In this document: positions 1-64,000 of the stretch, piece by piece | Position numbering within the stretch: the stretch's first letter is position 1 | How the letters are laid out: each line of letters begins with the position of its first letter | Assembly (NCBI GenBank): GCA_025359505.1 | Contig: JANYHH010000077.1 | Coordinates: 64,784-128,783 of the forward strand | DNA length: 64,000 nucleotides | Source: Deinococcales bacterium | GTDB taxonomy: Bacteria; Deinococcota; Deinococci; Deinococcales; JAAFIG01 | Direction of reading: 5' to 3' | Position numbers and translations under genes: made by a program | Notes under the pieces: model-generated | Told to the model about the DNA's origin: nothing | Database searches by the model: none | What the model saw: the letters and a program-made list of their open reading frames with translations, nothing else

Positions 1-2
1 GG

Positions 3-707
3 TTGATTACAGAACTGCTGTATGAACTCAAAAGTGGCAAGGAAGCCACCGTCTACGTCGCACAAGGCAACGAGGGCTTGGTCGCCGTCAAACTCTACGT
101 GGACTCGAGGGTGCGGAGTTTCAAAAACGACGCGATTTACCGCGAGGGCAGATTCATCGCCGATGGACGGATGAAAAAAGCGATTGACCAGCGCAGCGAC
201 ACGGGGGTCAGCGCCCAGAATTACCTCTGGGTCGGCGAGGAGTTCTCGCAGCTCCACGCGCTTTACAACGCTGGATTACGCAGCCCCAAACCGCTGGCGC
301 ACGAGGGCGGCGTGATCCTGATGGAGTTCGTCGGTGACGAATCCGGCGCAGCCCCAAGGGTCGCCGACGCACGCTTAACTCCGAGCGAAGCCGAGATCGC
401 CTTCGACCAGTCGCTCGAGCAATACGCGATCATGCTCAGCATCGGACGGGTTCACGGCGATTACAGCACCTTCAATTTGTTGTGGTGGAACGGGCAATGC
501 GTGGTGATCGACTTCCCACAGGTCATCAAAGTCAAAGAGAACCCGAGCGCCAGCGGCATTTTGGAGCGCGACATTCAAGGGCTGTGCCGCACGTTCAGGA
601 CGTTTGGGATCAAGAAGGACTGGGTAGCGGCATTGGCGACGATCAAAGCCAAAGCTCGAGCCTTGCAAACGACCATGTTGCCCGAGGAATTGGAGCAGAT
701 TCTGTGA
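3..707 (+). CDS. RIO-type serine protein kinase (5' end cut by window edge)
   Basis: ORF runs from the window edge. LKSGKEATVY...VAVKLY nucleotide-binding region and an HGDYSTFNLLW catalytic-loop-like segment are typical of the RIO1 family. Confidence 0.75.
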   Translation: MITELLYELKSGKEATVYVAQGNEGLVAVKLYVDSRVRSFKNDAIYREGRFIADGRMKKAIDQRSDTGVSAQNYLWVGEEFSQLHALYNAGLRSPKPLAHEGGVILMEFVGDESGAAPRVADARLTPSEAEIAFDQSLEQYAIMLSIGRVHGDYSTFNLLWWNGQCVVIDFPQVIKVKENPSASGILERDIQGLCRTFRTFGIKKDWVAALATIKAKARALQTTMLPEELEQIL

Positions 708-1624
708 GGCTCGAGTCCACGGAGTCCATTAGCGTTAGGCTAGCTCGAGCCGAGGACTACGAAGCCATCGCAGCGCTGCACAACGCAGATAACGAACCTC
801 ACTTTCAGGCTTCGTTGGAACAGTTGCAGAAGTCCGACACCAAGAACACGAGTGGCGGGCGCACCGTGGCAATCCAAAACGGACGCGTGGTTGGAACTTT
901 GGAGTTTTGGCTCTGGGCGGAAGTCGAAGCCTACCGGATCGGCATTCACACCGTTCAAGGCGCGATTGGTGCGAACGCAGCCACGCAATTGATAGTTGAT
1001 CTCGAGCGCCGCATAACCAACGCCAAGCGACTGCTGGCCACGGTTCGGAGCGACTTCCTCAGCGGCGCTCAGCACCTGCAATCTGGCTTCAGCGAAGTCT
1101 TCCGGTCGTTCGGGGCGAATCTCGAGCTGGCGAACTTTGACAGCGGGCGTGTCAGTCACCTCGAGACCGATTTGCTCGAGCAAGGTATCCGAATTATTCC
1201 CCGTAGCGAATGGCTTGCGCCCGATGCAGACGCGCAACTCGAGGCGATTCAGCTCGAGGACAACGCGGACATCCCCAGTTACGAACCGGTCGTGACGAAC
1301 GAAATGGATTTCAAAACCCGTAAGTTGCTCGAGCCGTTCTGGGTGGCGCTGTCTGGCGACGAGTGCGTCGGTTTCGTCAGCTTGGACGGCAAGCCCGATC
1401 AGCCCGTGATTCACTTCGACTCCTCGGCGGTCTCGAGGTCGCAGCGCAATCGAGGGATCGGACTGGCGCTGGCCGCTCGAGCGGTCGCGTGGGCGAAAAC
1501 GCAAGGGTTTGCTGAAGTCAACGACGGCGGCGCAAAATCGAATCCCGCACACATCAAGATTCTGGAGCGTTTAGGGTTTGAACTCGAGCCAGACTGGGTG
1601 ACTTATGAAAAAGTCCTTGGATGA
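704..1624 (+). CDS. GNAT family N-acetyltransferase (two-domain)
   Basis: GTG at 704 overlaps the upstream stop as GTGA. The C-terminal RSQRNRGIGLALAARAVAWAKTQGF matches the GNAT acetyl-CoA motif A. I trimmed the 482 ORF because its first part lies out of frame inside the kinase gene. Confidence 0.8.
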   Translation: MRLESTESISVRLARAEDYEAIAALHNADNEPHFQASLEQLQKSDTKNTSGGRTVAIQNGRVVGTLEFWLWAEVEAYRIGIHTVQGAIGANAATQLIVDLERRITNAKRLLATVRSDFLSGAQHLQSGFSEVFRSFGANLELANFDSGRVSHLETDLLEQGIRIIPRSEWLAPDADAQLEAIQLEDNADIPSYEPVVTNEMDFKTRKLLEPFWVALSGDECVGFVSLDGKPDQPVIHFDSSAVSRSQRNRGIGLALAARAVAWAKTQGFAEVNDGGAKSNPAHIKILERLGFELEPDWVTYEKVLG

Positions 1625-1660
1625 ACCCTCGCAACAAGACGCACTGCCGCAATACGCATT
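1570..1660 (+). repeat. junction repeat A1 (GNAT 3' end plus nucleotidyltransferase 5' start)
   Basis: The 33-nt core 1583-1615 (ctcgagccagactgggtgacttatgaaaaagtc) is identical to 2445-2477. Flanks are degenerate but alignable. Confidence 0.9.
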
Positions 1661-2486
1661 CGCAGACCGATTAGCAACTGCGCTCAGTCTGGACTCGAGG
1701 GTGCGAGCGGTCTGGCTCGAGGGTAGCTTGGGACGTGGGCAGGGCGACCGGCACTCAGACGTGGATTTGCACGTTGCACTCAAAGCCGAAGATTTGCCCG
1801 AGTTTCGCACGGGATTCGAGACGACCCTGAATCGCGTGGGACGCGTGCTGAGACACCACGTACTGTTCGGTGGAACGATGGTCGGCACGTTACTGTTAAA
1901 CAAAGACGATCAACTGATCGCGCTCCAAACTTGGCTCAGCGACGCATCAAGCCTCGAGATCAACGAAAGACGCGCTCGTGTGCTGTATGACGCTGACCAG
2001 ACCGTGCGACTCGTCCCCGGGAGCGCCACCAAACCGGATGAAATTCGGCAATCGTTGCACGTGGAAATCACTTATTTCTGGACTTTGTTTTCGACGCTCC
2101 CCGCGATTGAGCGTGGCGAATTGCTGTCCACCGCGCATCGCGTACACCTTTTAGCAAATCAGGTCATCCTCGTGGCTTCGCTCGGGCGAGGCAGAACTCG
2201 AGATGTGGGCGATTGGCGGTTGAACGAACTGCTGTCCGAGCATGAACGCCGACATCTCGAGCAAATCGTGCATCTGCCAGAGCTTTCGCAGCCCGCGATT
2301 ATCGCCGCGCATTACAGACTCGCCGCTTTCATGCGCGAAATTGGACAAGCAGCCAGCAGCGCTTGGCAAGGCGAGTATCCCGCAACGCTCGAGCGTGCGG
2401 TGATGACGCACGTATCCAGGGATTTAGAGCGGATGGGGTTCGCACTCGAGCCAGACTGGGTGACTTATGAAAAAGTCATCAAATGA
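1605..2486 (+). CDS. nucleotidyltransferase domain protein (Pol-beta superfamily, aminoglycoside-NT-like)
   Basis: GSLGRGQGDRHSDVDLHV matches the G[SG]-x-D-x-D nucleotidyltransferase motif. The C-terminal 19 aa copy the upstream GNAT C-terminus (see repeats). Confidence 0.7.
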   Translation: MKKSLDEPSQQDALPQYAFADRLATALSLDSRVRAVWLEGSLGRGQGDRHSDVDLHVALKAEDLPEFRTGFETTLNRVGRVLRHHVLFGGTMVGTLLLNKDDQLIALQTWLSDASSLEINERRARVLYDADQTVRLVPGSATKPDEIRQSLHVEITYFWTLFSTLPAIERGELLSTAHRVHLLANQVILVASLGRGRTRDVGDWRLNELLSEHERRHLEQIVHLPELSQPAIIAAHYRLAAFMREIGQAASSAWQGEYPATLERAVMTHVSRDLERMGFALEPDWVTYEKVIK

Positions 2487-2522
2487 AACCTCTCAAAATG
2501 TTGCTGCCCGAAAGACTCGAGC
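2432..2522 (+). repeat. junction repeat A2 (second copy, at nucleotidyltransferase 3' end)
   Basis: Perfect 33-nt match to A1. The following ATGAAAAAGTCATCAAATGAAACCTCTCAA resembles the NT gene start ATGAAAAAGTCCTTGGATGAACCCTCGCAA. Confidence 0.9.
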
Positions 2523-2578
2523 GGATTTTGTGAGTTCGCAAGATGTAAGTTTCAGTGTGAAAGGAGTACATTTTCACC

Positions 2579-2803
2579 ATGAGCCAACTTGAACTTGAAA
2601 AAGCATTGTTCGATTTACCGCGTGAGGCCCGCGCCGAACTCGCCCATCGCCTGATCTCGAGCCTTTCAGAGCCGAGCGAAGCAGAGTCTGATGCGTTGGT
2701 GGCGCGGGTTGCGTTGAAACGATTCGAGGAAATTAAATCAGGAAAAGTTCAAGGTATTTCGGGAGAGGAAGCGTTACAGCGTGCCAAACAAGCGCTACCG
2801 TGA
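2579..2803 (+). CDS. putative addiction-module antitoxin component
   Basis: 74-aa acidic protein with GGAG-like RBS upstream. Its N-terminus LELEKALFDLPREARAELAHRLISSL resembles the putative addiction module component family. It overlaps the downstream toxin gene. Confidence 0.6.
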   Translation: MSQLELEKALFDLPREARAELAHRLISSLSEPSEAESDALVARVALKRFEEIKSGKVQGISGEEALQRAKQALP

Positions 2804-3095
2804 CACTTTTCACCCAGAGGCATTGGAAGAACTGATCCAAACCGAGTTGTACTACGCGGATGTTTCACCGTCATTGGCGAGTGATTTCTTCAACGAGATT
2901 GAATCAGCGCTCGAGTACCTACGTGAATTTGCCGACGCTGGACAAATCATTCATTCGCGCAACGTGCGAAAATCGTCACTGAAACGCTTTCCCTACAACG
3001 TTGTTTATGTACTCGAGAACGATGAAATTTTCATCCTCGCTGTCGCGCATCAGCGCAGTCAACCGCTGTATTGGTTCAGAAGATTGAGCAACTAA
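2781..3095 (+). CDS. RelE/ParE family toxin
   Basis: 104 aa with a GTG start overlapping the antitoxin. The FPYNVVYVLENDEIFILAVAHQRSQP C-terminal pattern is typical of ParE/RelE plasmid-stabilisation toxins. Confidence 0.7.
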   Translation: MPNKRYRDTFHPEALEELIQTELYYADVSPSLASDFFNEIESALEYLREFADAGQIIHSRNVRKSSLKRFPYNVVYVLENDEIFILAVAHQRSQPLYWFRRLSN

Positions 3096-3096
3096 G

Positions 3097-3609
3097 GTGT
3101 CCAGAATCATTTACCGCTTGAAGTCTTTCACTTCACTGTGCTCGCTTGCACTGGCAATGTTGATGATCGCCCCTCTCGCCATCTCTCGAGCGAGTGGCGG
3201 CAATCTCGAGTCGAGCGTCTTTGACCATCCCTACTTCAAGGGTCGCACCGTGCCGTGTCTGACGGCGTATTTGAATACGATGCAACCCAAACTGACTGGC
3301 TCGAGAACGTTTTTCATTTCGACCGTGCAAATGTTTGAAGCCGGTTCAGCCAACGCAAACGTCTTTGACCCGTCCAGAAACCACATCATGCTGTGGGAGC
3401 CGTACAGCAGTCCAGCGTGCGACGACCTGCGCCACTCGAGGCGCGATTGGGATTTGCAGCGCGACGTGCGCGACGACACTCGGGGCAGCACCTACCTGTT
3501 GGGGCGGCTCGAGGCGAAGTCGTTGAAGGCGCGGTGTCTGGCTGGGGATCACGTGACGATCAGGTTGAAGGCGGGGCGCTTCGTCAACGCTAAAATCGAA
3601 CGTCGCTAG
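3097..3609 (+). CDS. hypothetical secreted protein
   Basis: 170-aa ORF with a hydrophobic N-terminus (LCSLALAMLMIAPLAISRASG). No recognisable domain. Confidence 0.4.
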   Translation: MSRIIYRLKSFTSLCSLALAMLMIAPLAISRASGGNLESSVFDHPYFKGRTVPCLTAYLNTMQPKLTGSRTFFISTVQMFEAGSANANVFDPSRNHIMLWEPYSSPACDDLRHSRRDWDLQRDVRDDTRGSTYLLGRLEAKSLKARCLAGDHVTIRLKAGRFVNAKIERR

Positions 3610-4158
3610 TTAAGTTGCCAGTATCCCCGCGTAAATCCCCTCGAGCGTCAGGGTCGCCCCAATGCATGGCACATCGAACGATCCCGTCCCCTCGAGCAAA
3701 GAAAAGCGCCATTCCGCCCCGTCCCTCGCGTAAACCATCACGAAAGCGCGATCTTGGCGCAGCAGCACGTAGCGTTGCACCGACGGAATTTTCAGGTACT
3801 CCTCGAGCTTTTCTCTAACATCCACGTCTTCGGTGCTGTCCGACAGCACTTCAAACACCGCGCAAGGCGCTTGGATCATGTATTCGTCGGCATCGTCCTC
3901 GCAAGTCACCACCACATCCGGGTAGCGATAGCGGTCATTTGGCACGCGCATTTTGACGACGGTGAAGAACACGTCGCAACCTCGTGCCTCTGCTGCTTGG
4001 TCGAGCAGTCGCACCAGTCGCCCAACCAGCCGATTATGCGTTTTCGTTTCGCCTTTCATCGCGTGCATCACGCCATCAACGAACTCGTGTCGCTCTAGCG
4101 CTAACTTCTCAGCTCCGAGATACTGCTCTGGCATCATCCGCACGTCTGACATCATCAA
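3610..4158 (-). CDS. Uma2 family endonuclease (DUF820)
   Basis: HEFVDGVMHAMKGETKTHNRLVGRL...RYPDVVVTC...APCAVFEVLSDST...EKLEEY matches the PD-(D/E)xK Uma2 pattern. Confidence 0.8.
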   Translation of the reverse strand: MMMSDVRMMPEQYLGAEKLALERHEFVDGVMHAMKGETKTHNRLVGRLVRLLDQAAEARGCDVFFTVVKMRVPNDRYRYPDVVVTCEDDADEYMIQAPCAVFEVLSDSTEDVDVREKLEEYLKIPSVQRYVLLRQDRAFVMVYARDGAEWRFSLLEGTGSFDVPCIGATLTLEGIYAGILAT

Positions 4159-4182
4159 AGCTTAGCAAAACAGGAGCCATTC

Positions 4183-4665
4183 ATGAGTCTTCAATTCAAA
4201 CCAATGAGCCACATCCCCATCCCAGACTGGCTCGAGTTGCTGAACCATCCGCTCGTCAAGCGCCACATGCCGCTCGCGACCGAGGATTTCACCGTGTCGT
4301 CGTGCCAAAGCTGGATCGAAGGTAAGGAGCGGTTGTGGCAAACGCACGGGCATGGCCCACAAGCGATTGTGCATCAGGACGAGTTCGTTGGCTGGGGCGG
4401 CTTTCAGCCTGACGGGGACGACATCGACTTGGGACTGGTCTTGCATCCGCAGCACTGGGGGCTGGGCATTACGCTTTTCAAAGCTTTCCTGCGCCAAGGG
4501 TTCGAGACGCACCGTTTTCGCAGCATCGTGATCGCATTGCCAGAATCGCGCACGCGCACGCGGGCACTCTCGAGAATTGGGTTTCAGCGCGACGGCGATT
4601 ACGACGTGGGCAACGTTTTATTTCATCGCTGGCGGCTCGAGAACACAAGCGCTCGTGACCTATGA
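4183..4665 (+). CDS. GNAT family N-acetyltransferase
   Basis: 160 aa with HPQHWGLGITLFKAFLRQGF (motif A-like) and a RimJ/L-like C-terminus RIGFQRDGDYD. Confidence 0.8.
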   Translation: MSLQFKPMSHIPIPDWLELLNHPLVKRHMPLATEDFTVSSCQSWIEGKERLWQTHGHGPQAIVHQDEFVGWGGFQPDGDDIDLGLVLHPQHWGLGITLFKAFLRQGFETHRFRSIVIALPESRTRTRALSRIGFQRDGDYDVGNVLFHRWRLENTSARDL

Positions 4666-4762
4666 CGCGTGTTGCAGTGCGCCCCGAATCTCGAGCAAAC
4701 TTTTCGCAATCATTCCGACCACTGCCAACACCAAAAACAAGGAGCTATTGATGAACATCCAA
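4578..4762 (+). repeat. junction repeat B1 (GNAT 3' end, spacer, DinB RBS and start)
   Basis: It aligns with 6705-6855 at roughly 80% identity by eye, with one internal gap of about 30 nt. Confidence 0.75.
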
Positions 4763-5275
4763 ACGTATTACACGTACCTAACTCGAGCCAGACGCGACTT
4801 ATGGGCATTCCTCGAGACCTTACCCGACGAAGTGCTGTCAAAGTCCATGATTCCGGCAGAGCGGATGCATTCCATGAAAGACCTCGTGTTGCACATCGCT
4901 GTCGTAGAAGACTCGTGGTTGCACGAGGACATCCTGCGCGACCAACCCGTCTGGGAGCGCACGTCTGGCTTTCCACAAGAATTTGAAGAGCGGTATCACG
5001 AGGCCAAACCGCTCGAGTGGCTGCTCGAGTATTGGCGGGCGGTTGAGGCGAGTACGCTCGAGTATCTGAAAACCGTGACCGACGCGGAACTCACGCAACG
5101 CGTGAGCGTGATGGGTTCCACGGACGATGTGACGTTCAGCGCCAGCGATGTGCTGTGGCACGTCGCACAGCACGAAACGCGCCACACCGCGCAGCTCGCG
5201 CTGCTGGGACGACTGGCAGGGCATACACCGCCGCAGCTTGACCTCATCAAATACCTGAGGAGCGATCATGTCTGA
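4751..5275 (+). CDS. DinB family protein
   Basis: ATG at 4751 follows an AAGGAG RBS (4738-4743). DLVLHIAVVEDSW...HVAQHETRHTAQL is the DinB/YfiT-type His triad pattern. The 4577 start was rejected because it overlaps the GNAT gene. Confidence 0.8.
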   Translation: MNIQTYYTYLTRARRDLWAFLETLPDEVLSKSMIPAERMHSMKDLVLHIAVVEDSWLHEDILRDQPVWERTSGFPQEFEERYHEAKPLEWLLEYWRAVEASTLEYLKTVTDAELTQRVSVMGSTDDVTFSASDVLWHVAQHETRHTAQLALLGRLAGHTPPQLDLIKYLRSDHV

Positions 5276-5723
5276 ACCTACCGAAACCGTGAAATCCAAC
5301 TTGCTCGAGTTGCTCGAGGAAACCTTTGAAACCCCACGAGGGATTTACTTGGATCGTTCCAAAGGCGGGTTGTTCACGACGCTCGAGGGGATCAGTAGCG
5401 ATACCGCTTCAAGCGAGTCTGGGGCGCAGCGCAGCATCGCGGCGCATGCGGAGCACCTGCGGGTGTACGTCGCGGCGCTACACGGGTACATGAATGGCGC
5501 GACGGGCAAGACCGATTGGGAGGCGAGTTGGGCGACGCACAAAGTCTCGAGCCTCGAGTGGGAGATGTTGCGAGCGGCACTACAACGCGATTATCTGGCG
5601 CTCAAAGCTGACCTCGAGCAGATTCCCAATGGTGACTTGCGCTTGGCGGAGGGAATGGCGATTTTGGCGCATACGGCGTATCACTTCGGCGCGATTCGGC
5701 AATTGCTGTTGGGGATCGAGTGA
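5268..5723 (+). CDS. DinB superfamily protein
   Basis: 151 aa with IAAHAEHLRVY...ILAHTAYHFGAIRQL His-containing helices. The start overlaps the upstream stop (ATGTCTGA). Confidence 0.6.
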   Translation: MSEPTETVKSNLLELLEETFETPRGIYLDRSKGGLFTTLEGISSDTASSESGAQRSIAAHAEHLRVYVAALHGYMNGATGKTDWEASWATHKVSSLEWEMLRAALQRDYLALKADLEQIPNGDLRLAEGMAILAHTAYHFGAIRQLLLGIE

Positions 5724-6422
5724 CTGCGCTCAAGTGGCTCGAGTTGCAGTTTGAAACCTTGTACGTCAGCGACGATCTCGGACGATTGCGGTTCATCCGC
5801 GAGCCGGGGTACGAGGAATCCGAGTTGGACGCCGCGCCACGCTTCTGGATGGATCGCTCCAAGCAAGGCAACATCTGGCGATTTCGGAATGACTTGCCCG
5901 CAGACGTGATGCTCGAGCTGGACGGGCTGTGCCGGGCTGAATCGGTCGTAGCGAATTGGCAGGTTGAGGCTCGGCAGGCGGTAGCAATTCGCACGGTGCT
6001 CGAGCGGCACGCGCCGATCACTGCGGAGGAGCGTGGGCCCGCGTACACCATTCCCGAGACCGCCAACGCAACTTTAAACACGGTGATCGTGACCGAAGCA
6101 AACGCGGCTGTGCTCGAGCAGCATTTCGCGTGGAAGCTAACCTCGAGAAACAGTTTCAGGTCGTCACTGCTCGCGGCGACCGTCGTCGACGGCGACGCAG
6201 TGGCAATCTGCTATTGCTTGCGCCCGCCTGACTTCGAAGGCTGCCGAAGCGGGCGTGGAGACCGTAGAGCTGGCTCGAGGCCGCGGTTACGCGGTGGCGG
6301 CGTGGGCGGCAGCGATTCGCGCCATTGGTCTAGAGCCTCTGTACAGCACGTCTTGGCAGAATACGGCGTCGCAGCGCGTGGCGCAAAAAATTGAGGCGGC
6401 GCAGGACGGTGAAGACTGGTAG
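5720..6422 (+). pseudogene. GNAT-like acetyltransferase with apparent +1 frameshift near 6215-6222
   Basis: After AICYC the annotated frame becomes Arg/Gly-rich nonsense. The +1 frame reads ARLTSKAAEAGVETVELARGRGYAVAAWAAAIRAIGLEPLYSTSWQNTASQRVAQKIE, a normal GNAT C-terminus ending at TAG 6420-6422. Confidence 0.55.
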
Positions 6423-6530
6423 ATCGTATAGCTCGATGAGTACGCATCCATGCACGACACCCAGCGCCTCGGCAATCAGCGACACCAGCCAGATTGCGGA
6501 TTGAATCCAACCTGCTCGAGAATCGGGGGC

Positions 6531-6792
6531 ATGTCCGATCCAGTGATCCGCGCCGCCAGCTTTCCTGATGAATTTGAATCGATTGTCGTGGTGCTGAACG
6601 TCGTCTGTCCGCTGCATCCGCGCAGCGTTAAAGAATTGCAGCACGACTGGTTCCATCTAGAGCCGGATTTGAAACCGCATTTCGCGGTCGCTGAACTGGC
6701 GGGTCGGGTTTCAGCGCGATGGCGATCACGACTTGCGCGGCGTGCTATTTCCTTGCTGGCAGCTCAAGAACCCAAGCGCTGGTGATGAGTGA
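6531..6792 (+). pseudogene. internally deleted, frameshifted GNAT remnant
   Basis: A GNAT-like N-terminus (VIRAASFPDEFESIVVVLN) is joined, in a different frame, to VGFQRDGDHDLRGVLFPCWQLKNPSAGDE. That tail is about 80% identical in nucleotide sequence to the 3' end of the 4183-4665 GNAT. Confidence 0.45.
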
Positions 6793-6855
6793 GTCGTGTT
6801 CCGGTTCACCCTGAAGTCTCGAGACACCGCTTTGGAGCTATTCATGAACATTTGA
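6705..6855 (+). repeat. junction repeat B2 (decayed copy; DinB start truncated to ATG AAC ATT TGA)
   Basis: gggtttcagcgcgatggcgatcacgac... and ggagctattcatgaacatt match B1's gggtttcagcgcgacggcgattacgac... and ggagctattgatgaacatc. Confidence 0.75.
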
Positions 6856-6995
6856 GCGGCGCAGCACTGGTCACATCTTTGCTCGATGTGCAATTTGAAA
6901 TGACGTGCTGGACGAGCGTGCACAGGGCTGCGTAACTCCAGAAAAGACTGAGAACTCACAAAACGCAGCGGTGCGACTCATGGAACATCGGTAAA

Positions 6996-7096
6996 TTTCA
7001 ATTACTGAGTTCAGTAACTTCAGGGTAAGAATTCGTCGCAATTCAGTGCGTCTGTGATGTAAGCGTGAGTTAACCGAATCATGCCGTTATCAGTAG
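6996..7096 (+). mobile_element. MITE-like / small noncoding repeat, copy 1
   Basis: About 100 nt, roughly four-fifths identical to the reverse complement of 30243-30347. End blocks are near-perfect (tactgagttcagtaacttcagg; aaccgaatcatgccgttatcagta). TACTGA/TCAGTA motifs sit at both ends. No coding capacity. Confidence 0.6.
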
Positions 7097-7140
7097 TTAC
7101 TAACTCTGATACGAAATCCAATCGATCTTTGGGAGTCGTC

Positions 7141-8904
7141 ATGAAACACGCAAAACCCCTGCTCGCCTTCGGACTTAGCCTGTTGCTCAACGCTTGCGGC
7201 GATGCCAACCTGACCAGCTCATCGCAGCAACCCGAATCCTCGAGCGGCCCGCAACCCAACGCGGTCATCAATGGTTTGAACGCCGAGTACTTTGACACTC
7301 AAGACTTTAGCGGCCCTAGCCTGTCGAGGCTCGAGCCGAACGTCGATTTTGATTGGGGCAACGGTTCGCCGGCTTTGAACCTCGAACCCGACACCTTCTC
7401 GGCTCGTTACAGCGGTGAGCTTGTTGCGCCGAGCACGGGGACGTACACGTTTTACGCCACGTCCGACGACGGCGAACGCCTTTACATCAACGGACAGACC
7501 GTGCTCAGCGATTTCGAGGACCACTGGGCCCGGACGACCAGCGGCACGATCAACTTGCTGGCCGGAAAACGGGTTCCGATCAGGCTCGAGTATTTTGAAA
7601 ACACACAAAGAGCCAGCTTGAAGCTCGAGTGGAGCGGGCCCGGCGTGACCCGCCAAGTGATCCCAACGGCGCAATTATTCGGAATCGCGGTGGTTGCAAC
7701 ACCGCCGATCGGAGCGGTTTTTTTCATCGCAGCGATCGGCAATGACGACAACATCGGCACTGAGGCGTTGCCGTGGAAGACCATTCACAAGGCTGTCGGA
7801 ACGCTGAAGGCGGGCCAAACGGTGCTGATCAAAAACGGCACGTACTTCGGTGGGCTGTACATCCAACAGTCCGGCGCTCCCGGCAAACCGATCACCTTCA
7901 AGGCTTTCCCCGGGGATGAACCGATCATCAATGTCAATCAAGCAACGAGCGGCGCGTTTCTCGAGGGCGTGTCCTATGTCAACCTCGAAGGTCTGGATTT
8001 TGAGTACACCGCTCCCGGTGCTCAGCAGGCCAATGGTGAACGCGGCGAGGCCGGGATCATGATGCAAGATTCGCCCAGCGGGGCGCATTCGCATCACATC
8101 ACGATCATCAACAATCGGGTTCACAACTTCCCCGGTGGTGGCATCGGCAGCAACCTTTCGGATTACATCACCATTGAAGGCAATACGGTCTGGGAGAACG
8201 CGCTCTGGTCAAAGTACGATGGGAGCGGCATTTCTTTATACAGAAGCCTGAACGTCGATACCGCCAGCGGGTTTCATAATTTCATTCGCGGCAACACGGT
8301 TTTCAACAACGAGAACCGCGTGCCAGATTTCAAGAGCCTCGCCATCACCGATGGCAATTGCATCATCATTGACGACTCCAGAAACACCCAGCACGAGCTT
8401 GGTGATCCCCTCAAAGATAAGCGGTACACGGCCGCGACTCTGATCGAGAACAACATCTGCTCGGGCAACGGTGGTGGCGGGTTGCGGATTTACTCCTCAG
8501 ACAACGTGCTGGCACGCCACAACACGCTGTATCAAAACCAGTTCACTCCGACGATCAACACCGGCGAGATGACCGCCTACGATGCCAGCAACGTGCGATT
8601 TATCAACAACATTGTCTACACCAGCAAACGGGCCAATGGAACCGCCAATGCCACGGACATCGTTTACGAACGCAACCTGTACTTTGGCACGACCGACATT
8701 CCGATCTTCACCTCGAGCGATCTGAATGCCGATCCTCTGTTCGAGGCTCCCAGCAGCAACTTGACCTCGGCCAATTTTCGTTTGCGAGTCGGCAGTCCGG
8801 CGATCGATACAGCGTTGAACGGTCAATCACCCGCGACCGACATCGCTGGTCGCTCGAGACCGTTGGGGCTTGGGTCAGATTTGGGCGCGTGGGAATCCCG
8901 TTGA
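7141..8904 (+). CDS. lipoprotein with PA14 domain and right-handed parallel beta-helix (polysaccharide lyase/hydrolase-like)
   Basis: Signal peptide plus lipobox (LLLNAC). NAEYFDTQDFSG...TFSARYSGELVAPSTGTYTFYATSDDGERLYINGQ...LEYFEN is a PA14 domain. It is followed by repeated NN-x-V/I-x-N beta-helix turns. Confidence 0.8.
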   Translation: MKHAKPLLAFGLSLLLNACGDANLTSSSQQPESSSGPQPNAVINGLNAEYFDTQDFSGPSLSRLEPNVDFDWGNGSPALNLEPDTFSARYSGELVAPSTGTYTFYATSDDGERLYINGQTVLSDFEDHWARTTSGTINLLAGKRVPIRLEYFENTQRASLKLEWSGPGVTRQVIPTAQLFGIAVVATPPIGAVFFIAAIGNDDNIGTEALPWKTIHKAVGTLKAGQTVLIKNGTYFGGLYIQQSGAPGKPITFKAFPGDEPIINVNQATSGAFLEGVSYVNLEGLDFEYTAPGAQQANGERGEAGIMMQDSPSGAHSHHITIINNRVHNFPGGGIGSNLSDYITIEGNTVWENALWSKYDGSGISLYRSLNVDTASGFHNFIRGNTVFNNENRVPDFKSLAITDGNCIIIDDSRNTQHELGDPLKDKRYTAATLIENNICSGNGGGGLRIYSSDNVLARHNTLYQNQFTPTINTGEMTAYDASNVRFINNIVYTSKRANGTANATDIVYERNLYFGTTDIPIFTSSDLNADPLFEAPSSNLTSANFRLRVGSPAIDTALNGQSPATDIAGRSRPLGLGSDLGAWESR

Positions 8905-9014
8905 CGCACAGCGATTTCCCATGGAATTCACGGGCGAATCAAACATCCCGAACTTGAGTGGATTCAGCCCGCTCATGTGTTCCGGGAATCGCTACTGATC
9001 CAACCGAGGTCAAG

Positions 9015-10790
9015 ATGTTCAACAGGCAATTCTCCAGACAATCGTCTACCGTTCAGGCTACTGATTTTACTGCGCGACCAAAGCGGTGGATCGCGATTGG
9101 GTGCTGTTTACTGACCGCTTGCACCCTTGCCGACCAGCCTGTGACCGTGCCACCTCCAGCCGTGATTCCCCCAATGCCGCCTCCGGTCACGCAATCGTCG
9201 GTTGCCGCACCGCGTTCGTTTTCCTCTAACTTCGCATGGAGCAGTTCGGCCGCCACCCCAACGCCGCGACTCAGCGACAGCGATGCTCCGTCTAGTTTCG
9301 TTAAAGAGGGCGAAGACTTCTACGAGGTGCACAGCAATGGCAACGGAACGTGGAAAGTCTTCAAGGGAACGTCGCTCGAGGAAATGACGCAAAGCGCCGA
9401 GTTCTACACCTTCGATGCCGTCGGCAAAGCCAATGGTTTCACGCAACCACACGGTGACGATGTTTACTGGACGAGCGGTGGTATCTGGGTTGATCCGAGC
9501 GGAACGTGGTACACCACCGTTCACATTGAGTTTAACTACGCCGGATCCAACTACGCCTTTCCCCACTTTCGGCGCATCGGTTACGCAACCACGACCAATC
9601 ACGGCGCGACTTGGCAATTCAAGGCAGACATCCTCACGAGCGACAATCCCACCGACTCGAAGGATGATTTCCCCGGGTCGTATTTTGATTTTGGTGTCGG
9701 CGACCAACAGCTTTACGTCGATACCGTCGGTGGCTATTTCTACGTCAATTACGAAAAAACTTGGTTTGATAAAAAGAATTTGAAGCGCTTTGAGGGCACG
9801 GCCATTGCACGCTGCCCGATCCGGGCGGCGATGGCTCCCGGTTGCTGGAAGCAATGGTTCAAGGGCGGATGGACTGAGCCGGGTTTGGGTGGCCACGCGA
9901 GTCTCGTTTTACCCAACGTCGCCGTCGGCGGTATCTTTTACAGCACGTATCTGAACAGGTTCGTCTACATCGGCATGATTAGTGATGACGGCTCGAAATC
10001 AACCGCCGTCATCACGACCGCCAGCAGCCTCGAGACTCAGGACTGGACACCACTGGATCACTTCGGCACGGTTGATAACTTTGACACGTTCCCCGAGAGC
10101 CTGCAATTTTATCTCACGGCAATGAATCCGATCAGTGGCGGACGGGTGGTCGGTCAAAGTGTTCGGTTGTTGTACTCGGCTTCCAACGCGGTGCTCGGCG
10201 CGACGAACTCTAGAACCATCACCTTCGCACCCGGCGCAACTGTCGCTTACAGAGCACCAACGCAACGCTACCCCGCTGAATCCGTCACCAACGGCGACGA
10301 CCTCTGGCAGTGGGATTTGAACCCGGACGGGGATATCAATCTCGCGTTGCACAAACCCGCTTCGCAATCGAGCACAGCTTGGAACTCGAGCGTTTTCAGT
10401 GCCGACAAAGCCGTCGATGGAAACGTCTCGAGCGATTTGCAATGGGGTTCGGTGACGCAGACCGAACCGGACGGCGAGACCAATCCGTGGTGGCAGGTTG
10501 ACCTCGGTTCGGTTCAAGCCATTGGCAAAATCAAGATTTACAACCGCACCGATTGCTGCCCTACGCTAACCAACTTCAGAGTGTTCGTTTCCGACACGCC
10601 GTTCGGTTCGACGAACCTGCCTGCGACGACCGCCCAGTCGGGTGTAAGCACCTTCGCAGTCGACGGTGAGAGCCGTACCGTGACCTTGGTGAACGCCAAC
10701 CGAACCGCTCGGTTCGTGCGGGTACAGCTCGGCAGTGCCCAGTCTCTGTCACTGTCCGAGGTTCAGGTGTTGAGTCCGAAAAACCGCTGA
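9015..10790 (+). CDS. secreted protein with C-terminal F5/8 type C (discoidin/fucolectin-like) domain
   Basis: ATG 9015 follows a GAGG RBS. Hydrophobic N-terminus. The C-terminus NLALHKPASQSS...AVDGN...NPWWQVDLG...IYNRTDCC...RFVRVQL is a discoidin-type carbohydrate-binding signature. Confidence 0.75.
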   Translation: MFNRQFSRQSSTVQATDFTARPKRWIAIGCCLLTACTLADQPVTVPPPAVIPPMPPPVTQSSVAAPRSFSSNFAWSSSAATPTPRLSDSDAPSSFVKEGEDFYEVHSNGNGTWKVFKGTSLEEMTQSAEFYTFDAVGKANGFTQPHGDDVYWTSGGIWVDPSGTWYTTVHIEFNYAGSNYAFPHFRRIGYATTTNHGATWQFKADILTSDNPTDSKDDFPGSYFDFGVGDQQLYVDTVGGYFYVNYEKTWFDKKNLKRFEGTAIARCPIRAAMAPGCWKQWFKGGWTEPGLGGHASLVLPNVAVGGIFYSTYLNRFVYIGMISDDGSKSTAVITTASSLETQDWTPLDHFGTVDNFDTFPESLQFYLTAMNPISGGRVVGQSVRLLYSASNAVLGATNSRTITFAPGATVAYRAPTQRYPAESVTNGDDLWQWDLNPDGDINLALHKPASQSSTAWNSSVFSADKAVDGNVSSDLQWGSVTQTEPDGETNPWWQVDLGSVQAIGKIKIYNRTDCCPTLTNFRVFVSDTPFGSTNLPATTAQSGVSTFAVDGESRTVTLVNANRTARFVRVQLGSAQSLSLSEVQVLSPKNR

Positions 10791-11138
10791 ATGCCGTGGG
10801 CGTCGCCAATATCGCTGGACGCCGAGTTTTTACGGGATGCTCCGTTCGTGACGCTCAGGGACACTCGGATCGTCGGCTTCACGGGCGCGTATCAGGGCGG
10901 CTCGAGCGGACTGACCGATCAGTGATTGACGCTTGTGACCCGCGAAATGAGGGGGCACAAAGTCGCGCTTGCCTTGAAATTCAAGCAACTCGAGACGCTC
11001 CAGAAACTGGGGTTTCGGGCGGTTCGCACCGATAACGACACGCGCAACGCGGCGATGCTGGCGGTCAATGCGAACTTGGGCTTCGTGCGACAAGTCGCGG
11101 TGCTGGTGATGCAAAAAGACTTCGCGCTGGAGAGTTAA
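10791..11138 (+). pseudogene. GNAT C-terminal-domain fragment with in-frame TGA (10923-10925)
   Basis: One frame reads MPWASPISLDAEFLRDAPFVTLRDTRIVGFTGAYQGGSSGLTDQ*LTLVTREMRGHKVALALKFKQLETLQKLGF...NAAMLAVNANLGF. This is only the second half of a two-domain GNAT like the neighbouring 11148 gene. Confidence 0.6.
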
Positions 11139-11147
11139 ACTTCTACC

Positions 11148-12104
11148 GTGCTGAGCATTCGCGCTTTTGAGCCAGACCGCGATCTCGAGGGGCTGGTCTG
11201 GCTCGAGAACGGGCTGCACAGCTCGAGTCTGACCACCGACGAGTTGCAAATCAGAGACTTGGCTCGAGAGAGTGATCTGGCATTCATGCGGCTGGTGGCG
11301 CTGTGGGATTGGCAGATCGTCGGCGCAATTGAGGCGACGCAGAAACCGTGGCCGTGGCAGGATCGGGCTGAAGTCAGGGTCGGCGTACTACCCGATCATC
11401 GCGGGCTGGGCATCGGACGGGCACTGGTCGCGGCGCTCGAGACGCAACTGGGTGAGGCTGGTGGGCAGATGATGCTGGCATACACGGGTGAATTTGACTT
11501 TGGTTACAACCATTTCCTGTGGCGCGTGGGTTTTCTAGAAGCGTTTCGGGGCTACCCGCAGTATTTGCCCCTACAGACTGTCCGCCTCGAGCAGATCAGC
11601 GTCGATTGGGGGCGGATCGCTGCGGCGGGCGTAGAGTTTCGCACGCTGTCGCAAGTGCGCTTCGAATGGGACTGCGCCCAAAAACTTTACGACTTGTACG
11701 TTCAACTCGAGGCGGACGTGCCCAGAGTGGACGAGGTAATCGCACCAAAATCGTTTGAAGATTTTTGCACCGACATCTTCGACTCGCCCTCGAGCCTGCC
11801 GGACGGCGTAACGCTAGCGGTGCAAGTGCGGAGCTGGGGTATGGAGTACGTCGGTTGCAACATCCTTTACCGCGACGACTCGGGGTTGGTGCTGCACAAC
11901 GGTCTGACCGGCGTCAGGCGCGACCTCAGGGGCTTGGGCTTGGCGGCAGCCCTCAAATACAACGGCATCGAGTTTGCCGCCAAAGCGGGTTACGCGGGGA
12001 TCACGTCGTTCAACGCCCGCGACAACCACGCGATCCTGAACCTCAACGCCAAATTCGGTTTCGAGCGTGGGGCCGCAACCCTCGAGTGGCGCAAATCATG
12101 GTGA
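11148..12104 (+). CDS. GNAT family N-acetyltransferase (two-domain)
   Basis: It carries HRGLGIGRALVAALETQL and RRDLRGLGLAAALKYNGIEFAAKAGY, which are two acetyl-CoA motif A copies. Confidence 0.8.
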   Translation: MLSIRAFEPDRDLEGLVWLENGLHSSSLTTDELQIRDLARESDLAFMRLVALWDWQIVGAIEATQKPWPWQDRAEVRVGVLPDHRGLGIGRALVAALETQLGEAGGQMMLAYTGEFDFGYNHFLWRVGFLEAFRGYPQYLPLQTVRLEQISVDWGRIAAAGVEFRTLSQVRFEWDCAQKLYDLYVQLEADVPRVDEVIAPKSFEDFCTDIFDSPSSLPDGVTLAVQVRSWGMEYVGCNILYRDDSGLVLHNGLTGVRRDLRGLGLAAALKYNGIEFAAKAGYAGITSFNARDNHAILNLNAKFGFERGAATLEWRKSW

Positions 12105-12590
12105 GCGCTGCACGGATACGCGCTGAACGGGCACGCGCTCGAGGGCGCAGTACGCGCTGAGCATCAGCAGTGCGCCGATCCAACCGGGCACGCCGTCTAA
12201 CGTCACCGTAAAGCTTTTGCCGCCGACACCGCCGATGCGCCCCTCGAGCGTGTCCTCGCGCTGCGCGGCCCGCATGGAAATTGCGGTCAGTCCCGTGCCG
12301 ATTGCGCCGCTGATTTGATCCACGCCGCGTAAGTTGACGGCGTCCGCGCCGATCAAGCCGCTCAGCTCGCCTTGGTTGAGTTGTAAATCCACGGGCGTGC
12401 CACCTCGGCCGCCGAGCGTGCCGCGCACGCCTTGATCGGTCAGCGTCAAGTTGATCTCGCGGGCCATCAACGCGCCACCAATGCGCCCCTTGAGGACATC
12501 ACCCTCGAGCCGCGCTTGCATTTCAAAACCCTCGGAGCCGAGCAGTCCTTTAATCATCTGCTGCAAAGTATACAAAAATTGGACGATCAA
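12096..12590 (-). CDS. hypothetical repeat protein, possibly C-terminally membrane-anchored
   Basis: About five degenerate Gly-rich repeats of roughly 20 aa (L-x-G-R-IGG...v-x-L-x-L), then the hydrophobic GVPGWIGALLMLSAYCAL. Start codon uncertain. Confidence 0.4.
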   Translation of the reverse strand: MIVQFLYTLQQMIKGLLGSEGFEMQARLEGDVLKGRIGGALMAREINLTLTDQGVRGTLGGRGGTPVDLQLNQGELSGLIGADAVNLRGVDQISGAIGTGLTAISMRAAQREDTLEGRIGGVGGKSFTVTLDGVPGWIGALLMLSAYCALERVPVQRVSVQRSP

Positions 12591-12648
12591 CCGTCTGGCT
12601 CGAGGTCAGGCGGTGCGCGGGCAAAAGATGATAAAACTGGGTGCAGTG

Positions 12649-13551
12649 ATGTTCGACGTTTCCGTGCGGGTTCCCGCGACGATTGCCAATCTGGGCCCGG
12701 GCTTTGACGCGCTGGGTTTGGCGGTGTCGCTGTACTGCGAGGCTCGAGCGCTCCCAGCCCGGACGGATACGTTCGTTTACAACGGTGACGCCAATTTATT
12801 CGGCGCAGACAACTTGATGCACACCGGCTGGCGCGAGGCGCACCAAGCACTGGGGGAAGTCGCGCCGCAGGTGGAGTTGCACTGCCAGAACCAGATTCCG
12901 CTGGCTAGGGGCTTAGGGTCTTCGTCGGCGGCGCTGGTGGCCGGTGCGGCGCTGGCTGATGCAATTCTGGGCGGACGCTTGGGACGCCAGGGCGTGCTGC
13001 GGCTGTGCGCGGCGCTCGAGGGCCACCCAGATAACGTCGCTCCGGCGGTGCTGGGGGGATTCACGACATCGGTCATGGTGGCGGGCGAAGTGACCAGCGC
13101 TCAGTTCGATTTGTCGCCGAGGATCAGCGTACTGGTGTCCGTGCCAGATTTTGAATTGAAAACCAGCGAAGCCCGCGATGCGCTTCCCGCATCGTACAGC
13201 CGCGCCGACATGGTTTTTAACCTGTCGCGCAGCGCGTTGTGGGTCGCGGCCGTCGCGTCTGGCGATTACAAACTCTTGCGCGAAGCTAGCCGCGACCGCG
13301 TGCATCAGCCTTACAGGGCGCGGTTCGTGCCGAAACTGGAGCAAACGATTGACGAGGCACTGAACGCTGGCGCACTGGCGGCGTTTTTGAACGGCGCGGG
13401 CCCGAGCCTTGGCGCACTCGTCACAGATGAGTCTCGAGCAGCGGTCGCAGCGATACTCGAGGCGTTCGCGCCCCAAGTTTTACACCTGACCTCGAGCGCC
13501 GGGTACGCGCTGAGCGCCACTGACGACCTGCGACCCAGCGGGGGGATTTGA
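12649..13551 (+). CDS. thrB: homoserine kinase
   Basis: VPATIANLGPGFDALG and the GHMP motif PLARGLGSSSAALVAG. An alternative in-frame ATG lies at 12628. Confidence 0.85.
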   Translation: MFDVSVRVPATIANLGPGFDALGLAVSLYCEARALPARTDTFVYNGDANLFGADNLMHTGWREAHQALGEVAPQVELHCQNQIPLARGLGSSSAALVAGAALADAILGGRLGRQGVLRLCAALEGHPDNVAPAVLGGFTTSVMVAGEVTSAQFDLSPRISVLVSVPDFELKTSEARDALPASYSRADMVFNLSRSALWVAAVASGDYKLLREASRDRVHQPYRARFVPKLEQTIDEALNAGALAAFLNGAGPSLGALVTDESRAAVAAILEAFAPQVLHLTSSAGYALSATDDLRPSGGI

Positions 13552-13552
13552 G

Positions 13553-14320
13553 ATGGAAGGCAACCTGCGCGACACGCCGCTGTCCTCGGTGCTCGAGTTG
13601 ATTCACCTGACCAAGCAGTCTGGGCGCGTGGCCGTGACGGGGCGCGTGCCGCTGTCGTTGACGGTCGTGCAGGGCGAGATCCTCGCTGGCGGAATCTTAG
13701 ATTGGCAGGGATTGGAGGCGATCCAGAGCTTTGAGTTGCACGCCTCGCAAGGCAACTTCAGGTTCGCCCCTTCGAGCGCTCAGGTGCTGGCGCAATTCAA
13801 ACTGTCGTTCGCGGCCCTGATGACCGATTGGGCGCGGGTCAACGACGAGTGGGCCCGCATTCGCACGGTGATCGACAGCCCCAGCCGCGTGCTCGAGTTC
13901 AGCGGCCCGGCCCAGCAGCCCGCGCACGCCTTTCAGGGCGGCAAGAGTATTCGCAGCGTCTCAAAAGCCATTGACGAGGGCGTATTTGAGGTTTCCACTC
14001 GCGCCGCGCCGCTGGTGCTGAGCGGTCAGTTGAAACTGAAAGACCGTTACGCGTGGATGGGTTTGCGCGTGCGTCACCCGTCGGCCATCGGCAGTTTCAC
14101 GCCGATGACTCGAGGAACCGAGGAAATTCCGCTGATGCTCAACGGCAAGCGCAACCTCGCGGAGCTGCTGGAGTGGGGATTCAAGCCCAGTCAATTGCGT
14201 CAGTATCTGCTCGGCGCGATTCAGAGCGGCGTGGTGCAAGTCCCGGGCAGCGGTTGGTTGCTGCGCGACCTGACATGGGAACTCGAGGCGCTGGTCGCAG
14301 CGGGCCAAGGCGACGCGTAG
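13553..14320 (+). CDS. DUF4388 domain-containing protein
   Basis: The N-terminus GNLRDTPLSSVLELIHLTKQSGRVAV...VQGEILAG...GLEAIQSFELHASQGNFRF is the DUF4388 pattern. Confidence 0.6.
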   Translation: MEGNLRDTPLSSVLELIHLTKQSGRVAVTGRVPLSLTVVQGEILAGGILDWQGLEAIQSFELHASQGNFRFAPSSAQVLAQFKLSFAALMTDWARVNDEWARIRTVIDSPSRVLEFSGPAQQPAHAFQGGKSIRSVSKAIDEGVFEVSTRAAPLVLSGQLKLKDRYAWMGLRVRHPSAIGSFTPMTRGTEEIPLMLNGKRNLAELLEWGFKPSQLRQYLLGAIQSGVVQVPGSGWLLRDLTWELEALVAAGQGDA

Positions 14321-14469
14321 CCAAAGCCTCTACAGTGCGTCTCGAGTCCGCTCTCACCCTCCCCTTCGCGGTCAGGTTTTTCACTCAACTCGAGGTTTTG
14401 AGTCGCACCGCTCGCCGTGTTTATTGCCTCAAACATGGGAAAGCCCTCTATTTGGACTCGAGATAAAAA

Positions 14470-15123
14470 GTGTTACAGTCTGCCCCTGTGATTGTCACTC
14501 CACCCCAACCGTTACTGCACGACGACATCAAATTATCCCTGCGCGAACGCCAAAAAATCCGTCGCCGCAACCGCATTTACCAAGTCGCCATCGCGCTCTT
14601 CAAGGAGCGCGGCTTCGTCAACACGACCGCTACCGACATCGCCAAAACCGCTCACGTCTCACGCGGCACGTTTTTTAATTACTACCCGTACAAAGAGGCC
14701 GTGCTGCTCGATTACGGCGCGTTCGTCGTGGCTAAACTCAACGAACTGGTGCGTACACGCGTGGCCGCAGGCATCGGTTCCGAAGCGCTTTTAGAGGAGT
14801 TCTGGCTCGAGCTGGGACGCGTCACGAACGAGGAACGCGACTTGATCCCACCGCTGACTTACGAACTGATCAATCCCGATCCCGTGCGGGCCAAAGCCGC
14901 TTACGAAGCCATGCCGCTGGCCAAAATCATTGAAAGCCTGCTGCGCGACACCAAGAAATTGCGCCCAGACATCAGTTTGGAGCGCATCAGCGCGACGCTG
15001 GCGTACACGTTTTTGATGACCGCACTGCGCTGGAGCGCCTTTCACCCCAACCGACCCGTGCAGGACGAATTGCGTAAGGCACTGACGCTGGTTTTAGACG
15101 GCGCGTACCAGCGCGATTCGTAG
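14470..15123 (+). CDS. TetR/AcrR family transcriptional regulator
   Basis: HTH region: IYQVAIALFKERGFVNTTATDIAKTAHVSRGTFFNYYPYKEAV. Confidence 0.85.
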   Translation: MLQSAPVIVTPPQPLLHDDIKLSLRERQKIRRRNRIYQVAIALFKERGFVNTTATDIAKTAHVSRGTFFNYYPYKEAVLLDYGAFVVAKLNELVRTRVAAGIGSEALLEEFWLELGRVTNEERDLIPPLTYELINPDPVRAKAAYEAMPLAKIIESLLRDTKKLRPDISLERISATLAYTFLMTALRWSAFHPNRPVQDELRKALTLVLDGAYQRDS

Positions 15124-15364
15124 GCTGTCAGCTTTGGTTCGTAGAGAATTTGCTCGAGTGCAATTCTAGTCTTAGCGACTCGAGTACCGTTCCAAACGGC
15201 AGCTCGAGTCTCACGGCTAAAGCGGTGACGGTGCGGGATCAACGTGAGAGTCCAGAAACGGTTCGTCCGCAAAAACCCCACTCGGGCACGCGCTTAGCTC
15301 GAGTGCCCGCAACACCATCTCGAGGATCACGATTTGAGCCGTGACTTCGCAGCGAAATCGTTGT

Positions 15365-16123
15365 TCACACATCAACGAAGGTGCAGGTCTGCTCGCGCAC
15401 CAGCCCAGCTTCATCACTGGCTAGTTCCAAAAGCACTTCACGCCCGGGCACGGGTGTACCGCGCAAGATCACGGTTTCCAAAGTATCCGTATCGACCGTG
15501 CAAAGCTGACCGCTGAACACCGCGCCGGTGTCGACGTATAGGTGCTGCCCGACCCATGTCGGCACGCCGAGCGGCGTGTGTCCGTGGATACTGCCGATCA
15601 ACCCCGGCTCGAGGGCGAACGGCCCCTCGTTGGGTCTGGCCCACATCATCGTCATCTCTTCACTGCCGTAGCGCTCCAAGGTCACGGGTGGCGCGGCGTG
15701 CGTGCAGAGGTACTGGTTGGCGGTCGTGATTGAAAGCTGCATCCGAGCGATGAACTCGAGCAGATCGTCCGGGATGTTGCCGGGCCCGAACAACCCGTAT
15801 TCTCTGAAGAGTGTATTGCCACCGTTGCGTTGCCAGTTGAGGAATTCCTCCCTCGCCGCTGCCAGTAACCGGATGTCGCCAGACTCCTGCGCTTGCAGGT
15901 CAAAGGTCGCGGCTCTGAGCAGCATGTTCTCGTGATTGCCGCGTAGCAGGGTCACGCGCCCCGCGTCGCTCAGCTCCAGTAGACGCCGCACTGTGCCTCT
16001 GGAATCTGGGCCGCGATCGATCGCGTCACCCAGAAAAATAAATTCGGCATCGTCTGCAAAATGCTCGAGCGCCGCGTGGAGCAGATCGGAACGGCCGTGT
16101 AAATCCGGGATGACGATGGGCAC
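15365..16123 (-). CDS. metallophosphoesterase (PPP-family Ser/Thr phosphatase-like)
   Basis: Motifs DLHG, GDAIDRGPDS and GNHE. Confidence 0.85.
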   Translation of the reverse strand: MPIVIPDLHGRSDLLHAALEHFADDAEFIFLGDAIDRGPDSRGTVRRLLELSDAGRVTLLRGNHENMLLRAATFDLQAQESGDIRLLAAAREEFLNWQRNGGNTLFREYGLFGPGNIPDDLLEFIARMQLSITTANQYLCTHAAPPVTLERYGSEEMTMMWARPNEGPFALEPGLIGSIHGHTPLGVPTWVGQHLYVDTGAVFSGQLCTVDTDTLETVILRGTPVPGREVLLELASDEAGLVREQTCTFVDV

Positions 16124-16249
16124 GGTAGGTACAGGCTAACCTATTCCCGGAAATTCGGATCACGAGAAACGCACAGCGCTGTTCCAGACAATCTGGTTGT
16201 CAGCCGCGAAACTTATTGTTTCTCGAGGTAACTCGGGTAGAGTGCAGCC

Positions 16250-16648
16250 ATGCCGATCACCACATTACTCGCCCAGAGCGCCAAACCAACGACCTCGCCA
16301 CCCGCCGCATCACAAGGCGCGATTGACGGCGCGTTCAACGCGCTCGCACCGTATTTAGGTCAGATCAGCTTCGGGGCACTGGCGGGCTTTGCGACCGGCT
16401 ACGCACTGAAAAAAGTCGGGCGGGTCGCACTGGTGATTTTTGGATTGCTGTTCATCGCCGTGCAACTGCTGGCGTATTACGGCGTGGTGCAAGTCGACTG
16501 GCTGAGAATCCAGAGTTACGCCGATCCGCTCCTCAAACGCGAGTCATTGCAAGGCTTCTTCAACTCGCTGGTCGCTATCCTCACCAACAACGTGCCATTC
16601 GCTGGCGCGTTCGTACCCGGCTTCCTGCTCGGGTTGCGCTTCGGGTGA
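16250..16648 (+). CDS. FUN14 domain membrane protein
   Basis: GALAGFATGYALKKVGRVALVIFGLLFIAVQLLAY and a C-terminal Gly-rich TM segment. Confidence 0.65.
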   Translation: MPITTLLAQSAKPTTSPPAASQGAIDGAFNALAPYLGQISFGALAGFATGYALKKVGRVALVIFGLLFIAVQLLAYYGVVQVDWLRIQSYADPLLKRESLQGFFNSLVAILTNNVPFAGAFVPGFLLGLRFG

Positions 16649-16769
16649 TTTGCCTCGAGCAGTTCGCCCGTACAGGTCAGCGCAAATGCTCAAGCAGTGA
16701 ATGACGCGGTTGCCCTGATATCTCGAGCTGAATTTGGCGGCTCGAGGCTAAACCCGTATTCTTAAATGC

Positions 16770-17924
16770 GTGTTTCGTCAACGTTTGATCGCGCCCGGCC
16801 CCGTCGAGATTTCCGGTGATGTCCAGCGAGCCTTGTCGCTGCCGCAGATTCACCACCGCAGCCCCGAAGCCAAAATTATCCTCAAGCGCTCGCTCGAGTT
16901 GCTGCGCGTCGTCGCGGGACTGCCAGAAACGACGGGTTGGCAACCGCTGATTCTGACGATGAGTGGCACGGGCGCGTTCGAGGCGGTGCTGAGCAGCCTC
17001 GTGCCGCGCGGCGCGAAGTTTGCCAGTCTCAGCGCGGGCAAGTTCGGCGAGCGCTGGTCGGACATGGCCAAGTTGCTCGGTTACGAAGTCACGGAGCAGC
17101 GCTTCGCGTGGGGCGAGTCGATCCCGCCAAGCGCCGCCTCGAGCATCGCGCCGGAGACTCGAGCGCTGCTGGTGACGCACAGTGAGACCAGCACGGGGGC
17201 GCTGCACGACCTCGAGCGGATTGCCCGCGCAGCGCGGGCGGTGAGTCCAGAGATTTTAATCATTGTGGACGCGATTACCAGTCTCGGCATGGCAGAGCTG
17301 CGCCCCGTCGAGTGGGGATTGGACGCCATCGTCAGCGGATCGCAGAAAGCCGTGGCTGGGCCACCCGGACTGGGCTTGGTGTTCCTGTCACCCAGAGCGC
17401 TCGAGGTGCTGAATACGGGCGGCTCGAGCGGGTGTTACCTTGACCTGCGCCGCGAGCTGAAGGTGCAACCGCAAGGCGAGACCGCCTTTACGCCCGCGAT
17501 CAACCTGATTGTAGGGTTGAACGCCAGCCTCGAGCCGATTGCCGCTGAAATCGAGCAGATCGGTCTCCCAGCGTACTGGGCGGGTAAAAAAGCGCTCAAC
17601 GACGCGCTGTTGGCGGCGGCACTCAGCTTGGGCTGCTCGAGCTTCGCGCAAGTTCCCAGTCCCGCCTGCGTGACGCTGATCCCACCCGCGCCGATCACCG
17701 GGCGGATGCTGTGGAGTGCGCTGCTCAAACGCGGCGCGAGGGCGCAGACGGGGCAGGACGCGATCAAGGACGCCATCTGCCGCATCAGCTTCATGGGGCA
17801 TTTCGACCGTTACGACGCGCTCGCTTTTGCGGGCTTGCTCGAGGAGGCGCTGGTCGATTGCGGCGCTCAAGTCACTCGAGGCGCTGGGGTCGCAGCCGCT
17901 TGGCAGGCGCTCGAGGGCAAGTGA
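16770..17924 (+). CDS. class V aminotransferase (alanine-glyoxylate / serine-pyruvate type)
   Basis: LIAPGPVEISGDV...HRSPE at the N-terminus and the PLP-lysine motif SGSQKAVAGPPGLG. Confidence 0.85.
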   Translation: MFRQRLIAPGPVEISGDVQRALSLPQIHHRSPEAKIILKRSLELLRVVAGLPETTGWQPLILTMSGTGAFEAVLSSLVPRGAKFASLSAGKFGERWSDMAKLLGYEVTEQRFAWGESIPPSAASSIAPETRALLVTHSETSTGALHDLERIARAARAVSPEILIIVDAITSLGMAELRPVEWGLDAIVSGSQKAVAGPPGLGLVFLSPRALEVLNTGGSSGCYLDLRRELKVQPQGETAFTPAINLIVGLNASLEPIAAEIEQIGLPAYWAGKKALNDALLAAALSLGCSSFAQVPSPACVTLIPPAPITGRMLWSALLKRGARAQTGQDAIKDAICRISFMGHFDRYDALAFAGLLEEALVDCGAQVTRGAGVAAAWQALEGK

Positions 17925-17995
17925 ACTCAGCCCGCTCGCCAAGCTTTTATCGTGATCCAAGTCTAAGAATTCATCGAGCGTGTGAGCGACGACCC

Positions 17996-18023
17996 GTAGG
18001 GGCGAGCGGCCGCTCGCCCCTAC
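17996..18023. terminator. perfect 28-nt palindrome between convergent genes (possible bidirectional terminator)
   Basis: gtaggggcgagcggccgctcgcccctac is its own reverse complement. It sits between the aminotransferase stop (17924) and the crcB stop (18150). There is no U-tract. Confidence 0.45.
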
Positions 18024-18149
18024 CACCGCGCAGCCCTATGCCAAACACATGAAATGTCTCGAGCTTCACGTCTTCGTTTTAGCAAGTTTGAATTTAGGCT
18101 GTGACAAAAGCTTGCTTGCTCGAGACGACCGAACCCAGCCTGCTCGAGA

Positions 18150-18515
18150 CTAAAGCCGTTCCACCCACTGCCCGAGCAGCACCGCTCCAAATCCCAGCGC
18201 GAGGCTCGAGGCGACGTAAGCGAATGCCTCGAGTGGGCGTCCAGCGGCGATCAATTGCTGCACTTCCAACTCGAAGGTTGAGAAGGTCGTGAACGCGCCG
18301 CAAAAGCCGACGCCGATCGCCAGCCGCAGTTCCTCGGAGACCCGCCCGGAGAGTGCCAGCGTGACGATCAGCGCCAGTAAAAAACTGCCGACGAGATTGA
18401 CCGCCAGCGTTCCAAACGGAAAACTCGCGCCCAGCCACACTTTGGCGGCCAAGCCCACGCCGTACCGGGCGAGGCTGCCGAGCGCTCCGAAAACCGCGAT
18501 CCACACGAGTTGCAT
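18150..18515 (-). CDS. crcB: fluoride ion channel CrcB
   Basis: 121 aa with four TM segments. Contains FPFGTLAVNLVGSFLL and GFCGAFTTFSTF, the signature motifs. Confidence 0.9.
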   Translation of the reverse strand: MQLVWIAVFGALGSLARYGVGLAAKVWLGASFPFGTLAVNLVGSFLLALIVTLALSGRVSEELRLAIGVGFCGAFTTFSTFELEVQQLIAAGRPLEAFAYVASSLALGFGAVLLGQWVERL

Positions 18516-18526
18516 CTCAAAACTCA

Positions 18527-19147
18527 GTGTATCAACGTAAACTCATCGGCGTGAACGATCAGTTGCAACTGAAATTCGACCTCGAGATCAGCGCCCCGGT
18601 GATCCGGCATCACCTCGAGCGCTTGGTGGCGCGAATTGATTTGCCGCTGGTCGTGCCGGGCGTGCTGCCTATTCAACTCGGAACGCTGGCAGGTGGGCGC
18701 GTGGACGCCTTTGCGATCACTTCAAACACCGTGAATGCGACGCTGAGCTTCGAGCGCGGACGCAAGACGCCCGTGCGGATTGAATTGCGGCTCGAGGGCG
18801 TGAAATTTAATAGCGACACGCAAATCCTCGAGCTGACCCTCGAGCGGCTGAACGTCAGCGGTTTGACGCCGCTATCGGCGCTCGTCAACCCGCTGCGCGG
18901 TCAACTCGTTAAAGGAACAGTGCAAGCAGCCAATCAGCGCGTGCCGGGATTGTTGAGCGCATTAAAAGACCAGCGCCTCGAGCTGCATTTGGACGTGCTG
19001 ACCAGCCACGCGCTGACCGACGCGGGAGCAGATTTGAGAACTGCCCTCGAGCCGCTGCTGCCCGTGCCTGCCCACGCTCAGGTGCGCGTGTTGAGCCTCG
19101 AGCTAAAGCCAGATGGGCTTAGCTTGGGTGTGCAAATCGCGGTGTGA
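18527..19147 (+). CDS. hypothetical protein
   Basis: 206-aa ORF with a GTG start, divergent from crcB. No recognised domain. Confidence 0.4.
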   Translation: MYQRKLIGVNDQLQLKFDLEISAPVIRHHLERLVARIDLPLVVPGVLPIQLGTLAGGRVDAFAITSNTVNATLSFERGRKTPVRIELRLEGVKFNSDTQILELTLERLNVSGLTPLSALVNPLRGQLVKGTVQAANQRVPGLLSALKDQRLELHLDVLTSHALTDAGADLRTALEPLLPVPAHAQVRVLSLELKPDGLSLGVQIAV

Positions 19148-19235
19148 CGAGCGCTCGAGCGGCTGGTGATCCGAGATTTGCGAGAGGCTCCTCGAGCGTT
19201 TGCGACCTCGAAGCCAGACGAACGGCTACAGCCGC

Positions 19236-20426
19236 TTACAAGCGCCGCAGCATCAACGCCAGACCATTCGCGCCGCCCATGCACAGGCTCGCCACGCCCG
19301 TTTCCAAACCGCGCTGCTGCAAAGCGTGCAGCAGCGTCACGACGATTCGCGCTCCGCTGCACCCGATCGGATGCCCGAGCGCGACCGCCCCGCCGTTGAC
19401 GTTGACGCGCCCCAAATCGACCCCGAGTTCGCGGGTCACGGCCAGCGCTTGCACCGCGAACGCCTCGTTGAACTCGAATAAATCAACGTCAGCCAGTGTC
19501 ATGCCCAAATTCTCGAGCAGCTTGCGCGTCGCGGGCACGGGTGAGCGCGTGAACCACTTGGGTTCCACGCCGCTGGTGGCGTAACCGACGATCTGGGCCA
19601 GCGGCTTCAAACCGCGCTCGAGGGCGGCCGATTCGGACATCACCAGCAGCGCGGCCGCGCCATCGTTGATGCTCGGCGCGTTGCCGGGCGTGACGCTGCC
19701 GCCGTCTTTGAAGGCGCTTTTTAATTTACCCAGTGACTCGAGGCTGCTGTCGCGGCGCGGCCCCTCGTCGGTGTCGATCGTCACCGATCCGGCTCTGGTG
19801 GTGACGGTCACGGGCGCGATCTCGGCCGCGAAACGCCCAGCGTCGATGGCAGCAATGGCGCGGCGGTGCGACATCAGCGCGAACTCGTCCTGCTCGAGCC
19901 TGCCGATGCCCAATTCCGTGGCCGTCATCTCGGCCGCGTCACCCATCCGCCAGTGTTCAACAGCGCAGGTCAGCCCGTCGTGCATGTTGGCATCGCGCAG
20001 CTCCTGATGACCAGCCCGCACACCCTCGCGCTGCCCGAACAGCAGGTACGGGGATCGGCTCATGCTTTCCATACCGCCCGCGATCACGGCGCTCGCGTCC
20101 CCAGCCCGCACCGCGCTGGCGGCCAGCATCAGCGCTTTCATGCCACTGCCGCACACGACGTTGACCGTCGTCGCGCCGCTGGCGACGCTCAATCCCGCAC
20201 CGAGCGCCGCTTGCCGCGCCGGGTTCTGTCCGACGCCCGCTTGGATCACGTGACCCATGTACGTCTCTTCGATCAGTTCAAAGTCCAGCCCAAGGTCGAT
20301 CCCGCTGCGCTCGAGCACCGCACGAATGGCGACCGTTCCGAGCTGCGGGGCGCTCAGGTCTTTTAACCCGCCCAGAAAGCGTCCAATCGGCGTGCGAGCA
20401 GCGCTAACGATCACGGCTTTGTGCAT
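19236..20426 (-). CDS. acetyl-CoA C-acetyltransferase (thiolase II)
   Basis: [17 protein letters not shown] start, VCGSGMKAL active-site Cys, and C-terminal [18 protein letters not shown]. The ORF was trimmed from 20561 to ATG 20426. Confidence 0.9.
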
Positions 20427-20478
20427 ACTGAGCAGTCTAGCAGTGCGACCGCCCAGTCTCGAGTCACGTAGAGGGAAA

Positions 20479-21118
20479 ATGACGACGTTGTTGTTCATCG
20501 TGATCTGGCTGGGAGCGCTGATTGCCACCTGCGTGCCCGTCGTCCCCGCGACGCTTATCATTTGGGGGGCGGCGCTGCTGCACGCGGTCTTGACCGGGTT
20601 TCAGCCGATCACTTGGGGCTTGCTCGCGGGTTTGGGCGCACTGGCGATCGCGGCGATGCTGGTCGATAATCTCGCAGCCGCATGGGGCACAGCCAAATTC
20701 GGTGGCTCGAGCGCGGCCGCTTGGGGCGCACTGGCGGGTGGTCTGGTCGGCTTGCTGCTTGGGCCGCTCGGGTTCGTGATCGGGCCGTTTCTGGGCGCGG
20801 TAAATAGCAGAGCTGATCTTGACGCGCAAATCGGTGCTCGAGGCGGTGAAAAGCGGCCTCGGCACGCTGCTCGGGTTGCTTGGCGGGATCGGTGCGAAGC
20901 TGGTGATTCACCTGACGATGGGCGTCTTTGTGCTGGTGCGAATTTGGAGCGCTTCAATCGGTTGCCAGACAAATGCTCGAGACTCGAGCGGAGACGCCAT
21001 TTCAGTGGAGGGTTTGAAACCGCTCCACTCGAGCTTGCTGTCTTTTGAGACCACAGGTCGATCAATCACATCAGGCGTTGCAACCACTCGCCGAACAGTC
21101 CTCGCTCCGCCTCACTGA
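20479..21118 (+). pseudogene. DUF456 membrane protein with apparent 1-nt insertion in A-run 20802-20804
   Basis: Frame A gives [30 protein letters not shown]...GPFLGAV and then nonsense. Frame +1 continues IAELILTRKSVLEAVKSGLGTLLGLLGGIGAKLVIHLTMGVFVLV, a typical DUF456 C-terminus. The 3' end is uncertain. Confidence 0.5.
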
Positions 21119-21755
21119 GCGGCGTCTCGAGCTTCGGCAACAAAGCCGCCAGCGCGACCGCGTGGCTGGCCGCTCGAGGCTCGAGGTCTTCGCTGGTTGT
21201 CCGAACTTCTTGGGTGAGGATCGCGTTCAGTACAGCGTTCAGCATCAGGCCTGAGAGTTTGGTGTCTTTACCTTGAGTGCCCAGCAAACTAAGCGTCGTG
21301 CCCAGAGCGCCGCCGTGCACCATCGCCGCCGCACGGTCTACGCTGACGGACAAGCGTCCGGCCTCGGCCACGCGTTGCAGCAGACCCTCGAGCATCTCAA
21401 AAGCTTGGCTAGAGTCTGGATCGGCTTTGGGGGCGGCGTACATCAATTTGTACAGGTGCGGATGGGTCAATCCAAACTCTATGTGCAGATTCCAGCCATC
21501 AATCAGCTCTTGGATCGGATCACTGAGCTGCACCCGCGCCGATTTGGACTCGAGGTAAGCGTTGAATCCAGCGCGGGCGACCTCGCTCAGTAAGCCTCGC
21601 ATATCACCGAACTGACGGTAAATCGTCGGCGGTTGCACGTCGGCCGCCGCGCTGACCGCTCGGGTGGAGACGGCCTCCACGCCTCCAGCCTCGAGTAGCC
21701 TCAGTGCGGATTGGAGGATGCGTTCTCGAGGGGCTGCGAGCGGGCTGATCTTCAT
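21066..21755 (-). CDS. TetR/AcrR family transcriptional regulator
   Basis: HTH region: ILQSALRLLEAGGVEAVSTRAVSAAADVQPPTIYRQFGDMRGLL. Confidence 0.85.
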   Translation of the reverse strand: MKISPLAAPRERILQSALRLLEAGGVEAVSTRAVSAAADVQPPTIYRQFGDMRGLLSEVARAGFNAYLESKSARVQLSDPIQELIDGWNLHIEFGLTHPHLYKLMYAAPKADPDSSQAFEMLEGLLQRVAEAGRLSVSVDRAAAMVHGGALGTTLSLLGTQGKDTKLSGLMLNAVLNAILTQEVRTTSEDLEPRAASHAVALAALLPKLETPLSEAERGLFGEWLQRLM

Positions 21756-21765
21756 TTTTCAATGA

Positions 21766-21826
21766 TAACACCGCTGTGTTAGCGACTTGACATATCACTG
21801 GACAATGTTTTATGTTAGCGGTGTAA
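21766..21826. promoter_or_regulatory. TetR/SDR divergent promoter with flanking inverted repeat (candidate operator)
   Basis: TAACACCGCT (21766-21775) and AGCGGTGTAA (21817-21826) form an imperfect inverted repeat. They bracket TTGACA (21787-21792), an 18-nt spacer and TATGTT (21811-21816). TGTTAGCG also occurs as a direct repeat. Confidence 0.5.
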
Positions 21827-21896
21827 ACAATTCATCTCGAGCCTTCAATCTCACCCAAAAAACACTCACCACAGGAATTATGAAACGAGAGCAGCG

Positions 21897-22757
21897 ATGA
21901 TTTTAGTCACTGGAGCATCTGGACAACTCGGCAGAGCCGTCATTCAACAACTCTTAAAGAACACCGCAGCCGACCAAATCGCTGCGTTGGTGCGTGATGA
22001 AAACAAAGTCGCTGACCTAAAAGCCGCTGGCGTCGCCATTCGCGTCGGTCATTACGACGATCCAGCCTCGCTCGAGACTGCCATGAACGGGGTGATGCGG
22101 GTTTTACTGATCGCTGGCACAGACGAGGAGCGCCGCGTCCAGCAGCACCAAAACGTCGTGAACGCCGCAAAGAAAGCGGGCGTCGAGGGCATCGCGTACA
22201 CCAGCCGAACCTTGAAAGACAGAAGCACGCTGGCGAATAAACTGATGGAAGGACATTTCCAGACCGAGGACGCCCTGCAAACCAGTGGATTGTCCTACGC
22301 GATTTTTCGCAACGTCTTGTACATGGACACGATCCCGCAATTTGTCGGCGAGCGCGTCTTTGACGCAGGCATTACGCTGCCCGCCGGTCAAGGCAGACTC
22401 GCCTTCGCCCTCAGAAGCGACATGGGCGAGGCGATCGCCAATGCGCTGCTGGCGGAGCGCTGGAATGAGACGATCTATCACCTGACCGGCAACGCGTCGT
22501 ATTCGTTCGACGATGTGGCGGCTGCGCTGACGCGCTTATCAGGTCGTCAAGTGAGTTACACGCCCGTCGAAGCCAGCACCTTCGGAGCGCAGATGCTCGA
22601 GCGCAGCCTGCCGGCTGTTGTTGTCCAGCGCATGATCGGCTTCATGACCGACATCAAAAACGGTCAGGAAGACCAGATCAGCCCAGACCTCGAGCAATTG
22701 CTCGGGCGCGAACCGACGAGTCTCGAGGCTGGGTTGAAAATGCTGTACAAGTTGTAG
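21897..22757 (+). CDS. NmrA-like / SDR family NAD(P)-binding oxidoreductase
   Basis: MILVTGASGQLGRAV Rossmann motif. Length and pattern resemble YtfG/QOR2-type proteins. Divergent from the TetR gene. Confidence 0.85.
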   Translation: MILVTGASGQLGRAVIQQLLKNTAADQIAALVRDENKVADLKAAGVAIRVGHYDDPASLETAMNGVMRVLLIAGTDEERRVQQHQNVVNAAKKAGVEGIAYTSRTLKDRSTLANKLMEGHFQTEDALQTSGLSYAIFRNVLYMDTIPQFVGERVFDAGITLPAGQGRLAFALRSDMGEAIANALLAERWNETIYHLTGNASYSFDDVAAALTRLSGRQVSYTPVEASTFGAQMLERSLPAVVVQRMIGFMTDIKNGQEDQISPDLEQLLGREPTSLEAGLKMLYKL

Positions 22758-22878
22758 ACGGCCCGTTACGACACACCTGTCAGCTCGAGCGGCAGCCGTG
22801 ACCGTTGTTTTTGTCTGGCAACGAAGTTTGACATGAAAACACCGCTCGAGGTTCAAACCAAGCGCTTATGATGCGCTG

Positions 22879-23577
22879 ATGCCACTTGCTGACAACCGAT
22901 CATTGCAGCCTCGCCTCGAGCGGGGCGTTTTTTTGCTGCTCGGTGCGTCCGGCAGTGGCAAGGGCAGCGTCGGCGCAGCGCTACTCGAGCGCGGAGCAAT
23001 CACCGCGCACGCCAGCATGGGCGCGTGGCTGCGCGAGGCGTTGCTTGACCCCGCAACCGCAACCCTCGAGCCGCATCTTGCGCCGCAACTCGCTGAATTC
23101 GCGTCGCCGCTCGAGTACCTGCGACATTGCGTGATGAACGGTCTGCTGATTCCAGATGCGTGGACGCAGGCGGTGATCGACTTGCGCCTCGAGCACGCCC
23201 CGGCTGGACTCTGGCTGCTCGACGGCTACCCGCGCACGGTCGGCGCGGCGCAGCACCTCATCACCGCGCTCGAGCGAAAGGGAATAGCGCTGCTCGGCGT
23301 GGTTCACCTTCGCGTGTTAAATGAGGTTGCCATGCAACGCTTGCTGGCTCGAGGACGCAGCGACGATCGGGAATCTGCGATTCTCGAACGATTGGAGTTT
23401 TACCACTTCAGTGTCCTACCGACCCTCGAGTGGCTGGAAACGCACGGTGTCGAGGTCGTCGAAATCTCGAGTGAACAGCATCTCGAGCTGGTGGTGAGCG
23501 CGGTCGAATCGGCGCTCGAGGGCTGGCGTGAAAAAAGCGCGGACGTGAATCCGCGCTCCTCGAGACCAACACTTTAA
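22879..23577 (+). CDS. adenylate kinase-like nucleoside monophosphate kinase
   Basis: P-loop GASGSGKGS, LLDGYPRT (NMP-binding) and ARGRSDD (LID-like). Confidence 0.6.
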   Translation: MPLADNRSLQPRLERGVFLLLGASGSGKGSVGAALLERGAITAHASMGAWLREALLDPATATLEPHLAPQLAEFASPLEYLRHCVMNGLLIPDAWTQAVIDLRLEHAPAGLWLLDGYPRTVGAAQHLITALERKGIALLGVVHLRVLNEVAMQRLLARGRSDDRESAILERLEFYHFSVLPTLEWLETHGVEVVEISSEQHLELVVSAVESALEGWREKSADVNPRSSRPTL

Positions 23578-23587
23578 TTTGCTGGAA

Positions 23588-24136
23588 TCAAAATCCAAAC
23601 TTCAAGCCTAGACCGACGCCGAACGTGCCGCCGAATCCGACTTGCAGCTTGGCATACGCGTCGATGGCGCGGCTGAGCGCGAAATCCGCTCCGAGATCGA
23701 TATTTCCAGCAAAGCCCGGCACGACGATGAATCCGAGGTGCGCGAACAAGTTGACGGCTGGCGAGACGAGGTAATCCACGCCGGTGACGAAGCCGAAGAT
23801 GAATTGTGTGAAGCCGTCGCCGCCGTTGAGACCTAAGGCCAAACCAGCGTAAATATTGCCTAAGTTGCGGTTCAAACCGAAGTTAATTGTCGGGCCGACC
23901 ACACCCCTAAAACTGACACTGCCGCCACCGAAGCCAATTCCGAGGCTGCTGTACAAACCCAGACTGAGGCTCGAGTCGAATTTAACGACGTTCTTGCCGT
24001 TCAGTTCAGCCCCAATGGCAAACGCGAAGCCGGGCGCGAAAGTGAAACCCGGCCCGAAACGAATAGTGAAATTCTCGGCCTGTGCTGCGCTGAAGAAACC
24101 GAAGAACGCGACCATGATGATTAAAAACTTTTTCAT
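23588..24136 (-). CDS. small outer-membrane beta-barrel-like protein
   Basis: Signal peptide (FFGFFSAAQA), alternating Gly/aromatic beta-strand pattern, and a C-terminal ...GLGLKFGF ending in Phe. Confidence 0.55.
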   Translation of the reverse strand: MKKFLIIMVAFFGFFSAAQAENFTIRFGPGFTFAPGFAFAIGAELNGKNVVKFDSSLSLGLYSSLGIGFGGGSVSFRGVVGPTINFGLNRNLGNIYAGLALGLNGGDGFTQFIFGFVTGVDYLVSPAVNLFAHLGFIVVPGFAGNIDLGADFALSRAIDAYAKLQVGFGGTFGVGLGLKFGF

Positions 24137-24214
24137 TTGACTCCCCTATCTTCTTGTGGCCTATTTTGCTGCGAATTGTCCTGCAACTTCAACCTGCACC
24201 TGCTAGAGTGCCGT

Positions 24215-24436
24215 GTGACACTGTACACGAAACCCAGTTGCTCGCTGTGTACGAAAGCTAAGGTTTTGCTGCTCCAAGCAAAGCTTAAATTCACAGAAAT
24301 CAACGTGCTCGAGGACGCTGATTTGATGGAACGCTACCAATTTGAGATTCCCGTGCTGATCGGTGACGACGGGCGCGAGCTGATGAAAGGCGCGTTCAGC
24401 GCCGGACGTATCGCGTCGCTGGTCGCTCGGGGTTGA
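24215..24436 (+). CDS. glutaredoxin-like protein (DUF836 type)
   Basis: VTLYTKPSCSLCTKAK carries the CxxC motif. ...FEIPVL. A GTG start is chosen because the upstream part of the ORF overlaps the divergent promoter region. Confidence 0.65.
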   Translation: MTLYTKPSCSLCTKAKVLLLQAKLKFTEINVLEDADLMERYQFEIPVLIGDDGRELMKGAFSAGRIASLVARG

Positions 24437-24439
24437 AGC

Positions 24440-25159
24440 GTGCTGCACCTGCACGGCTTGCGTTATGAAATGGACAATTGGCGCGACGCCCATCCCTATA
24501 ACGTCCCTGCCGTCGAGCACATCCTCAAACACGGTTTGCGTTTCACTGCACCGATCACGTTTTTCATCGGTGAGAACGGCACGGGCAAAACCACGGTTCT
24601 GGAGAGCATCGCCGTGCGTTACCCCAGAATCGGCGCGTTCACGCCTCACCTCAACACGTTAGGGACGACGCTCAGCCTTGAGGACGCGCCGCTCGGGTGG
24701 AACGCGAGACTCGAGACGAACCGCAATGCGGCCGCGCACGGGTTTTTCCTGCGGGCTTCGACGTTGAACGCGCTACTCGGGTCGCTCGAGAGTGAAACGC
24801 GTCCACGAAGGGGACGCACCGCGTCGTACCTTGATCGCTCGCACGGCGAGGGCTTACTGAACGTGCTGCAACAGCATTTCGACGCAAAGGGGTTTTACCT
24901 GCTCGACGAACCCGAAACCGCTTTGTCGCTGCGCTCACAGCTCAGCGTCGTCGCCTTGCTGCATCAGCTCGCCGCTCGAGGGTCGCAGGTGTTGTGCGCC
25001 ACGCACTCACCAATACTGCTCTCCTTGCCCGACGCGCAGATTCTCGAGTTCGGCGAGTTCGGCATTCGCGTAGTCCAGCGCGAGGATTTGGAGCTGCTGC
25101 GCGACTGGAAATCTTTTTTGGCCAACCCCGAGCTGTGGCTGCGTCACCTGCTGACCTGA
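24440..25159 (+). CDS. AAA/ABC-like ATPase (COG3910-type predicted ATPase)
   Basis: Walker A GENGTGKTT, Walker B FYLLDEPETALS, and ATHSP. Confidence 0.75.
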   Translation: MLHLHGLRYEMDNWRDAHPYNVPAVEHILKHGLRFTAPITFFIGENGTGKTTVLESIAVRYPRIGAFTPHLNTLGTTLSLEDAPLGWNARLETNRNAAAHGFFLRASTLNALLGSLESETRPRRGRTASYLDRSHGEGLLNVLQQHFDAKGFYLLDEPETALSLRSQLSVVALLHQLAARGSQVLCATHSPILLSLPDAQILEFGEFGIRVVQREDLELLRDWKSFLANPELWLRHLLT

Positions 25160-25165
25160 CAAAAA

Positions 25166-25198
25166 CGCTCGAGGGGTGAAAAAATTTCCCCTCGAGCG
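25166..25198. terminator. hairpin between convergent genes (ATPase gene / hpf)
   Basis: cgctcgagggg-tgaaaaaattt-cccctcgagcg has an 11-bp perfect stem built from two CTCGAG sites. Confidence 0.5.
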
Positions 25199-25230
25199 CG
25201 AACCCGATTGCTTACTTTGCGGTTCGAGCA

Positions 25231-25300
25231 GTTAACCGATGTGGGACTCAAGCACTGCCCGATGTGCGGCTCGAGCGTTCAACTGATGTGCGGCTCGAGC
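25231..25300. repeat. three tandem degenerate copies (about 23-24 nt) of the hpf 3' terminus
   Basis: The GATGTG(C/G)GGCTCGAGC-like units begin at about 25238, 25261 and 25285. The last one encodes the hpf C-terminus LEPHIS-stop. Confidence 0.7.
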
Positions 25301-25827
25301 AAGCCGTAATGTCCATCGCGGCGTTTGTAAATCACGTTAACCTGATCTGATTTGGCATTATAAAACATGTAAAAGTCGTGCCCGAGTGCTTCCATCTGCA
25401 TGGCTGCGTCTTCCGGGGACATCGGGCGCAGCTCGAAGCGCTTGTTGCGAACGATCTGCACCTCCATGTCCTCTTCGTCCGGCTCTGGCGTGACCGTCTC
25501 GAGCGGTAATTCACCGCGATGCGTGCGCGTGATGTATTTGCTGCGAAATTTCTTCAATTGGCGCTCCAGCACCTCGGTCGCCGCGTCGATCGCCACGTAC
25601 ATGTCTTGGCGGGCTTCCTCGGCGCGAATCACGCCGTGCGGCACGTTGAGTTGCATCTCGACTCGGTGCGGCGCGAACGTCGTGCCATCGTTCTTGACGC
25701 TCAGCACGACCCGCGCATCGACGATGTGCTCCTCGAAGCGCTCTAATTTACTTAATCGCTGTGCGACGTGAGCGCGGATGCCTTCGGTGATCTCCAAATT
25801 TCTGCCGACTAACTTGTAGACGTTCAT
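25279..25827 (-). CDS. hpf: ribosome hibernation promoting factor (long form)
   Basis: N-terminal S30AE domain (GRNLEITEGIRAHVAQRLSKLERF) plus a C-terminal dimerisation domain (RFELRPMSPEDAAMQMEALGHDFYMF). Confidence 0.9.
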   Translation of the reverse strand: MNVYKLVGRNLEITEGIRAHVAQRLSKLERFEEHIVDARVVLSVKNDGTTFAPHRVEMQLNVPHGVIRAEEARQDMYVAIDAATEVLERQLKKFRSKYITRTHRGELPLETVTPEPDEEDMEVQIVRNKRFELRPMSPEDAAMQMEALGHDFYMFYNAKSDQVNVIYKRRDGHYGLLEPHIS

Positions 25828-26008
25828 AAACGCCTCCTGAATCAGAGCGGTGCAGTGAAGAATTGTGTGCTCTGATCTGAGGAGAGTCTAACAAGCCTCG
25901 TGAGTCCACGATGACGCAGCGATCACGGCGCTTTAGAAGCGGTGGTGATACGCTGGCTTTTGGGTTTGAAAAACCGCAGTTTGAATAAACCGCGTTAACA
26001 CTCGAGGC

Positions 26009-26554
26009 TCAGTGCGATTTGACGCTCGAGATGAACGGGATGTTGCGGTCGAAATACTCGCGGTCTAAACCGTACCCGTAAACATACGCGTCGGGGATGG
26101 TGAAGCCTAGATATTTGACGGGAACTTCCACTTTTCGTCTCGAGGGTTTGCTGAGGAGCGCGGCAACCTCGAGTGTGGCGGGGTTACGGCCGCTTAAGTA
26201 ATGCAGCAGGTACGTCATCGTCAGTCCGGTGTCGACGATATCTTCGACGAGGATCACATCGCGGTCGTGCAGTGGCAAACTGAGGTCTTTGACGAGCTTG
26301 ACCTCGCCGCTGGTTTTGGTGTCCATGCCGTAACTGCTGACCGCCAAGAAATCCACGGTGATCGGCAAGTGAATTTGGCGACACAGATCTGCCATGAATA
26401 GAAACGCGCCGTTCAACACGCAGATCAGGTGCGGTTTTCGCCCAGCGTAATCGCGGGTGATTGCAACGCCGAGTTCCTTGATGCGCTCGGCAATCTGAAT
26501 TTCGGAAAGTTGAACCTCTCCCTCGCCGATCTCCCACGCGGGCGGGTAACTCAC
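26009..26554 (-). CDS. hpt: hypoxanthine phosphoribosyltransferase
   Basis: PRPP-binding VILVEDIVDTGLT, ICVLNGAFLFMADL and KYLGFTIPDAYVYGYGLD. A GTG start at 26554 gives a normal length of about 181 aa. Confidence 0.9.
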   Translation of the reverse strand: MSYPPAWEIGEGEVQLSEIQIAERIKELGVAITRDYAGRKPHLICVLNGAFLFMADLCRQIHLPITVDFLAVSSYGMDTKTSGEVKLVKDLSLPLHDRDVILVEDIVDTGLTMTYLLHYLSGRNPATLEVAALLSKPSRRKVEVPVKYLGFTIPDAYVYGYGLDREYFDRNIPFISSVKSH

Positions 26555-26721
26555 TGAAATTTCTTTCGCTGCGCGAAACTGCGCGAGAACAAGTAAATCC
26601 CAGCCGCAATCACGACAATGCCAACCAGCGGGTACTGCACCAGTAAAAACGGCATCAGCACGCACAGCACCAGTGAGACAATTAAGAAAAACAAGGCCCG
26701 AACAAAAAACATCGCATTCAT
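26551..26721 (-). CDS. small (56 aa) two-TM membrane protein, translationally coupled to hpt
   Basis: It is too short for the ORF track. It reads MNAMFFVRALFFLIVSLVLCVLMPFLLVQYPLVGIVVIAAGIYLFSRSFAQRKKFQ, and its TGA overlaps the hpt GTG as GTGA. Confidence 0.4.
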   Translation of the reverse strand: MNAMFFVRALFFLIVSLVLCVLMPFLLVQYPLVGIVVIAAGIYLFSRSFAQRKKFQ

Positions 26722-26927
26722 GCGCTTCAGTTTAGCGTGTCACCACCGGATCTGACCAGCTATTCATCACGAAACTTGACCGACCTCGAGCTTTGAACCT
26801 CGAGCCGCGCTGATCCACGTGCTCAAGCGACCCATGTCTTGCACCTTACGGGGGCTTTCACGAGCGGCGGTGTACAGTTAGCACAGCAGCAGGCTCGAGG
26901 GGCATCCTTCGGGCATTGGAGGTCACA

Positions 26928-27263
26928 ATGGGTAAATACGTTGAGTTGAACGATGCGAATTTCGATGGCAATACGGCAACTGGGTTGACGTTAGTGGATT
27001 TCTGGGCCCCGTGGTGCGGGCCGTGCCGTGCGGTTGCGCCAACGATTGAGAAATTGGCCGAGGAATACGAAGGCAAAGTCACGATTGGTAAGTTGAACGT
27101 CGACGACAACCAGATTGCCGCGAAGTTCCGCGTGATGAGCATTCCGACGGTGATTTTATTCAAAGACGGTCAACCGGCTGAAATGTACGTCGGTGCGGAC
27201 ATCAGCGGCAACAAATACCGCCAGATGATCGCTAAGCACTTGCCTGTCGCAGCAACAAACTAA
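26928..27263 (+). CDS. trxA: thioredoxin
   Basis: WAPWCGPCR active site, GGAGG RBS at 26917-26921, intrinsic terminator downstream. Confidence 0.92.
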   Translation: MGKYVELNDANFDGNTATGLTLVDFWAPWCGPCRAVAPTIEKLAEEYEGKVTIGKLNVDDNQIAAKFRVMSIPTVILFKDGQPAEMYVGADISGNKYRQMIAKHLPVAATN

Positions 27264-27283
27264 TTCAGGCGGTGGCAACGAGA

Positions 27284-27311
27284 AGCGTCCCAGATTTGGG
27301 GCGCTTTTTTG
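27284..27311 (+). terminator. rho-independent terminator of trxA
   Basis: GCGTCCCA-gatt-TGGGGCGC stem (one G-U pair) followed by TTTTTT. Confidence 0.75.
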
Positions 27312-27521
27312 CTATATGGCTGCTCGAGATTGACACTGGCTCGCCACCCTCTGAAGAATTTGCTCGAGGTTGGCCGCGAACTCGAGTGACCGCAAATCCC
27401 TTTCTCAAAGGCATCTCGAGTTTGCTCCATTCGAGCAATGACTGTGCAGTATTGGCGTGACGACCCACTCAGAACACACGAACAAAGAGGACTCGAGCTT
27501 GCACCCGCGCAGTCCTCCCCT

Positions 27522-28646
27522 TTAAGGCTGCTCGAGCAGTTCGCGCTCGAGGGTTTCAGCGCACAGCAAGGCAATCCCGATCAGCCCAGCGTCGCGCCCG
27601 AGACTGGAAATCTCTAGTGGTGCGGGCAGTCCGACGCGCTCGAGCATCAATCGCAGTGGCTCAAGCACCAGTTCTTTGGTGTGCGGGAACTCTTCGCGCA
27701 GCACGATGCGTTCCGGGTCGATCACGGCGATGATCCCGGCGACCGCCAGCGCCAGGTGCTCGACCGCTTTTTGCACGGCGCTCGCAGCCCGCTTTTGACC
27801 TCGAGCGGCCGCGTGGAAGATTTCAGCCTCCCAGTTCGGCGCGTTCGGGTCTGGGCTGGCGGCTTTGAGCGCCTCGAAGAACCCGTAGGCCAGCGCCCCC
27901 ATGCGCGGTTTGGTGCTGAACCCAGATAGTGTGGGCGGCAAGTAACTGAGTTCCCCAGCCGCGCCGCGTGCGCCGCGCAACAAGCGTCCAGACGCGACGA
28001 TGCCCGCACCGATGCCGAAGGCGAAAATCATCAACGCGAAATTGTCCGTACCGCGCCCGCGTCGCAGTTCGCCCCAAGCGGCGCTACGTGCGTCGTTTTC
28101 TAAAATCACGGGCAGCCCGAGCAGGCGCTCGACGGTGCGGCGCTCGAGCGTTTTCAAACCGAACAACCAACTGCGTTCCAGCGCGTCAAACGGGGTGACG
28201 ATGCCCGGAGCGCAAATACCGACGCGTCGCGCCTCTGGAAAATGCTGCGTCACCTCCCTCAGGTGATCCAGCGCCGCAGCGCGACTGAGTTTGGAGAAGC
28301 TGTAAAGCGAGATCGTTTCCAGTTCACGCAATCGCGCCCCGTGTAAATCAAACAGCGCAGCCCTGACGCTCGAGCCGCCCAGATCGATCCCCAACACGGC
28401 ATTGGCTACGGGCGTGATCCGAACCGTCCGGGCCGGTCGTCCCGCACCGCGCTGCGCTTTGGCAGCCTCGAGCAGGTGCTGGCGCTCCAATCGCTCAACA
28501 GCCGCGATGACCGTCGGCAGACTCAGCCCGGTGATCTGCGCCAGTTGCGGTTGCGACAGCATTTTGCTGCTCCGCAAAGCCTCGTAAACCCGCACGTGAG
28601 CGCGAGGCGCAACGGGTGGAGTGATGAGCACACTTGACCTTAGCAT
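27522..28646 (-). CDS. ROK family transcriptional regulator
   Basis: N-terminal wHTH (LSQPQLAQITGLSLPTVIAAVERLERQHLL) followed by the ROK sugar-kinase fold (GIDLGGSSVRAAL...). Confidence 0.85.
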   Translation of the reverse strand: MLRSSVLITPPVAPRAHVRVYEALRSSKMLSQPQLAQITGLSLPTVIAAVERLERQHLLEAAKAQRGAGRPARTVRITPVANAVLGIDLGGSSVRAALFDLHGARLRELETISLYSFSKLSRAAALDHLREVTQHFPEARRVGICAPGIVTPFDALERSWLFGLKTLERRTVERLLGLPVILENDARSAAWGELRRGRGTDNFALMIFAFGIGAGIVASGRLLRGARGAAGELSYLPPTLSGFSTKPRMGALAYGFFEALKAASPDPNAPNWEAEIFHAAARGQKRAASAVQKAVEHLALAVAGIIAVIDPERIVLREEFPHTKELVLEPLRLMLERVGLPAPLEISSLGRDAGLIGIALLCAETLERELLEQP

Positions 28647-28655
28647 CAAAACTTA

Positions 28656-28671
28656 CTAAAGTGTAGTTTAG
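28656..28671. promoter_or_regulatory. candidate operator in ROK / sugar-ABC divergent region
   Basis: The inverted repeat CTAAA-gtgtag-TTTAG lies in the AT-rich 130-nt divergent spacer. Confidence 0.3.
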
Positions 28672-28778
28672 AAATTTTCAATCAGCGGCCACCCTCGAGA
28701 CCCACACGCTCGAGGAATCGGCATTCAAACAGCAGCGCTTCAGCGCTGATGTTATCAGTTCCTCAAGGAGATATGCGT

Positions 28779-30083
28779 ATGAGAAAACGGCTCGCAACAC
28801 TGGTGACTTTCGGGATCGCAGCGGGCATCACGGGCTTGGTCAGTGCACAGTCCCCGGCCGCACCCGCGACCAATCCTTTAAAAGGCAACCCCGATTTGAA
28901 GGGCGAAATCACCGTTTTTAGTTGGGCCGAAGCCAGTTACAGCAGCGTTCTACCAGACTTCAACAAGCTCTATCCAAACATCAAAGTCAAATTCGCCACG
29001 GTCGGCTACGCCGATGCGTACCCAAAGATCACCGCAAGTCTGGCGGGCAACGTGCCGCTGGCCGATGTCGTGATGATCGAAAGCGAGCGCGTCGAGATTT
29101 ACGGTACGCGCTTCCCGAATGCCTTCACTGATTTGAGCAACTGGGGCAGCAAATTTGAGCGCAATTTCGACCGCACAAAGTGGACGCAGAGCGTCGTTAA
29201 AGGCAAACTGATCACCATGCCAACCGACGCCGCGCCAGTCGGCATGTGGTATCGCAGCGACCTGTTTGATAAGGCTGGCATCAACCCGCAAAGCATTAAA
29301 ACGTGGAACGATTACCTAGAAGCGGGTAAGAAAATCGTCGCTGCCAATCCCGGCGTGAAGATGTCTGGCATTGACGCCACGGGTTCAGAGACGCTGATGC
29401 GGATCCTGATTCAGCAACAAGGCAGTTTTTACATTGACGGTGACGGCAAGATTGCTGTGAACAGCCCAAAAATGGTACGGGCGCTGAGCTTCGTGAAGTC
29501 CGCTTGGGACGCTGGGATTTTGCTGAACGTGCAAGGTACGGACGGACTGATCGGCTCGATCAAGGCCAGTCGCGTTGCGGCCGTCAACCTGCCCGTCTGG
29601 ATGATCGGGGTCTTCAAAGGCTACGCCCCAGAACAAAAAGGCAAGTGGGGCGTGGTTCAAGTGCCCGCGCTGACCGTCGGTGGCGGACAAAGCGCTTACA
29701 TCGGTGGCAGCACCCTAGCCATTCCCGCCAACAGCCCGAACAAGGACGCGGCTTGGGCATTTGTCGAGTGGTACACGACTTACGGCTCCAAGAATGTCTT
29801 AGAGAAGCGCGGCTCGTGGCCAAGCTTCCTGCCCAGCCTGCAAGCCCCGGTGCTGAACGCGCAAGACAATTTCTTTGCGACACCCAACGTCTTCGCGCCA
29901 TTCAAACAAAGCGCTTTTCTGGGCCGCCCGCTGAAATACTCGAGCGATTACGATAAGGCAGTAGCCGCCGTCGTCACCGCGCAAGCCAGCGTGCTGACGG
30001 GTGGGCAGAATGTCAAAGCCGCACTGGACAAAGCAGCCAACGACCTGAAAAACCAGACTGGGCGCGAGATCGCCGGGCAGTGA
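28779..30083 (+). CDS. sugar ABC transporter substrate-binding protein (family 1)
   Basis: AAGGAG RBS 8 nt before ATG 28779, signal peptide, and typical ITVFSWAE...YPNIKVKF...WYRSDLF pattern. Confidence 0.85.
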   Translation: MRKRLATLVTFGIAAGITGLVSAQSPAAPATNPLKGNPDLKGEITVFSWAEASYSSVLPDFNKLYPNIKVKFATVGYADAYPKITASLAGNVPLADVVMIESERVEIYGTRFPNAFTDLSNWGSKFERNFDRTKWTQSVVKGKLITMPTDAAPVGMWYRSDLFDKAGINPQSIKTWNDYLEAGKKIVAANPGVKMSGIDATGSETLMRILIQQQGSFYIDGDGKIAVNSPKMVRALSFVKSAWDAGILLNVQGTDGLIGSIKASRVAAVNLPVWMIGVFKGYAPEQKGKWGVVQVPALTVGGGQSAYIGGSTLAIPANSPNKDAAWAFVEWYTTYGSKNVLEKRGSWPSFLPSLQAPVLNAQDNFFATPNVFAPFKQSAFLGRPLKYSSDYDKAVAAVVTAQASVLTGGQNVKAALDKAANDLKNQTGREIAGQ

Positions 30084-30102
30084 TGTAAACGCCTGTAGCG
30101 GC

Positions 30103-30139
30103 GGCTCGAGGTGTGAACATCTGTAAAGCTCCTCGAGCC
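30103..30139 (+). other. intercistronic hairpin after the SBP gene
   Basis: GGCTCGAGG-19 nt-CCTCGAGCC forms a 9-bp stem 20 nt after the stop codon. No U-tract. It may act as an mRNA stabiliser or attenuator. Confidence 0.35.
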
Positions 30140-30242
30140 ACCGAATGAATGCGCCCGTCAAAAGATTCAATCTCGAGCCGCTCCAGCTTTGAACAAGTCT
30201 CGAGCAAACCAAGCCCCATTCAGATGCGGCGGAGTCCACGAC

Positions 30243-30347
30243 TTACTGATAACGGCATGATTCGGTTCACTCACGCCTCCGACGGAAACGCACCAAATTG
30301 CGCTGTATCCTTAACCTGAAGTTACCGAACTCAGTAGCATGATTGAA
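30243..30347 (-). mobile_element. MITE-like / small noncoding repeat, copy 2 (inverted)
   Basis: It is the reverse complement of copy 1. It lies in the SBP-permease spacer and reaches the permease ATG. Confidence 0.6.
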
Positions 30348-31238
30348 TCTCGCGCACTCCTCCCCTCGAGCCGCCGCTTGCAACGCACCCGGTTGACGCC
30401 GTTCGCGTTCCTGATGCCCGCACTGGTGCTGTACGCACTGTTCACCGCGTACCCAGTTGCCCGCGCCTTCGTATTGAGCGTGCAACGCAACGTCGATGGC
30501 GAGGTGCGTTTCTCTGGACTGGCGCAGTACCAGCGCTTGCTGAGCGACGATGTTTTTCGGCAAGCGCTGTTCAACACGCTGATTTTTTTAGTCGCCCAAG
30601 TTCCCGTGATGCTGATCGCGGCGCTGCTGATCGCCGTGGCACTCAACTCGCCGCACTTCCCGTTTCGCAGCGCCCTTCGCAGCGCGTACTTCCTGCCGAG
30701 CATCATGAGCCTCGTCGCGGTTGGAACGCTGTTTCGGGTGCTGCTGAACGAGGATTTGGGTTTGGTGAATTACGTGCTGCGCGAATTTGGGCTGGCGGGC
30801 GTGCCGTGGATCACCCATCCGTGGTGGGCGAAAATCACCGTGATGCTGCTGTTGACGTGGCGCTACACCGGCTTCATGATGGTGATTTACTTGGCTGGAT
30901 TGCAAAATATCCCGCCTGAACTCTACGAAGCCGCTCAGATCGACGGAGCTGAGCCAGTGCAGTCTTTTTGGCACATCACCCTGCCGCTGCTGCGCCCGAC
31001 GATTCTGTTTACAACCGTGCTGTCGACCATTAGCGTGCTGCAAATCTTCGACGAAGCACTGATCGTCACGCGGGGCGGGCCCGCCAACGAAACCCTGACG
31101 ATCGGCTTGTACCTCTACCAGACGGTTTTCTCGAGCGTGGATTTCCACTATGCGGCTGCGATCTCGGTGGTGTTGGTCGTGGTGATTGGGGCGCTGGCGG
31201 TGCTGCAACTCAAAGCCGGCGAGCGAGGACAAACGTGA
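30339..31238 (+). CDS. carbohydrate ABC transporter permease (MalF/UgpA-like)
   Basis: Six TM segments. EAA loop: YEAAQIDGAEPVQSFWHITLPLLRP. Confidence 0.9.
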   Translation: MIESRALLPSSRRLQRTRLTPFAFLMPALVLYALFTAYPVARAFVLSVQRNVDGEVRFSGLAQYQRLLSDDVFRQALFNTLIFLVAQVPVMLIAALLIAVALNSPHFPFRSALRSAYFLPSIMSLVAVGTLFRVLLNEDLGLVNYVLREFGLAGVPWITHPWWAKITVMLLLTWRYTGFMMVIYLAGLQNIPPELYEAAQIDGAEPVQSFWHITLPLLRPTILFTTVLSTISVLQIFDEALIVTRGGPANETLTIGLYLYQTVFSSVDFHYAAAISVVLVVVIGALAVLQLKAGERGQT

Positions 31239-32077
31239 AGCGGCGCTGGTCATTCGCGCAAACGCTGGCATTGATCGTCGTGGCACTTGGAGCGCTGCTG
31301 GCGGTTTTTCCGTTCTACTGGATGTTCAGCGCCGCGACGCGACTCTCGAGCGAGGTGCTGGGCATCCCGCCGCGCTTAGACATCGGGAGTGCTCTGCTCA
31401 CCAACCTCGAGACGCTGGTCGGTAAGGGTTTCCTGCTGGCGGCTTGGAACTCAGCCTTCATCGCCCTGACCACGACTGCGTTGACGGTGCTGGTCTCGAG
31501 CATGGCGGGTTTCGCGTTCACGCAGTACCGCTTCGGCGCTCGGGAGCCGCTGTTCGCTTTCTTTTTGGTGACGTTGATCGTCCCGCCGCAGGTGACGATT
31601 GTGCCGCTGTTTCAACTGATGGCGGGGCAAAATCCGCTCGGGCTGAACCTGCTGGGCACGCCGTGGGCGATTATTTTGCCAGCGCTCAGCAACAGCTTCG
31701 CTATTTTTTTCTGCCGTCAAACCTTTCAGAAATACCCGCCAGAACTGAGCGACGCGGCTCGAGTCGATGGGGCGAACGAATGGCAGGTCTACTGGCAAGT
31801 TGCCATGCCCAGCGTCCGCTCGTCGCTGGCCGCGCTGAGCGTCTTCGTGTTTTTAGGGCAATGGAATAGCTTTTTCCTGCCGCTGATCATGAACGGCAAC
31901 AACGATGCTGGGCGCACTTTGCCGCTGGCGATCTCGGCATTGATCGGCGAGAACAGCGTCGATTACGGCGCGTTGATCGCGGGAACAGCACTGTCGGTGC
32001 TGCCGGTGCTGGTGTTTTTCCTGTTCGCACAACGCCTGTTCGTCAGCGGCGCGTTGTCGGGATCAGTCAAGGGTTAA
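31235..32077 (+). CDS. carbohydrate ABC transporter permease (MalG/UgpE-like)
   Basis: EAA loop SDAARVDGANEWQVYWQVAMPSVRS. There is a 4-nt overlap with the upstream permease. Confidence 0.9.
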   Translation: MKRRWSFAQTLALIVVALGALLAVFPFYWMFSAATRLSSEVLGIPPRLDIGSALLTNLETLVGKGFLLAAWNSAFIALTTTALTVLVSSMAGFAFTQYRFGAREPLFAFFLVTLIVPPQVTIVPLFQLMAGQNPLGLNLLGTPWAIILPALSNSFAIFFCRQTFQKYPPELSDAARVDGANEWQVYWQVAMPSVRSSLAALSVFVFLGQWNSFFLPLIMNGNNDAGRTLPLAISALIGENSVDYGALIAGTALSVLPVLVFFLFAQRLFVSGALSGSVKG

Positions 32078-32193
32078 AGGACGTATCAAGTCTCGAGAGC
32101 TTTGAACGCACAGTAAAGCACTTCGAGTCATCACTGGGCGCGACCCTCGAGAGTCAAGCAGCATCACCGATCTCACCGCTATAGAGGAGCGTT

Positions 32194-34344
32194 ATGACCA
32201 CCAACAACGATCAGTCGCCGTTGCCGCAATCCGACCTCGAGACTCGAGCGCTGGAGTTGCTGTCGCAGATGACGCTGAATGAAAAAATAGCGAATCTGTC
32301 TGGTTCCACGCCGTTCTGGTCTGGACTGGCGGATATCCTCGGTGGCGCTTACAACCGCCACACGTGGGACGCGGGGCATACGCAGCGCCTTGGGTTGGAC
32401 GGCATCCGCTTCACGGACGGCCCACGCGGCATCGTCATCGGACAGGCCACGACCTTTCCGGTCAGCATGGCCAGAGGCGCGACGTGGGACGTTGACTTGG
32501 AGCGCCGGATCGGGGAGGCGATGGGCAGGGAGGCTCGAGCGGTCGGGGCGAACCTGTTCGGTGGCGTGTGCATCAACTTGTTGCGTCACCCCGCTTGGGG
32601 ACGCGCTCAGGAAACCTACGGCGAGGACTCGCATCTGCTGGCAGAGTTTGGTGTGGCGCTCACAGTCGGGGCGCAGCATCACGTGATGGCGTGCGTCAAA
32701 CATTTCGCGCTCAACAATATGGAAAACGCTCGCTTCAGCATCGACGTGCAAGCCTCCTCTCGAGTGCTGCACGAGGTTTACCTGCCGCATTTCAAGCGGG
32801 TCGTCGACGCGGGCGTGGCTTGCGTGATGAGCGCCTACAACAGCGTCAACGGGCAATGGGCTGGGCACTCGAGTGAATTGCTGACCGAGATTCTCAAAAC
32901 CCGTTGGGGCTTTGGCGGTTTCGTCGTCACCGATTGGATTTTCGGGATGCGCGACTCACGGCTGGCTATGCTCGGCGGACAGGATCTCGAGATGCCGTTT
33001 CAAATGCACCACCACCGCGATTTGCAGCGGCTGGTCGAAGCGGGTGAAGTCTCAGTGGCTCGGATTGACGACGCGAACCTGCGGATGCTGCGAATGCAAC
33101 TGCATTTCACGCAATCTGACACCGTGGACGTGAGCGTGATGGGGTCATCGGCGCACCGGCAACTGGCGCTCGAGGCGGCGCAAAAGAGTATTGTGCTGCT
33201 GAAAAACGCGGGTGATCTGCTGCCGCTCCGCAGCGATACAAGGCTGGCGGTGATCGGAGCATTGGCGGCGATCCCCAACACGGGCGATGGCGGGTCATCC
33301 AATACCGTGTCTCAGCACATCGTCACGCCGCTCGAGGGCGTGCAGGCTGGGTTCACGCAGGTCACCTACGACGACGGTCAGGATCTCGAGCGAGCTAAAA
33401 TGCTGGCTCGCTCGAGCGAAGCTGTGCTGCTGGTCGTTGGCTACACCAAAGCCGACGAGGGCGAGTTCGTCTCGCCCGACACCACCAGCGGGCTGCGGAG
33501 TTTGTTTCCCGCCCCAACCTCGCCCACAGAGATTGAGATTGCTGGGCTTGTCGCCAGCGGACTGGCGGCTCGAGCCGAAGCCAGCGGTGCATTTTCACGC
33601 GGCGGTGATCGCGCCAGTTTGCATTTGAACTCCAGCGACGAAGCGTTGATTCAGGCCGTGGCGAGTGCCAACCAGAACGTCATCGTCGCCGTTATGGCCG
33701 GCAGCGCCGTGTTGATGAACGCTTGGGAGGACGCGGTGAGCGCGATTGTCTTGCTGTGGTATCCGGGCATGGAGGGCGGGCACGCACTGAGCGACGTATT
33801 GCTTGGGCGCGTCAACCCAAGCGGGAAACTGCCATTCAGCATCGCCAAAACCGACGCGCACTACCCATATTTCGACCGCGATGCGGTGAGTGTCACCTAC
33901 GACCTTTGGCACGGCTACCGCAAGCTGGAACGCGACGGGAACCCAGCCGCCTACCCGTTCGGCTTTGGATTGAGCTACACCACTTACGCCTACAGTGACT
34001 TGCGGCTCGAGCAGCAACAGAGCAGCGTGACGGCGACGGTGCGAGTGACGAACACGGGACGAAATGCGGGAGAGGAAATCGTTCAGCTTTACGTGTCCGC
34101 ACTGGATTCTGCGGTCGAGCGGCCCGTCAAGGAACTGAAAGCCTTCGCCAGAATCGCGTTGCAGCCTTTAGAGTCCAAACGTGTCTCGCTTAACGTGCTG
34201 ACCTCGAGCCTCGAGTATTTCGACGAGCTACTTGGTGAATTTATCTTAGAACCTAGGGAGTACGAATTTATTGTCGCTCAACATTCAGCGGACGCGAATG
34301 CGCTGCGCGGCAAAATCCGCTTAGGCGAACGCGGGGATACGTGA
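32194..34344 (+). CDS. glycoside hydrolase family 3 beta-glucosidase
   Basis: KHFALNNMEN, the GFVVTDW nucleophile region, and a C-terminal Fn3-like domain (VRVTNTGRNAGEEIVQLYV). Confidence 0.9.
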   Translation: MTTNNDQSPLPQSDLETRALELLSQMTLNEKIANLSGSTPFWSGLADILGGAYNRHTWDAGHTQRLGLDGIRFTDGPRGIVIGQATTFPVSMARGATWDVDLERRIGEAMGREARAVGANLFGGVCINLLRHPAWGRAQETYGEDSHLLAEFGVALTVGAQHHVMACVKHFALNNMENARFSIDVQASSRVLHEVYLPHFKRVVDAGVACVMSAYNSVNGQWAGHSSELLTEILKTRWGFGGFVVTDWIFGMRDSRLAMLGGQDLEMPFQMHHHRDLQRLVEAGEVSVARIDDANLRMLRMQLHFTQSDTVDVSVMGSSAHRQLALEAAQKSIVLLKNAGDLLPLRSDTRLAVIGALAAIPNTGDGGSSNTVSQHIVTPLEGVQAGFTQVTYDDGQDLERAKMLARSSEAVLLVVGYTKADEGEFVSPDTTSGLRSLFPAPTSPTEIEIAGLVASGLAARAEASGAFSRGGDRASLHLNSSDEALIQAVASANQNVIVAVMAGSAVLMNAWEDAVSAIVLLWYPGMEGGHALSDVLLGRVNPSGKLPFSIAKTDAHYPYFDRDAVSVTYDLWHGYRKLERDGNPAAYPFGFGLSYTTYAYSDLRLEQQQSSVTATVRVTNTGRNAGEEIVQLYVSALDSAVERPVKELKAFARIALQPLESKRVSLNVLTSSLEYFDELLGEFILEPREYEFIVAQHSADANALRGKIRLGERGDT

Positions 34345-35037
34345 ACTGCTCCCCCGAAAAATCTGCAAATTCACTGCTCGAGCGGTCAATTCCGAGCAGT
34401 GGTCAGGGATGGCGTTGTGGCCGCTGGAGACGGTTTGACCTCGAGTACAGGCGCGGGTGAACTCCGTAAGATTTCCGAAAAAAGTTCCTGAGGTATTTTC
34501 TGCTCGTTTTCAGCGTCGAGCGATGAGTCGAGGTTAGTTCTCGAGCGCGTAACACAAGCAGTTGCCCATTTTTCGTATGCCCATGCGTGGAGTGCCGACC
34601 GTATTCGCCTGCATAAAAAAGCTGTAAATCTCGAGCGTAGCGAGCACGGCTTTTACAGTTCTCGAATGACCCGCAGCCGATCCCATGAACGTGAAATCAG
34701 CAATACGATAACAGGGACTGGTTTTGCACGTCGCGGCGCAGTAACCGCTCGTGCAGCTCGAGCCGCGATGCGCTGGCGCGGCAGCACCACCTCGCGCAAC
34801 CCGTTTGAGCGTCAGCGGCTCGAGTACCTGAGGCGATTATCTGTCAAGCACGGGCTGGGCGAGATACCGCCGAAAAACCATTTCACTGTCTTGTCATGAT
34901 GGCGCGGCTCGAGACCCAGCGCATTGCGTTGACAAGTCGTTGATCTGAATCAGCGTGTCTGCTTTGTGGAATCCTCGGCCATCGACAAAAACGCCGACTG
35001 CGGTAGGAAATTAGCGGTTGCCCTCGAGCGTCCCGCG

Positions 35038-37512
35038 TTACTTACCGGCCACGACGTTGATGCGTATCACCGTGTTCTCCTTGACGGACCCATCATCGTA
35101 AGGCACGGTGCGGTCGTAAGTTTTCTCGAACAGCACTTTGCTCGAGGCGCGGCTGCTGGTGCTCAGCACGAGTCCTACCTGCGGCGCACCGCCACCGGAC
35201 AGCAACTGCCCGCGCTCGGAAGTGTGAATACCAATGAAATCCCCGAACCAGCCGGGCGCGGTGACCCTGCGTCCGCACATCGGGCCGCCAGTCAGTTCGT
35301 AGGTTTCTTGTGGCGGCGCACCACCGCCACCGCTGGGGAAACCGGGGTTGAGCAGCATGTTCAGCGCATCCGACGTATCGTCATCGGCGCTGAGGTTGAC
35401 CTCCATCATGCCCGTGATGACATCGGTGATTTTTACAGTGCAGTCCTTAGACCCCCCGGTGATGCTGCGCTCCAAGTAGCTCAACCTGCCTGAGCCACCC
35501 ATGCTCGTCAAGCGCTCCAAATCCCCACTGCCGGAGAACTTGGCGGTTAACGCAAATTGCGCGCCCAGTTTGAAGTGCAGCTTCCCGCCACTTTTATCAA
35601 CGACATCAATGGTCGAAGTGAATTCCAGCTCGAGCTTTGGCGGAGCGAAGAAAATCACTGTCAAGAGTTCATCGGCGATGCCGGTTTTGTTGCCGCTGCG
35701 AACACCGGCTTCGATGGTGGACCACTTTTTGGGCATCAGGTTGCTGACGTCAACGCCGATGTTGCCGGTTTTAGCGTTTTCCTGCACCCGCAGCGCCTTC
35801 GGGATACGCTCAAACTTCGCATCGAACTTGGCCTTGGCAGTGCCCTGCGCGTCGGTGGTGTTCTGCACCAGTTTGAACTCCTCGTCCAGCGCGTATGGCA
35901 GCAGCGTGTTCGGCATGGTCCACTTCACGGCCTTACCCGCCGCATCGCCGGGATACGGGACTTCGCAACCGATTTTCTCCAATAACTGCGCGGCCGTGCC
36001 AATGTTGCCCGTCAAGCGCGTTCCGAAAACTTTGCTGCGGTAATCGTCCATGAAGCTGACGTGCACCGACAGCGAACTCGAGTACGGTTTGGAGCTGTCG
36101 CCTCGAGTGCGACGGTAGATCGTGGTTGGTGAGCGAGTCAGTTGAATCTGGTAGCCGTACAGAATCACCGAGGCGCAAAACGCGGCGCTGGCGTTTTCTT
36201 TTAAGGCCTGCACGATGGCGTCCTTAAGCGATTTGGGATCCACGCCTTCGGGGATTGGGAACGGAATCCCTAAATACTCCTGAATCGCGTCGTCAATCTG
36301 CGGGGTGATCTCACCCTTCACCTCATCTACAGCCTTGTCCGCGACTTTCTCGAAGAACCAGCGCAGCGGTTTAGGGGCATCGCCTTGTGCGCTGGCGCTC
36401 CAAATTGCGCCGTGCGAGGTTCCAACCCGCTCGAGTGAGGATAAGAGCGGCTCGAGGACGAAACGGCTGAGCGTCATCAGCGGCGCAGGGCTGGGCAGTG
36501 CTGCACTTAGCCGCAGTTGCGGGCTGGGCGGGCCCGCCTCGAAGAGCGCGGTCAGCAACCTAAACTGCATCGGATCGAGGGTTTTCTCGCCCCAGAACGC
36601 ATCGATATTCGCGCCGTCCCGTGAGCGCAACCCGCGCCGCAGGCGCTCGCGCCCGAGCGCCCCAACAAACGAGATGAGCGCCTGCGAGTACGTGAAATGC
36701 GGCTGCGCGAAGAAACCGCCAATCATCGCGGTGAAACTGAGCGCATCGAACGCCCCACCGGCTCGAGGCTTCAAACCGCTCTGCGACTCAGATTTCAGGA
36801 ACGATTCCAGTGATATGAACGAGCCTTTGTCGTAGCCCGCTCGCATCGCGGGGAATTCTAGGGTGAGCGCGAACGGGCGGTGCGCGAAGAGCCGCAGGCC
36901 AATTTGGTCGGTGTCGGCAATGCGGGCGTCGCCGTAAACGGGAATTTGAAAGCCCTCCAGCACGGCATTCAGCAACGGAGCAAAATCCTTTCCAGAAGTC
37001 ACGGCGTCGTAGAACTCCTTCGCGGCCCGCTCCAAATCTGCGCCCTCGAGACCGCTCGGCGCGAACCGGGTTGCTGCGGCTGGCGGCGCTGTGGGAGGGG
37101 CGCTATTGAGGGCGGGCGCGGCGCTAACACTGAGCGTCAACTCAGTGTCAGCGCCTGTGACCGTGCCCTGCAGTCCAAGTGCGGAGAGCGCCTCGAGCGC
37201 CGCGACGTAAATCGTGTTGCTGTTCGTCGTTGGGTCTTTGTGCAGCACGAAACTGACCGTGGCGGTCTTGCTGCCATCGCCGGAGGTGATCGTCACGAGC
37301 GCCTGCGTCTGATCGACCTTGACAGGCCGAGCGCCGCCCCCAATGGCTTGAAAGAACGGCAGCGCCGAAACCCAGAGCCTGCCGCCATCTGTGAAGCCGT
37401 CAACGCTGCCACTGCGGTTGTTTACAATGAGTTTCACGGGTTCGGCATGGGCAGTTGAACCCACGGCCACCCAAGTCAGCAGCGCGGCGAGGCAGACCAG
37501 CAATCGTTTCAT
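35038..37512 (-). CDS. large secreted orphan protein with N-terminal copper-amine-oxidase-N-like (stalk) module
   Basis: GGAGG RBS before ATG 37512 and signal peptide LTWVAVGSTAHA. The N-terminal roughly 100 aa resemble modules in three other operon members. The rest has no recognised domain. Confidence 0.6.
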   Translation of the reverse strand: MKRLLVCLAALLTWVAVGSTAHAEPVKLIVNNRSGSVDGFTDGGRLWVSALPFFQAIGGGARPVKVDQTQALVTITSGDGSKTATVSFVLHKDPTTNSNTIYVAALEALSALGLQGTVTGADTELTLSVSAAPALNSAPPTAPPAAATRFAPSGLEGADLERAAKEFYDAVTSGKDFAPLLNAVLEGFQIPVYGDARIADTDQIGLRLFAHRPFALTLEFPAMRAGYDKGSFISLESFLKSESQSGLKPRAGGAFDALSFTAMIGGFFAQPHFTYSQALISFVGALGRERLRRGLRSRDGANIDAFWGEKTLDPMQFRLLTALFEAGPPSPQLRLSAALPSPAPLMTLSRFVLEPLLSSLERVGTSHGAIWSASAQGDAPKPLRWFFEKVADKAVDEVKGEITPQIDDAIQEYLGIPFPIPEGVDPKSLKDAIVQALKENASAAFCASVILYGYQIQLTRSPTTIYRRTRGDSSKPYSSSLSVHVSFMDDYRSKVFGTRLTGNIGTAAQLLEKIGCEVPYPGDAAGKAVKWTMPNTLLPYALDEEFKLVQNTTDAQGTAKAKFDAKFERIPKALRVQENAKTGNIGVDVSNLMPKKWSTIEAGVRSGNKTGIADELLTVIFFAPPKLELEFTSTIDVVDKSGGKLHFKLGAQFALTAKFSGSGDLERLTSMGGSGRLSYLERSITGGSKDCTVKITDVITGMMEVNLSADDDTSDALNMLLNPGFPSGGGGAPPQETYELTGGPMCGRRVTAPGWFGDFIGIHTSERGQLLSGGGAPQVGLVLSTSSRASSKVLFEKTYDRTVPYDDGSVKENTVIRINVVAGK

Positions 37513-37565
37513 GAAGCCTCCAGTTTCAGTCAGACTGTACCTCTCAGGTCTCACTGATACCGTCA

Positions 37566-38879
37566 TCACGGAACCGTCAGCAGCAAAATCGTGCTCACTC
37601 CGGTCGGGCAGCCGTCGGCATTCACGTCCACCGTGTACGTGCCTGACGAAACGCCTGAGCCGACCGCCAGATTCAGCAGGCTCGAGTTACCAACTGTACT
37701 GTTGGGCGCGAACGAACCCGAGACCGTGCCGCTCGAGGCTGCGCCAACTGGGGCGGGCCCGGCGCTGCCAACGGTCGAGCTACCGGAGATGCTCAAGTTC
37801 AGGGCGGCCGCGCAATTCGCGCCGCGCTCGAACTCGAGGGCGACTGTCTGGCTCGCGCCTTTGGCGATGGAAACCGGGTTTGGAACGCCCTGCGTTGAAA
37901 AAAGAATGTTCAGACCATCCGGATTAAGCGTCGCGGTGCTCAGAAAAATGCCCTCCGCACCGTAGCTGAGGTTCGCGCCAAATCTGGTTCTGACGCGCAC
38001 GTCGTAACTCGTGCTTGGGTTTGCGGGGACGGTTGCCGTCGTCGCTGTCGTGTCAATCGCTGGGCCGTACTGACCAACGCCGTTCCCCAGATCCAGTCCG
38101 GCGGAGCGTATTTGCAGGCTGTAACCCGTGGCCTCGGGGACGGCGTCCCATTTTAGCAGCAGCTTCTTGGCGGTGTCAGACCTGACTTGCGCGATATTGG
38201 CGGTTTCTGGTAGCACGAGAAAGAATTTCTGGTCGCTCGAGACCGCGCCCGAAGTGAAGGTTTCGACGATGGGCGTGGTGGCGCTTAAATCGTGCCCGGC
38301 GAGGCTGATGTTGAGGATGTTCCAGCCCTGAACGAAGGACACGTTGTCGTAGGTGTAGGTGTATTTCGGCGTTCCCGTCGTGGTGGTGCAGGAGCCGCTC
38401 AGGATCGTATTTTTCGTTACAAAAATGCGGTACGTGCCATTGCTACCGGGGTCGAACGCCGAGCTGCTAGATTCGACAGCGTTCGCCTGATACACGTCGC
38501 TTCCCGAGTTGGGTTTCGTCGTGAGCAGCGCGAAGACGGCCTTGCCATCGCTCGGGGTCGCGGTGATGCTCCCGCCGCTGCACGATCCCAGCAGGTTGCC
38601 GCCACCGTTCAGCTCCGCATCGGTCGGCGTGGGCAACACGAGGTTACTGAACGAGCCATCCGCCGCAACGGTTACACCCACGCTTGTCGATGGGGTGCTC
38701 GAGAAAACCTGCGCGTAGAGGGTTGCGGTTTTCCCCGGAATCCAATTCGAGATCGTGCCGAAGACAGGCGAACCGTTCGCCACTGGGGACTGCGGAGGCG
38801 CGACCGTTCCGCTCGAGTTGCAAGCGACCAACAACGAGACGAAGCCGGGAACAACGAGTAAAATCTGCCAACGTTTCAT
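37566..38879 (-). CDS. lipoprotein with Fn3/Ig-like domains
   Basis: Lipobox LLVAC. KLLLKWDAVPEATGYSLQIRS is an Fn3-like segment. The protein is Thr/Ser/Gly-rich and beta-rich. Confidence 0.6.
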   Translation of the reverse strand: MKRWQILLVVPGFVSLLVACNSSGTVAPPQSPVANGSPVFGTISNWIPGKTATLYAQVFSSTPSTSVGVTVAADGSFSNLVLPTPTDAELNGGGNLLGSCSGGSITATPSDGKAVFALLTTKPNSGSDVYQANAVESSSSAFDPGSNGTYRIFVTKNTILSGSCTTTTGTPKYTYTYDNVSFVQGWNILNISLAGHDLSATTPIVETFTSGAVSSDQKFFLVLPETANIAQVRSDTAKKLLLKWDAVPEATGYSLQIRSAGLDLGNGVGQYGPAIDTTATTATVPANPSTSYDVRVRTRFGANLSYGAEGIFLSTATLNPDGLNILFSTQGVPNPVSIAKGASQTVALEFERGANCAAALNLSISGSSTVGSAGPAPVGAASSGTVSGSFAPNSTVGNSSLLNLAVGSGVSSGTYTVDVNADGCPTGVSTILLLTVP

Positions 38880-38951
38880 AAATCACTCCTTGACCGCCCT
38901 TGGGAAGCTCGAGCGGCGGTATTGCGTGTGGTGCGACCCGAGTCAGCGCTG

Positions 38952-39068
38952 GCTCGAGCAGGTGAGGGCAAAAAGATTCGGTCGTCTCGAGCTGGGAAAA
39001 AGCCGATCACTGCCACGCGGCGGTCAACGCAATGTGCTTCAAAATCCGCTCGAGCACAGGTGAGGGCA
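38952..39068. promoter_or_regulatory. two direct repeats GCTCGAGCA(CA)GGTGAGGGCA, 96 nt apart, in an internal operon gap
   Basis: Copies at 38952-38970 and 39048-39068. They lie 73-190 nt upstream of the 38879 start codon on the minus strand. Confidence 0.35.
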
Positions 39069-39177
39069 CATCAGCATTGGCCCGCATGGTGCAGCGTTGC
39101 GACCCTCGAGCCATCGTGGTGTAGAACTTTTGCGAGTATCACGCGGTATGCGAGCCGGGCGATGTTGTCCTCGAGCA

Positions 39178-40122
39178 TCACTTGGCTGGAATCGGCGCGA
39201 TGTTGCCGATGAAATCCACAGACTCAGCATTTGGGACTTTCAGGGTGATCGGTTTCTCGCTGGTTTTAGTGGCGATCAGGCGCACGCTGGACTGCCCGCC
39301 CGCCACGACTGCCGCGATGATCCCTCGACCGTCCGGCGTCCACGCAGCGGTTGGCCTGACGAAATTGCTCGAGTCGGTTTTGAGATCGCTCAGGGCGCGG
39401 TCGCTCGTGCCATCTGGTTTAACGGTGTGCAGCACGCCTTTGTAGAGGTCACTGGCGTTGGTGCGTAAGAAAACAATAGCTTTGCCGTCGGGCGACCACG
39501 CGGGCCACGCATCGCCCGTCAATGTCCCGGCAATTTGCTTGGCATTGCCGCCGCTCGCGTCCATGATCCACAATCCACCAGCGGCGAAATTGGCGTTGTG
39601 AAACACGATCTGACCCGTCACGGGATTGACGTTTGGCGCGTCGTCAAAGCAGTTGGCATCGCGCAAAGTAGTTACGCTCGAGCCTTCTAGGGTCACGCGC
39701 CCGAGGCTGCACTGCTCATCGAAAATCAGCGCTTGGCTATCAATCGTCCAACCGGCGGAGACCATGTAATCGCTGCCGTTCATCACGTTCTGTTCGCTGG
39801 ATGTCTCGAGGTTTCGCACAAACAGGTGGTCGCCCTTGCCAGATGGATATTCGCCGTCGCGCTGGAACGAAAACGCTTTCCCGTTTGGCGCGAGATGCGG
39901 ATTCCAGCCGATCGCCACGACTTGATTTGAACTGCCATCGAGTTTCAGTAGATGCACGAAATGCGAGCCGTCGGCTGGATCAGTGCTGCTGTACACCAGT
40001 TGGCTCGAGGCGATGGAGTCGATTGGCGTGGTCGGCGTGCTGGCGGGATCGCCAGTGACGACGACGATGCAGCCGGAGAGCGCAACCGCCAGCGCGGGAA
40101 TCAGCAGGAGTTTGGTTTTCAT
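39178..40122 (-). CDS. TolB-like beta-propeller lipoprotein (PD40 repeats)
   Basis: Lipobox ALSGC. Repeated W-x-P-D/N-G-K/R motifs: WNPHLAPNGKAFSF, WSPDGKAIVF, WTPDGRGII. Confidence 0.75.
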   Translation of the reverse strand: MKTKLLLIPALAVALSGCIVVVTGDPASTPTTPIDSIASSQLVYSSTDPADGSHFVHLLKLDGSSNQVVAIGWNPHLAPNGKAFSFQRDGEYPSGKGDHLFVRNLETSSEQNVMNGSDYMVSAGWTIDSQALIFDEQCSLGRVTLEGSSVTTLRDANCFDDAPNVNPVTGQIVFHNANFAAGGLWIMDASGGNAKQIAGTLTGDAWPAWSPDGKAIVFLRTNASDLYKGVLHTVKPDGTSDRALSDLKTDSSNFVRPTAAWTPDGRGIIAAVVAGGQSSVRLIATKTSEKPITLKVPNAESVDFIGNIAPIPAK

Positions 40123-40180
40123 GGGTGTGTCCTTTCAAAACTCGAGGGATCTCAGGTGAAATGCAAAAGTGATGCGGGCG

Positions 40181-41041
40181 CTACGGCTGCCCAATCAGTT
40201 CGTAACTGAGCGTCGCACCGAAGTACTGGCTCGAGGCGGACAGGTGTTGACTCGAGGCGGTGGTCAGTCCCAAGCCGTCTGCGGTGGGATCGCTGTGCAG
40301 CAGTAGTTGCAAGCCACCCGCGCCATCAGTACCGTCTGGGCAGACGATGCCGTCAATCGCCAATGCGTAGCGGCTGGGCGAAGTGAAATTGATGATGCCC
40401 GCGAACGGCGTCTGCGCGGTGATGTCTGAACCGATCAGGTATTTGGTTTGCGTACACGCGACATTGAACGGCGCTGGGATGACATCGAGCGTGACCGCGC
40501 CACTGACCGTGCGGTACGAACCTTGACCGCCTTCTTTGAAGACGACTTGCCCGTGACCCTCGAAGCCAGCTTTATTTTGAAACTTGAAGCTGCCCGAATA
40601 CGATTTCATAGCGCGGCTCGAGCGAGGCACAGGCGGAGTGGCGGGCGGCGGGGTCGGCTCGACGTTCTGGGCTGCGGCGGGTGCAGTGCTGGGTAAATCG
40701 GCAATCGTCACCGAATTGCTCGAGGCTCGCAGGATCACGAAACCCAGTCCAGTCACCAGATCGCTCAAACTCGCGTACAGCTTGCCCTTTAAGCCGGTCA
40801 ACGCCAGCCGCACGCTGCGGCTGCGGTGCGCGAACAGAGCTTTCTTGCCACCGGATTCCACGGTGACTTTGCTGGCGCTGCCAGCGGCAAAGCCTTGCAC
40901 CTCGAGCATCAGTTGGTTGTTCACGGACGCACCCAGCACGGACTTTGAAGCGCCAGCGTAGTTCAGGGTGAACGGCGTTTGAGCGCTGGCCATAGTCAGC
41001 AATGTAATAGCGACCATCAACAACCAGATCGTAGGTTTCAT
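40181..41041 (-). CDS. secreted orphan protein with N-terminal stalk-like module
   Basis: Signal peptide LLTMASAQ, shared N-module, Pro-rich linker PTPPPATPPVP, and an unrecognised C-domain. Confidence 0.55.
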   Translation of the reverse strand: MKPTIWLLMVAITLLTMASAQTPFTLNYAGASKSVLGASVNNQLMLEVQGFAAGSASKVTVESGGKKALFAHRSRSVRLALTGLKGKLYASLSDLVTGLGFVILRASSNSVTIADLPSTAPAAAQNVEPTPPPATPPVPRSSRAMKSYSGSFKFQNKAGFEGHGQVVFKEGGQGSYRTVSGAVTLDVIPAPFNVACTQTKYLIGSDITAQTPFAGIINFTSPSRYALAIDGIVCPDGTDGAGGLQLLLHSDPTADGLGLTTASSQHLSASSQYFGATLSYELIGQP

Positions 41042-41126
41042 GCAGCCTCCTCGAGCGCTATGGGCGAGATTTGACTAACTCGAGGGTCTAGCTCGAGCGG
41101 GATTGAACGGTGCGGGATTCGAGTCT

Positions 41127-42110
41127 TTACTTGATTGGCTCGAGTTTCAGGCGCGTGTCTTGGATCAGGGTCGCCTTGCCAATTTTTAGCGGCGCGTTGT
41201 TACCGACGCTGTACTCAACGGTAGCGCTTGGGGTGAGTTCCGGCAAACCGTTCAACAACAGCGCCGGACGCGGCGAGTCTTGGGATACGATCACCACGCC
41301 GAGGTTGCCCTTGACCGAATTGGTGAACGCCGAGTACCAGCCCTGCAACCCAAGTGCGCGTGGACACTGCACGGTTTCGCTCGGGGCGAGTCCGCGACCG
41401 CCCGGCAGGCCGGGGTCAAATGCGATCACGCGCAGCTTGCCGCCCTTTGGGAGCGTCGTCTCCAGCAGCATCAGGTACGCAAAGCCATTGCGTCCGACGA
41501 TGGGGCACTTTGGCGGACTGAGGGTGACGCTCTCGTAACTCAAGTCCAGCCTGCCCTCCGCGAGAATCGTGAACGGCGCACCCACGGGCAGGTCACTGCC
41601 TTGCAGGTACGTCTCCCCCGCTCGAGCCTCGCTCAACACCGCGTGACCCTCGAGCCGGTACGTGTAGTACGTGTAGCCGCTCCCACCGTCTTTGAGAGAC
41701 ATCGTGGAGGTGAAGGTCGCGTTGTACCCGATGCCGGGCGGCGCGGTCGGGTTCGCCGGGGCGCAGTTGCCCGCGTCACCGGTCACGGTCAGGGTCGTGC
41801 CGCTAGCGCTGACCTGAAACCCGAGTGCTCGAGCGCTCAGCACGCCGTCCATGAACGGCGTGGCGTCGCGCACCTCGAAGGCTAAGTCCGTGGTCTTGCC
41901 GCAGAGCTTGACCGATGCCTTGTTCGGGGACAGTCGCACCACACTCGCGCCGAGGGCGGGCAGGAAGGTTCGGGCAGAAACAAAAATCGTGTTGCCTGCC
42001 GCGAATCCGGGCATCGTACTGGCTGTGCCGTTCACGACAACCGCCACCGAACCCGCCGCCAGTCCCAGCCCGAGCGCCAGCGCCAGCGCCGCGCCAAGCA
42101 TTGATTTCAC
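41127..42110 (-). CDS. secreted orphan protein with N-terminal stalk-like module
   Basis: GTG 42110 overlaps the upstream stop (GTGA). Signal-like ALALALGLGLAAG. The N-module is VVVNGTASTMPGF...FLPALGASV. The 497-aa ORF's N-terminal 169 aa were rejected as Arg-rich and overlapping the upstream gene. Confidence 0.55.
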   Translation of the reverse strand: MKSMLGAALALALGLGLAAGSVAVVVNGTASTMPGFAAGNTIFVSARTFLPALGASVVRLSPNKASVKLCGKTTDLAFEVRDATPFMDGVLSARALGFQVSASGTTLTVTGDAGNCAPANPTAPPGIGYNATFTSTMSLKDGGSGYTYYTYRLEGHAVLSEARAGETYLQGSDLPVGAPFTILAEGRLDLSYESVTLSPPKCPIVGRNGFAYLMLLETTLPKGGKLRVIAFDPGLPGGRGLAPSETVQCPRALGLQGWYSAFTNSVKGNLGVVIVSQDSPRPALLLNGLPELTPSATVEYSVGNNAPLKIGKATLIQDTRLKLEPIK

Positions 42111-42541
42111 TTGAACCTCGCGCTCGAGGCGATCTGACGCAGCGACTGCTCCAAGGGAGCGGTGTTTTTCAGGTCGGTGTTGGAGCGCACGATGCAGCCC
42201 CGTGCGCCTTGAAAGATCGCCTCGTAGTATTCCCGCGTGGCGAAGGCCGCCAGTTCCTCGGTGATTGTGATTCGGTAAAGCACGTGGTGCGCGTCTTGCT
42301 CCAAGGTTTGCTTTTTGAAACTGGCGGTGGCCGTCGTGATGTCCGCTGGCGTGTACGCGCCGCTGATCGCACTGGCTCGAGCGTGACCGCCCGGTTGCAC
42401 GGCGAACGTACCGCTCTTTTTCCAGTTTTGCGGAAACGTAAAAGCGCAAACGCCGCGCTTGTCGGTCATGGTTTGCGAGTCGTTTGGAGCCGCGAGTGCG
42501 AGGCTCGAGATCAGTACGAAGGGCAAAAGTTTCAGCTTCAC
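42107..42541 (-). CDS. small secreted orphan protein
   Basis: 144 aa with signal peptide FVLISSLALAAP. No known domain. Confidence 0.5.
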   Translation of the reverse strand: MKLKLLPFVLISSLALAAPNDSQTMTDKRGVCAFTFPQNWKKSGTFAVQPGGHARASAISGAYTPADITTATASFKKQTLEQDAHHVLYRITITEELAAFATREYYEAIFQGARGCIVRSNTDLKNTAPLEQSLRQIASSARFK

Positions 42542-42673
42542 AGGGATCTCCTGACCGAGTTGCCAACGAAGTCCATCCAGTCGGCATGGGCAAGGTTGAG
42601 GGTGATGATCTCGCTCGCACTGCTCGTGAGCGCAGGGCGAAGGCTCGAGAGTAGAGCAGGCAATCCAGCGCGG

Positions 42674-43984
42674 TCAGTTCAGGTTGCTGATGTCCAACTC
42701 GGCTGTTCTCGAGCCTTGCCAGACCAACCTGACCTTCTTGGGTTGCACGCCGCTGGGGACATCAATCAGCGCCCGCACCTGCACTTCTTGATTGTACTGC
42801 AAATCAATCGACTCGAGGTTCGCGTCGCGGCTTGCGCGGTAGATCCAGTCCGATTTGCGGCTCTCAATGCGGTCTTGGTCGATGAAGGAAATTGCACCGT
42901 AACCGCCGTAAATGCCCGTGGGTGCTTTGGCGATGTTCTTGACGGTGAAATACAGCACCAGCCAGCGTCCACCCTCGGGCGGGGCTGAACCGTCGAACCA
43001 TGGCTCGGTGGAGTAGATCACCTTGTCGAGCCTAAAATTGGTGACCGCCGGGTAGTAAACGCCGATCTGCGCTGGAAATACTGTCAGGGCACTCGAGCCG
43101 TCGGTCACAGTCGGGTCAGCGAACGGCGTAGGCAGCGGCGCGATTTTGCCGCGCAAGTCGTAGCGCCAGACCGCGTTGTTGCTGTCGTCCACGATCAACT
43201 TGGGCAAGCTGACATCGCCGTCCACGACGATGCGCGTGAAAACAACGACCTTCTGCGCGGGTTTGAGGCTGAGGCTGACGGGTCGCAGTGTGCCCTGTTC
43301 GTACCAGTAACCGTCACCAGACACGTTGCTGTTCTTACTGTCCACGCCGGTAAACCGAATGCTCGAGCCGTCGACAGAGCGTTCGGTCTTGTTGGGGTTC
43401 TGGATCGTCAGCGAGATCACCAGCGCTTTTTTGTCGGGCGCGACGATGTAATCGTTTTTGCTCGGGCTGTCGTAGAGGTAATTGCCGACGCTCCACTCGA
43501 GCTTGGTGATGGAATAGTTCAGTGCGCCTTCGCCGCGAAACAGCGTGTAGGTCTGACCCAGCACGCCCTCGCCGCCGCTCAGTTGACTCGCGCCCTGAAC
43601 GCTCGGGGCCGTCATTGGCATCGCTGGCGTGGGGTTGGTGATCGTCACCGTCGTTCCAGCGAGGCTCGAGGCCAGCCCGAGACCTTTGACGACCACCGCG
43701 ACACTTGCGTAGGCGATGTCTTTTTGGATCGTCACCGCGACCTTGGCGGTCTTGGCGTTGCGCGTGAAAGTCGCGGCTTTACCGGCGAAGTCGAGGCTGA
43801 CGCTCGCGCCGAGCGCGGCCGCCAAGGGCTTGCTCGAGAGTGCGAGCTTGCCAGTGACGGTGATGCCTGCCACGCTGCTGCTTTTACTACCGAAGACGAC
43901 TTTGTACGTGCCTTGCGCGAGCGCGATGGCCGCCGCGAGCGTGAGGGCGAAAACAAGTGTACCGCCGAGTTTTTTCGCGTTCAT
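42674..43984 (-). CDS. secreted protein: stalk-like N-module plus two DUF4352-like beta-sandwich regions
   Basis: Signal peptide ALTLAAAIALAQG. N-module ITVTGKLALSSKPLAAALGASVSL. Then KKALVISLTIQNPNKTERSV and RWLVLYFTVKNIAKAP, which resemble the DUF4352 core strand. Confidence 0.55.
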   Translation of the reverse strand: MNAKKLGGTLVFALTLAAAIALAQGTYKVVFGSKSSSVAGITVTGKLALSSKPLAAALGASVSLDFAGKAATFTRNAKTAKVAVTIQKDIAYASVAVVVKGLGLASSLAGTTVTITNPTPAMPMTAPSVQGASQLSGGEGVLGQTYTLFRGEGALNYSITKLEWSVGNYLYDSPSKNDYIVAPDKKALVISLTIQNPNKTERSVDGSSIRFTGVDSKNSNVSGDGYWYEQGTLRPVSLSLKPAQKVVVFTRIVVDGDVSLPKLIVDDSNNAVWRYDLRGKIAPLPTPFADPTVTDGSSALTVFPAQIGVYYPAVTNFRLDKVIYSTEPWFDGSAPPEGGRWLVLYFTVKNIAKAPTGIYGGYGAISFIDQDRIESRKSDWIYRASRDANLESIDLQYNQEVQVRALIDVPSGVQPKKVRLVWQGSRTAELDISNLN

Positions 43985-44196
43985 TGCTGCTCCTTTTGAT
44001 TTGCTTTGAGTGACTGACTGAGGCGTTGTTTTTCATGCCCAATTTCAGTCTCGAGGTGTTTGACGAGTTCCGAGATTCGACTGAAGCCGCGTATCTGTTT
44101 GGTGTCGACGTTTGTGACGGTCGCCCGCCACGCGTTGACGCCGCCCTCCTCGAGCCAAGCGCGAATCACGAGGTTTTTGGCTTTGCCAATATTCAT
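43981..44196 (-). CDS. small (71 aa) conserved-looking hypothetical protein at head of operon
   Basis: AGGAGG RBS. LVIRAWLEEGGVNAWRATVTNVDTKQIRGFSRISELVKHLE resembles a widespread small-protein pattern of unknown function. ATGA overlap with the next gene. Confidence 0.45.
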   Translation of the reverse strand: MNIGKAKNLVIRAWLEEGGVNAWRATVTNVDTKQIRGFSRISELVKHLETEIGHEKQRLSQSLKANQKEQQ

Positions 44197-44220
44197 GGGC
44201 TGGGTTGACCTCCTGAGCTG

Positions 44221-44241
44221 TGAACGCTGAGCACGCGTTCA
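44221..44241 (-). other. hairpin between regulator stop and small-ORF RBS
   Basis: TGAACGC-tgagcac-GCGTTCA forms a 7-bp stem immediately upstream (minus strand) of the AGGAGG RBS. Confidence 0.35.
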
Positions 44242-44285
44242 GCGGTGCTTGGAGATCACGCTAAGGGTGCAGCGTTAATTGAGCG

Positions 44286-46244
44286 TCAATTGGTTGAAGA
44301 CCCCAGCAGCTCGAGTACCGCAGCGCGGGTCAGGTCGAGCGGCTCGAGGGTCTCGAGCAAGGCGTGGGCTTTGTCCCGCTGCGCTGCCGCCTCGATTGCC
44401 AAGTCGTTTGGCGCGTGATGGACGGCGATCGCCAGTGCGCTGATCTCCAAGCCGCCCATGCCGAGTTCAGCGGCCGCAGCGGCGACCATGAGCGCCAAGC
44501 GGTAGCCGCCCGGCGAGGCGCTCTTTGTCGCCCGCAACAGGTGCGCTCGCAGCAGGTACGATCCCGGGCCGCTTTGCTCCAGTGAACGCTCGGCTTGGGT
44601 CAGCGTCGCGTCCCAATCCGCGCCGCGCTGAGCGCAGATTCGGGCGCTCAGCAGTTGCGCGAAGCCGACGCCCTTGGCGTGAACGCCCGCGCTGGCAAGC
44701 GCCCGCTCGAGGTCGCGCTCAGCGTCGTCGGGGCGGTTGAGCAGCAGGTACACCTGAGCGCGGCGATAAAAAACGAAACTGCACGGCAGATTGTTCGTCA
44801 CGCTCAGGCTCTCAGCCCGTGCCAGCCACTCGAGGGCTTCTTCAAAGCGCCCAAGCTGAGTCAGCACCTCGGCGCGATTGGCGTAACCGTAGCGTTCGTC
44901 ATCGACGAGTCCCGGCAACTGGCTCAGCAGCCGCGCAGCGATCTCGAGCGGCTCGAGGGCGGCTTGGGCGCGGCCCTGATGTTTATAGGTCATGGCGAGG
45001 TTGTTGAGCAGCGTGATGCGTTGCCGCCACGCGCCAAACAGTTCCAGCAGCGCGTCTGCTTCCAGATACGCGGCTTCGGCCTCACTGTAACGGTCAGAGT
45101 TGGCCAGCGACAGCGCGTACTCCGCCAGCGCGACGGCCGCCTCGAGCGAGTGGTGCGGCAGGGATTGCACGGCCCGCTGCTGCCACCCGAGCGCCTCGGA
45201 CGTGCGGTCAAGCCGCAGCAGTGCGGCCGCGATTTCAGCCTCGAGCTGCGAGCGCAAACCCGCATCGCCCGTCAGCTCCAATCCGCGCTCGGCGTGCCTT
45301 TGGGTTTCCGCGAACTGTCCACGCTGGTAATGCAACCACGCGCTAGCCAGCGCGGTTTTGGCGTGCTGCTCAGGCGTCTGCGCTCGGCTGGATAAGTCAA
45401 CAATCAGCCGCTCCAATGCGTCGGTGGCTTCGATTTCAGACAGCACCGCGCTGGCGGCCAGCAGCGTATCGAAGGCGGTCTCCGTGCGCCCGAGCGAATC
45501 CAGCACGCGGGTCGCCTCGAGCAGCGCGGCCACTTCGCGGTTGGAGTCGGATGAGCGTTGCGGCAAGCTGGCGGGCACGTGACCAACGCTCGGTAGGCGC
45601 ACGCCGCGAGCGACCAGCAAGGCGAGGCGCTGCGTTTCCAAGCTCGGCTCGAGGTTCAGTTCTCTTCTGAGCACGTCGCGGCAGGCTTCAAAGGCTCGTA
45701 CGGCCGCGGCGCGATCACCGAGCGCTTCGTGCAGGCGCATCACGCGGCGGTGATTGGCTTCGCTCAACGCCTCCAGCGCCACGAGTTGCTTGGCATAATG
45801 AAGCGCCGCGCCGTAGTCGTGCGCGGTTTCAAAAGCCGCACAGCGCTTGGCGTACCCCTCGAGTTGCCTGAGGGCTAAACGTTGGCGTTCGGTGAACAGC
45901 CAATCGTCAAAGGTTGGGCAGTCATCGTAGCTGAAGTTTCCAAGCAGCTCACCAGCGCCAGCTCCTGACTCATTGGACAAATGCAAATCAACCCGCACGT
46001 CAGCCGCAAGGCAAAGCTGATCATGGCCGACCAACAAACCCTTGGGGAGCTTAAAAACCACTTGCCGCAGGCTGTTGCGGGCCGCGCTTGCATCCGACCA
46101 CAGCCACGACGCCAGTTTAGCGCGGGCCTGCTGCCCCTCGAGCGCCAGCAATGCCAGCACAGCGGCCGTTTTACGATCCAGCAACGTGCGTTGCTGACCA
46201 TCGTACAGCGACGGCTGACCCCGCAGTTGCAGCTCGAGCGGCAC
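44286..46244 (-). CDS. SARP/AfsR-like regulator: winged-helix plus BTAD domain plus TPR repeats
   Basis: The N-terminus (LELQLRGQPSLYDG...RKTAAVLALLALEG...LASWLW) is OmpR/SARP-like. The BTAD segment is ALHYAKQLVALEALSEANHRRVMRLHEALGDRAAAVRAFEACRDVLRRELNLEPSLETQ. A long TPR-like helical region follows. Confidence 0.8.
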   Translation of the reverse strand: MPLELQLRGQPSLYDGQQRTLLDRKTAAVLALLALEGQQARAKLASWLWSDASAARNSLRQVVFKLPKGLLVGHDQLCLAADVRVDLHLSNESGAGAGELLGNFSYDDCPTFDDWLFTERQRLALRQLEGYAKRCAAFETAHDYGAALHYAKQLVALEALSEANHRRVMRLHEALGDRAAAVRAFEACRDVLRRELNLEPSLETQRLALLVARGVRLPSVGHVPASLPQRSSDSNREVAALLEATRVLDSLGRTETAFDTLLAASAVLSEIEATDALERLIVDLSSRAQTPEQHAKTALASAWLHYQRGQFAETQRHAERGLELTGDAGLRSQLEAEIAAALLRLDRTSEALGWQQRAVQSLPHHSLEAAVALAEYALSLANSDRYSEAEAAYLEADALLELFGAWRQRITLLNNLAMTYKHQGRAQAALEPLEIAARLLSQLPGLVDDERYGYANRAEVLTQLGRFEEALEWLARAESLSVTNNLPCSFVFYRRAQVYLLLNRPDDAERDLERALASAGVHAKGVGFAQLLSARICAQRGADWDATLTQAERSLEQSGPGSYLLRAHLLRATKSASPGGYRLALMVAAAAAELGMGGLEISALAIAVHHAPNDLAIEAAAQRDKAHALLETLEPLDLTRAAVLELLGSSTN

Positions 46245-46492
46245 GGGTTTCAGTCTACGTTGCCCCGCAGTGCTGACGCGGTGGAATTCAAACAGATTCG
46301 TGCTGGACTGGCTTTCAGGGTGACAGATTCAGGCGGTGGTCGGTGGCACAAACGATTGGCTGTCGCGTGTCAAGGGATTTTGACCATCAAAAGCATGACT
46401 CGTCTCGTAAGCTCACCAAAGGTTCATTTCACCTTCACCGCAACCCACAACTCTTGCTCAGCTCTTTCGCACACAAACCACGAAGGGAATCC

Positions 46493-47683
46493 ATGCTGAA
46501 CAACGCTTACTCCGTGGCCATCACGGCTCCACCCGCCGGCGACCTCACTCCATTCGTCGATGCACTGGCGCAAACACTGAACGCCCAAAACCCGCAAATC
46601 GTGCAGTTGCTCGAGCGCTTGCAGGCCGGGCCCGTGACCGTCACCAAACCGATTCCGGAGGACGCAGCGCGGCAGCTCGCGCAGCAACTCGAGCGGCTTG
46701 GCTTCAAAACGCAGGTGCGCGTCAGCGCCCAGCCAGCGCCGTCCACCAGCCAAGCACTGCCCCTCAGCAGCGATCTCGTCGCGCCGCCCGCGCCGCCAGC
46801 CCGCAAGCGCTCGAGCCTCAGCAACCGCATTTTGCTCAGCACATTGATCCCGCTGTTGGTGCTGATCGCGGCGATCCTCGGGTTCACCGCACTGAGCTTG
46901 CCGAGCACGGTCAGGCAACTGATTCTCGAGGGCGCGGATCAACTGGCCATCGCGGTTGGCAACTCAATCGAACTGAACAATCCGGGGGGTGAGAACCGCC
47001 GCTTGACGTTGCTGACCCAACAACCCAAGGTCTTTTTCGTGGCGGTCAAACTGCCCGATGGCTCAGCGCTGTTTCGCGCCAAAAACGCCGATGACGAGAT
47101 CATCGTTCGCACGCCACTGACTGAATTCATGGACGCCAATCCAGCGGGCGGCACGTACTCGTGGACGGACAACCGCGCTGCCGCCTTTGCGACGGTCATC
47201 AAGCAGATGCAGTCCTCAGGGCAAGCGACGGACGCATCTGTCAAATCAGTGCAGCAAAACGTTGATCGCACCGTGTCGTCGGCTGGGCAAGTGACGATTC
47301 TCGAGGTCAGGCGCATTGGCTTTAAAGAAATTGGCGGCGTGCGCCAAGTCGTGCCGATCAATCAAGCGGACTTCGTGGTCAGCGTTGGCGTGATCGCCAA
47401 TGACAGCTTGAGTATTCGCAATAACTTCCTACTGATCTTCGGTGTGGTCGCGCTGCTGGCGACCGTCGTGATCGTTGCCATCACCTCGGCCGCACTGCGC
47501 CGCGTGGTGCAACCGATTTTGGAGATGTCAAAAATCGCGGATCGCATCAGCATGGGTGAAATTGATCAACCCGTACCGAACTTTGGCAACGACGAATTGG
47601 GTGATCTGTCTCAGTCGATTGATCGCCTGCGAATCAGCGTCAAGGTGCTGTTAGAAAGGATGGTCAGCAAACGCAATTCTTAG
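46493..47683 (+). CDS. membrane sensor ending in a HAMP domain, with no output domain
   Basis: Soluble N-domain, TM1 (ILLSTLIPLLVLIAAILGF), a roughly 200-aa extracytoplasmic region, TM2, HAMP (RRVVQPILEMSKIADRISMGEIDQPVP...DELGDLSQSIDRLRISV), then the stop codon. Confidence 0.7.
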   Translation: MLNNAYSVAITAPPAGDLTPFVDALAQTLNAQNPQIVQLLERLQAGPVTVTKPIPEDAARQLAQQLERLGFKTQVRVSAQPAPSTSQALPLSSDLVAPPAPPARKRSSLSNRILLSTLIPLLVLIAAILGFTALSLPSTVRQLILEGADQLAIAVGNSIELNNPGGENRRLTLLTQQPKVFFVAVKLPDGSALFRAKNADDEIIVRTPLTEFMDANPAGGTYSWTDNRAAAFATVIKQMQSSGQATDASVKSVQQNVDRTVSSAGQVTILEVRRIGFKEIGGVRQVVPINQADFVVSVGVIANDSLSIRNNFLLIFGVVALLATVVIVAITSAALRRVVQPILEMSKIADRISMGEIDQPVPNFGNDELGDLSQSIDRLRISVKVLLERMVSKRNS

Positions 47684-47744
47684 CGCCGTCCGCTTTCTTT
47701 GTTGCCCGACGAAACATCTGCACAGCACGATCTGAAAGGTCAAT

Positions 47745-48854
47745 ATGAAAAAGTGGATTGCAACCCTAGGTATCCTGAGCCTCGCCGTCAGCAGCGCCCA
47801 AAAACCCTTCGATGTCGGCATTATCTTCAGCAACTCTATTAAGAACGACCGCTCATTCAACCAACGCACGTTTGAGGGTTTGCAGCGAGCCTCGAAAGTA
47901 TTTGGCAACGGCGTCAAAGAGTTTATTCCGAGCGATCCAACGCAAATCGAGGTTGGGATTCGCAAAATGGTCAGCGAAGGCGTGCAACTGATCGTGGGCG
48001 TAGGCTTCGCCAGTGAATCGGCGATCAGCGCCGTCGCCAAAGATTCGCCGAACACCAAGTTCGCGGTGATTGACGCTGTGCCTCAGGGCAGCAACACCAC
48101 CGGCTTGGTGTCTCGTGAGCAGGAAGGCTCCTACCTCGTTGGCTACATCGCTGGGACATCCTCAAGCACCGGCGTGGTCGGTTTCGTCGGCGGTATGGAC
48201 ATTCCACTGATTCACAAGTTTGAAGCCGGTTATCGCGCTGGCGTGCTGCGGGCCTGCCCAAGCTGCACCGTCAAAGCCGAGTATGTCGGCACGACCCCTT
48301 CGGCGTGGGACGACCCGGCCAAAGCCAAGGAGATCGCCGCTAAGCAAGTCGCGGCGGGCGCTGACATCATCTACGCGGCCGCTGGAGCATCGGGCAACGG
48401 CGCTCTGGATTTCGTCAAATCTCAACGCTGCCTGAACACCAACGATTTACCCAGCGGCATGCGTTTCAAAAGCACCAATATCGCCGCCAACGTCCCCAAG
48501 CCAGCCGCGTACTCGAAGGTGTGCCAAAGCACTTCGCGCCCGGTGTTTTTCATCGGCGTGGATTCAAACCAGAATTACCTCGGTGACACCGATAAAAATC
48601 CAAAAACGCTCAACGTCGTTTTGACTTCGATGGAGAAGCGCGTGGACAACGCTGTTTATGCCATCGTTCAGGCGTTCTCCAAAGGAGCGGCTTGGCGCAG
48701 CGGCGCGGTCGAGTTTGGACTTAAAGAGTTTGGCGTTGGTTACGCCGTGGACGAGTACAACAGCGCACTGATTCCCAGCGGTCTGATTGCGAAAATCGCA
48801 CAGATCAAACAAATGATCATCAGCGGCAAAATCGTCGTGCCAACCAAACGCTGA
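47745..48854 (+). CDS. BMP family (PnrA/Med-like) substrate-binding lipoprotein-type protein
   Basis: FDVGIIFSNSIKNDRSFNQRTFEGLQRA...LIVGVGFA...KFAVIDAV...GVVGFVGGMDIPLIHKFEAGY matches the basic membrane protein family. Confidence 0.85.
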   Translation: MKKWIATLGILSLAVSSAQKPFDVGIIFSNSIKNDRSFNQRTFEGLQRASKVFGNGVKEFIPSDPTQIEVGIRKMVSEGVQLIVGVGFASESAISAVAKDSPNTKFAVIDAVPQGSNTTGLVSREQEGSYLVGYIAGTSSSTGVVGFVGGMDIPLIHKFEAGYRAGVLRACPSCTVKAEYVGTTPSAWDDPAKAKEIAAKQVAAGADIIYAAAGASGNGALDFVKSQRCLNTNDLPSGMRFKSTNIAANVPKPAAYSKVCQSTSRPVFFIGVDSNQNYLGDTDKNPKTLNVVLTSMEKRVDNAVYAIVQAFSKGAAWRSGAVEFGLKEFGVGYAVDEYNSALIPSGLIAKIAQIKQMIISGKIVVPTKR

Positions 48855-48870
48855 AGCAGGAACACCCAAT

Positions 48871-48904
48871 AATGAACGGCCACCTGAGCAGGTGGCCGTT
48901 CATT
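48871..48904 (+). terminator. strong hairpin terminator after the BMP gene
   Basis: aatgaacggccacc-tgagca-ggtggccgttcatt has a 14-bp perfect stem followed by a weak T-tract (atttac). Confidence 0.65.
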
Positions 48905-49022
48905 ATTTACGAGACGCCGATTGAGCGTTAGAATGACTCGAGCACAGCGCCCAGCATCTGTGCTCGAGTCCAGCTCGCAGCGTTCAGTCCACTCCGGCTC
49001 AGAAATTGCGGTGATTGATTCC

Positions 49023-49718
49023 ATGAGTGCGCCTTTCCCACCCAACACTTCGGGTTCGTACACCCGCGAATCGCTCAGCCAGTTGCTGCGCGAGATTCAA
49101 GCGACCCAACTGTCTGGGGTCTTGCAGATGATGGTTTCCGACCACGCGGCCACGATGCAATTCATCCAAGGCAAATTGGTGTCCGCTGATTTGGCGGAGC
49201 TGGGTGGAGAGCTGGCGTTTCAGGGCATTCTCGCCAGTCAAGGTGGCGCTTACGAGTTCAAGGCAGGTTTCGTGCAATTTTCGCAAATCGGGATGAACAA
49301 ACGCATCTATGCTTCGCTCGAGTCGCTGCTCTCAACCAGTGAAGTGCAATCCTTAAATGGGTCGAAATCAGTGTCCACTGGTGTCAAACCGCTCGCAGAC
49401 TTCAACCTTGAGGCGTTTGATTTGGATGCGCTCTCTGACGACAACGCACCTGACAGTCCAGCCGATGTCAGACTTTCAGCGCAGAGGATGCCAGCGGGTT
49501 TCTTGAAGGCGCTGCTCTCGGAATTCGTGCGAAGTGTCGGGCCGGCCGGTTACGTGCTGATCGAGGAAATCGCTGTAGAACTCCGCCTTGACTTGCAGGC
49601 AATGACGCCAGCTCAGGCGACGCGTCTGACCGCCATGATGGTCGGACAGGTTCCCGTCAGCAAACGAAACGCTTTTCAAAGCAGTTGCGCGGGTTTTCTC
49701 GAGCAATTCAAGCCCTGA
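49023..49718 (+). CDS. DUF4388 domain-containing protein
   Basis: SLSQLLREIQATQLSGVLQMM...MQFIQGKLVSA...GELAFQGILASQGGAYEFK. The start is trimmed to ATG 49023. Confidence 0.55.
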   Translation: MSAPFPPNTSGSYTRESLSQLLREIQATQLSGVLQMMVSDHAATMQFIQGKLVSADLAELGGELAFQGILASQGGAYEFKAGFVQFSQIGMNKRIYASLESLLSTSEVQSLNGSKSVSTGVKPLADFNLEAFDLDALSDDNAPDSPADVRLSAQRMPAGFLKALLSEFVRSVGPAGYVLIEEIAVELRLDLQAMTPAQATRLTAMMVGQVPVSKRNAFQSSCAGFLEQFKP

Positions 49719-49739
49719 GGGTGACGGTCGCGCCCGTGG

Positions 49740-50030
49740 TCATCGAGGCGAATCGACCTCGAAAGTTCTGCATTCCAACACTGGGATCAGCAGTGCGCCC
49801 ATCTCATCATCCAAGTACTCGAGGTCTGAGCGCGGGATGCTCTTCCAATGCTCCAAAGTTTCCCAGCGGATCACGACGATGGTCGCGCCAGTGTCGGGTT
49901 CAAACCACGTTTCTTTACCGATAAACCCCTGACACTTCGACAGTGCCAGCGTCCAGACCTGCGCGTCGCGTGTCAAAAAATCGGCACGCAACTCGGGCGG
50001 GACGTCAAATCTCAACCATTCGATCACCAT
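49740..50030 (-). CDS. ABM-like (dimeric alpha/beta barrel) protein, TIGR03792-like
   Basis: 96 aa: MVIEWLRFDVPPELRADFLTRDAQVWTLALSKCQGFIGKETW...VIRWETLEHWKSI. Confidence 0.55.
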   Translation of the reverse strand: MVIEWLRFDVPPELRADFLTRDAQVWTLALSKCQGFIGKETWFEPDTGATIVVIRWETLEHWKSIPRSDLEYLDDEMGALLIPVLECRTFEVDSPR

Positions 50031-50191
50031 CGCTAAACATTAGCATGGCGAACAAGTCAACTCGAGACGTATAAAGCGCAAAGTGTCATAAAATCTCTGC
50101 ACATTTTACCTATTCGTGGAAAGAATCACCTCACAAATAGTCAAATTTTAGTCGTTTGATACCAAATGTTGCTACAGCCAGCACGTCCTGC

Positions 50192-50221
50192 TTGACACCC
50201 TCGAACGCGACGCGTTACAGT
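50192..50221 (+). promoter_or_regulatory. candidate sigma-70-type promoter for the ABC/amidohydrolase cluster
   Basis: TTGACA (50192-50197), 18-nt spacer, TACAGT (50216-50221), located in an AT-rich 230-nt intergenic region. Confidence 0.35.
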
Positions 50222-50261
50222 CTGTGAAACAAAGGTTTCTTCACACTCGAGAGGTCAAGTC

Positions 50262-51059
50262 ATGACACGAACCCAAGCCTTCACCGAACGCTCGAGCCGC
50301 AGTGAAACGCTGGTCAGTGTGCGCGGCGTCGATAAGCAATACGGCAATGGCACGGTTGCGATTTCTGGGATTGATCTCGAGGTGAAAACTGGCGAGTTCG
50401 TCTCGCTCGTCGGGCCCAGCGGTTGCGGCAAAAGCACTTTGCTCAGAATCATCGCTGGACTGGGTGAGGCCACCACTGGCGAGGTCTTGGTCGACGGCGC
50501 TGCTCCCGGCGACGCGCAGACCAGAGGGCAATCGAGCTTCGTTTTTCAGGAAGCCACCCTGCTGCCGTGGCGACCAGTGCGCCAAAACGTGGAACTGCCC
50601 CTAGAACTGATGAACGTCCCTCGCATCCAGTGGGCTGAACGCGTCGGTGAAGCGCTCCACATGGTTGGCTTAAGCAACTTCGCGGGCGCGTACCCGCGTG
50701 AACTGTCCGGCGGCATGAAAATGCGGGTTTCAATTGCCAGAGCGCTGGTGACCAAGCCGCGCCTGCTGCTGATGGACGAGCCGTTCGGAGCACTAGACGA
50801 AATCACCCGTCAACGACTCAACGACGATCTGATGCGCGTTAAGGAGATTACCGGCGCGACCGTGATTTTCGTCACTCACAACGTCTTCGAGGCGGTCTTC
50901 TTAAGCAGTCGAATCGTCGTGATGAGCGTGCGCCCGGGGCGAATCCTCGAGCAGATCGCAGTTGACACGCCCTACCCACGCTCGAGCGATTACCGCACGT
51001 CAGCAGCGTTCACCAAAGACGCGGGCGTGGTGATGAAATTGTTGGCCCACACCCATTAA
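50262..51059 (+). CDS. ABC transporter ATP-binding protein (NitT/TauT family)
   Basis: Walker A GPSGCGKST, signature LSGGMKMRV, Walker B LLLMDEPFGALD. Confidence 0.9.
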   Translation: MTRTQAFTERSSRSETLVSVRGVDKQYGNGTVAISGIDLEVKTGEFVSLVGPSGCGKSTLLRIIAGLGEATTGEVLVDGAAPGDAQTRGQSSFVFQEATLLPWRPVRQNVELPLELMNVPRIQWAERVGEALHMVGLSNFAGAYPRELSGGMKMRVSIARALVTKPRLLLMDEPFGALDEITRQRLNDDLMRVKEITGATVIFVTHNVFEAVFLSSRIVVMSVRPGRILEQIAVDTPYPRSSDYRTSAAFTKDAGVVMKLLAHTH

Positions 51060-51117
51060 CGCCGCGCTTTTCGCCAGTGAAGATCACTCCCTCGAGTGAT
51101 GAGCCAGAAAAAACGGA

Positions 51118-51966
51118 GTGACCATGACAGAATCCACACCCAAACCCGTCACCATCGCCGTCCCTCGAGAACTCAAAGCCCCCGCTTGGCTCGAGCGCTT
51201 CTTTCCGCCGCTGGCTTCGTTCGTGCTGTTCATTGCCGTCTGGCAGGGAATTATCCTCGCCGCGCAACTCAAACCGTATGTACTGCCCGGGCCGCTCGCG
51301 GTGATCGGCGCGGTCGTCGATAACCGCTCGAGTCTCGGAGAATCGGCGCTGTTCACCTTTCAGGCATCGTTCGTCGCGTTTTTGGTGGTGATGGTGCTGG
51401 GAACCGTGATCGCGTTCGTGCTGGCCAGCTCTAAATTTATCGAAAAAGCCTTTTACCCTTACGCGGTGATGCTGCAAAGCACGCCGGTGATTGCGATTGC
51501 GCCGATCATCATCATCTGGTTTGGTTTTGGATTCACCAGCATCGTCACGATCAGCGTGATCATCGCCATTTTCGCGGTGGTCGCCAACACCACGCAGGGA
51601 CTGATCAGCGTCGAAAACAACCTGCAAAACCTCTTCAAACTCTACGGAGCCACTAAACCGCAAACCCTGCTGAAATTGCGCCTGCCGTTCGCACTGCCGT
51701 TCATGGTCACAGGCTGGCGCATCGCGGCCGCACAGGTCGTGATCGGCGTGATCGTCGGCGAGTACATGGCCGGCGCTGGCGGCGGCGGCATGGGCGGGCT
51801 GGGCTTAATCATCGCCGAAACCAGTGCGCGGCTGCAAACCGCGTACTTGTTCGCGGCCGCGCTGTGCGCGGCCTTGCTCGGGATCGGGTTCTTCTTGGTT
51901 GTCAACCTGTTCGGGCATTTACTCTTAAAAAACTGGCACGAATCCGCGATTCAATTCGAGAACTGA
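51118..51966 (+). CDS. ABC transporter permease (NitT/TauT family)
   Basis: Multi-TM BPD-type permease, e.g. QSTPVIAIAPIIIIWFGFG. Confidence 0.85.
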   Translation: MTMTESTPKPVTIAVPRELKAPAWLERFFPPLASFVLFIAVWQGIILAAQLKPYVLPGPLAVIGAVVDNRSSLGESALFTFQASFVAFLVVMVLGTVIAFVLASSKFIEKAFYPYAVMLQSTPVIAIAPIIIIWFGFGFTSIVTISVIIAIFAVVANTTQGLISVENNLQNLFKLYGATKPQTLLKLRLPFALPFMVTGWRIAAAQVVIGVIVGEYMAGAGGGGMGGLGLIIAETSARLQTAYLFAAALCAALLGIGFFLVVNLFGHLLLKNWHESAIQFEN

Positions 51967-52047
51967 CCACCGATCCTCGAGCCAGCAACCTCAAACGCTC
52001 GAAACACACTTGCCGTCACATTTGCCCACTTTCGGGCTGGAGGATGT

Positions 52048-53022
52048 ATGAAGAAACGCATTGCACTGGCGGTACTCGGCGCGGGCTTGGCAGTTGGAGT
52101 GGCGTCGATGGTGAACGCGCAAAAAGCCATGCCAGAAGTCAGCATCATCCTCAACTGGTTCGCCGAGCCACCGCACGGCGGCTACTACGCGGCCGTGCAA
52201 GACGGTCTGTACGAGAAAGCGGGCGTTAAGGTCAAGCTGATTCCCGGCGGGCCAAATGTCGCGGGGTACAGCCTCGTATCGACCGGCAAAGCCGAATTCG
52301 CGCAGATGGACACGGCCGGCATTCTGCAATCACGCGAGCAGGGCCTGCCCGTGGTCGGCGTCTTCGCCGATCTGCAACTCTCGCCGCAAGTGCTGATGTT
52401 CCATAAATCCAACCCCGTCAAAGGCTTCGCGGATCTAGCCGGACGCCAAGTCGCCGTCACACCGGGCGCTCCGTACTGGGATTACATCGTCGCTAAGTAC
52501 AAACTCGAAGGCAAAGCCCAGCAAGTCAATTACACGGGTCAGGTCGCCACGTTCCTCAACGACAAAAAGCTCGTCAGTCAAGGCTACGCAGTCGCGGAAC
52601 CGTACACCATCGAACAGGCCGGCGGCGACATCGATTATCTACTGGTCAGCGATTCGGGGTTCAGCCCTTACGGAGTCTTGGGCACGAACGAGGATTTCTT
52701 AAAAAATAACCGCGCCGTCGTAAAAGCCGTGGTTGAAGCCAGTCAAGAAGGCTGGAACCGCTACGTCGCCAACCCCGCCAAATACGGCGACGCGATCAAA
52801 GCCGACAACAAAGATTTGACGCCGGGTTTCCTCGCATGGAGCGGCAAAGCCGTCGTGCCATTCGCCACCGGCAAAGATGGGCAAGTCAAAAAATACGGTT
52901 TCGGCACGATGCAACTCAGCCGCTGGAACGAGATTTACAAGGCGCTGAAAGCCGTCGGGATCTTAAAGAAGGATCAAGTCGTGCAGCAGGCCTTCAACAC
53001 GACCTTCATCAAAAAGCCATAA
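52048..53022 (+). CDS. ABC transporter substrate-binding protein (NMT1/THI5-like, SsuA/ThiY type)
   Basis: Signal peptide. ILNWFAEPPHGGYYAAVQDGLYEKAGVKVKLIPGGP matches the NMT1/THI5-like pattern. Confidence 0.85.
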   Translation: MKKRIALAVLGAGLAVGVASMVNAQKAMPEVSIILNWFAEPPHGGYYAAVQDGLYEKAGVKVKLIPGGPNVAGYSLVSTGKAEFAQMDTAGILQSREQGLPVVGVFADLQLSPQVLMFHKSNPVKGFADLAGRQVAVTPGAPYWDYIVAKYKLEGKAQQVNYTGQVATFLNDKKLVSQGYAVAEPYTIEQAGGDIDYLLVSDSGFSPYGVLGTNEDFLKNNRAVVKAVVEASQEGWNRYVANPAKYGDAIKADNKDLTPGFLAWSGKAVVPFATGKDGQVKKYGFGTMQLSRWNEIYKALKAVGILKKDQVVQQAFNTTFIKKP

Positions 53023-53042
53023 CCGTTGAGTGACATCAGTTT

Positions 53043-53067
53043 GGGGCGGGCGAACTCCGCCCCTTTC
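53043..53067 (+). terminator. rho-independent terminator after the NMT1-type SBP gene
   Basis: The stem-loop GGGGCGG-gcgaact-CCGCCCC is followed by TTTC. Confidence 0.6.
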
Positions 53068-53147
53068 ATCACCCTCGAGTTTGGAACGCATTTATACTGA
53101 GTCTCACCACGAGTCTCGAGTTGCTTGGCCTCACTCGAGGGGCAACG

Positions 53148-53666
53148 ATGCGCGTTTTTCTCGAGATAAAGCGGTCTATTTCAGAACTGGAGTTGTGTTT
53201 TTTGAACTTTGATTTGGTGACGGTCAAACAGGGAATTATTTTGTTCTGGGCGGTCTGGTTAACGCTGGTGGTGATCCTCAATTTGCTGGACGTGCTGAAA
53301 AACACGGGCGTGCTCAGCACCAATTGGAAGTTCAACAGCGGGAACTTCCCGTTCATGCAGGCGGTCGTGAAAGTCTACGGCACGCCAAATGCGATCACGT
53401 GGGCATTGTACGCGGGCGCGATTGTCTGGGAGATCGTCGCTATTGTCTTGCTGTGGGCTGCCTTAGGCACATTCGACCCGAGCAACTTGCGGTTGGTCAA
53501 TCTGGCGTTTCTGGTCAATCTGGCGCTGTGGGCAGTGTTCGTCATCATGGACGAGATTTTTCTGGCCTTCCTCGTGCCGGGCTTCAACATCATGGAAACG
53601 CACCGCAGCCTCTTCACCGCCAATCTGGTCAGCCTGATGGCAATTCACCTGTTGCCGAACACCTAA
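53148..53666 (+). CDS. hypothetical integral membrane protein
   Basis: Four predicted hydrophobic helices. GAGGGG RBS before ATG 53148. Confidence 0.5.
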   Translation: MRVFLEIKRSISELELCFLNFDLVTVKQGIILFWAVWLTLVVILNLLDVLKNTGVLSTNWKFNSGNFPFMQAVVKVYGTPNAITWALYAGAIVWEIVAIVLLWAALGTFDPSNLRLVNLAFLVNLALWAVFVIMDEIFLAFLVPGFNIMETHRSLFTANLVSLMAIHLLPNT

Positions 53667-53702
53667 ACTCAGCCCTCGAGCCTGCTCGAGTAAAGGACAG
53701 CC

Positions 53703-54476
53703 ATGCGAGACTCGAGATACCTGCCTCACCTGACATGGAATGAAGTGCGCGACCTCGAGAAGCAAGCTGGGGTCGTGGTCTTGCCGATTGGCGCGATCGA
53801 GCAGCACGGCCCGCACCTGCCGACGGCGACCGACGCGCTGCTGGCGGAGGAAATCACGAAACTGGCGCTCGAGCGCTTGCCAAAGGGCGCGAAGGTCTGG
53901 CGTTTACCCGTTCAAAGTTACGGCAAATCCAACGAGCATCTGGGTTTCGCGGGGACGATCTCCTTGCGGGCGGAAACGTTGATGGCGGTCGTGATGGACA
54001 TTGCCGTCAGCGTCGCGGCCTCTGGTTTCCGGCGCTTGTGTTTCGTCAACGCCCACGGCGGCAACAGCGCACTGCTGGCGATGATGGCGAGAGAGATTCG
54101 CGTCACCACTGGCTTGATGGTCTTCAACACCTTCACCAACGCCGGAGCGCCCGATCCAATCGAGATTCCAGCGCTCGAGGCAAAGTACGGCATTCACGCC
54201 AACGACTGGGAGACGAGCTTGATGCTGCATCTCAGGCCAGACTTGGTGCAGATGGACAAAGCCGTCAGAGAATACCCGCAGCTCGAGGGCAATGTCGGGC
54301 TGACGGGCGGTGCGGCAGTCGCGGCGTGGCTGACCCGTGACTGGTCTACGACTGGCGTCTTTGGCGACGCGACGCTGGCGACGCCTGAGCGCGGCGCGGC
54401 GCGGCTCGAGGTTAGCGTTGCAGCGCTGGCGAAGGTACTCGAGGAGATCAGTCGATTTGAGGTGCAGCAGCCGTGA
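53703..54476 (+). CDS. creatininase family amidohydrolase
   Basis: LPIGAIEQHGPHLPTATD and FVNAHGGN motifs. Confidence 0.85.
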   Translation: MRDSRYLPHLTWNEVRDLEKQAGVVVLPIGAIEQHGPHLPTATDALLAEEITKLALERLPKGAKVWRLPVQSYGKSNEHLGFAGTISLRAETLMAVVMDIAVSVAASGFRRLCFVNAHGGNSALLAMMAREIRVTTGLMVFNTFTNAGAPDPIEIPALEAKYGIHANDWETSLMLHLRPDLVQMDKAVREYPQLEGNVGLTGGAAVAAWLTRDWSTTGVFGDATLATPERGAARLEVSVAALAKVLEEISRFEVQQP

Positions 54477-55711
54477 ACGATTTTCTGATTCGCCATGCGC
54501 GGCTAGTGACGGGGGAGCTGGTCAGCATCGCCGTCAAAGACGGCAAAATCGCGGCGATCGGCAGTGATCTCGAGGCGATGGCGTTTGAAACCAAAGACGC
54601 GCACGGGCGCGTGGTGATGGCGGGCTTGGTCGAGGCGCACTGTCACTTGGATAAGAATCTGACGCTCTCCTCCGTCGGGAATCAAAGCGGCACGCTGATG
54701 GAAGCCATTACGAACTGGGTCGCTTACAAACCGAGCTTGACGCACAGCGATTACCTCGAGCGAGCCAGCGCGGGTCTCGAGTTGGCACTGGTCAACGGCG
54801 TCACTGCGCTGCGGTCACACGTGGATGTCAGCGTCGTCGGTGGTTTGCTGGCGCTCGAGGCGGTCAGTGAGGCGAAATCGAAATTCGCTGACGCGATGGA
54901 CGTGCAACTGGTGGCGCTGGGCATGGCAGGCGTCAGCGAGGCGGAAAGCGCGATCATGCTCGAGGCAATGAACACCGACGCGGATGTCGTCGGCGGCTGC
55001 CCGTGGATCACCCCAGACCCTCGAGCGGCGGTGACGGCAGTTTTTGATCTGGCGCAAAAAACGGGCAAGCCGATTGACTTGCACGTCGACGAGACCGAGG
55101 ACGCTGGCGTGAACACACTCGAGGTCATCGCTGGATTGACCTATGATCGCGGCATGCAGGGACTGGTGACGGTCGGACACTGCTGCTCGCTCGAGTTCAT
55201 GACGCAACGTGATGCCGAGCGCGTGATGGATTTGGTGGCGCGAGCTGGCTTGCACGTCGTCAGTTTGCCCGCGTGTAACCTAAACTTGCAGGGACGCGGG
55301 GCGCATCCAGCGCCCAGAGGCTTGACGCGAGTGGACGAACTGCTCGAGCACGGCGTCAACGTCTCGTTCGGTTCGGACAACGTGCGCGACCCGTTTCACC
55401 CGATCGGCGATTACGACCCGCTCAAGGCAGCCAACCTCGGCGTGATCGCCGCGCACATGAGCAGCTCCACGCAGATGCTGACCACCCTCGAGATGGTCAG
55501 CAGTCACGCAGCGCGGGCGCTACGCTTGCCGAATTACGGGCTGACGGTTGGCTCGAGCGCCGATTTTGTGGTGCTGGACGCGACCTCGGCGCTCGAGGTC
55601 TTGAGCCGGATTCCGGCTCGGGTTGCGGTCTACAAGCGCGGGCAGTTGGTCTCGAGCACCGAAGTTAAACGCAGCAGCCGTGGGAAGCTCGAGGTCAGCG
55701 CGTGGACGTGA
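54473..55711 (+). CDS. amidohydrolase family protein (cytosine deaminase-like)
   Basis: GLVEAHCHLDK metal-binding motif, DLHVDE, and GSDNVRDPF. Confidence 0.8.
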   Translation: MNDFLIRHARLVTGELVSIAVKDGKIAAIGSDLEAMAFETKDAHGRVVMAGLVEAHCHLDKNLTLSSVGNQSGTLMEAITNWVAYKPSLTHSDYLERASAGLELALVNGVTALRSHVDVSVVGGLLALEAVSEAKSKFADAMDVQLVALGMAGVSEAESAIMLEAMNTDADVVGGCPWITPDPRAAVTAVFDLAQKTGKPIDLHVDETEDAGVNTLEVIAGLTYDRGMQGLVTVGHCCSLEFMTQRDAERVMDLVARAGLHVVSLPACNLNLQGRGAHPAPRGLTRVDELLEHGVNVSFGSDNVRDPFHPIGDYDPLKAANLGVIAAHMSSSTQMLTTLEMVSSHAARALRLPNYGLTVGSSADFVVLDATSALEVLSRIPARVAVYKRGQLVSSTEVKRSSRGKLEVSAWT

Positions 55712-56946
55712 TCCTCAGAAACGCCCTCATTAACGGTGGGCTGACCGATGTCGGCATCGAGGACGGTGTGATCTCGCAGCTCGAGCCGAAGCTTGAAGGT
55801 CGGGCGAAGCTCGAGTTAGACGCGGGCGGGTGTTTGACCGTGCCAGCTTTCGTCAACGGGCATTTGCACGCCTGCAAAAGCGATTGGCGCTCAAGCTTAC
55901 TGGCGCTCGAGCCGAATTTCGATTTCACCGATATGAGCGCCCGTTTCGCGGGCATTGCTCGAGTGAAACGTCAGTACACGGCTGCCGACGTGCTGGCTCG
56001 AGCCGAAACGACGGTGCGGCTGGCGGTGCGGCACGGCACTTGCGCGATGCGCTTGTTCGCCGATGTGGACGCCGACGCGGGCTTGCAGGCGCTCGAGGGG
56101 CTGCTGCAACTCAAAACCAAATACGCGGGGACGCTCGAGTTGCAAGTCGCGGCTTTTCCGCAAAACGGCGTGTTCAGCGCAGCCGACAGCACCACGGAGC
56201 TGATGACGCAGGCGCTGGACATGGGAACGGATGTCGTCGGCGGCATTCCGTGGCTCGAGCCGACGGTCGACGCCCAACTCGCCCACATTGACCTCGTGCT
56301 CGAGTTAGCGCGGCGTTACAACAAGCCTGCTCATTTCGTGCTGGACGACACGGACGATCCGACCTCGAGAACGGCGGAACTGGTGGCGGCTCGAGTGATT
56401 GAGTTGGGAATGCAGGGGATGGTCAGCGGCACGCAAGCCAACGCGCTGGCGTATTACGACGACGCGCACGCCGAGCGGGTGATTCGGCTGCTCAAATCAT
56501 CCGGCATGACGATTTTCAGCAACGCCCACGTCGCGCTCGTGACCACCGCGCAGCGTCACCAGCCAGCTCCGAGAGGTCACACACGGATTCTCGAGCTGCT
56601 GCGTGCGGGCGTACCTGTGGCGACCGCGCAGGACGACATCGACAACCCGTATTACCCGTTCGGGCGCAACGATCTCTTGGAGGTCGCGCAGTACATGGCG
56701 CACCTCGCGCCGCTGGCGTGGGGAGCGCAGTTGAACCAAACGCTGGCGATGGTCACGCACGTTCCCGCCAAAGCGATTGGTCTCGAGGGGTACGGGTTAA
56801 GTGTCGGCTGCAAGGCGAATCTGTTGGTGCTAAACGCGCCGAATTGGTTTGAAGCGATCAAATTGCAATGCGAGAAAACTTTCGTGATCGCTCACGGCAA
56901 ACTCATCTCGAGCAGCCAACGCAGCACAACACTGAATTTGCCGTAA
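55702..56946 (+). CDS. amidohydrolase family protein (cytosine deaminase/AtzC-like), paralog of the upstream gene
   Basis: PAFVNGHLHACKS, HFVLDD, and TAQDDIDNPYYPFG. Confidence 0.8.
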   Translation: MDVILRNALINGGLTDVGIEDGVISQLEPKLEGRAKLELDAGGCLTVPAFVNGHLHACKSDWRSSLLALEPNFDFTDMSARFAGIARVKRQYTAADVLARAETTVRLAVRHGTCAMRLFADVDADAGLQALEGLLQLKTKYAGTLELQVAAFPQNGVFSAADSTTELMTQALDMGTDVVGGIPWLEPTVDAQLAHIDLVLELARRYNKPAHFVLDDTDDPTSRTAELVAARVIELGMQGMVSGTQANALAYYDDAHAERVIRLLKSSGMTIFSNAHVALVTTAQRHQPAPRGHTRILELLRAGVPVATAQDDIDNPYYPFGRNDLLEVAQYMAHLAPLAWGAQLNQTLAMVTHVPAKAIGLEGYGLSVGCKANLLVLNAPNWFEAIKLQCEKTFVIAHGKLISSSQRSTTLNLP

Positions 56947-57008
56947 GCTCGCGGTTTAAGTAATCACCGCACCGTCCAGCTCTACCACCGCCCGAGGAGG
57001 CACTGCCC

Positions 57009-58424
57009 ATGAACGACGCGCTCATCACTGCACTGAAAGCAATTGTCGGCGACAGTCAGGTCTTCACCGACCCGCGCTCGCTCGAGGTGTTCAGTAAAGA
57101 CCACTCTTGGTTCTCGCCGGTGCTGGTGGAAACGCTGAAAGACAAACTGGCGGAGGTCGTCGTCGCGCCCGGCTCGAGCGACGAGTTGCAGCGCATCGTC
57201 GCGCTGGCCGTAGAACACGGCGTGCCATTGACGGTGCGCGGCGCGGGCACGGGCAATTACGGGCAGGCTGTACCGCTGAGCGGCGGCATTCTGGCGAACC
57301 TGCACCGATTGAATCGCATCTTGGAGATCGACGCGGTGGCGGGCACAGCTCGAGTCGAGGCGGGCGTGCGGATGGGCGCGTTGGAGCGCAAAGCCCGTGA
57401 GCTTGGTTGGGAGCTGCGGATCTACCCGAGCACGTGGGCGACCTGCACGATCGGCGGCTTCGTCGGCGGGGGTTTTGGCGGCGTCGGCAGCATCAATCAC
57501 GGCACGCTCTGGGACGGCAACGTCTTGGCAGCGCAGGTGATCCCGATGACCGCTGACCCAGAGAAAATCGAGCTGACCGGCTGGGACTGCGCGGCGATCA
57601 TTCACGCGTATGGCACGACGGCGATCATGACCGAATTGACGATTCCATTAGCAAAAGCCGTGGACTGGGCGGAAGCCGTCATCAGCTTCCCGACGCTCGA
57701 GGCGGCAATTCAGTACGGCTTGAAACTGGCCAATGACCCCAGCATCACCAAGCGCGAGCTGAGCATCAACGAATCAGGCATCCCCGAGTATTTCACGCCA
57801 CTGAAAAACGAGGGCGCGATCCTGCCAGATCGGGCGAACGTGCTGCTTGAGGTCGACGGTGCGAAACTCGAGGTTGCCGTGCAAATGGCGCTCGAGTTTG
57901 GCGGCAGTCTGGATTGGCACAATCCGATTGACAAGTACCACAAGGGCGGCATCGCTGTTTCAGATTTCACGTGGAACCACACGACGCTGTGGGCATTGAA
58001 AACCGACTCGAGCCTGACCTACCTGCAATCGCGCTTTGAGGTCGACAAATTGCTCGAGCAGGTCAGGTTATTAAAAGCGAGATTCGGCGACGAGATTCTG
58101 CTGCATTTAGAACTAATCCGCGAGAACTTGGCGGACGGCGGCCCGCTGGTGGCGGCGTCCCTGCCGATCGTGCGCTTCACGACCAAAGAGCGCTTGTACG
58201 AGATGATCCATTACTGCGAGCAGATCGGCATTCAAATCGCCGATCCGCACGTCTATTACTTGGACGAGGACTCGAGGTGGAACGGCGAGGCGGTCATCAA
58301 AGCGGTCGCCCGCTTTAACCCGCTGGGCTTGCTGAATCCCGGCAAAATCAAGCAGCTCGAGACGGGTGAGATCGGCGTGCAGGCGGGATCGTGGTTCGGC
58401 GGCAAGACCGCGACGACGGTGTAA
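57009..58424 (+). CDS. FAD-binding oxidoreductase (FAD_binding_4 / GlcD-like)
   Basis: VVAPGSSDELQRIVALAVEHGVPLTVRGAGTGNYGQAVP is a PCMH-type FAD domain. Confidence 0.85.
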   Translation: MNDALITALKAIVGDSQVFTDPRSLEVFSKDHSWFSPVLVETLKDKLAEVVVAPGSSDELQRIVALAVEHGVPLTVRGAGTGNYGQAVPLSGGILANLHRLNRILEIDAVAGTARVEAGVRMGALERKARELGWELRIYPSTWATCTIGGFVGGGFGGVGSINHGTLWDGNVLAAQVIPMTADPEKIELTGWDCAAIIHAYGTTAIMTELTIPLAKAVDWAEAVISFPTLEAAIQYGLKLANDPSITKRELSINESGIPEYFTPLKNEGAILPDRANVLLEVDGAKLEVAVQMALEFGGSLDWHNPIDKYHKGGIAVSDFTWNHTTLWALKTDSSLTYLQSRFEVDKLLEQVRLLKARFGDEILLHLELIRENLADGGPLVAASLPIVRFTTKERLYEMIHYCEQIGIQIADPHVYYLDEDSRWNGEAVIKAVARFNPLGLLNPGKIKQLETGEIGVQAGSWFGGKTATTV

Positions 58425-58427
58425 GCC

Positions 58428-59459
58428 GTGATCGACTCGAGCGCCGCTCTCCCCTCTTCAGGCTGCCCGAAACAGATGACCTACGGCCCATGCGCGGGGC
58501 TGCGCGGTGCGACCGAGTGCGAACTGCCGGGCGTGACCTGCCCGTTCGTCGGTCTCGAGCGCGTAGCGACGTGGGCGGGTACTGCACCAACCCAGTCCGT
58601 CACCACCAGCGCGGGCTTAGTCTTCCTCGAGAACATGGCGCGGCGACCCGTGTTCGTGACCGACATCCCGACCGTGCCACTCGACGCGGATAGCATTGGC
58701 AAAATAGCCGATCTGATCGGTGACAGCGCCGACGCGGTGCTGATCGGCGATCACGGTGGGGCGCGGGTGCAATTCCCGCCCGCGTACCGCGCCATGCTGA
58801 TGCGTCAAGCTGGACTCGAATCGTGGGTGGGCTTCAACTGCCGCGACCGCAACCGCGTGGCGCTGGAAAGTGAAGCGGCAGCCTTGGCGCATCTCGGCGT
58901 GGCGGGCGTCAACTGCGTGACCGGCGATCACACGATGAGTGGGCATCGCAGCGATGCCAAGCCCGTCTTTGACCTCGACAGCACGAGATTAGCCAGTCTG
59001 GCTCGAGCGGCTGGGCTGCTGGTCAGTGTCGGCGAGAATCCAATTGCGCCGCCGCTGCATTTGCGAGCCGAGCGCTTGGCGCAGAAAGTCAAAGCGGGAG
59101 CGCACCTGTGCTTCGTCAACCTACCGCACAGCACCGAACTGGTGCTCGAGTTCAGGCAGGCGGTGCTGCGGCATGGCGTAGATGTGCCGCTGATCGTCGG
59201 CGTGCCGGTTATCACGTCGCACGGTGCGGCTGAGCAGATGATGGGCTTTCAAGGCTTAAAGCTCCCACACGGCTACCTCGAGCGGATTCTAGGCAGCCGC
59301 AACCCGAGGCTCGAGGGGATCAAGGCCAGCGTCGAACACGCGCAGGCGATGCTTGGCGTCGCGGGCGTGCGCGGGCTGAACCTGTCAGGCCCGGCAGCAG
59401 CGGGCGAGGAGCAAAGCATGGCGCGTGACTTCGCCGAGGTCGCTCGGGCGTTGAGGTGA
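58428..59459 (+). CDS. methylenetetrahydrofolate reductase-like protein with N-terminal Cys-rich MTHFR_C-type module
   Basis: CPKQMTYGPCAG...CELPGVTCPF Cys cluster followed by a TIM-barrel-like MTHFR region. Confidence 0.65.
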   Translation: MIDSSAALPSSGCPKQMTYGPCAGLRGATECELPGVTCPFVGLERVATWAGTAPTQSVTTSAGLVFLENMARRPVFVTDIPTVPLDADSIGKIADLIGDSADAVLIGDHGGARVQFPPAYRAMLMRQAGLESWVGFNCRDRNRVALESEAAALAHLGVAGVNCVTGDHTMSGHRSDAKPVFDLDSTRLASLARAAGLLVSVGENPIAPPLHLRAERLAQKVKAGAHLCFVNLPHSTELVLEFRQAVLRHGVDVPLIVGVPVITSHGAAEQMMGFQGLKLPHGYLERILGSRNPRLEGIKASVEHAQAMLGVAGVRGLNLSGPAAAGEEQSMARDFAEVARALR

Positions 59460-59514
59460 TTGACTCGAACCTTTCTAGTCTCGAGCAATCAATAGGCTAG
59501 GGCAAGAGCAAACC

Positions 59515-59959
59515 ATGAAACGAAGCATCACAACCATCCTGACTGTCTCGAGCCTCGCGGTACTGGGCGTTTCGGTGCGGGCGCAAGGCGCTGATGTGTG
59601 GGACAGATTTCTGTCGCCTTCAGGCAACATTTTTTGCGAGGTTATCGGTTTCACAGACAGAGCCCCGGCTATGGTCAAACTCAGTTGCGGAAATAAATCA
59701 GTCGAGCGCCAAACTGCCACCAAAACCCAACAACTGCGAGCTGACTTGGGGAAAAGAGTTTTACGTCGAGGCTCGAGGTAAGGCAAGCAGGAGTTGTGGA
59801 GACGTTACGAGATTCAATCCCAATGTCCCAGTCTTGCCATACGGTCAAGTCTGACAAGTCGGCGGGTTTCGCTGCGATGCCACTACCTTGCGGGTGCGCT
59901 GCGCCAACCTCGACCAGCATGGCTTCGAGCTGTCCAGAGCGCGACAGATTCTATTTTAA
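59515..59959 (+). pseudogene. small secreted Cys-containing protein, disrupted by one frameshift (about 59689-59695) and one in-frame TGA (59852-59854)
   Basis: Frame 1 gives a signal peptide plus ...VKLSCG. The +1 frame gives INQSSAKLPPKPNNCELTWGKEFYVEARGKASRSCGDVTRFNPNVPVLPYGQV*QVGGFRCDATTLRVRCANLDQHGFELSRARQILF. The TGA sits where TGG (Trp) would fit. Confidence 0.55.
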
Positions 59960-60543
59960 CTCGAGGGTTTCAGCGCAATTGGACTCTGCTTGCTCGGGTC
60001 GCGCCCAAATTTATCGGCGTAAAAAACTTTCAACAATGCGAAATCCGCCTCGAGATCGCCGGTCGGCTGAATGTACGCGCCGATGCCGATTTCCTTTTTG
60101 CGCCAGTCCACGAAGCCCAGCCCGATTGGCACATTGGCTTTCAACGCCATGTAGTAAAAGCCGCTGCGCCAGTATTCGGCGCGGCTGCGCGTACCCTCGG
60201 CAGCGATAATCAGCGTGATCTCTTCGCGCTCGCGGATCATCGCCGCCACCGCTTCCACGAAGTTGCTCGAGCCACGACGATCTAATGGGATTCCACCGAG
60301 TTTCAACATCACAGGCCCCAGCAAGCCTGTGAACAGCTCTCTTTTACCAACCCAGTTCATTTTGGAACCCGTTGCCCACGCCCAGAGGATCACCGGCAAA
60401 AAATCGTGGTTGCTGGTGTGCGGGTAGCCAACCGCGACGAACTTCTTCCCCGGCGCTGGCTCGAGGATGGCTGACCACCCGAGCCATTTGAGCAGGGTGG
60501 TTGCGACGCGTTGACGCGCCGTGACTGGAACGTGCTGGTGCAT
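59956..60543 (-). CDS. lysophospholipid (1-acyl-sn-glycerol-3-phosphate) acyltransferase family protein
   Basis: HX4D motif (HTSNHDF) and the AAEGTRS motif. Confidence 0.8.
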   Translation of the reverse strand: MHQHVPVTARQRVATTLLKWLGWSAILEPAPGKKFVAVGYPHTSNHDFLPVILWAWATGSKMNWVGKRELFTGLLGPVMLKLGGIPLDRRGSSNFVEAVAAMIREREEITLIIAAEGTRSRAEYWRSGFYYMALKANVPIGLGFVDWRKKEIGIGAYIQPTGDLEADFALLKVFYADKFGRDPSKQSPIALKPSS

Positions 60544-60624
60544 GGCGGCAGATTACCTCGAGCCAGCGCGTCGCAGGGTGACGGCGTGGTCTTCGCACGG
60601 TTGCTTTCTGACTTTGCGGCTATC

Positions 60625-61857
60625 ATGGGAACTGTGAAACGGCTCTTCGCCATGACAGCACTCACCCTCGGCATCACTGCCTTAGTGCTAAGCCATTCCT
60701 TCTCGAGCGCCAGCGCACCAGTGAAAATCACCTTCTGGCAGTACCTCGCGCCGGAAGCGGGCGGGCAGGCCTTGCTGAGCTTTGCGGCTGAGTTCAATAA
60801 ATCTCAGTCGCGCTACGCCGTCGAGATCGTCGACGCGGGCGATTTCAAAACCGTGCAAATCAAGCTGATTAACGCGCTGCGTTCCGGCACGGGCTTACCG
60901 AGCATCTCAATGGTGGACAACGCGTTCTTCACGCGGCTGGCGCTCGGTGGCACGCTCGAGCCGCTGGATGCGTTGACGGACACACTGCCTAAAGCGACTG
61001 TGGATGACTTTCAGCCCGTGTTGTGGGAATACGGCGAGGTCAAAGGGCAGCGCTTGGGCTTGCCGTGGGCGGAGAGTACGCTGGTGAACGCTTACAACGC
61101 CGATGCGTTCAAGCAAAAGGGTTTGTCCGCGCCGCGCACTTGGGAGGATTTCGCCAAGGCCGCCAAAGCGCTGACGACGCGCAGCTCCAAGGGCGCGGTC
61201 TTTTTCATCGACGCGTGGATCTTCGCGTCAATGGTCTCGAGCCGAGGTGGGGACGTGCTGACGGACGACAATAAACCCGCGTTCGACAGCGCTGCTTCAA
61301 AAGAGGCGTTACAGTTCATGTTCGATCTGACCAAGGGCGGGCAGGCGCTGGTCAGGCGCTTTGACGAGGCGAACTTCGCGGTGATCGACTGGGTACGCAC
61401 CAAAACCTTCATGGTGACTGTGCCAACCAGTGCGTACCCATTTGTCAAAAACAATGTCTCGTTCACGGTCGGCGCAACGCCGATGCCGGGCAGGACGCTG
61501 GCGGGCGAATCGCAGTTGGTGATCCCGAAAGCCGCCAGCGACGCCGAGCGCGACGGCGCGTTTGCGTTTTGGGAGTTTCTGACAAAGGTCGAAAACGTGG
61601 CGAAGTTCTCTAAACAGTCGTATTACTTGCCCGTGCGCCGCAGCGCGATTAAGCTCTTGGGCGAGACCGCCAACGATCCCGTGATGAAAGCGGGTCTCGA
61701 GGCGCTGAGCACCGCCTACAACCCGCCGCACCTGATCGAGTACGGCGCGTGGCGCACGATTTTGGAGGCGCAGCTCGAGCGTTCGCTCAAGGGCGGCGTT
61801 GATCCGAAAGTGGCCTTGAGTGAGGCGCAACGCCAGATTCTCTTGTACAAACCCTGA
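60625..61857 (+). CDS. sugar-type ABC transporter substrate-binding protein (orphan)
   Basis: Signal peptide. ITFWQYLAPEAGGQALLSFAAEFNKSQ matches the family-1 SBP pattern. An alternative GTG start lies at 60634. Confidence 0.8.
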   Translation: MGTVKRLFAMTALTLGITALVLSHSFSSASAPVKITFWQYLAPEAGGQALLSFAAEFNKSQSRYAVEIVDAGDFKTVQIKLINALRSGTGLPSISMVDNAFFTRLALGGTLEPLDALTDTLPKATVDDFQPVLWEYGEVKGQRLGLPWAESTLVNAYNADAFKQKGLSAPRTWEDFAKAAKALTTRSSKGAVFFIDAWIFASMVSSRGGDVLTDDNKPAFDSAASKEALQFMFDLTKGGQALVRRFDEANFAVIDWVRTKTFMVTVPTSAYPFVKNNVSFTVGATPMPGRTLAGESQLVIPKAASDAERDGAFAFWEFLTKVENVAKFSKQSYYLPVRRSAIKLLGETANDPVMKAGLEALSTAYNPPHLIEYGAWRTILEAQLERSLKGGVDPKVALSEAQRQILLYKP

Positions 61858-62195
61858 TGCCCTACCAGCCGATCATCACGCGGTTCGGGATGCTGCGCGG
61901 GCGCGACGCGCTCGAGGCGGTCAGCCTGACGCTGAGCGGCGCGACCTTGCGGCTCGAGGCGATTCTCAACTTGGAGGAGTTGCACCGTTGCCGTTTGGAG
62001 TTCGACGGCGTGCGCTCGTATCGTGTGACGGCACTGGACGATTTTCTGGGTGATCTGTCCAGCAGCTTCGACGAGGTGATCGGCTCGGATTGGGCGCAGT
62101 CGGCCAAGCATTATCAGGTGATTACCTATCACTTCGCGCTCGAGGTGCAATGCGTGGCGGGCCGAATTCGGATTGGTGACCTCGAGACGCAATGA
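61857..62195 (+). CDS. hypothetical protein
   Basis: 112-aa ORF whose ATG overlaps the upstream stop. No recognised domain. Confidence 0.4.
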   Translation: MPYQPIITRFGMLRGRDALEAVSLTLSGATLRLEAILNLEELHRCRLEFDGVRSYRVTALDDFLGDLSSSFDEVIGSDWAQSAKHYQVITYHFALEVQCVAGRIRIGDLETQ

Positions 62196-62213
62196 TCTCG
62201 AGTAATCTAACTG

Positions 62214-62864
62214 GTGATGATCGACATCACGCGCCGCATCAGCAACATTTCGCCAAACTGGCCCGGCGATACGCCCGTGCAGTACCGCCAGACTGCCTTG
62301 ATCGCGGAAGGCTCGAGCGTCAATGTCGCTTACGTTGGCTTCAGCACGCATACGGGCACGCACGTGGATGCGCCTTGGCATTACATCGACTCTGGTCTGA
62401 AACTCCACGAAGTGCCGCTCGAGACTTGGATTGGGGCGTGCCTCGTCGTGGATGTCAGCGGTGCGAGCATCCTCAACGCGGCGCTGCTCGAGGGCGTGGA
62501 TTTAACAGGCGTGACGAAAGTCTTGTTTCACACCGGGCAGCCAAACGTCTGGCATACTTTTCCGCAAGTCTGGGCGAACGTTGATCCAGACCTGCCGCCG
62601 TACTTGGCGGCGCACGGCGTGACGCTGATTGGCACGGATGCGCCGAGTGCGGACACGTTGACGAGTAAAGACTTGCCCGGACACGCTGCGCTGGCTTTGA
62701 GCAACGTCTGCATCGTCGAAAGCCTCGCGCTGGGCGGCGTGTCAGCCGGACATTACCGCCTCGTGTGCCTGCCGCTCAATCTCGAGGGGGCTGATGGCGC
62801 TCCGGCCCGCGTGATTCTCGAGTCGCTGAGATCCTCGAGTGACATGAACCTCGAGCTGTTGTAA
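62214..62864 (+). CDS. cyclase family protein / kynurenine formamidase-like
   Basis: The Zn-binding motif STHTGTHVDAPWH (HxGTHxDxPxH) is present. Confidence 0.8.
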   Translation: MMIDITRRISNISPNWPGDTPVQYRQTALIAEGSSVNVAYVGFSTHTGTHVDAPWHYIDSGLKLHEVPLETWIGACLVVDVSGASILNAALLEGVDLTGVTKVLFHTGQPNVWHTFPQVWANVDPDLPPYLAAHGVTLIGTDAPSADTLTSKDLPGHAALALSNVCIVESLALGGVSAGHYRLVCLPLNLEGADGAPARVILESLRSSSDMNLELL

Positions 62865-62865
62865 A

Positions 62866-63636
62866 TCACCAGACGTTGTTGGTCAGCACGCCGCCGTCCA
62901 CAGCGAGGGTCGCGCCCGTAATCCAACGTGCGGCTGGGGACAGTAAGAACAGCACGGCGTCCGCCACGTCGTCGGGTTGCCCCAAACGCTCGAGCGGGCA
63001 GGCGGCCTGCCAGCGCTGCACCCCTTCGGGCCAAGCGGTCGCTAGACCCGGCGCGTCGATCAGTCCGGGCGCGACGGCGTTGACGCGGATGCCGTGGCGT
63101 CCCAGCTCTAAGGCTGCCGAGCGCGTGTGCATCAGCACGGCTGCTTTTGAGGTCGCGTAGTGGCTGTGACCTAGCGCAGGTTGCAAGCCTTCAATCGAGG
63201 CAATGTTGACGACTGCTCCCCCACCGCTCGAGATCATCAGCTTGGAGGCTGCCGCCGTCATCGCCATCACGCCGAGCGTGTTGACGCGCAGCATCTCCGT
63301 GCGGTCTTCGGACGTTTGCTCGAGCAGCATCCGCACGGGTTGAATGCCCGCGTTGTTGACCAGTCCCGTCAGCCCTGCAAACGCACTCATGGCTTCAGCG
63401 CACAGCCGCTCCGCATCGCGCTCGACATCGCCCTGCACGATCACGACCCTCGAGCCGAGCGCGGCAGCCAACGTCTCTACACTCGAGCGGTTGCTGGTGC
63501 AGTGCAGCGCCAGATTCGCGCCCGCTTCATGTAGGCGACGGGCGATGCCCGCGCCGATGTTGCCGCTCGAGCCAGTGACGAGAATCGTTTGATTGGTCAG
63601 GTTGAGCAGGTCAGTGACGCTTGGGGGCATGGGCAT
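62866..63636 (-). CDS. SDR family oxidoreductase (FabG-like)
   Basis: TGSSGNIGAG, NNAG, and YATSKAAV (YxxxK). Confidence 0.9.
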   Translation of the reverse strand: MPMPPSVTDLLNLTNQTILVTGSSGNIGAGIARRLHEAGANLALHCTSNRSSVETLAAALGSRVVIVQGDVERDAERLCAEAMSAFAGLTGLVNNAGIQPVRMLLEQTSEDRTEMLRVNTLGVMAMTAAASKLMISSGGGAVVNIASIEGLQPALGHSHYATSKAAVLMHTRSAALELGRHGIRVNAVAPGLIDAPGLATAWPEGVQRWQAACPLERLGQPDDVADAVLFLLSPAARWITGATLAVDGGVLTNNVW

Positions 63637-63695
63637 ATTTTGACACCGTTTCGAGTCTCGAGCGTCGGTTGGCGGATGGGCAACACTGTTATTAT

Positions 63696-63729
63696 GTGAA
63701 TAGATTCACGATTATCGTGTTCGTGAACA
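63696..63729. promoter_or_regulatory. two adjacent palindromes (candidate operators) in an AT-rich divergent region
   Basis: GTGAAT-ag-ATTCAC (63696-63709) and TGTTC-gt-GAACA (63718-63729), between the SDR gene and the 63910 ORF. Confidence 0.35.
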
Positions 63730-63909
63730 TTTTATTGAAATGAGAAGCATCATGACTTGGCAATAAGAATCTAATTCAGGTAACCCCGCTACTGAAACGA
63801 ACGTTTGTCAAATGTGTATACTCAAATGACCGCAAAAAAGTTTTACAGTCATCCACAGCACCCGAGTCATCCTCGGGCTTTCAAAAAGCGCTGATCCAAC
63901 GGAGCCTCC

Positions 63910-64000
63910 ATGAACCCACTCGAGCCGCAACGCTCGCTGCCCACCCCAAGCGAAGACCTCAACCTCTGGCACGCATTTCTCGCACAGCTCGAGGACACGC
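63910..64000 (+). CDS. hypothetical protein (3' end cut by window edge)
   Basis: ATG 63910 follows a GGAG RBS at 63901. Only 30 codons are visible. Confidence 0.3.
   Translation, partial: MNPLEPQRSLPTPSEDLNLWHAFLAQLEDT

Follow-up and report, generated by a model that had tools for sequence, protein, structure and literature searches.

Four neighboring genes for secreted proteins (G1, G2, G3, and G4) in an uncultured Deinococcales bacterium all encode a module of about 93 amino acid residues at the mature N-terminus. The modules are paralogous, and comparisons of sequences and predicted structures support their assignment as compact, divergent members of Cu_amine_oxidN1 (PF07833), the N-terminal 'stalk' domain of copper amine oxidases. 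By analogy with a dimerizing PF07833-type domain, the module most likely mediates protein-protein association. PF07833 is very common yet functionally obscure in exported bacterial proteins, and our finding places a divergent subfamily, missed by Pfam, in a diderm lineage. The domain re-use in the cluster is real but fairly ordinary, and it does not overturn current understanding. As the domain is re-used on co-located proteins, and as relatives of G1 occur with the full module, with a half module (first half only), or with none, the cluster offers a compact natural test of PF07833 as an association module.

The window (the whole stretch of 64,000 nucleotides that was analyzed) contains the cluster among housekeeping genes (Table 1). 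The cluster products are Sec-exported envelope proteins encoded by co-directional genes, with successive gaps of 132, -4, 85, 58, 298, and 53 nt; the stop of G7 overlaps the start of G2. The true start of G2 is the GTG at 42110, and a 497-aa ORF reaching 42620 is an over-extension across G7; the true start of G4 is the ATG at 37512. Gene calls made independently on an identical public contig (L008) gave the same product lengths (144, 327, 286, 314, 437, and 824 aa). The first-pass annotation had called the genes an operon; a promoter and terminator scan gave chance-level results and no support for co-transcription. An Rfam search was uninformative.

Table 1. Features of the cluster and of the regulator gene upstream of it
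Feature	Coordinates	Strand	Basis or remark
BTAD + TPR (SARP-like) transcriptional regulator	44286..46244	-	directly upstream of G1; Pfam
G1: signal peptide, stalk module, short linker, two tandem putative DUF4352-like domains, 436 aa	42674..43984	-	ORF
G1 stalk module, residues 26-118	43631..43909	-	PF07833 sub-threshold; AF2; Foldseek
G7: small secreted protein, 144 aa, without module	42107..42541	-	ORF
G2: signal peptide, stalk module, linker, ~200-aa head, 327 aa, GTG start	41127..42110	-	identical to P0077
G2 stalk module	41775..42047	-	PF07833 sub-threshold; SW; hhalign
G2 head, homologous to G4 C-terminal domain	41130..41726	-	SW; hhalign
G3: signal peptide, stalk module, long Pro-rich linker, orphan ~140-aa head, 286 aa	40181..41041	-	identical to P0078
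G3 stalk module	40694..40978	-	SW to G1; G1-orthologue-only HMM
TolB-like beta-propeller lipoprotein, lipobox LSGC, without module	39178..40122	-	PD40
G6: lipoprotein, lipobox LVAC, weak fn3-like stretch, without module	37566..38879	-	ORF; fn3 E 0.076
G4: signal peptide, stalk module, linker, ~475-aa region, G2-like C-terminal domain, 824 aa	35038..37512	-	ORF
G4 stalk module, 107 aa, two small insertions	37123..37443	-	SW to G1 and G2
G4 C-terminal domain, residues ~631-824, homologous to G2 head	35041..35622	-	hhalign

The peptide segments and linkers quoted in the first-pass annotation, which had proposed that the four N-terminal regions are paralogous, are all present at the genes named. 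Module pairs, with signal peptides removed, were scored by Smith-Waterman (SW) alignment against 1000 composition-preserving shuffles. Four of the six pairs were significant (G1-G2, z = 8.5; G1-G3, z = 12.3; G1-G4, z = 10.6; G2-G4, z = 9.6), and in each of them 0 of 1000 shuffles reached the score. The pairs G2-G3 and G3-G4 were not significant on their own; thus, G3 is tied to the set only via G1. HMMs built solely from orthologues in other genomes, without window sequences, were searched against the 940 six-frame ORFs of the window, and picked exactly these genes: the G1-orthologue HMM matched G3 (7e-9), G2 (2e-6), and G4 (2.5e-4), the G4-family HMM matched G2 (1.5e-9) and G1 (1.2e-7), and the G2-family HMM matched G1 (1.4e-5) and G4 (1.2e-3). 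All of these matches were full-length; no other window ORF was matched at E <= 1, and no fifth copy of the module was found in the window. The modules of the G2 and G4 families also aligned with each other (hhalign 98.4%, E = 1e-14). That the resemblance reflects chance or composition has next to no probability. The proteins are indeed rich in Ala, Gly, Ser, Thr, and Val, and two pairs fall short of significance, but z values of 8.5-12.3 against composition-preserving shuffles and the independent orthologue HMMs, which find only these ORFs, refute it, and a common fold is confidently predicted.

Module length across G1-G4 is 91-107 aa, after the signal peptide, and identity is 38-85% between orthologues and 24-30% between paralogues. 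Only three columns (G15, L77, and G78) are invariant over the four paralogues, and they look structural. Orthologues of the G4 family are 38-47% identical in the module versus 24-37% in the head, and those of the G2 family 54-55% versus 42-43%. That the module is at least as well conserved as the heads indicates a functional, not a vestigial, domain. From the module identities among orthologues and paralogues we infer that the set has its origin in ancient duplications and in the shuffling of domains at this locus.

The likeness to the amine oxidase stalk fold, also suggested at first pass, was borne out by hhalign against bona fide PF07833 domains, by a library search, and by comparison of the G1 model with domain D1 of the E. 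coli amine oxidase. Counting against the assignment, all four window modules lie below the Pfam gathering threshold of 24.2 bits: the G1 module scored 21.1 bits (E = 3.2e-4) and the G2 module 15.2 bits (E = 0.021), and neither G3 nor G4 had a Pfam match at E <= 1. Seven of nine module sequences matched PF07833 at E <= 10 (best E = 7.6e-5). The module profile returned only 23 proteins from 1.84 billion representatives, and the distant members among these are genuine PF07833 proteins (up to E = 4e-78), in which the match coincides with the PF07833 domain; they include P0086 (PF07833 plus a subtilase) and P0087 and P0089 (tandem PF07833). The module alignment (A2) matched such domains (A8; delimited by Pfam, in proteins first found with the module profile) with hhalign 97.4% and E = 1.2e-11, columns 7-87 of 93 corresponding to columns 2-102 of 107. 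The same domains match the N-terminal domain of the E. coli amine oxidase (E = 1.8e-8) and that of the Paenibacillus lautus Cys-less Cu/Zn-SOD (PaSOD-1, PDB 8IMD; E = 6.5e-4). The AF2 model of the G1 module (pLDDT 95) aligned by Foldseek with 1OAC D1 at an rmsd of 2.3-2.5 A over 67-73 columns, with E-values of 0.5-1.3, and has the D1 fold, a beta-sheet packed on two helices with a pseudo-twofold. For the independently built G4 model, the best BFVD matches (E = 3e-4 and 7.5e-4) were a pair of phage proteins with the name 'Copper amine oxidase'. Searches of PDB sequences with the module profile gave beta-clamps as the best match (E = 0.12), which we took as chance, and those with G1, the G4 family, and G6 gave nothing useful; no literature on PDB entry 5H3K was found.

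The module appears to be built from two beta-beta-alpha-beta-beta half units related by a pseudo-twofold. The halves are weakly similar (hhalign 62%, E = 7.5e-5), and their predicted secondary structure repeats. The module has the same fold as PF07833 and E. coli copper amine oxidase D1 (PDB 1OAC), with detectable homology. Like PF07833 domains, it stands N-terminal in secreted proteins without the amine oxidase catalytic domain, and it appears to share their two half units, in each of which the closing helix bears an 'ALG' motif and leads into a beta-hairpin. It is shorter (93 aa versus 108 model positions), with about 18 residues absent from the second half, and its subfamily is very rare (the 23 representatives above), the host belonging to the diderm Deinococcales and not to Firmicutes. 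PF07833 is joined to many different functional domains in exported proteins, for example in Desulfotomaculum reducens surface proteins and cell-wall hydrolases (PMC4137172). Unlike the PF07833-repeat proteins of Firmicutes, the window proteins have one copy each, always at the mature N-terminus and encoded in adjacent paralogous genes, and, in contrast to the multi-domain PF07833 proteins there, their heads are without a known family.

A Pro/Ala-rich linker follows each module, as first described, with 18-28 aa and 50-80% P+A+T+S; that of G4 (residues 120-153) has a pLDDT below 50. The C-terminal domains had been called dissimilar and unrelated, which is correct for the distinct heads of G1 and G3 but not for G2, whose head can be aligned along its whole length with the last ~190 aa of G4 (SW z = 7.3; hhalign 96%, E = 4.4e-9, 179 columns). 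As both modules and heads align, G2 and G4 are paralogues at both ends. (When G2 and the G4 family were aligned by MAFFT, the G2 head was put in the wrong place, and that alignment was set aside.) The two halves of the G1 head are mutually homologous (hhalign 99%, E = 4.5e-18) and, on profile scores, appear to be two DUF4352-like domains: the window G1 scored 21.9 bits against PF11611 (DUF4352; gathering threshold 25.9), P0090 and P0083 scored 41.3 and 25.6 bits, and many of the 72 G1 homologues have precomputed PF11611 matches and some PF07833 matches. The G3 head is an orphan. G3 had no matches in Pfam, NCBIfam, or PADLOC, and its only homologue besides the identical P0078 is P0097 (80% identical); a short 'YL.GSD....PF' resemblance to the G2 and G4 heads proved insignificant (SW z = 2.5, hhalign 1.8%). 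For G4, a word-indexed search of 5.8 billion sequences gave four homologues, and the representative library added P0082, P0084, and the partial P0085. The AF2 model of G4 has a mean pLDDT of 57.6, with 70-90 in the C-terminal half and a weak region at residues 150-445, and gave only high-rmsd noise against the PDB in Foldseek. No module protein matched NCBIfam or PADLOC. We flag three parts of the heads, namely the domain common to G2 and G4, the middle region of G4, and the G3 head, for which neither a family nor a fold could be matched.

The regulator upstream of G1 belongs to the BTAD family (PF03704, 45.5 bits versus a cut-off of 22.1) and also matches TPR families. Its orthologue precedes G1 in L001, L002, L003, and L010, and the unit that recurs in related Deinococcales loci comprises this regulator, G1, G2 or G4, and a lipoprotein (G6 and/or TolB-like), the rest being variable. 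G2 has orthologues in L001 and L003. G7, without family matches, has an 81% identical orthologue at the same position in L001. G6 occurs in most related loci (56-61% identical in L001-L003); its absence from L010 weakens it as a universal partner. The TolB-like protein (PD40, 35.3 bits) travels with G3, as L009 carries G1, G3, and the TolB-like gene. It is not TolB itself: it scored 44.5 bits against TIGR02800 (cut-off 343), over the propeller part only (model positions 157-404), is a lipoprotein, and has no tol-pal genes nearby. The earlier idea of the TolB-like protein as a common partner does not fit L001-L003, which lack it and still carry module proteins.

The best explanation of the cluster, for which we judge the case about evenly balanced, is that PF07833-family modules, joined by linkers to heads, act in protein-protein association. 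The module would self-associate or associate between cluster products and so hold jointly regulated proteins of the periplasm or envelope close to each other, with linkers that would leave the heads free to move. PaSOD resembles the window proteins in being secreted, with an N-terminal PF07833-type domain and an unrelated head. Its N-terminal domain is necessary for homodimerization, the dimer mimics CAO-N, and the domain raises Tm by 12.5 degrees C (PMC10432803). This domain, dimerizing and stabilizing by experiment, resembles the half-module form of G1 relatives, which might likewise dimerize and rebuild the full fold. The common anchoring or docking module of the first-pass annotation is favored indirectly, by this precedent and by module conservation that is no weaker than that of the heads. 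The comparison with PaSOD has differences: its one half-type unit pairs from subunit to subunit whereas the window proteins have both halves in one chain, and its head is unrelated to theirs. Against association, the full-length module would already be an intramolecular 'dimer' and thus need not oligomerize further; no conserved binding surface is evident across the paralogous modules; their charge is not uniform (pI 10.2, 9.2, 10.2, and 5.1, the G4 module being acidic); and there are loci (L011 and L006/L007) in which a G1 orthologue stands by itself, outside such a cluster. Cohesin-dockerin in the cellulosome is a works-like analogy only. It also has a small common module and a Pro/Thr linker presenting diverse heads, but it has no sequence or fold relationship to the window modules, for which no scaffoldin-like partner was identified.

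The strongly basic pI (9.2-10.2) of three of the four modules would also suit a cell-wall or envelope anchor that binds peptidoglycan, the S-layer, or an outer-membrane component and tethers the heads, as the first-pass annotation had it. The module proteins lack any other anchor, in contrast to G6 and the TolB-like protein, which are lipoproteins without the module. We regard such an anchor as possible but doubtful, as the pI of the G4 module is acidic, some G1 relatives function with no module at all, and our literature search gave no experiment in which PF07833 was demonstrated to bind peptidoglycan. Moreover, Deinococcales are diderm; thus, Sec-exported proteins stay in the periplasm without an anchor. 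It is unlikely that the module has no common partner and serves generally in folding, in stability, or as a spacer, passed on by serial duplication with head replacement in otherwise independent proteins. The duplication history evident in G2 and G4, the thermal stabilization of PaSOD, the lack of a conserved surface, and the solitary G1 genes favor such a domain, but three separate gene families have kept the module and conserve it no less strongly than their heads, and every regulated locus examined encodes two or more module proteins.

A constant N-terminus, a linker, variable C-termini, and gene content that varies between relatives superficially recall a polymorphic effector or toxin cluster, with a trafficking domain, C-terminal effectors, and small immunity genes. 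A variant would be a DUF4352-based anti-phage system, as DUF4352 is implicated in phage resistance by mycobacterial Mpr (PMC12596739). G1, with its putative DUF4352-like type of head, is a soluble Sec-exported protein whereas Mpr is a membrane nuclease, and we treat this link as a lead only. Either form is very improbable: Pfam, NCBIfam, and PADLOC searches gave no toxin, immunity, or defence family, the neighborhood has no dedicated secretion system, the surrounding genes are housekeeping ones, and the heads are conserved between orthologues and not swapped at a fixed junction. As all members, including the small G7, carry Sec or lipoprotein signals, there is no cytoplasmic immunity protein.

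An extended form of the association reading, which we consider a long shot, is a lineage-specific hetero-oligomeric envelope complex. G1, G2 or G4, and optionally G3 would be bundled via their stalk modules, tethered by the G6 or TolB-like lipoproteins, and controlled by the SARP-like regulator; PF07833 would then be a heterotypic assembly domain, and the heads would be new folds with a new envelope function.

The four secreted proteins G1 to G4 share a real N-terminal module, as the first-pass annotation had claimed. When the modules were compared pairwise after removal of the signal peptides, the Smith-Waterman scores of G1-G2, G1-G3, G1-G4, and G2-G4 reached 8.5-12.3 SD over 1000 shuffles, and none of the shuffles scored as high. 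The scores of G2-G3 and G3-G4 were not significant by the same test (1000 shuffles); thus, G3 is tied in via G1. In a stricter test, HMMs built only from orthologues of other genomes were compared with all 940 six-frame ORFs of the window. The G1-orthologue HMM matched G3 (7e-9), G2 (2e-6), and G4 (2.5e-4), the G4-family HMM matched G2 (1.5e-9) and G1 (1.2e-7), and the G2-family HMM matched G1 (1.4e-5) and G4 (1.2e-3). All of these matches were full-length. No further ORF among the 940 was matched at E<=1, and the window contains no fifth copy of the module. When the G2-family and G4-family profiles were compared with each other over the N-terminus, the result was 98.4% (E 1e-14). The Pro/Ala-rich linker described behind each module was also confirmed (18-28 aa, 50-80% Pro/Ala/Thr/Ser); in the G4 model, the linker (residues 120-153) has a pLDDT below 50.

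The module had been likened to the copper-amine-oxidase 'stalk' fold. As evidence from Pfam, library search, profile-profile comparison, and structure converges, we conclude that the module is a compact, divergent PF07833 (Cu_amine_oxidN1) domain. The PF07833 matches were in register but sub-threshold (isolated G1 module, E 3.2e-4; G2, 0.021), and Pfam's own threshold was not reached by the module. PF07833 was matched by seven of the nine module sequences (best E 7.6e-5), and several G1 homologues carry precomputed PF07833 matches. A search of 1.84 billion representatives with the module profile returned only 23 proteins. Outside the cluster's own families, these were genuine PF07833 members (up to E 4e-78), in which the matched stretches coincide with the PF07833 domains. 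In hhalign, the module aligned to the Pfam-delimited PF07833 domains (97.4%, E 1.2e-11), relative to which its second half is about 18 residues shorter. The retrieved domains in turn match the N-terminal domain of E. coli amine oxidase (E 1.8e-8) and the Paenibacillus Cu/Zn-SOD (PaSOD, PDB 8IMD; 6.5e-4). Between its two halves, the module shows weak similarity (hhalign 62%, E 7.5e-5).

AlphaFold modelled the G1 module with a pLDDT of 95, and the consistent PDB matches of this model, except 5h3k, were E. coli amine oxidase chains (rmsd 2.3-2.5 A, 67-73 columns, probability ~0.9, E-values only 0.5-1.3). In the independently built G4 model, the strands and helices of the module follow one another in the same order, and the top two matches of the G4 model among viral models (E 3e-4 and 7.5e-4) were phage proteins that bear the name 'Copper amine oxidase'. 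By homology and by fold, the module is thus a divergent member of a domain family already known for wide re-use, here in a new lineage and arrangement and with orphan heads.

Structurally, the G1 module was matched best by 5h3k, a Synechocystis hypothetical protein of 535 aa (TMq 0.64, all 93 columns, probability 1.00). It gave no sequence match with PF07833-type profiles, and we found no publication describing it. A stalk-like domain may have gone unrecognised in this protein.

The cluster consists of eight co-directional genes.

Genes of the cluster
Gene	Position	Strand	Remarks
BTAD/TPR regulator	44286-46244	minus	
G1	42674-43984	minus	436 aa
G7	42107-42541	minus	144 aa
G2	41127-42110	minus	327 aa, GTG start
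G3	40181-41041	minus	286 aa
TolB-like	39178-40122	minus	beta-propeller lipoprotein
G6	37566-38879	minus	lipoprotein
G4	35038-37512	minus	824 aa

The longest ORFs of G2 (41127-42620, 497 aa) and G4 (35038-37569, 843 aa) are upstream over-extensions, and the former spans all of G7 in a different frame. The true starts, GTG at 42110 and ATG at 37512, match the orthologues and an independent gene call. Over 9.6 kb, a public contig and the window are 100% identical, and the products called on that contig have 144, 327, 286, 314, 437, and 824 aa; the nearest genomes are uncultured Deinococcales MAGs. Read from the sequence, Sec-type signal peptides are present in G1, G2, G3, G4, and G7, and lipoboxes in G6 (LVAC) and the TolB-like protein (LSGC). 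The intergenic gaps are 132, -4, 85, 58, 298, and 53 nt. Scans of the cluster for consensus promoters and terminators gave chance-level hits only, and an Rfam search gave no match; the genes form a putative operon, judging from their arrangement.

The small secreted protein G7 has no family match. The stop of G7 and the start codon of G2 overlap, an arrangement suggestive of translational coupling, and a copy with 81% identity occupies the equivalent position in L001. The widest gap (38880-39177), between the TolB-like gene and G6, could contain an internal promoter; no Rfam family, promoter, or terminator signal stood out there. A 35-aa ORF is called within it on the identical public contig (L008:4136-4243).

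The proposal that the heads (the regions after the linkers) are unrelated held for G1 and G3 and failed for G2 and G4. The G3 head showed no significant similarity to the others and has one homologue among 5.8 billion sequences. The entire G2 head aligns to G4 residues ~631-820 (Smith-Waterman z=7.3; hhalign 96%, E 4.4e-9, 179 columns). G4 has an additional, poorly predicted region of ~475 aa with no family or fold match. The G1 head is a tandem pair of DUF4352-like domains, each ~150 aa long, with mutual homology (99%, E 4.5e-18).

Gene orders in the window and at related loci
Locus	Gene order
Window	regulator-G1-G7-G2-G3-TolB-like-G6-G4
L001	regulator-G1-G7-G2-G6
L002	regulator-G1-G4-G6
L003	regulator-G1-G2-G6
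L010	regulator-G1-TolB-like (710 aa)-G4
L009 (contig fragment)	G1-G3-TolB-like
L011, L006/L007	G1 alone

The loci repeatedly combine the regulator and G1 with G2 or G4 and one or more lipoproteins, and the window has the largest version of this set. The modules are 38-85% identical between orthologues and 24-30% between paralogues; thus, the duplications appear to be old. Distant G1 relatives (Deinococcus, Armatimonadota, Abditibacteriaceae) lack either the second half of the module or the whole of it.

We favour protein-protein association as the role of the module, by analogy with PaSOD, the only experimental handle that we found. In PaSOD, the N-terminal PF07833-type domain brings about homodimerisation and makes the protein more thermostable, and the dimer mimics the way in which the two helices of the amine oxidase N-terminal domain are arranged (PMC10432803). 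A surfaceome paper lists PF07833 as a common domain of cell-wall hydrolases (PMC4137172). The module would self-associate or bind the cluster products together, and the half-module relatives would dimerise, completing the fold. As a rival, the module could serve as an anchor to the envelope or to peptidoglycan. The docking module of the first-pass annotation is a plausible candidate role. Only three, structural-looking columns are invariant across the paralogues, the module pI ranges from 5.1 to 10.2 with non-uniform charge, and G1 genes also stand alone, which together argue against a common docking surface. The module could also be an inert stabilising stalk. Across orthologues, it is conserved at least as well as the heads, which argues for a functional module.

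The TolB-like protein was ruled out as the general partner of the module, as it is missing from L001-L003. A polymorphic-toxin or defence reading found no support in NCBIfam/PADLOC, and the cluster lies among housekeeping genes.

In L009 (1-3139), G3 and the TolB-like gene directly follow G1, with 80% and 87% identity to the window (39178-41041). Both are missing from L001-L003, and they seem to be gained or lost as a pair. The 710-aa TolB-like lipoprotein of L010 (11408-13540), a locus without G6, has a propeller 45% identical to that of the window, followed by a Pro/Ser/Thr linker and an extra C-terminal region with faint BNR matches. A distant analogue of the cluster (L005:361-10541) begins with a BTAD + AAA_16 regulator (973 aa), followed by lipoproteins of 301, 573, and 629 aa, the G1-like protein P0022, and a lipoprotein of 442 aa; only P0022 carries stalk sequence, as a half module. 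Apart from a signal peptide and a short tail containing Cys, P0080 (133 aa) and P0081 (123 aa) comprise only a G2-type module; they may represent free-standing modules or truncated gene models.

The flanking housekeeping genes encode a sugar ABC transporter, a GH3 enzyme, a HAMP-domain protein, and a Bmp-type binding protein. The transporter genes (solute-binding protein and two permeases) and the GH3 glycosidase gene (28749-34344, plus strand) are convergent with G4; together with a ROK-family gene (27522-28649), they look like ordinary carbohydrate uptake genes unconnected with the cluster. At 46343-47683, a gene divergent from the BTAD/TPR regulator encodes the 446-aa protein with a C-terminal HAMP domain.

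Follow-up and report, generated by a model that had tools for sequence, protein, structure and literature searches.

Which compound is taken up and degraded by a run of co-directional genes that joins an importer to several hydrolases and redox proteins? We addressed this question for such a run in a window of 64,000 nucleotides from a Deinococcales bacterium (contig JANYHH010000077.1). The domain calls and coordinates of the initial annotation hold, as does co-directionality, but the genes number nine by their coordinates and not ten. They are listed in Table 1.

Table 1. Features of the operon and its upstream region (positions within the window)
Feature	Position	Strand	Basis
TIGR03792-family (ABM-fold) small protein, divergent	49740..50030	-	86 bits vs 45.75 cut-off
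AT-rich promoter region	50031..50261	+	43.7% G+C
ABC transporter ATP-binding subunit (NitT/TauT-type)	50262..51059	+	PF00005, E 2e-33
ABC transporter permease	51118..51966	+	PF00528, E 4.7e-24
NMT1/THI5-family substrate-binding protein	52048..53022	+	PF09084, E 4.5e-32; signal peptide
Small integral membrane protein	53121..53666	+	Conserved position and hydropathy
Creatininase-family metal hydrolase	53703..54476	+	PF02633, 251 bits
AH1, CodA/AtzC-like aminohydrolase	54473..55711	+	E 2e-65 to E. coli CodA
AH2, CodA-like paralog	55702..56946	+	E 5e-59 to Klebsiella CodA-type 4R7W
VAO/GlcD-fold FAD protein (FAD_binding_4)	57009..58424	+	PF01565; homolog of PDB 6V42
Cys4 (MetV/DUF5981-like) N-terminal module and MTHFR-fold TIM barrel	58428..59459	+	PF02219, 41.6 bits

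The nine genes form one operon. AH1 overlaps the creatininase-family gene by 4 nt (54473-54476) and AH2 by 10 nt (55702-55711), exactly as first described, and gaps elsewhere are 3 to 98 nt. Together with a lone promoter-like site and terminator-like hairpins that are no commoner within the operon than in shuffled sequence, this supports a single transcription unit. The upstream spacer is indeed AT-rich in comparison with the operon (60.4% G+C), and a promoter scan detected a sigma-70-like site, TTGACA-18-TACAGT, at 50192-50221. The spacer further contains an imperfect inverted repeat (50189-50231) and TGTGAA-N11-TTCACA at about 50224-50246; these repeats may serve as operator.

The first eight genes occur in the same order in four genera (g1, g3, g4 and g5) of this Deinococcales family, represented by genomes G001, G008, G012 and G017 as well as G003, G004, G009 and G015. 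The order is also kept in the MAG locus L103. Its recurrence in eight relatives and L103 places the arrangement beyond chance. The small membrane ORF is found at the same position in the eight relatives (55-82% identity) and in L103 (38%), and on account of this conservation we regard it as a real gene. Its product of about 150-180 aa has at least three hydrophobic spans according to hydropathy and matches DUF2165 faintly over the full length (E 0.2); judging by alternative starts, translation may begin only at 53148 or further downstream. Upstream, the divergent TIGR03792-family gene is present in G001, G008, G012 and G017, while the g3 and g4 loci and L103 yielded no match (about 690 bases upstream covered). 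It is a possible accessory gene, tied to the pathway by synteny only.

The cluster represents the Deinococcales form of a bacterial module that is very widespread but barely characterised. Its core, consisting of importer, creatininase-like, AH1-type and flavoprotein genes, was found in at least seven phyla. More than 6800 homologs of the flavoprotein exist, and 526 relatives were confirmed in genome contigs. At the best 80 loci, creatininase-like, NMT1-ABC and AH1-type genes adjoin the flavoprotein gene in Proteobacteria, Acidobacteria, Verrucomicrobia, Firmicutes and Actinobacteria. Annotated plasmid records display the same core neighbourhood, and the creatininase-family gene lies beside the flavoprotein gene at 42 of 87 loci. 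Cyanobacteria carry the flavoprotein alone, without the cluster, so the family has roles outside it.

Uptake and stepwise hydrolysis and oxidation of an amino-substituted N-heterocycle had been proposed for these genes. This general idea is borne out by the cross-phylum gene set and by replacement of AH1 with a CDA-type enzyme (see below). Our best explanation, held with middling confidence, is that the operon serves uptake and catabolism of a pterin or a folate-derived pteridine fragment.

AH1, about 35% identical to CodA in a tblastn match, keeps CodA residues H61, H63, H214, E217, H246 and D313. D314 is replaced by Asn, matching the "SDN" motif of AtzC, and Q156 is lost. This residue pattern is common to all cluster-linked orthologs (35/35). 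In Acidobacteria and Verrucomicrobia, a CDA-fold deaminase is found in AH1's place, which supports a deamination step. AH1 is probably a ring deaminase, the conserved deaminase of the cluster. AH2 keeps Q156, D313 and D314, with a metal site that is remodelled: a His has moved to position 212, accompanied by H214V, E217D and H246Q. The remodelled site is present in 117/117 subfamily homologs, 70 of which additionally carry H61Q. AH2 marks the Deinococcota/Chloroflexota variant of the module and may act as another hydrolase or as a partner of non-canonical type. Lacking His214, Glu217 and His246, it gives no support to the cytosine-, creatinine- or triazine-type substrates first suggested.

Assignment as cytosine deaminases is not supported, since AH1 and AH2 score below every NCBIfam cut-off for this activity and AH1 lacks the cytosine-binding Gln156. 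True creatininase was rejected: the creatininase-family protein reaches 115 bits against TIGR04448 (cut-off 235). It also stays below the cut-offs for MftE (134 vs 172) and ArfB (19 vs 180), and PDB creatininases match it at only E 1e-19. With scores below these cut-offs, and with AH1 devoid of both Gln156 and Asp314, creatinine, cytosine and triazine are not sustained as substrates. The creatininase family contains ArfB, a formylaminopyrimidine deformylase, and we propose hydrolysis of a ring amide or N-formyl group as the role of this protein.

The failed thresholds for creatininase, cytosine deaminase and ArfB, and the loss of Gln156 from AH1, also weigh on a broader alternative. According to it, deamination, oxidation and hydrolysis of a ring or formyl group serve to break down another small amino-oxo heterocycle. 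This could be a creatinine/glycocyamidine-type ring, cytosine or 5-methylcytosine, an aminotriazine like ammelide, or one of the aminopyrimidinones, for example a formamidopyrimidine or a compound resembling a riboflavin precursor. We consider this alternative possible, though doubtful. It draws on the CodA/AtzC likeness of AH1 and AH2, including the SDN motif in the former and CodA Gln156 and Asp314 in the latter. An ArfB-type deformylase, a deaminase and a RibD_C reductase would echo early riboflavin steps (RibD_C proteins reduce ribosylaminopyrimidines); proteobacterial RidA and quinone-type reductases would suit redox-cycling aminopyrimidines; thiamine pyrimidines are ligands of the binding protein's nearest solved relatives; and the Salinibacterium cluster adjoins urate-catabolism genes. 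On the other hand, the MTHFR-fold accessory is explained less naturally than by a pterin or folate substrate, and the sole functional label on any close homolog is folate.

This label comes from the flavoprotein. It aligns with 6V42 over residues 9-452 (phmmer E 3.5e-78), and 6V42 is the top Foldseek match (TM 0.86) of its AF2 model (pLDDT 86.8). The depositors' title of 6V42 reads "flavin oxygenase ... involved in folate catabolism". Two fragments of 6V42 (38 and 39 residues) are 76-86% identical to flavoproteins encoded within the cluster at L058 and L085, both Mesorhizobium loci, and 6V42 looks like a Mesorhizobium ortholog from the same type of cluster. Title, full-length alignment and fragment identity together provide the folate/pterin lead. 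Literature search revealed neither a published pathway for the cluster nor a paper behind the title. The initial view that no characterised pathway matches needs to be qualified by the folate catabolism named in the 6V42 title. That the folate link rests on a PDB entry title speaks against our reading. Reductase partners of the cluster differ by lineage (Flavodoxin_2, PDR/VanB, PNPOx), which fits an oxygenase requiring reduced flavin.

The importer's ATPase scores best in NCBIfam against SaoA and against nitrate, sulfonate and taurine ATPases, without reaching any of these cut-offs; in Deinococcales relatives, it is 66-79% identical and the permease is syntenic. The binding protein is of periplasmic or lipoprotein type and carries a signal peptide. 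Its nearest solved structures, 4NMY (E 1e-10) and ThiY 3IX1 (E 1e-9), are weakly related; the ligand of ThiY is formylaminomethyl-pyrimidine. That these proteins bind thiamine-pyrimidine compounds argues against a pterin. Since vitamin-precursor uptake is the role of the same proteins, they would also agree with a salvage role, in which a cofactor precursor that is damaged or incomplete re-enters the synthesis of folate, riboflavin or thiamine and N or C catabolism plays no part. Three or four conserved enzymatic steps, to which downstream mineralising enzymes are not consistently linked, would agree with it too. Nevertheless, we find salvage highly improbable. No Rfam family matches upstream of the operon, and the absence of a TPP riboswitch noted earlier is thereby confirmed. 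In other lineages, the cluster is accompanied by LysR, TetR, GntR and cupin-HTH regulators, typical for catabolic operons; amidases and RidA are common neighbours, and catabolic megaplasmids often carry it.

The MTHFR-fold gene is an optional ninth gene of the operon, and the fold of its product is very divergent. DUF5981 matches residues 8-41 (21.2 bits); C22, C31 and C38 of the Cys4 module are invariant and C13 nearly so. Its AF2 model (pLDDT 87.5) retrieves MetF structures in Foldseek at TM 0.70-0.78 and 15-18% identity, hhalign against E. coli MetF gives a probability of 93.6 with Asp120 and Lys172 equivalents kept, and the best NCBIfam match is the MTHFR half of YitJ. The gene occupies the operon 3' end in g1, g5 and L103, and lies in or beside the cluster in Pseudonocardia, Dermatophilaceae and Salinibacterium. 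It is absent from the operon in g3 and g4. Family members are also found away from the cluster (in G003, gene and operon are on different contigs), which counts against the pterin reading. A RibD_C (DHFR-fold) reductase is located at the 3' end in g4 (4/4 genomes searched) and in Chloroflexota-type operons L115, L116 and L117; both genes are present in L114. Characterised members of the two families bind folate, pterin or aminopyrimidine substrates, and their alternation at the 3' end independently supports a folate or pterin substrate.

Hand-off of a one-carbon unit to folate, suggested earlier for this protein, is possible but not required, as the gene is absent from g3 and g4 operons and RibD_C is there instead in g4 and Chloroflexota. 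We deem it rather unlikely that the protein is a true folate enzyme handling a released one-carbon unit by 5-methyl oxidation or methylene reduction, the substrate being N-methylated or N-formylated. Such a role would accord with the fold and its retained Asp120 and Lys172 equivalents, with the deformylases of the creatininase family, and with a homocysteine S-methyltransferase gene adjoining the MTHFR-fold gene in Salinibacterium and a methyltransferase gene overlapping it in Dermatophilaceae; 5-methyl-THF, 5-formyl-THF and other natural folates would be compatible substrates. However, the gene is dispensable in g3 and g4, and its RibD_C substitute has no one-carbon role. Methyltransferase or demethylase genes are absent from the cluster, the genome holds a separate, more canonical MetF homolog, and identity to characterised MetF is just 15-18%.

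For catabolism of a pterin or folate fragment, the following sequence can be envisaged. The NMT1-type ABC system would import the compound, and AH1 would release the ring amino group as ammonia, converting a pterin to a lumazine type. The FAD protein would oxidise the ring, its flavin probably being reduced by a partner, and the creatininase-family enzyme would cleave a ring amide or an N-formyl group. AH2 might perform a further non-canonical hydrolytic step or support AH1. The Cys4 and MTHFR-fold protein would add, as an accessory, an NAD(P)H-linked reductase of pterin/folate-binding kind that reduces a C=N bond of the heterocycle, oxidises or reduces an N5 one-carbon substituent, or passes electrons to the oxygenase. 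The same or a related job may be done by RibD_C-type enzymes in sister lineages and by Flavodoxin_2 or PDR/VanB in Proteobacteria.

Comparison with known systems bears on this proposal in both directions. According to a 2025 paper from a laboratory working on cofactor catabolism, such catabolism is well characterised for PLP, NAD and riboflavin only (PMC12746152). The sole published pterin/lumazine pathway employs a Mo-dehydrogenase, an Amidohydro_2 isomerase and a prFMN decarboxylase (PMC12391406), and this different enzyme set counts against a pterin. Neither carboxypeptidase G nor AbgAB genes are found in the operon; this, and the cyanobacterial flavoproteins outside any such cluster, likewise speak against our reading.

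Both AH1 and AH2 share fold and subfamily with E. coli CodA and AtzC. AH1 has the full catalytic set of CodA and the SDN motif of AtzC but differs from CodA by loss of Gln156; AH2 has Gln156 and Asp314 of CodA and Asp at 217 as in AtzC but lacks His214 and His246 at aligned positions. Like MetVF-type methylene-THF reductases of anaerobes and YitJ, the ninth protein combines a Cys-rich MetV/DUF5981-like module with an MTHFR barrel. Here, in contrast, one polypeptide contains both parts, with the Cys module at its N-terminus, and the gene sits in a catabolic operon of an aerobic organism; sequence identity with MetF is low, and a RibD_C reductase takes the 3' slot in related genera.

Among the closest systems is the alphaproteobacterial module around 6V42/6V43. 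The Mesorhizobium and Rhizobium loci with the flavoproteins nearest to 6V42 share the NMT1 ABC importer, the creatininase-family gene and an AH1-type "cytosine deaminase" (NCBIfam PRK07583). They lack AH2, the small membrane protein and the Cys4-MTHFR-fold protein, whereas RidA and Flavodoxin_2 of the proteobacterial form are missing here. 6V42, whose function is known from the depositors' title only, is just 35-45% identical to our flavoprotein.

Arad3529 of Agrobacterium radiobacter K84 and PDA of Variovorax sp. F1 deaminate pterins and folate and are described as amidohydrolases resembling cytosine deaminase (PMC9513972, PMC12391406), which by description makes them possible counterparts of AH1. 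An L-PSP ("endoribonuclease", RidA-family) gene lies downstream of the Variovorax deaminase (PMC9513972). The AH1-type gene likewise adjoins a RidA gene in Comamonadaceae copies of the cluster, which we count in favour of a pterin. CDA-like pterin deaminases are also reported from Rhizobiales, where they lie in a molybdenum-dependent lumazine cluster of unrelated type (PMC12391406). In Cupriavidus sp. LA-1, cluster I for pterin/lumazine degradation starts with pterin deamination, as proposed here, and contains a paralogous pair of amidohydrolase-fold subunits, one of which is required despite having no metal-binding histidines (PMC12391406), an earlier example of the degenerate partner that AH2 may be. 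Its molybdenum lumazine dehydrogenase, Amidohydro_2 isomerase, prFMN decarboxylase and purine/pyrimidine permeases (PMC12391406) have no counterpart among the domain matches of our operon. If the substrate is a pterin, the operon would represent a second, molybdenum-independent route.

The operon is a real conserved unit and represents a lineage-specific variant of a widespread and only partly characterised parent module, distinguished by a second amidohydrolase (AH2), a MetV-MetF-like fusion and a membrane protein. Domain and coordinate check resolved nine ORFs in it, one fewer than counted in the initial annotation, whose domain list matches their content and whose gene overlaps of 4 nt and 10 nt are both exact. 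Remaining intergenic gaps measure 3-98 nt, and terminator-like hairpins within the operon are not more frequent than in shuffled sequence. The AT-rich promoter region noticed previously is present: G+C content is 43.7% in the upstream spacer versus 60.4% in the operon, and the spacer contains a promoter-like TTGACA-18-TACAGT site 40 nt 5' of the first ATG. Rfam search of the upstream region matched no family and no riboswitch, in agreement with the TPP riboswitch having been reported absent. Coordinates are collected in the table.

Features of the operon, its surroundings and loci from other genomes or replicons (L-numbers)
Feature	Location	Position	Strand
Operon: ABC ATPase, permease, NMT1/THI5 binding protein, small hydrophobic ORF, creatininase-family protein, AH1, AH2, FAD_binding_4 protein, MTHFR-fold protein with Cys-rich N-terminus	window	50262-59459	+
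AH1, CodA-like amidohydrolase	window	54473-55711	+
AH2, CodA-like amidohydrolase	window	55702-56946	+
Flavoprotein (FAD_binding_4)	window	57009-58424	+
Gene 9 (Cys4 and MTHFR-fold protein)	window	58428-59459	+
TIGR03792-family (ABM-fold) protein, 96 aa	window	49740-50030	-
Imperfect repeats	window	50189-50246	
Weak match to bacterial small SRP RNA	window	59350-59443	+
Short AH1 ORF, genus g5	L096	4606-5715	
Short AH1 ORF, genus g5	L097	8139-9158	
Short AH1 ORF, genus g5	L098	5828-6628	
RibD_C-like gene, genus g4	L106	7355-8137	
RibD_C-like gene, genus g4	L108	11167-12078	
RibD_C-like gene, genus g4	L109	about 6900-7730	
CodA-like gene ending a BMP-type transporter operon	L118	9001-10290	
CodA-like gene ending a BMP-type transporter operon	L119	8992-10284	

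Upstream regions of relatives are AT-rich, though no operator motif common to the genera was seen in them. In genomes G008 and G017 (loci L097 and L098), an almost perfect palindrome, ACATATGTCAAA...TTTGACATATGT, is situated ~40-70 nt 5' of the ATPase gene, and TTGACAAAATGTCA is found upstream of the operon in genome G001; the window has imperfect repeats only, which overlap the promoter-like site. These elements, which have TGACA/TGTCA half-sites, may be operators; there is no adjacent regulator gene. The gene divergent from the operon, encoding the TIGR03792-family protein, occupies the same place in G001, G008, G012 and G017, genomes that also possess the MTHFR-like ninth gene, and had no match in the g3 and g4 loci examined. 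The small SRP RNA match inside gene 9 (21.8 bits against the gathering score of 40 bits, E 0.94) is almost certainly due to chance.

Genes 1-8 occur in the same order across four genera of the same Deinococcales family, g1, g3, g4 and g5 (genomes G001, G008, G012, G017; G003, G004, G009, G015), and all nine genes are present in one locus of a metagenome-assembled genome (L103). The small membrane ORF shares 55-82% identity among eight Deinococcales relatives and is thus a real gene; it gives a faint DUF2165 match. Beyond this family, flavoprotein homologs with E below 1e-30 number more than 6800, and 526 relatives were confirmed in representative genomes. Among the best 80 loci of these relatives and some further loci, the region within 10 kb of the flavoprotein gene contains an ABC ATPase in 53 loci, an NMT1 binding protein in 44, a creatininase-family gene in 42 and an AH1-type amidohydrolase in 27. 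The loci come from Alpha-, Beta- and Gammaproteobacteria, Acidobacteria, Verrucomicrobia, Firmicutes and Actinobacteria, and the same set, under generic names, is carried by annotated megaplasmids of Rhizobium, Agrobacterium, Klebsiella, Pantoea and a Comamonadaceae strain. Carriers of the module number hundreds of species, living in soil, in water or in association with plants or hosts. Cyanobacteria have the flavoprotein without the remainder of the cluster (L016, L021, L023, L029, L038), often with a gene for a small TPR protein just before it.

Two apparent linkages were discarded. Among the loci examined, Salinibacterium alone has urate genes, which could indicate purine catabolism, next to the cluster; malonate genes lie beside the R. 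leguminosarum cluster and beside none of the genome-contig loci searched.

Signatures of an NMT1/THI5-type importer are clear (PF09084 at E 4.5e-32, together with the PF00528 permease and PF00005 ATPase). The creatininase-family protein scores 251.4 bits against the PF02633 cut-off of 31.3, whereas it reaches only 115 of the 235 bits set by the equivalog model TIGR04448, and it is likewise below the cut-offs of the MftE and ArfB models. Neither AH1 nor AH2 attains any cut-off of the NCBIfam cytosine-deaminase models: AH1 scores 302.5 versus 438 (NF005748) and 253 versus 403 (NF005759), AH2 274 versus 438. As creatininase and cytosine-deaminase cut-offs are both missed, the substrates named in the initial annotation lack support; its general reading, uptake and stepwise breakdown of an N-heterocycle by a real operon, was right.

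AH1 is similar to E. coli CodA (E 2e-65) and keeps all six of the CodA metal ligands (His61, His63, His214, Asp313) and catalytic residues (Glu217, His246), while two substrate-binding positions are changed, Gln156 to Met and Asp314 to Asn. AH1 thus has the appearance of an active aminohydrolase with a substrate other than cytosine. AtzC has the same Asp-Asn pair, with the same flanking "SDN(I/V)RD" motif, and the residue pattern of AH1 recurs in 35 of the 35 cluster-linked orthologs compared. Another amino-oxo heterocycle as substrate of the operon is a reading that we consider possible, if somewhat unlikely. In genus g5, the AH1 ORF codes for 266-369 aa versus 412 and shares only 49-53% identity with AH1 of the window, whereas g5 AH2 stays at 70%; the short ORFs reflect either decay or frameshifts in the assemblies.

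The top plasmid matches of AH1 were set aside as uninformative for it, for they belong to another CodA-like subfamily. This subfamily, 35-40% identical to AH1, provides the last gene of operons with BMP-family (nucleoside-type) ABC transporters on Rhizobium and Roseateles replicons, and seems to form a deaminase module of its own, as yet uncharacterised.

AH2 displays the reverse pattern with respect to substrate-binding residues. It keeps CodA Gln156, Asp313 and Asp314, and carries H214V, E217D (Asp as in AtzC) and H246Q, with a His two residues before position 214 on the same strand. This pattern is common to all 117 database homologs at least 48% identical, from Deinococcota and Chloroflexota-type bacteria, and His61 is additionally replaced by Gln in 70 of the 117. 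The metal site is conserved in its remodelled form and is not in decay.

The flavoprotein is homologous over residues 9-452 to PDB entry 6V42 (E 3.5e-78), its nearest solved relative, with which it shares the VAO/GlcD fold (TM 0.86, rmsd 2.6). Next structures are D-lactate dehydrogenases, at TM about 0.72 and about 20% identity. The entry bears the title [quoted passage not shown], from which alone its oxygenase and folate function is known. Two fragments of 6V42, taken from the alignment, are 76-86% identical to in-cluster flavoproteins of two Mesorhizobium loci; 6V42 is thus very probably an alphaproteobacterial ortholog out of the same module. Full-text search found no paper on 6V42 and its pathway and none on the gene set as a whole. 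The earlier statement that the combination matches no characterised pathway consequently holds as regards published work on the gene set, but the structure title already names folate catabolism.

Gene 9 scores 41.6 bits versus the PF02219 cut-off of 24, and its predicted fold is an MTHFR barrel (pLDDT 87.5) that matches MetF structures with TM 0.70-0.78 normalised by target (Foldseek) at 15-18% identity. In contrast, it reaches 28.9 versus the 293.7 of the MTHFR equivalog TIGR00676. Equivalents of MetF Asp120 and Lys172 are conserved (T165-G166-D167 and K220), while Phe223 aligns with a non-conserved His and the Glu28 region is unaligned. Four conserved cysteines are located near the N-terminus; among 44 homologs C22, C31 and C38 show no variation and C13 next to none. 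Residues 8-41 match PF12225 (MetV/DUF5981) weakly, with 21.2 bits versus a cut-off of 23, and many gene 9 homologs have a precomputed match to this family. That gene 9 might act on a one-carbon unit is a separate, single-gene question, compatible with a pterin or folate substrate; we regard it as unlikely.

Within the family, only g1 and g5 have an MTHFR-fold gene in ninth place. The flavoprotein stop in g4 is abutted by a RibD_C "pyrimidine reductase"-like gene on the opposite strand. This gene was present in four of the four g4 genomes searched; it was found neither in the g1, g3 and g5 genomes searched nor, with the query used, in the window's own genome, which is 92% complete. Chloroflexota-type operons have the order RibD_C-FAD-creatininase-AH1-AH2 (L115, L116) or RibD_C-FAD-AH2 (L117), and locus L114 combines both reductases (MTHFR-like-SnoaL-creatininase-AH1-FAD-RibD_C-AH2). 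From these arrangements it follows that MTHFR-fold and RibD_C reductases take turns, or combine, at one place. Known members of both families have folates, pterins or aminopyrimidines as substrates.

The g4 RibD_C-like and flavoprotein genes form an unusually tight convergent pair: in L108 their 3' ends share 4 nt, and in L106 and L109 the match ends at the flavoprotein stop. Lone relatives of the Cys4-MTHFR-fold protein, 55-58% identical, lie in unrelated neighbourhoods (L011, L102, contig C3 of G003, contig C521 of G006), so that this protein family has a role outside the cluster too.

Other components are exchanged between lineages as well. Acidobacteria and Verrucomicrobia are without AH1, and a CDA-fold deaminase adjoins their flavoprotein gene, accompanied by an amidase, DUF3891 and a CocE/NonD hydrolase. 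That one deaminase fold can stand in for another speaks for deamination as a required step. In Proteobacteria the cluster gains RidA, plus a Flavodoxin_2 NAD(P)H oxidoreductase or, alternatively, a PDR/VanB reductase; in Actinobacteria it gains PNPOx-like proteins, an SDR and an MTHFR-fold protein.

Taken together, we give about even chances to uptake and catabolism of a pterin- or folate-derived compound. The NMT1 ABC system would import the compound, AH1 would deaminate it and the flavoprotein would oxygenate it, its flavin being reduced by a lineage-specific partner. The creatininase-family enzyme would then hydrolyse a ring amide or N-formyl group, and AH2 may perform a further non-canonical hydrolysis or play a supporting role. 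The Cys4-MTHFR-fold protein is a putative accessory reductase, which could act either on the heterocycle or, in natural folates, on an N5 one-carbon substituent, or else pass electrons to the oxygenase. Of this picture, gene content, synteny, residue patterns, folds and swaps are observed, and the substrate, the sequence of the steps and the part played by gene 9 are inferred. Salvage by the same importer and enzymes, instead of breakdown, seems very improbable. For the pterin/folate reading, a bolder form can be drawn, quite unlikely as a whole: a complete, never-described, Mo-independent aerobic route for pterin/folate fragments with a new oxygenase partner and a new AH2 chemotype. The VAO-fold oxygenase would here be driven by the fusion of a Cys4 module, binding a metal or FeS, with an MTHFR-fold flavoprotein no longer working as a folate reductase, and AH2, with its metal site rebuilt (Gln/His, His, shifted His, Asp, Gln), would catalyse ring opening and not deamination.

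Microbial degradation of folate and pterin is still largely unmapped. Should this be the general pteridine-turnover route, a gap in vitamin B9 cycling would be closed, and names would be given to several thousand genes now called "cytosine deaminase", "creatininase family" or "FAD-binding oxidoreductase". Experimental handles are offered by the AtzC-like signature that defines the deaminase of the cluster, by the 117-member amidohydrolase subfamily with rebuilt metal site, and by the natural swap of MTHFR-fold and DHFR-fold accessory reductases.

In a 2025 paper by a laboratory working on cofactor catabolism, only PLP, NAD and riboflavin catabolism are listed as well characterised (PMC12746152). 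Riboflavin/lumichrome catabolism (PMC12746152) was rejected as a counterpart because its enzyme set differs. The sole published pterin/lumazine pathway employs a Mo dehydrogenase, an Amidohydro_2 isomerase and a prFMN decarboxylase (PMC12391406). In Cupriavidus LA-1, cluster I encodes a Mo-lumazine dehydrogenase, an Amidohydro_2 isomerase pair and a UbiD-type decarboxylase, which none of the nine operon proteins match; it is therefore not the same pathway, and if pterin is the substrate, the operon would represent a second, different route. A Variovorax pterin deaminase, described as cytosine-deaminase-like, deaminates folate and pteroate, and its gene is followed downstream by an L-PSP (RidA-family) gene (PMC9513972), an adjacency likewise seen in Comamonadaceae copies of the cluster.
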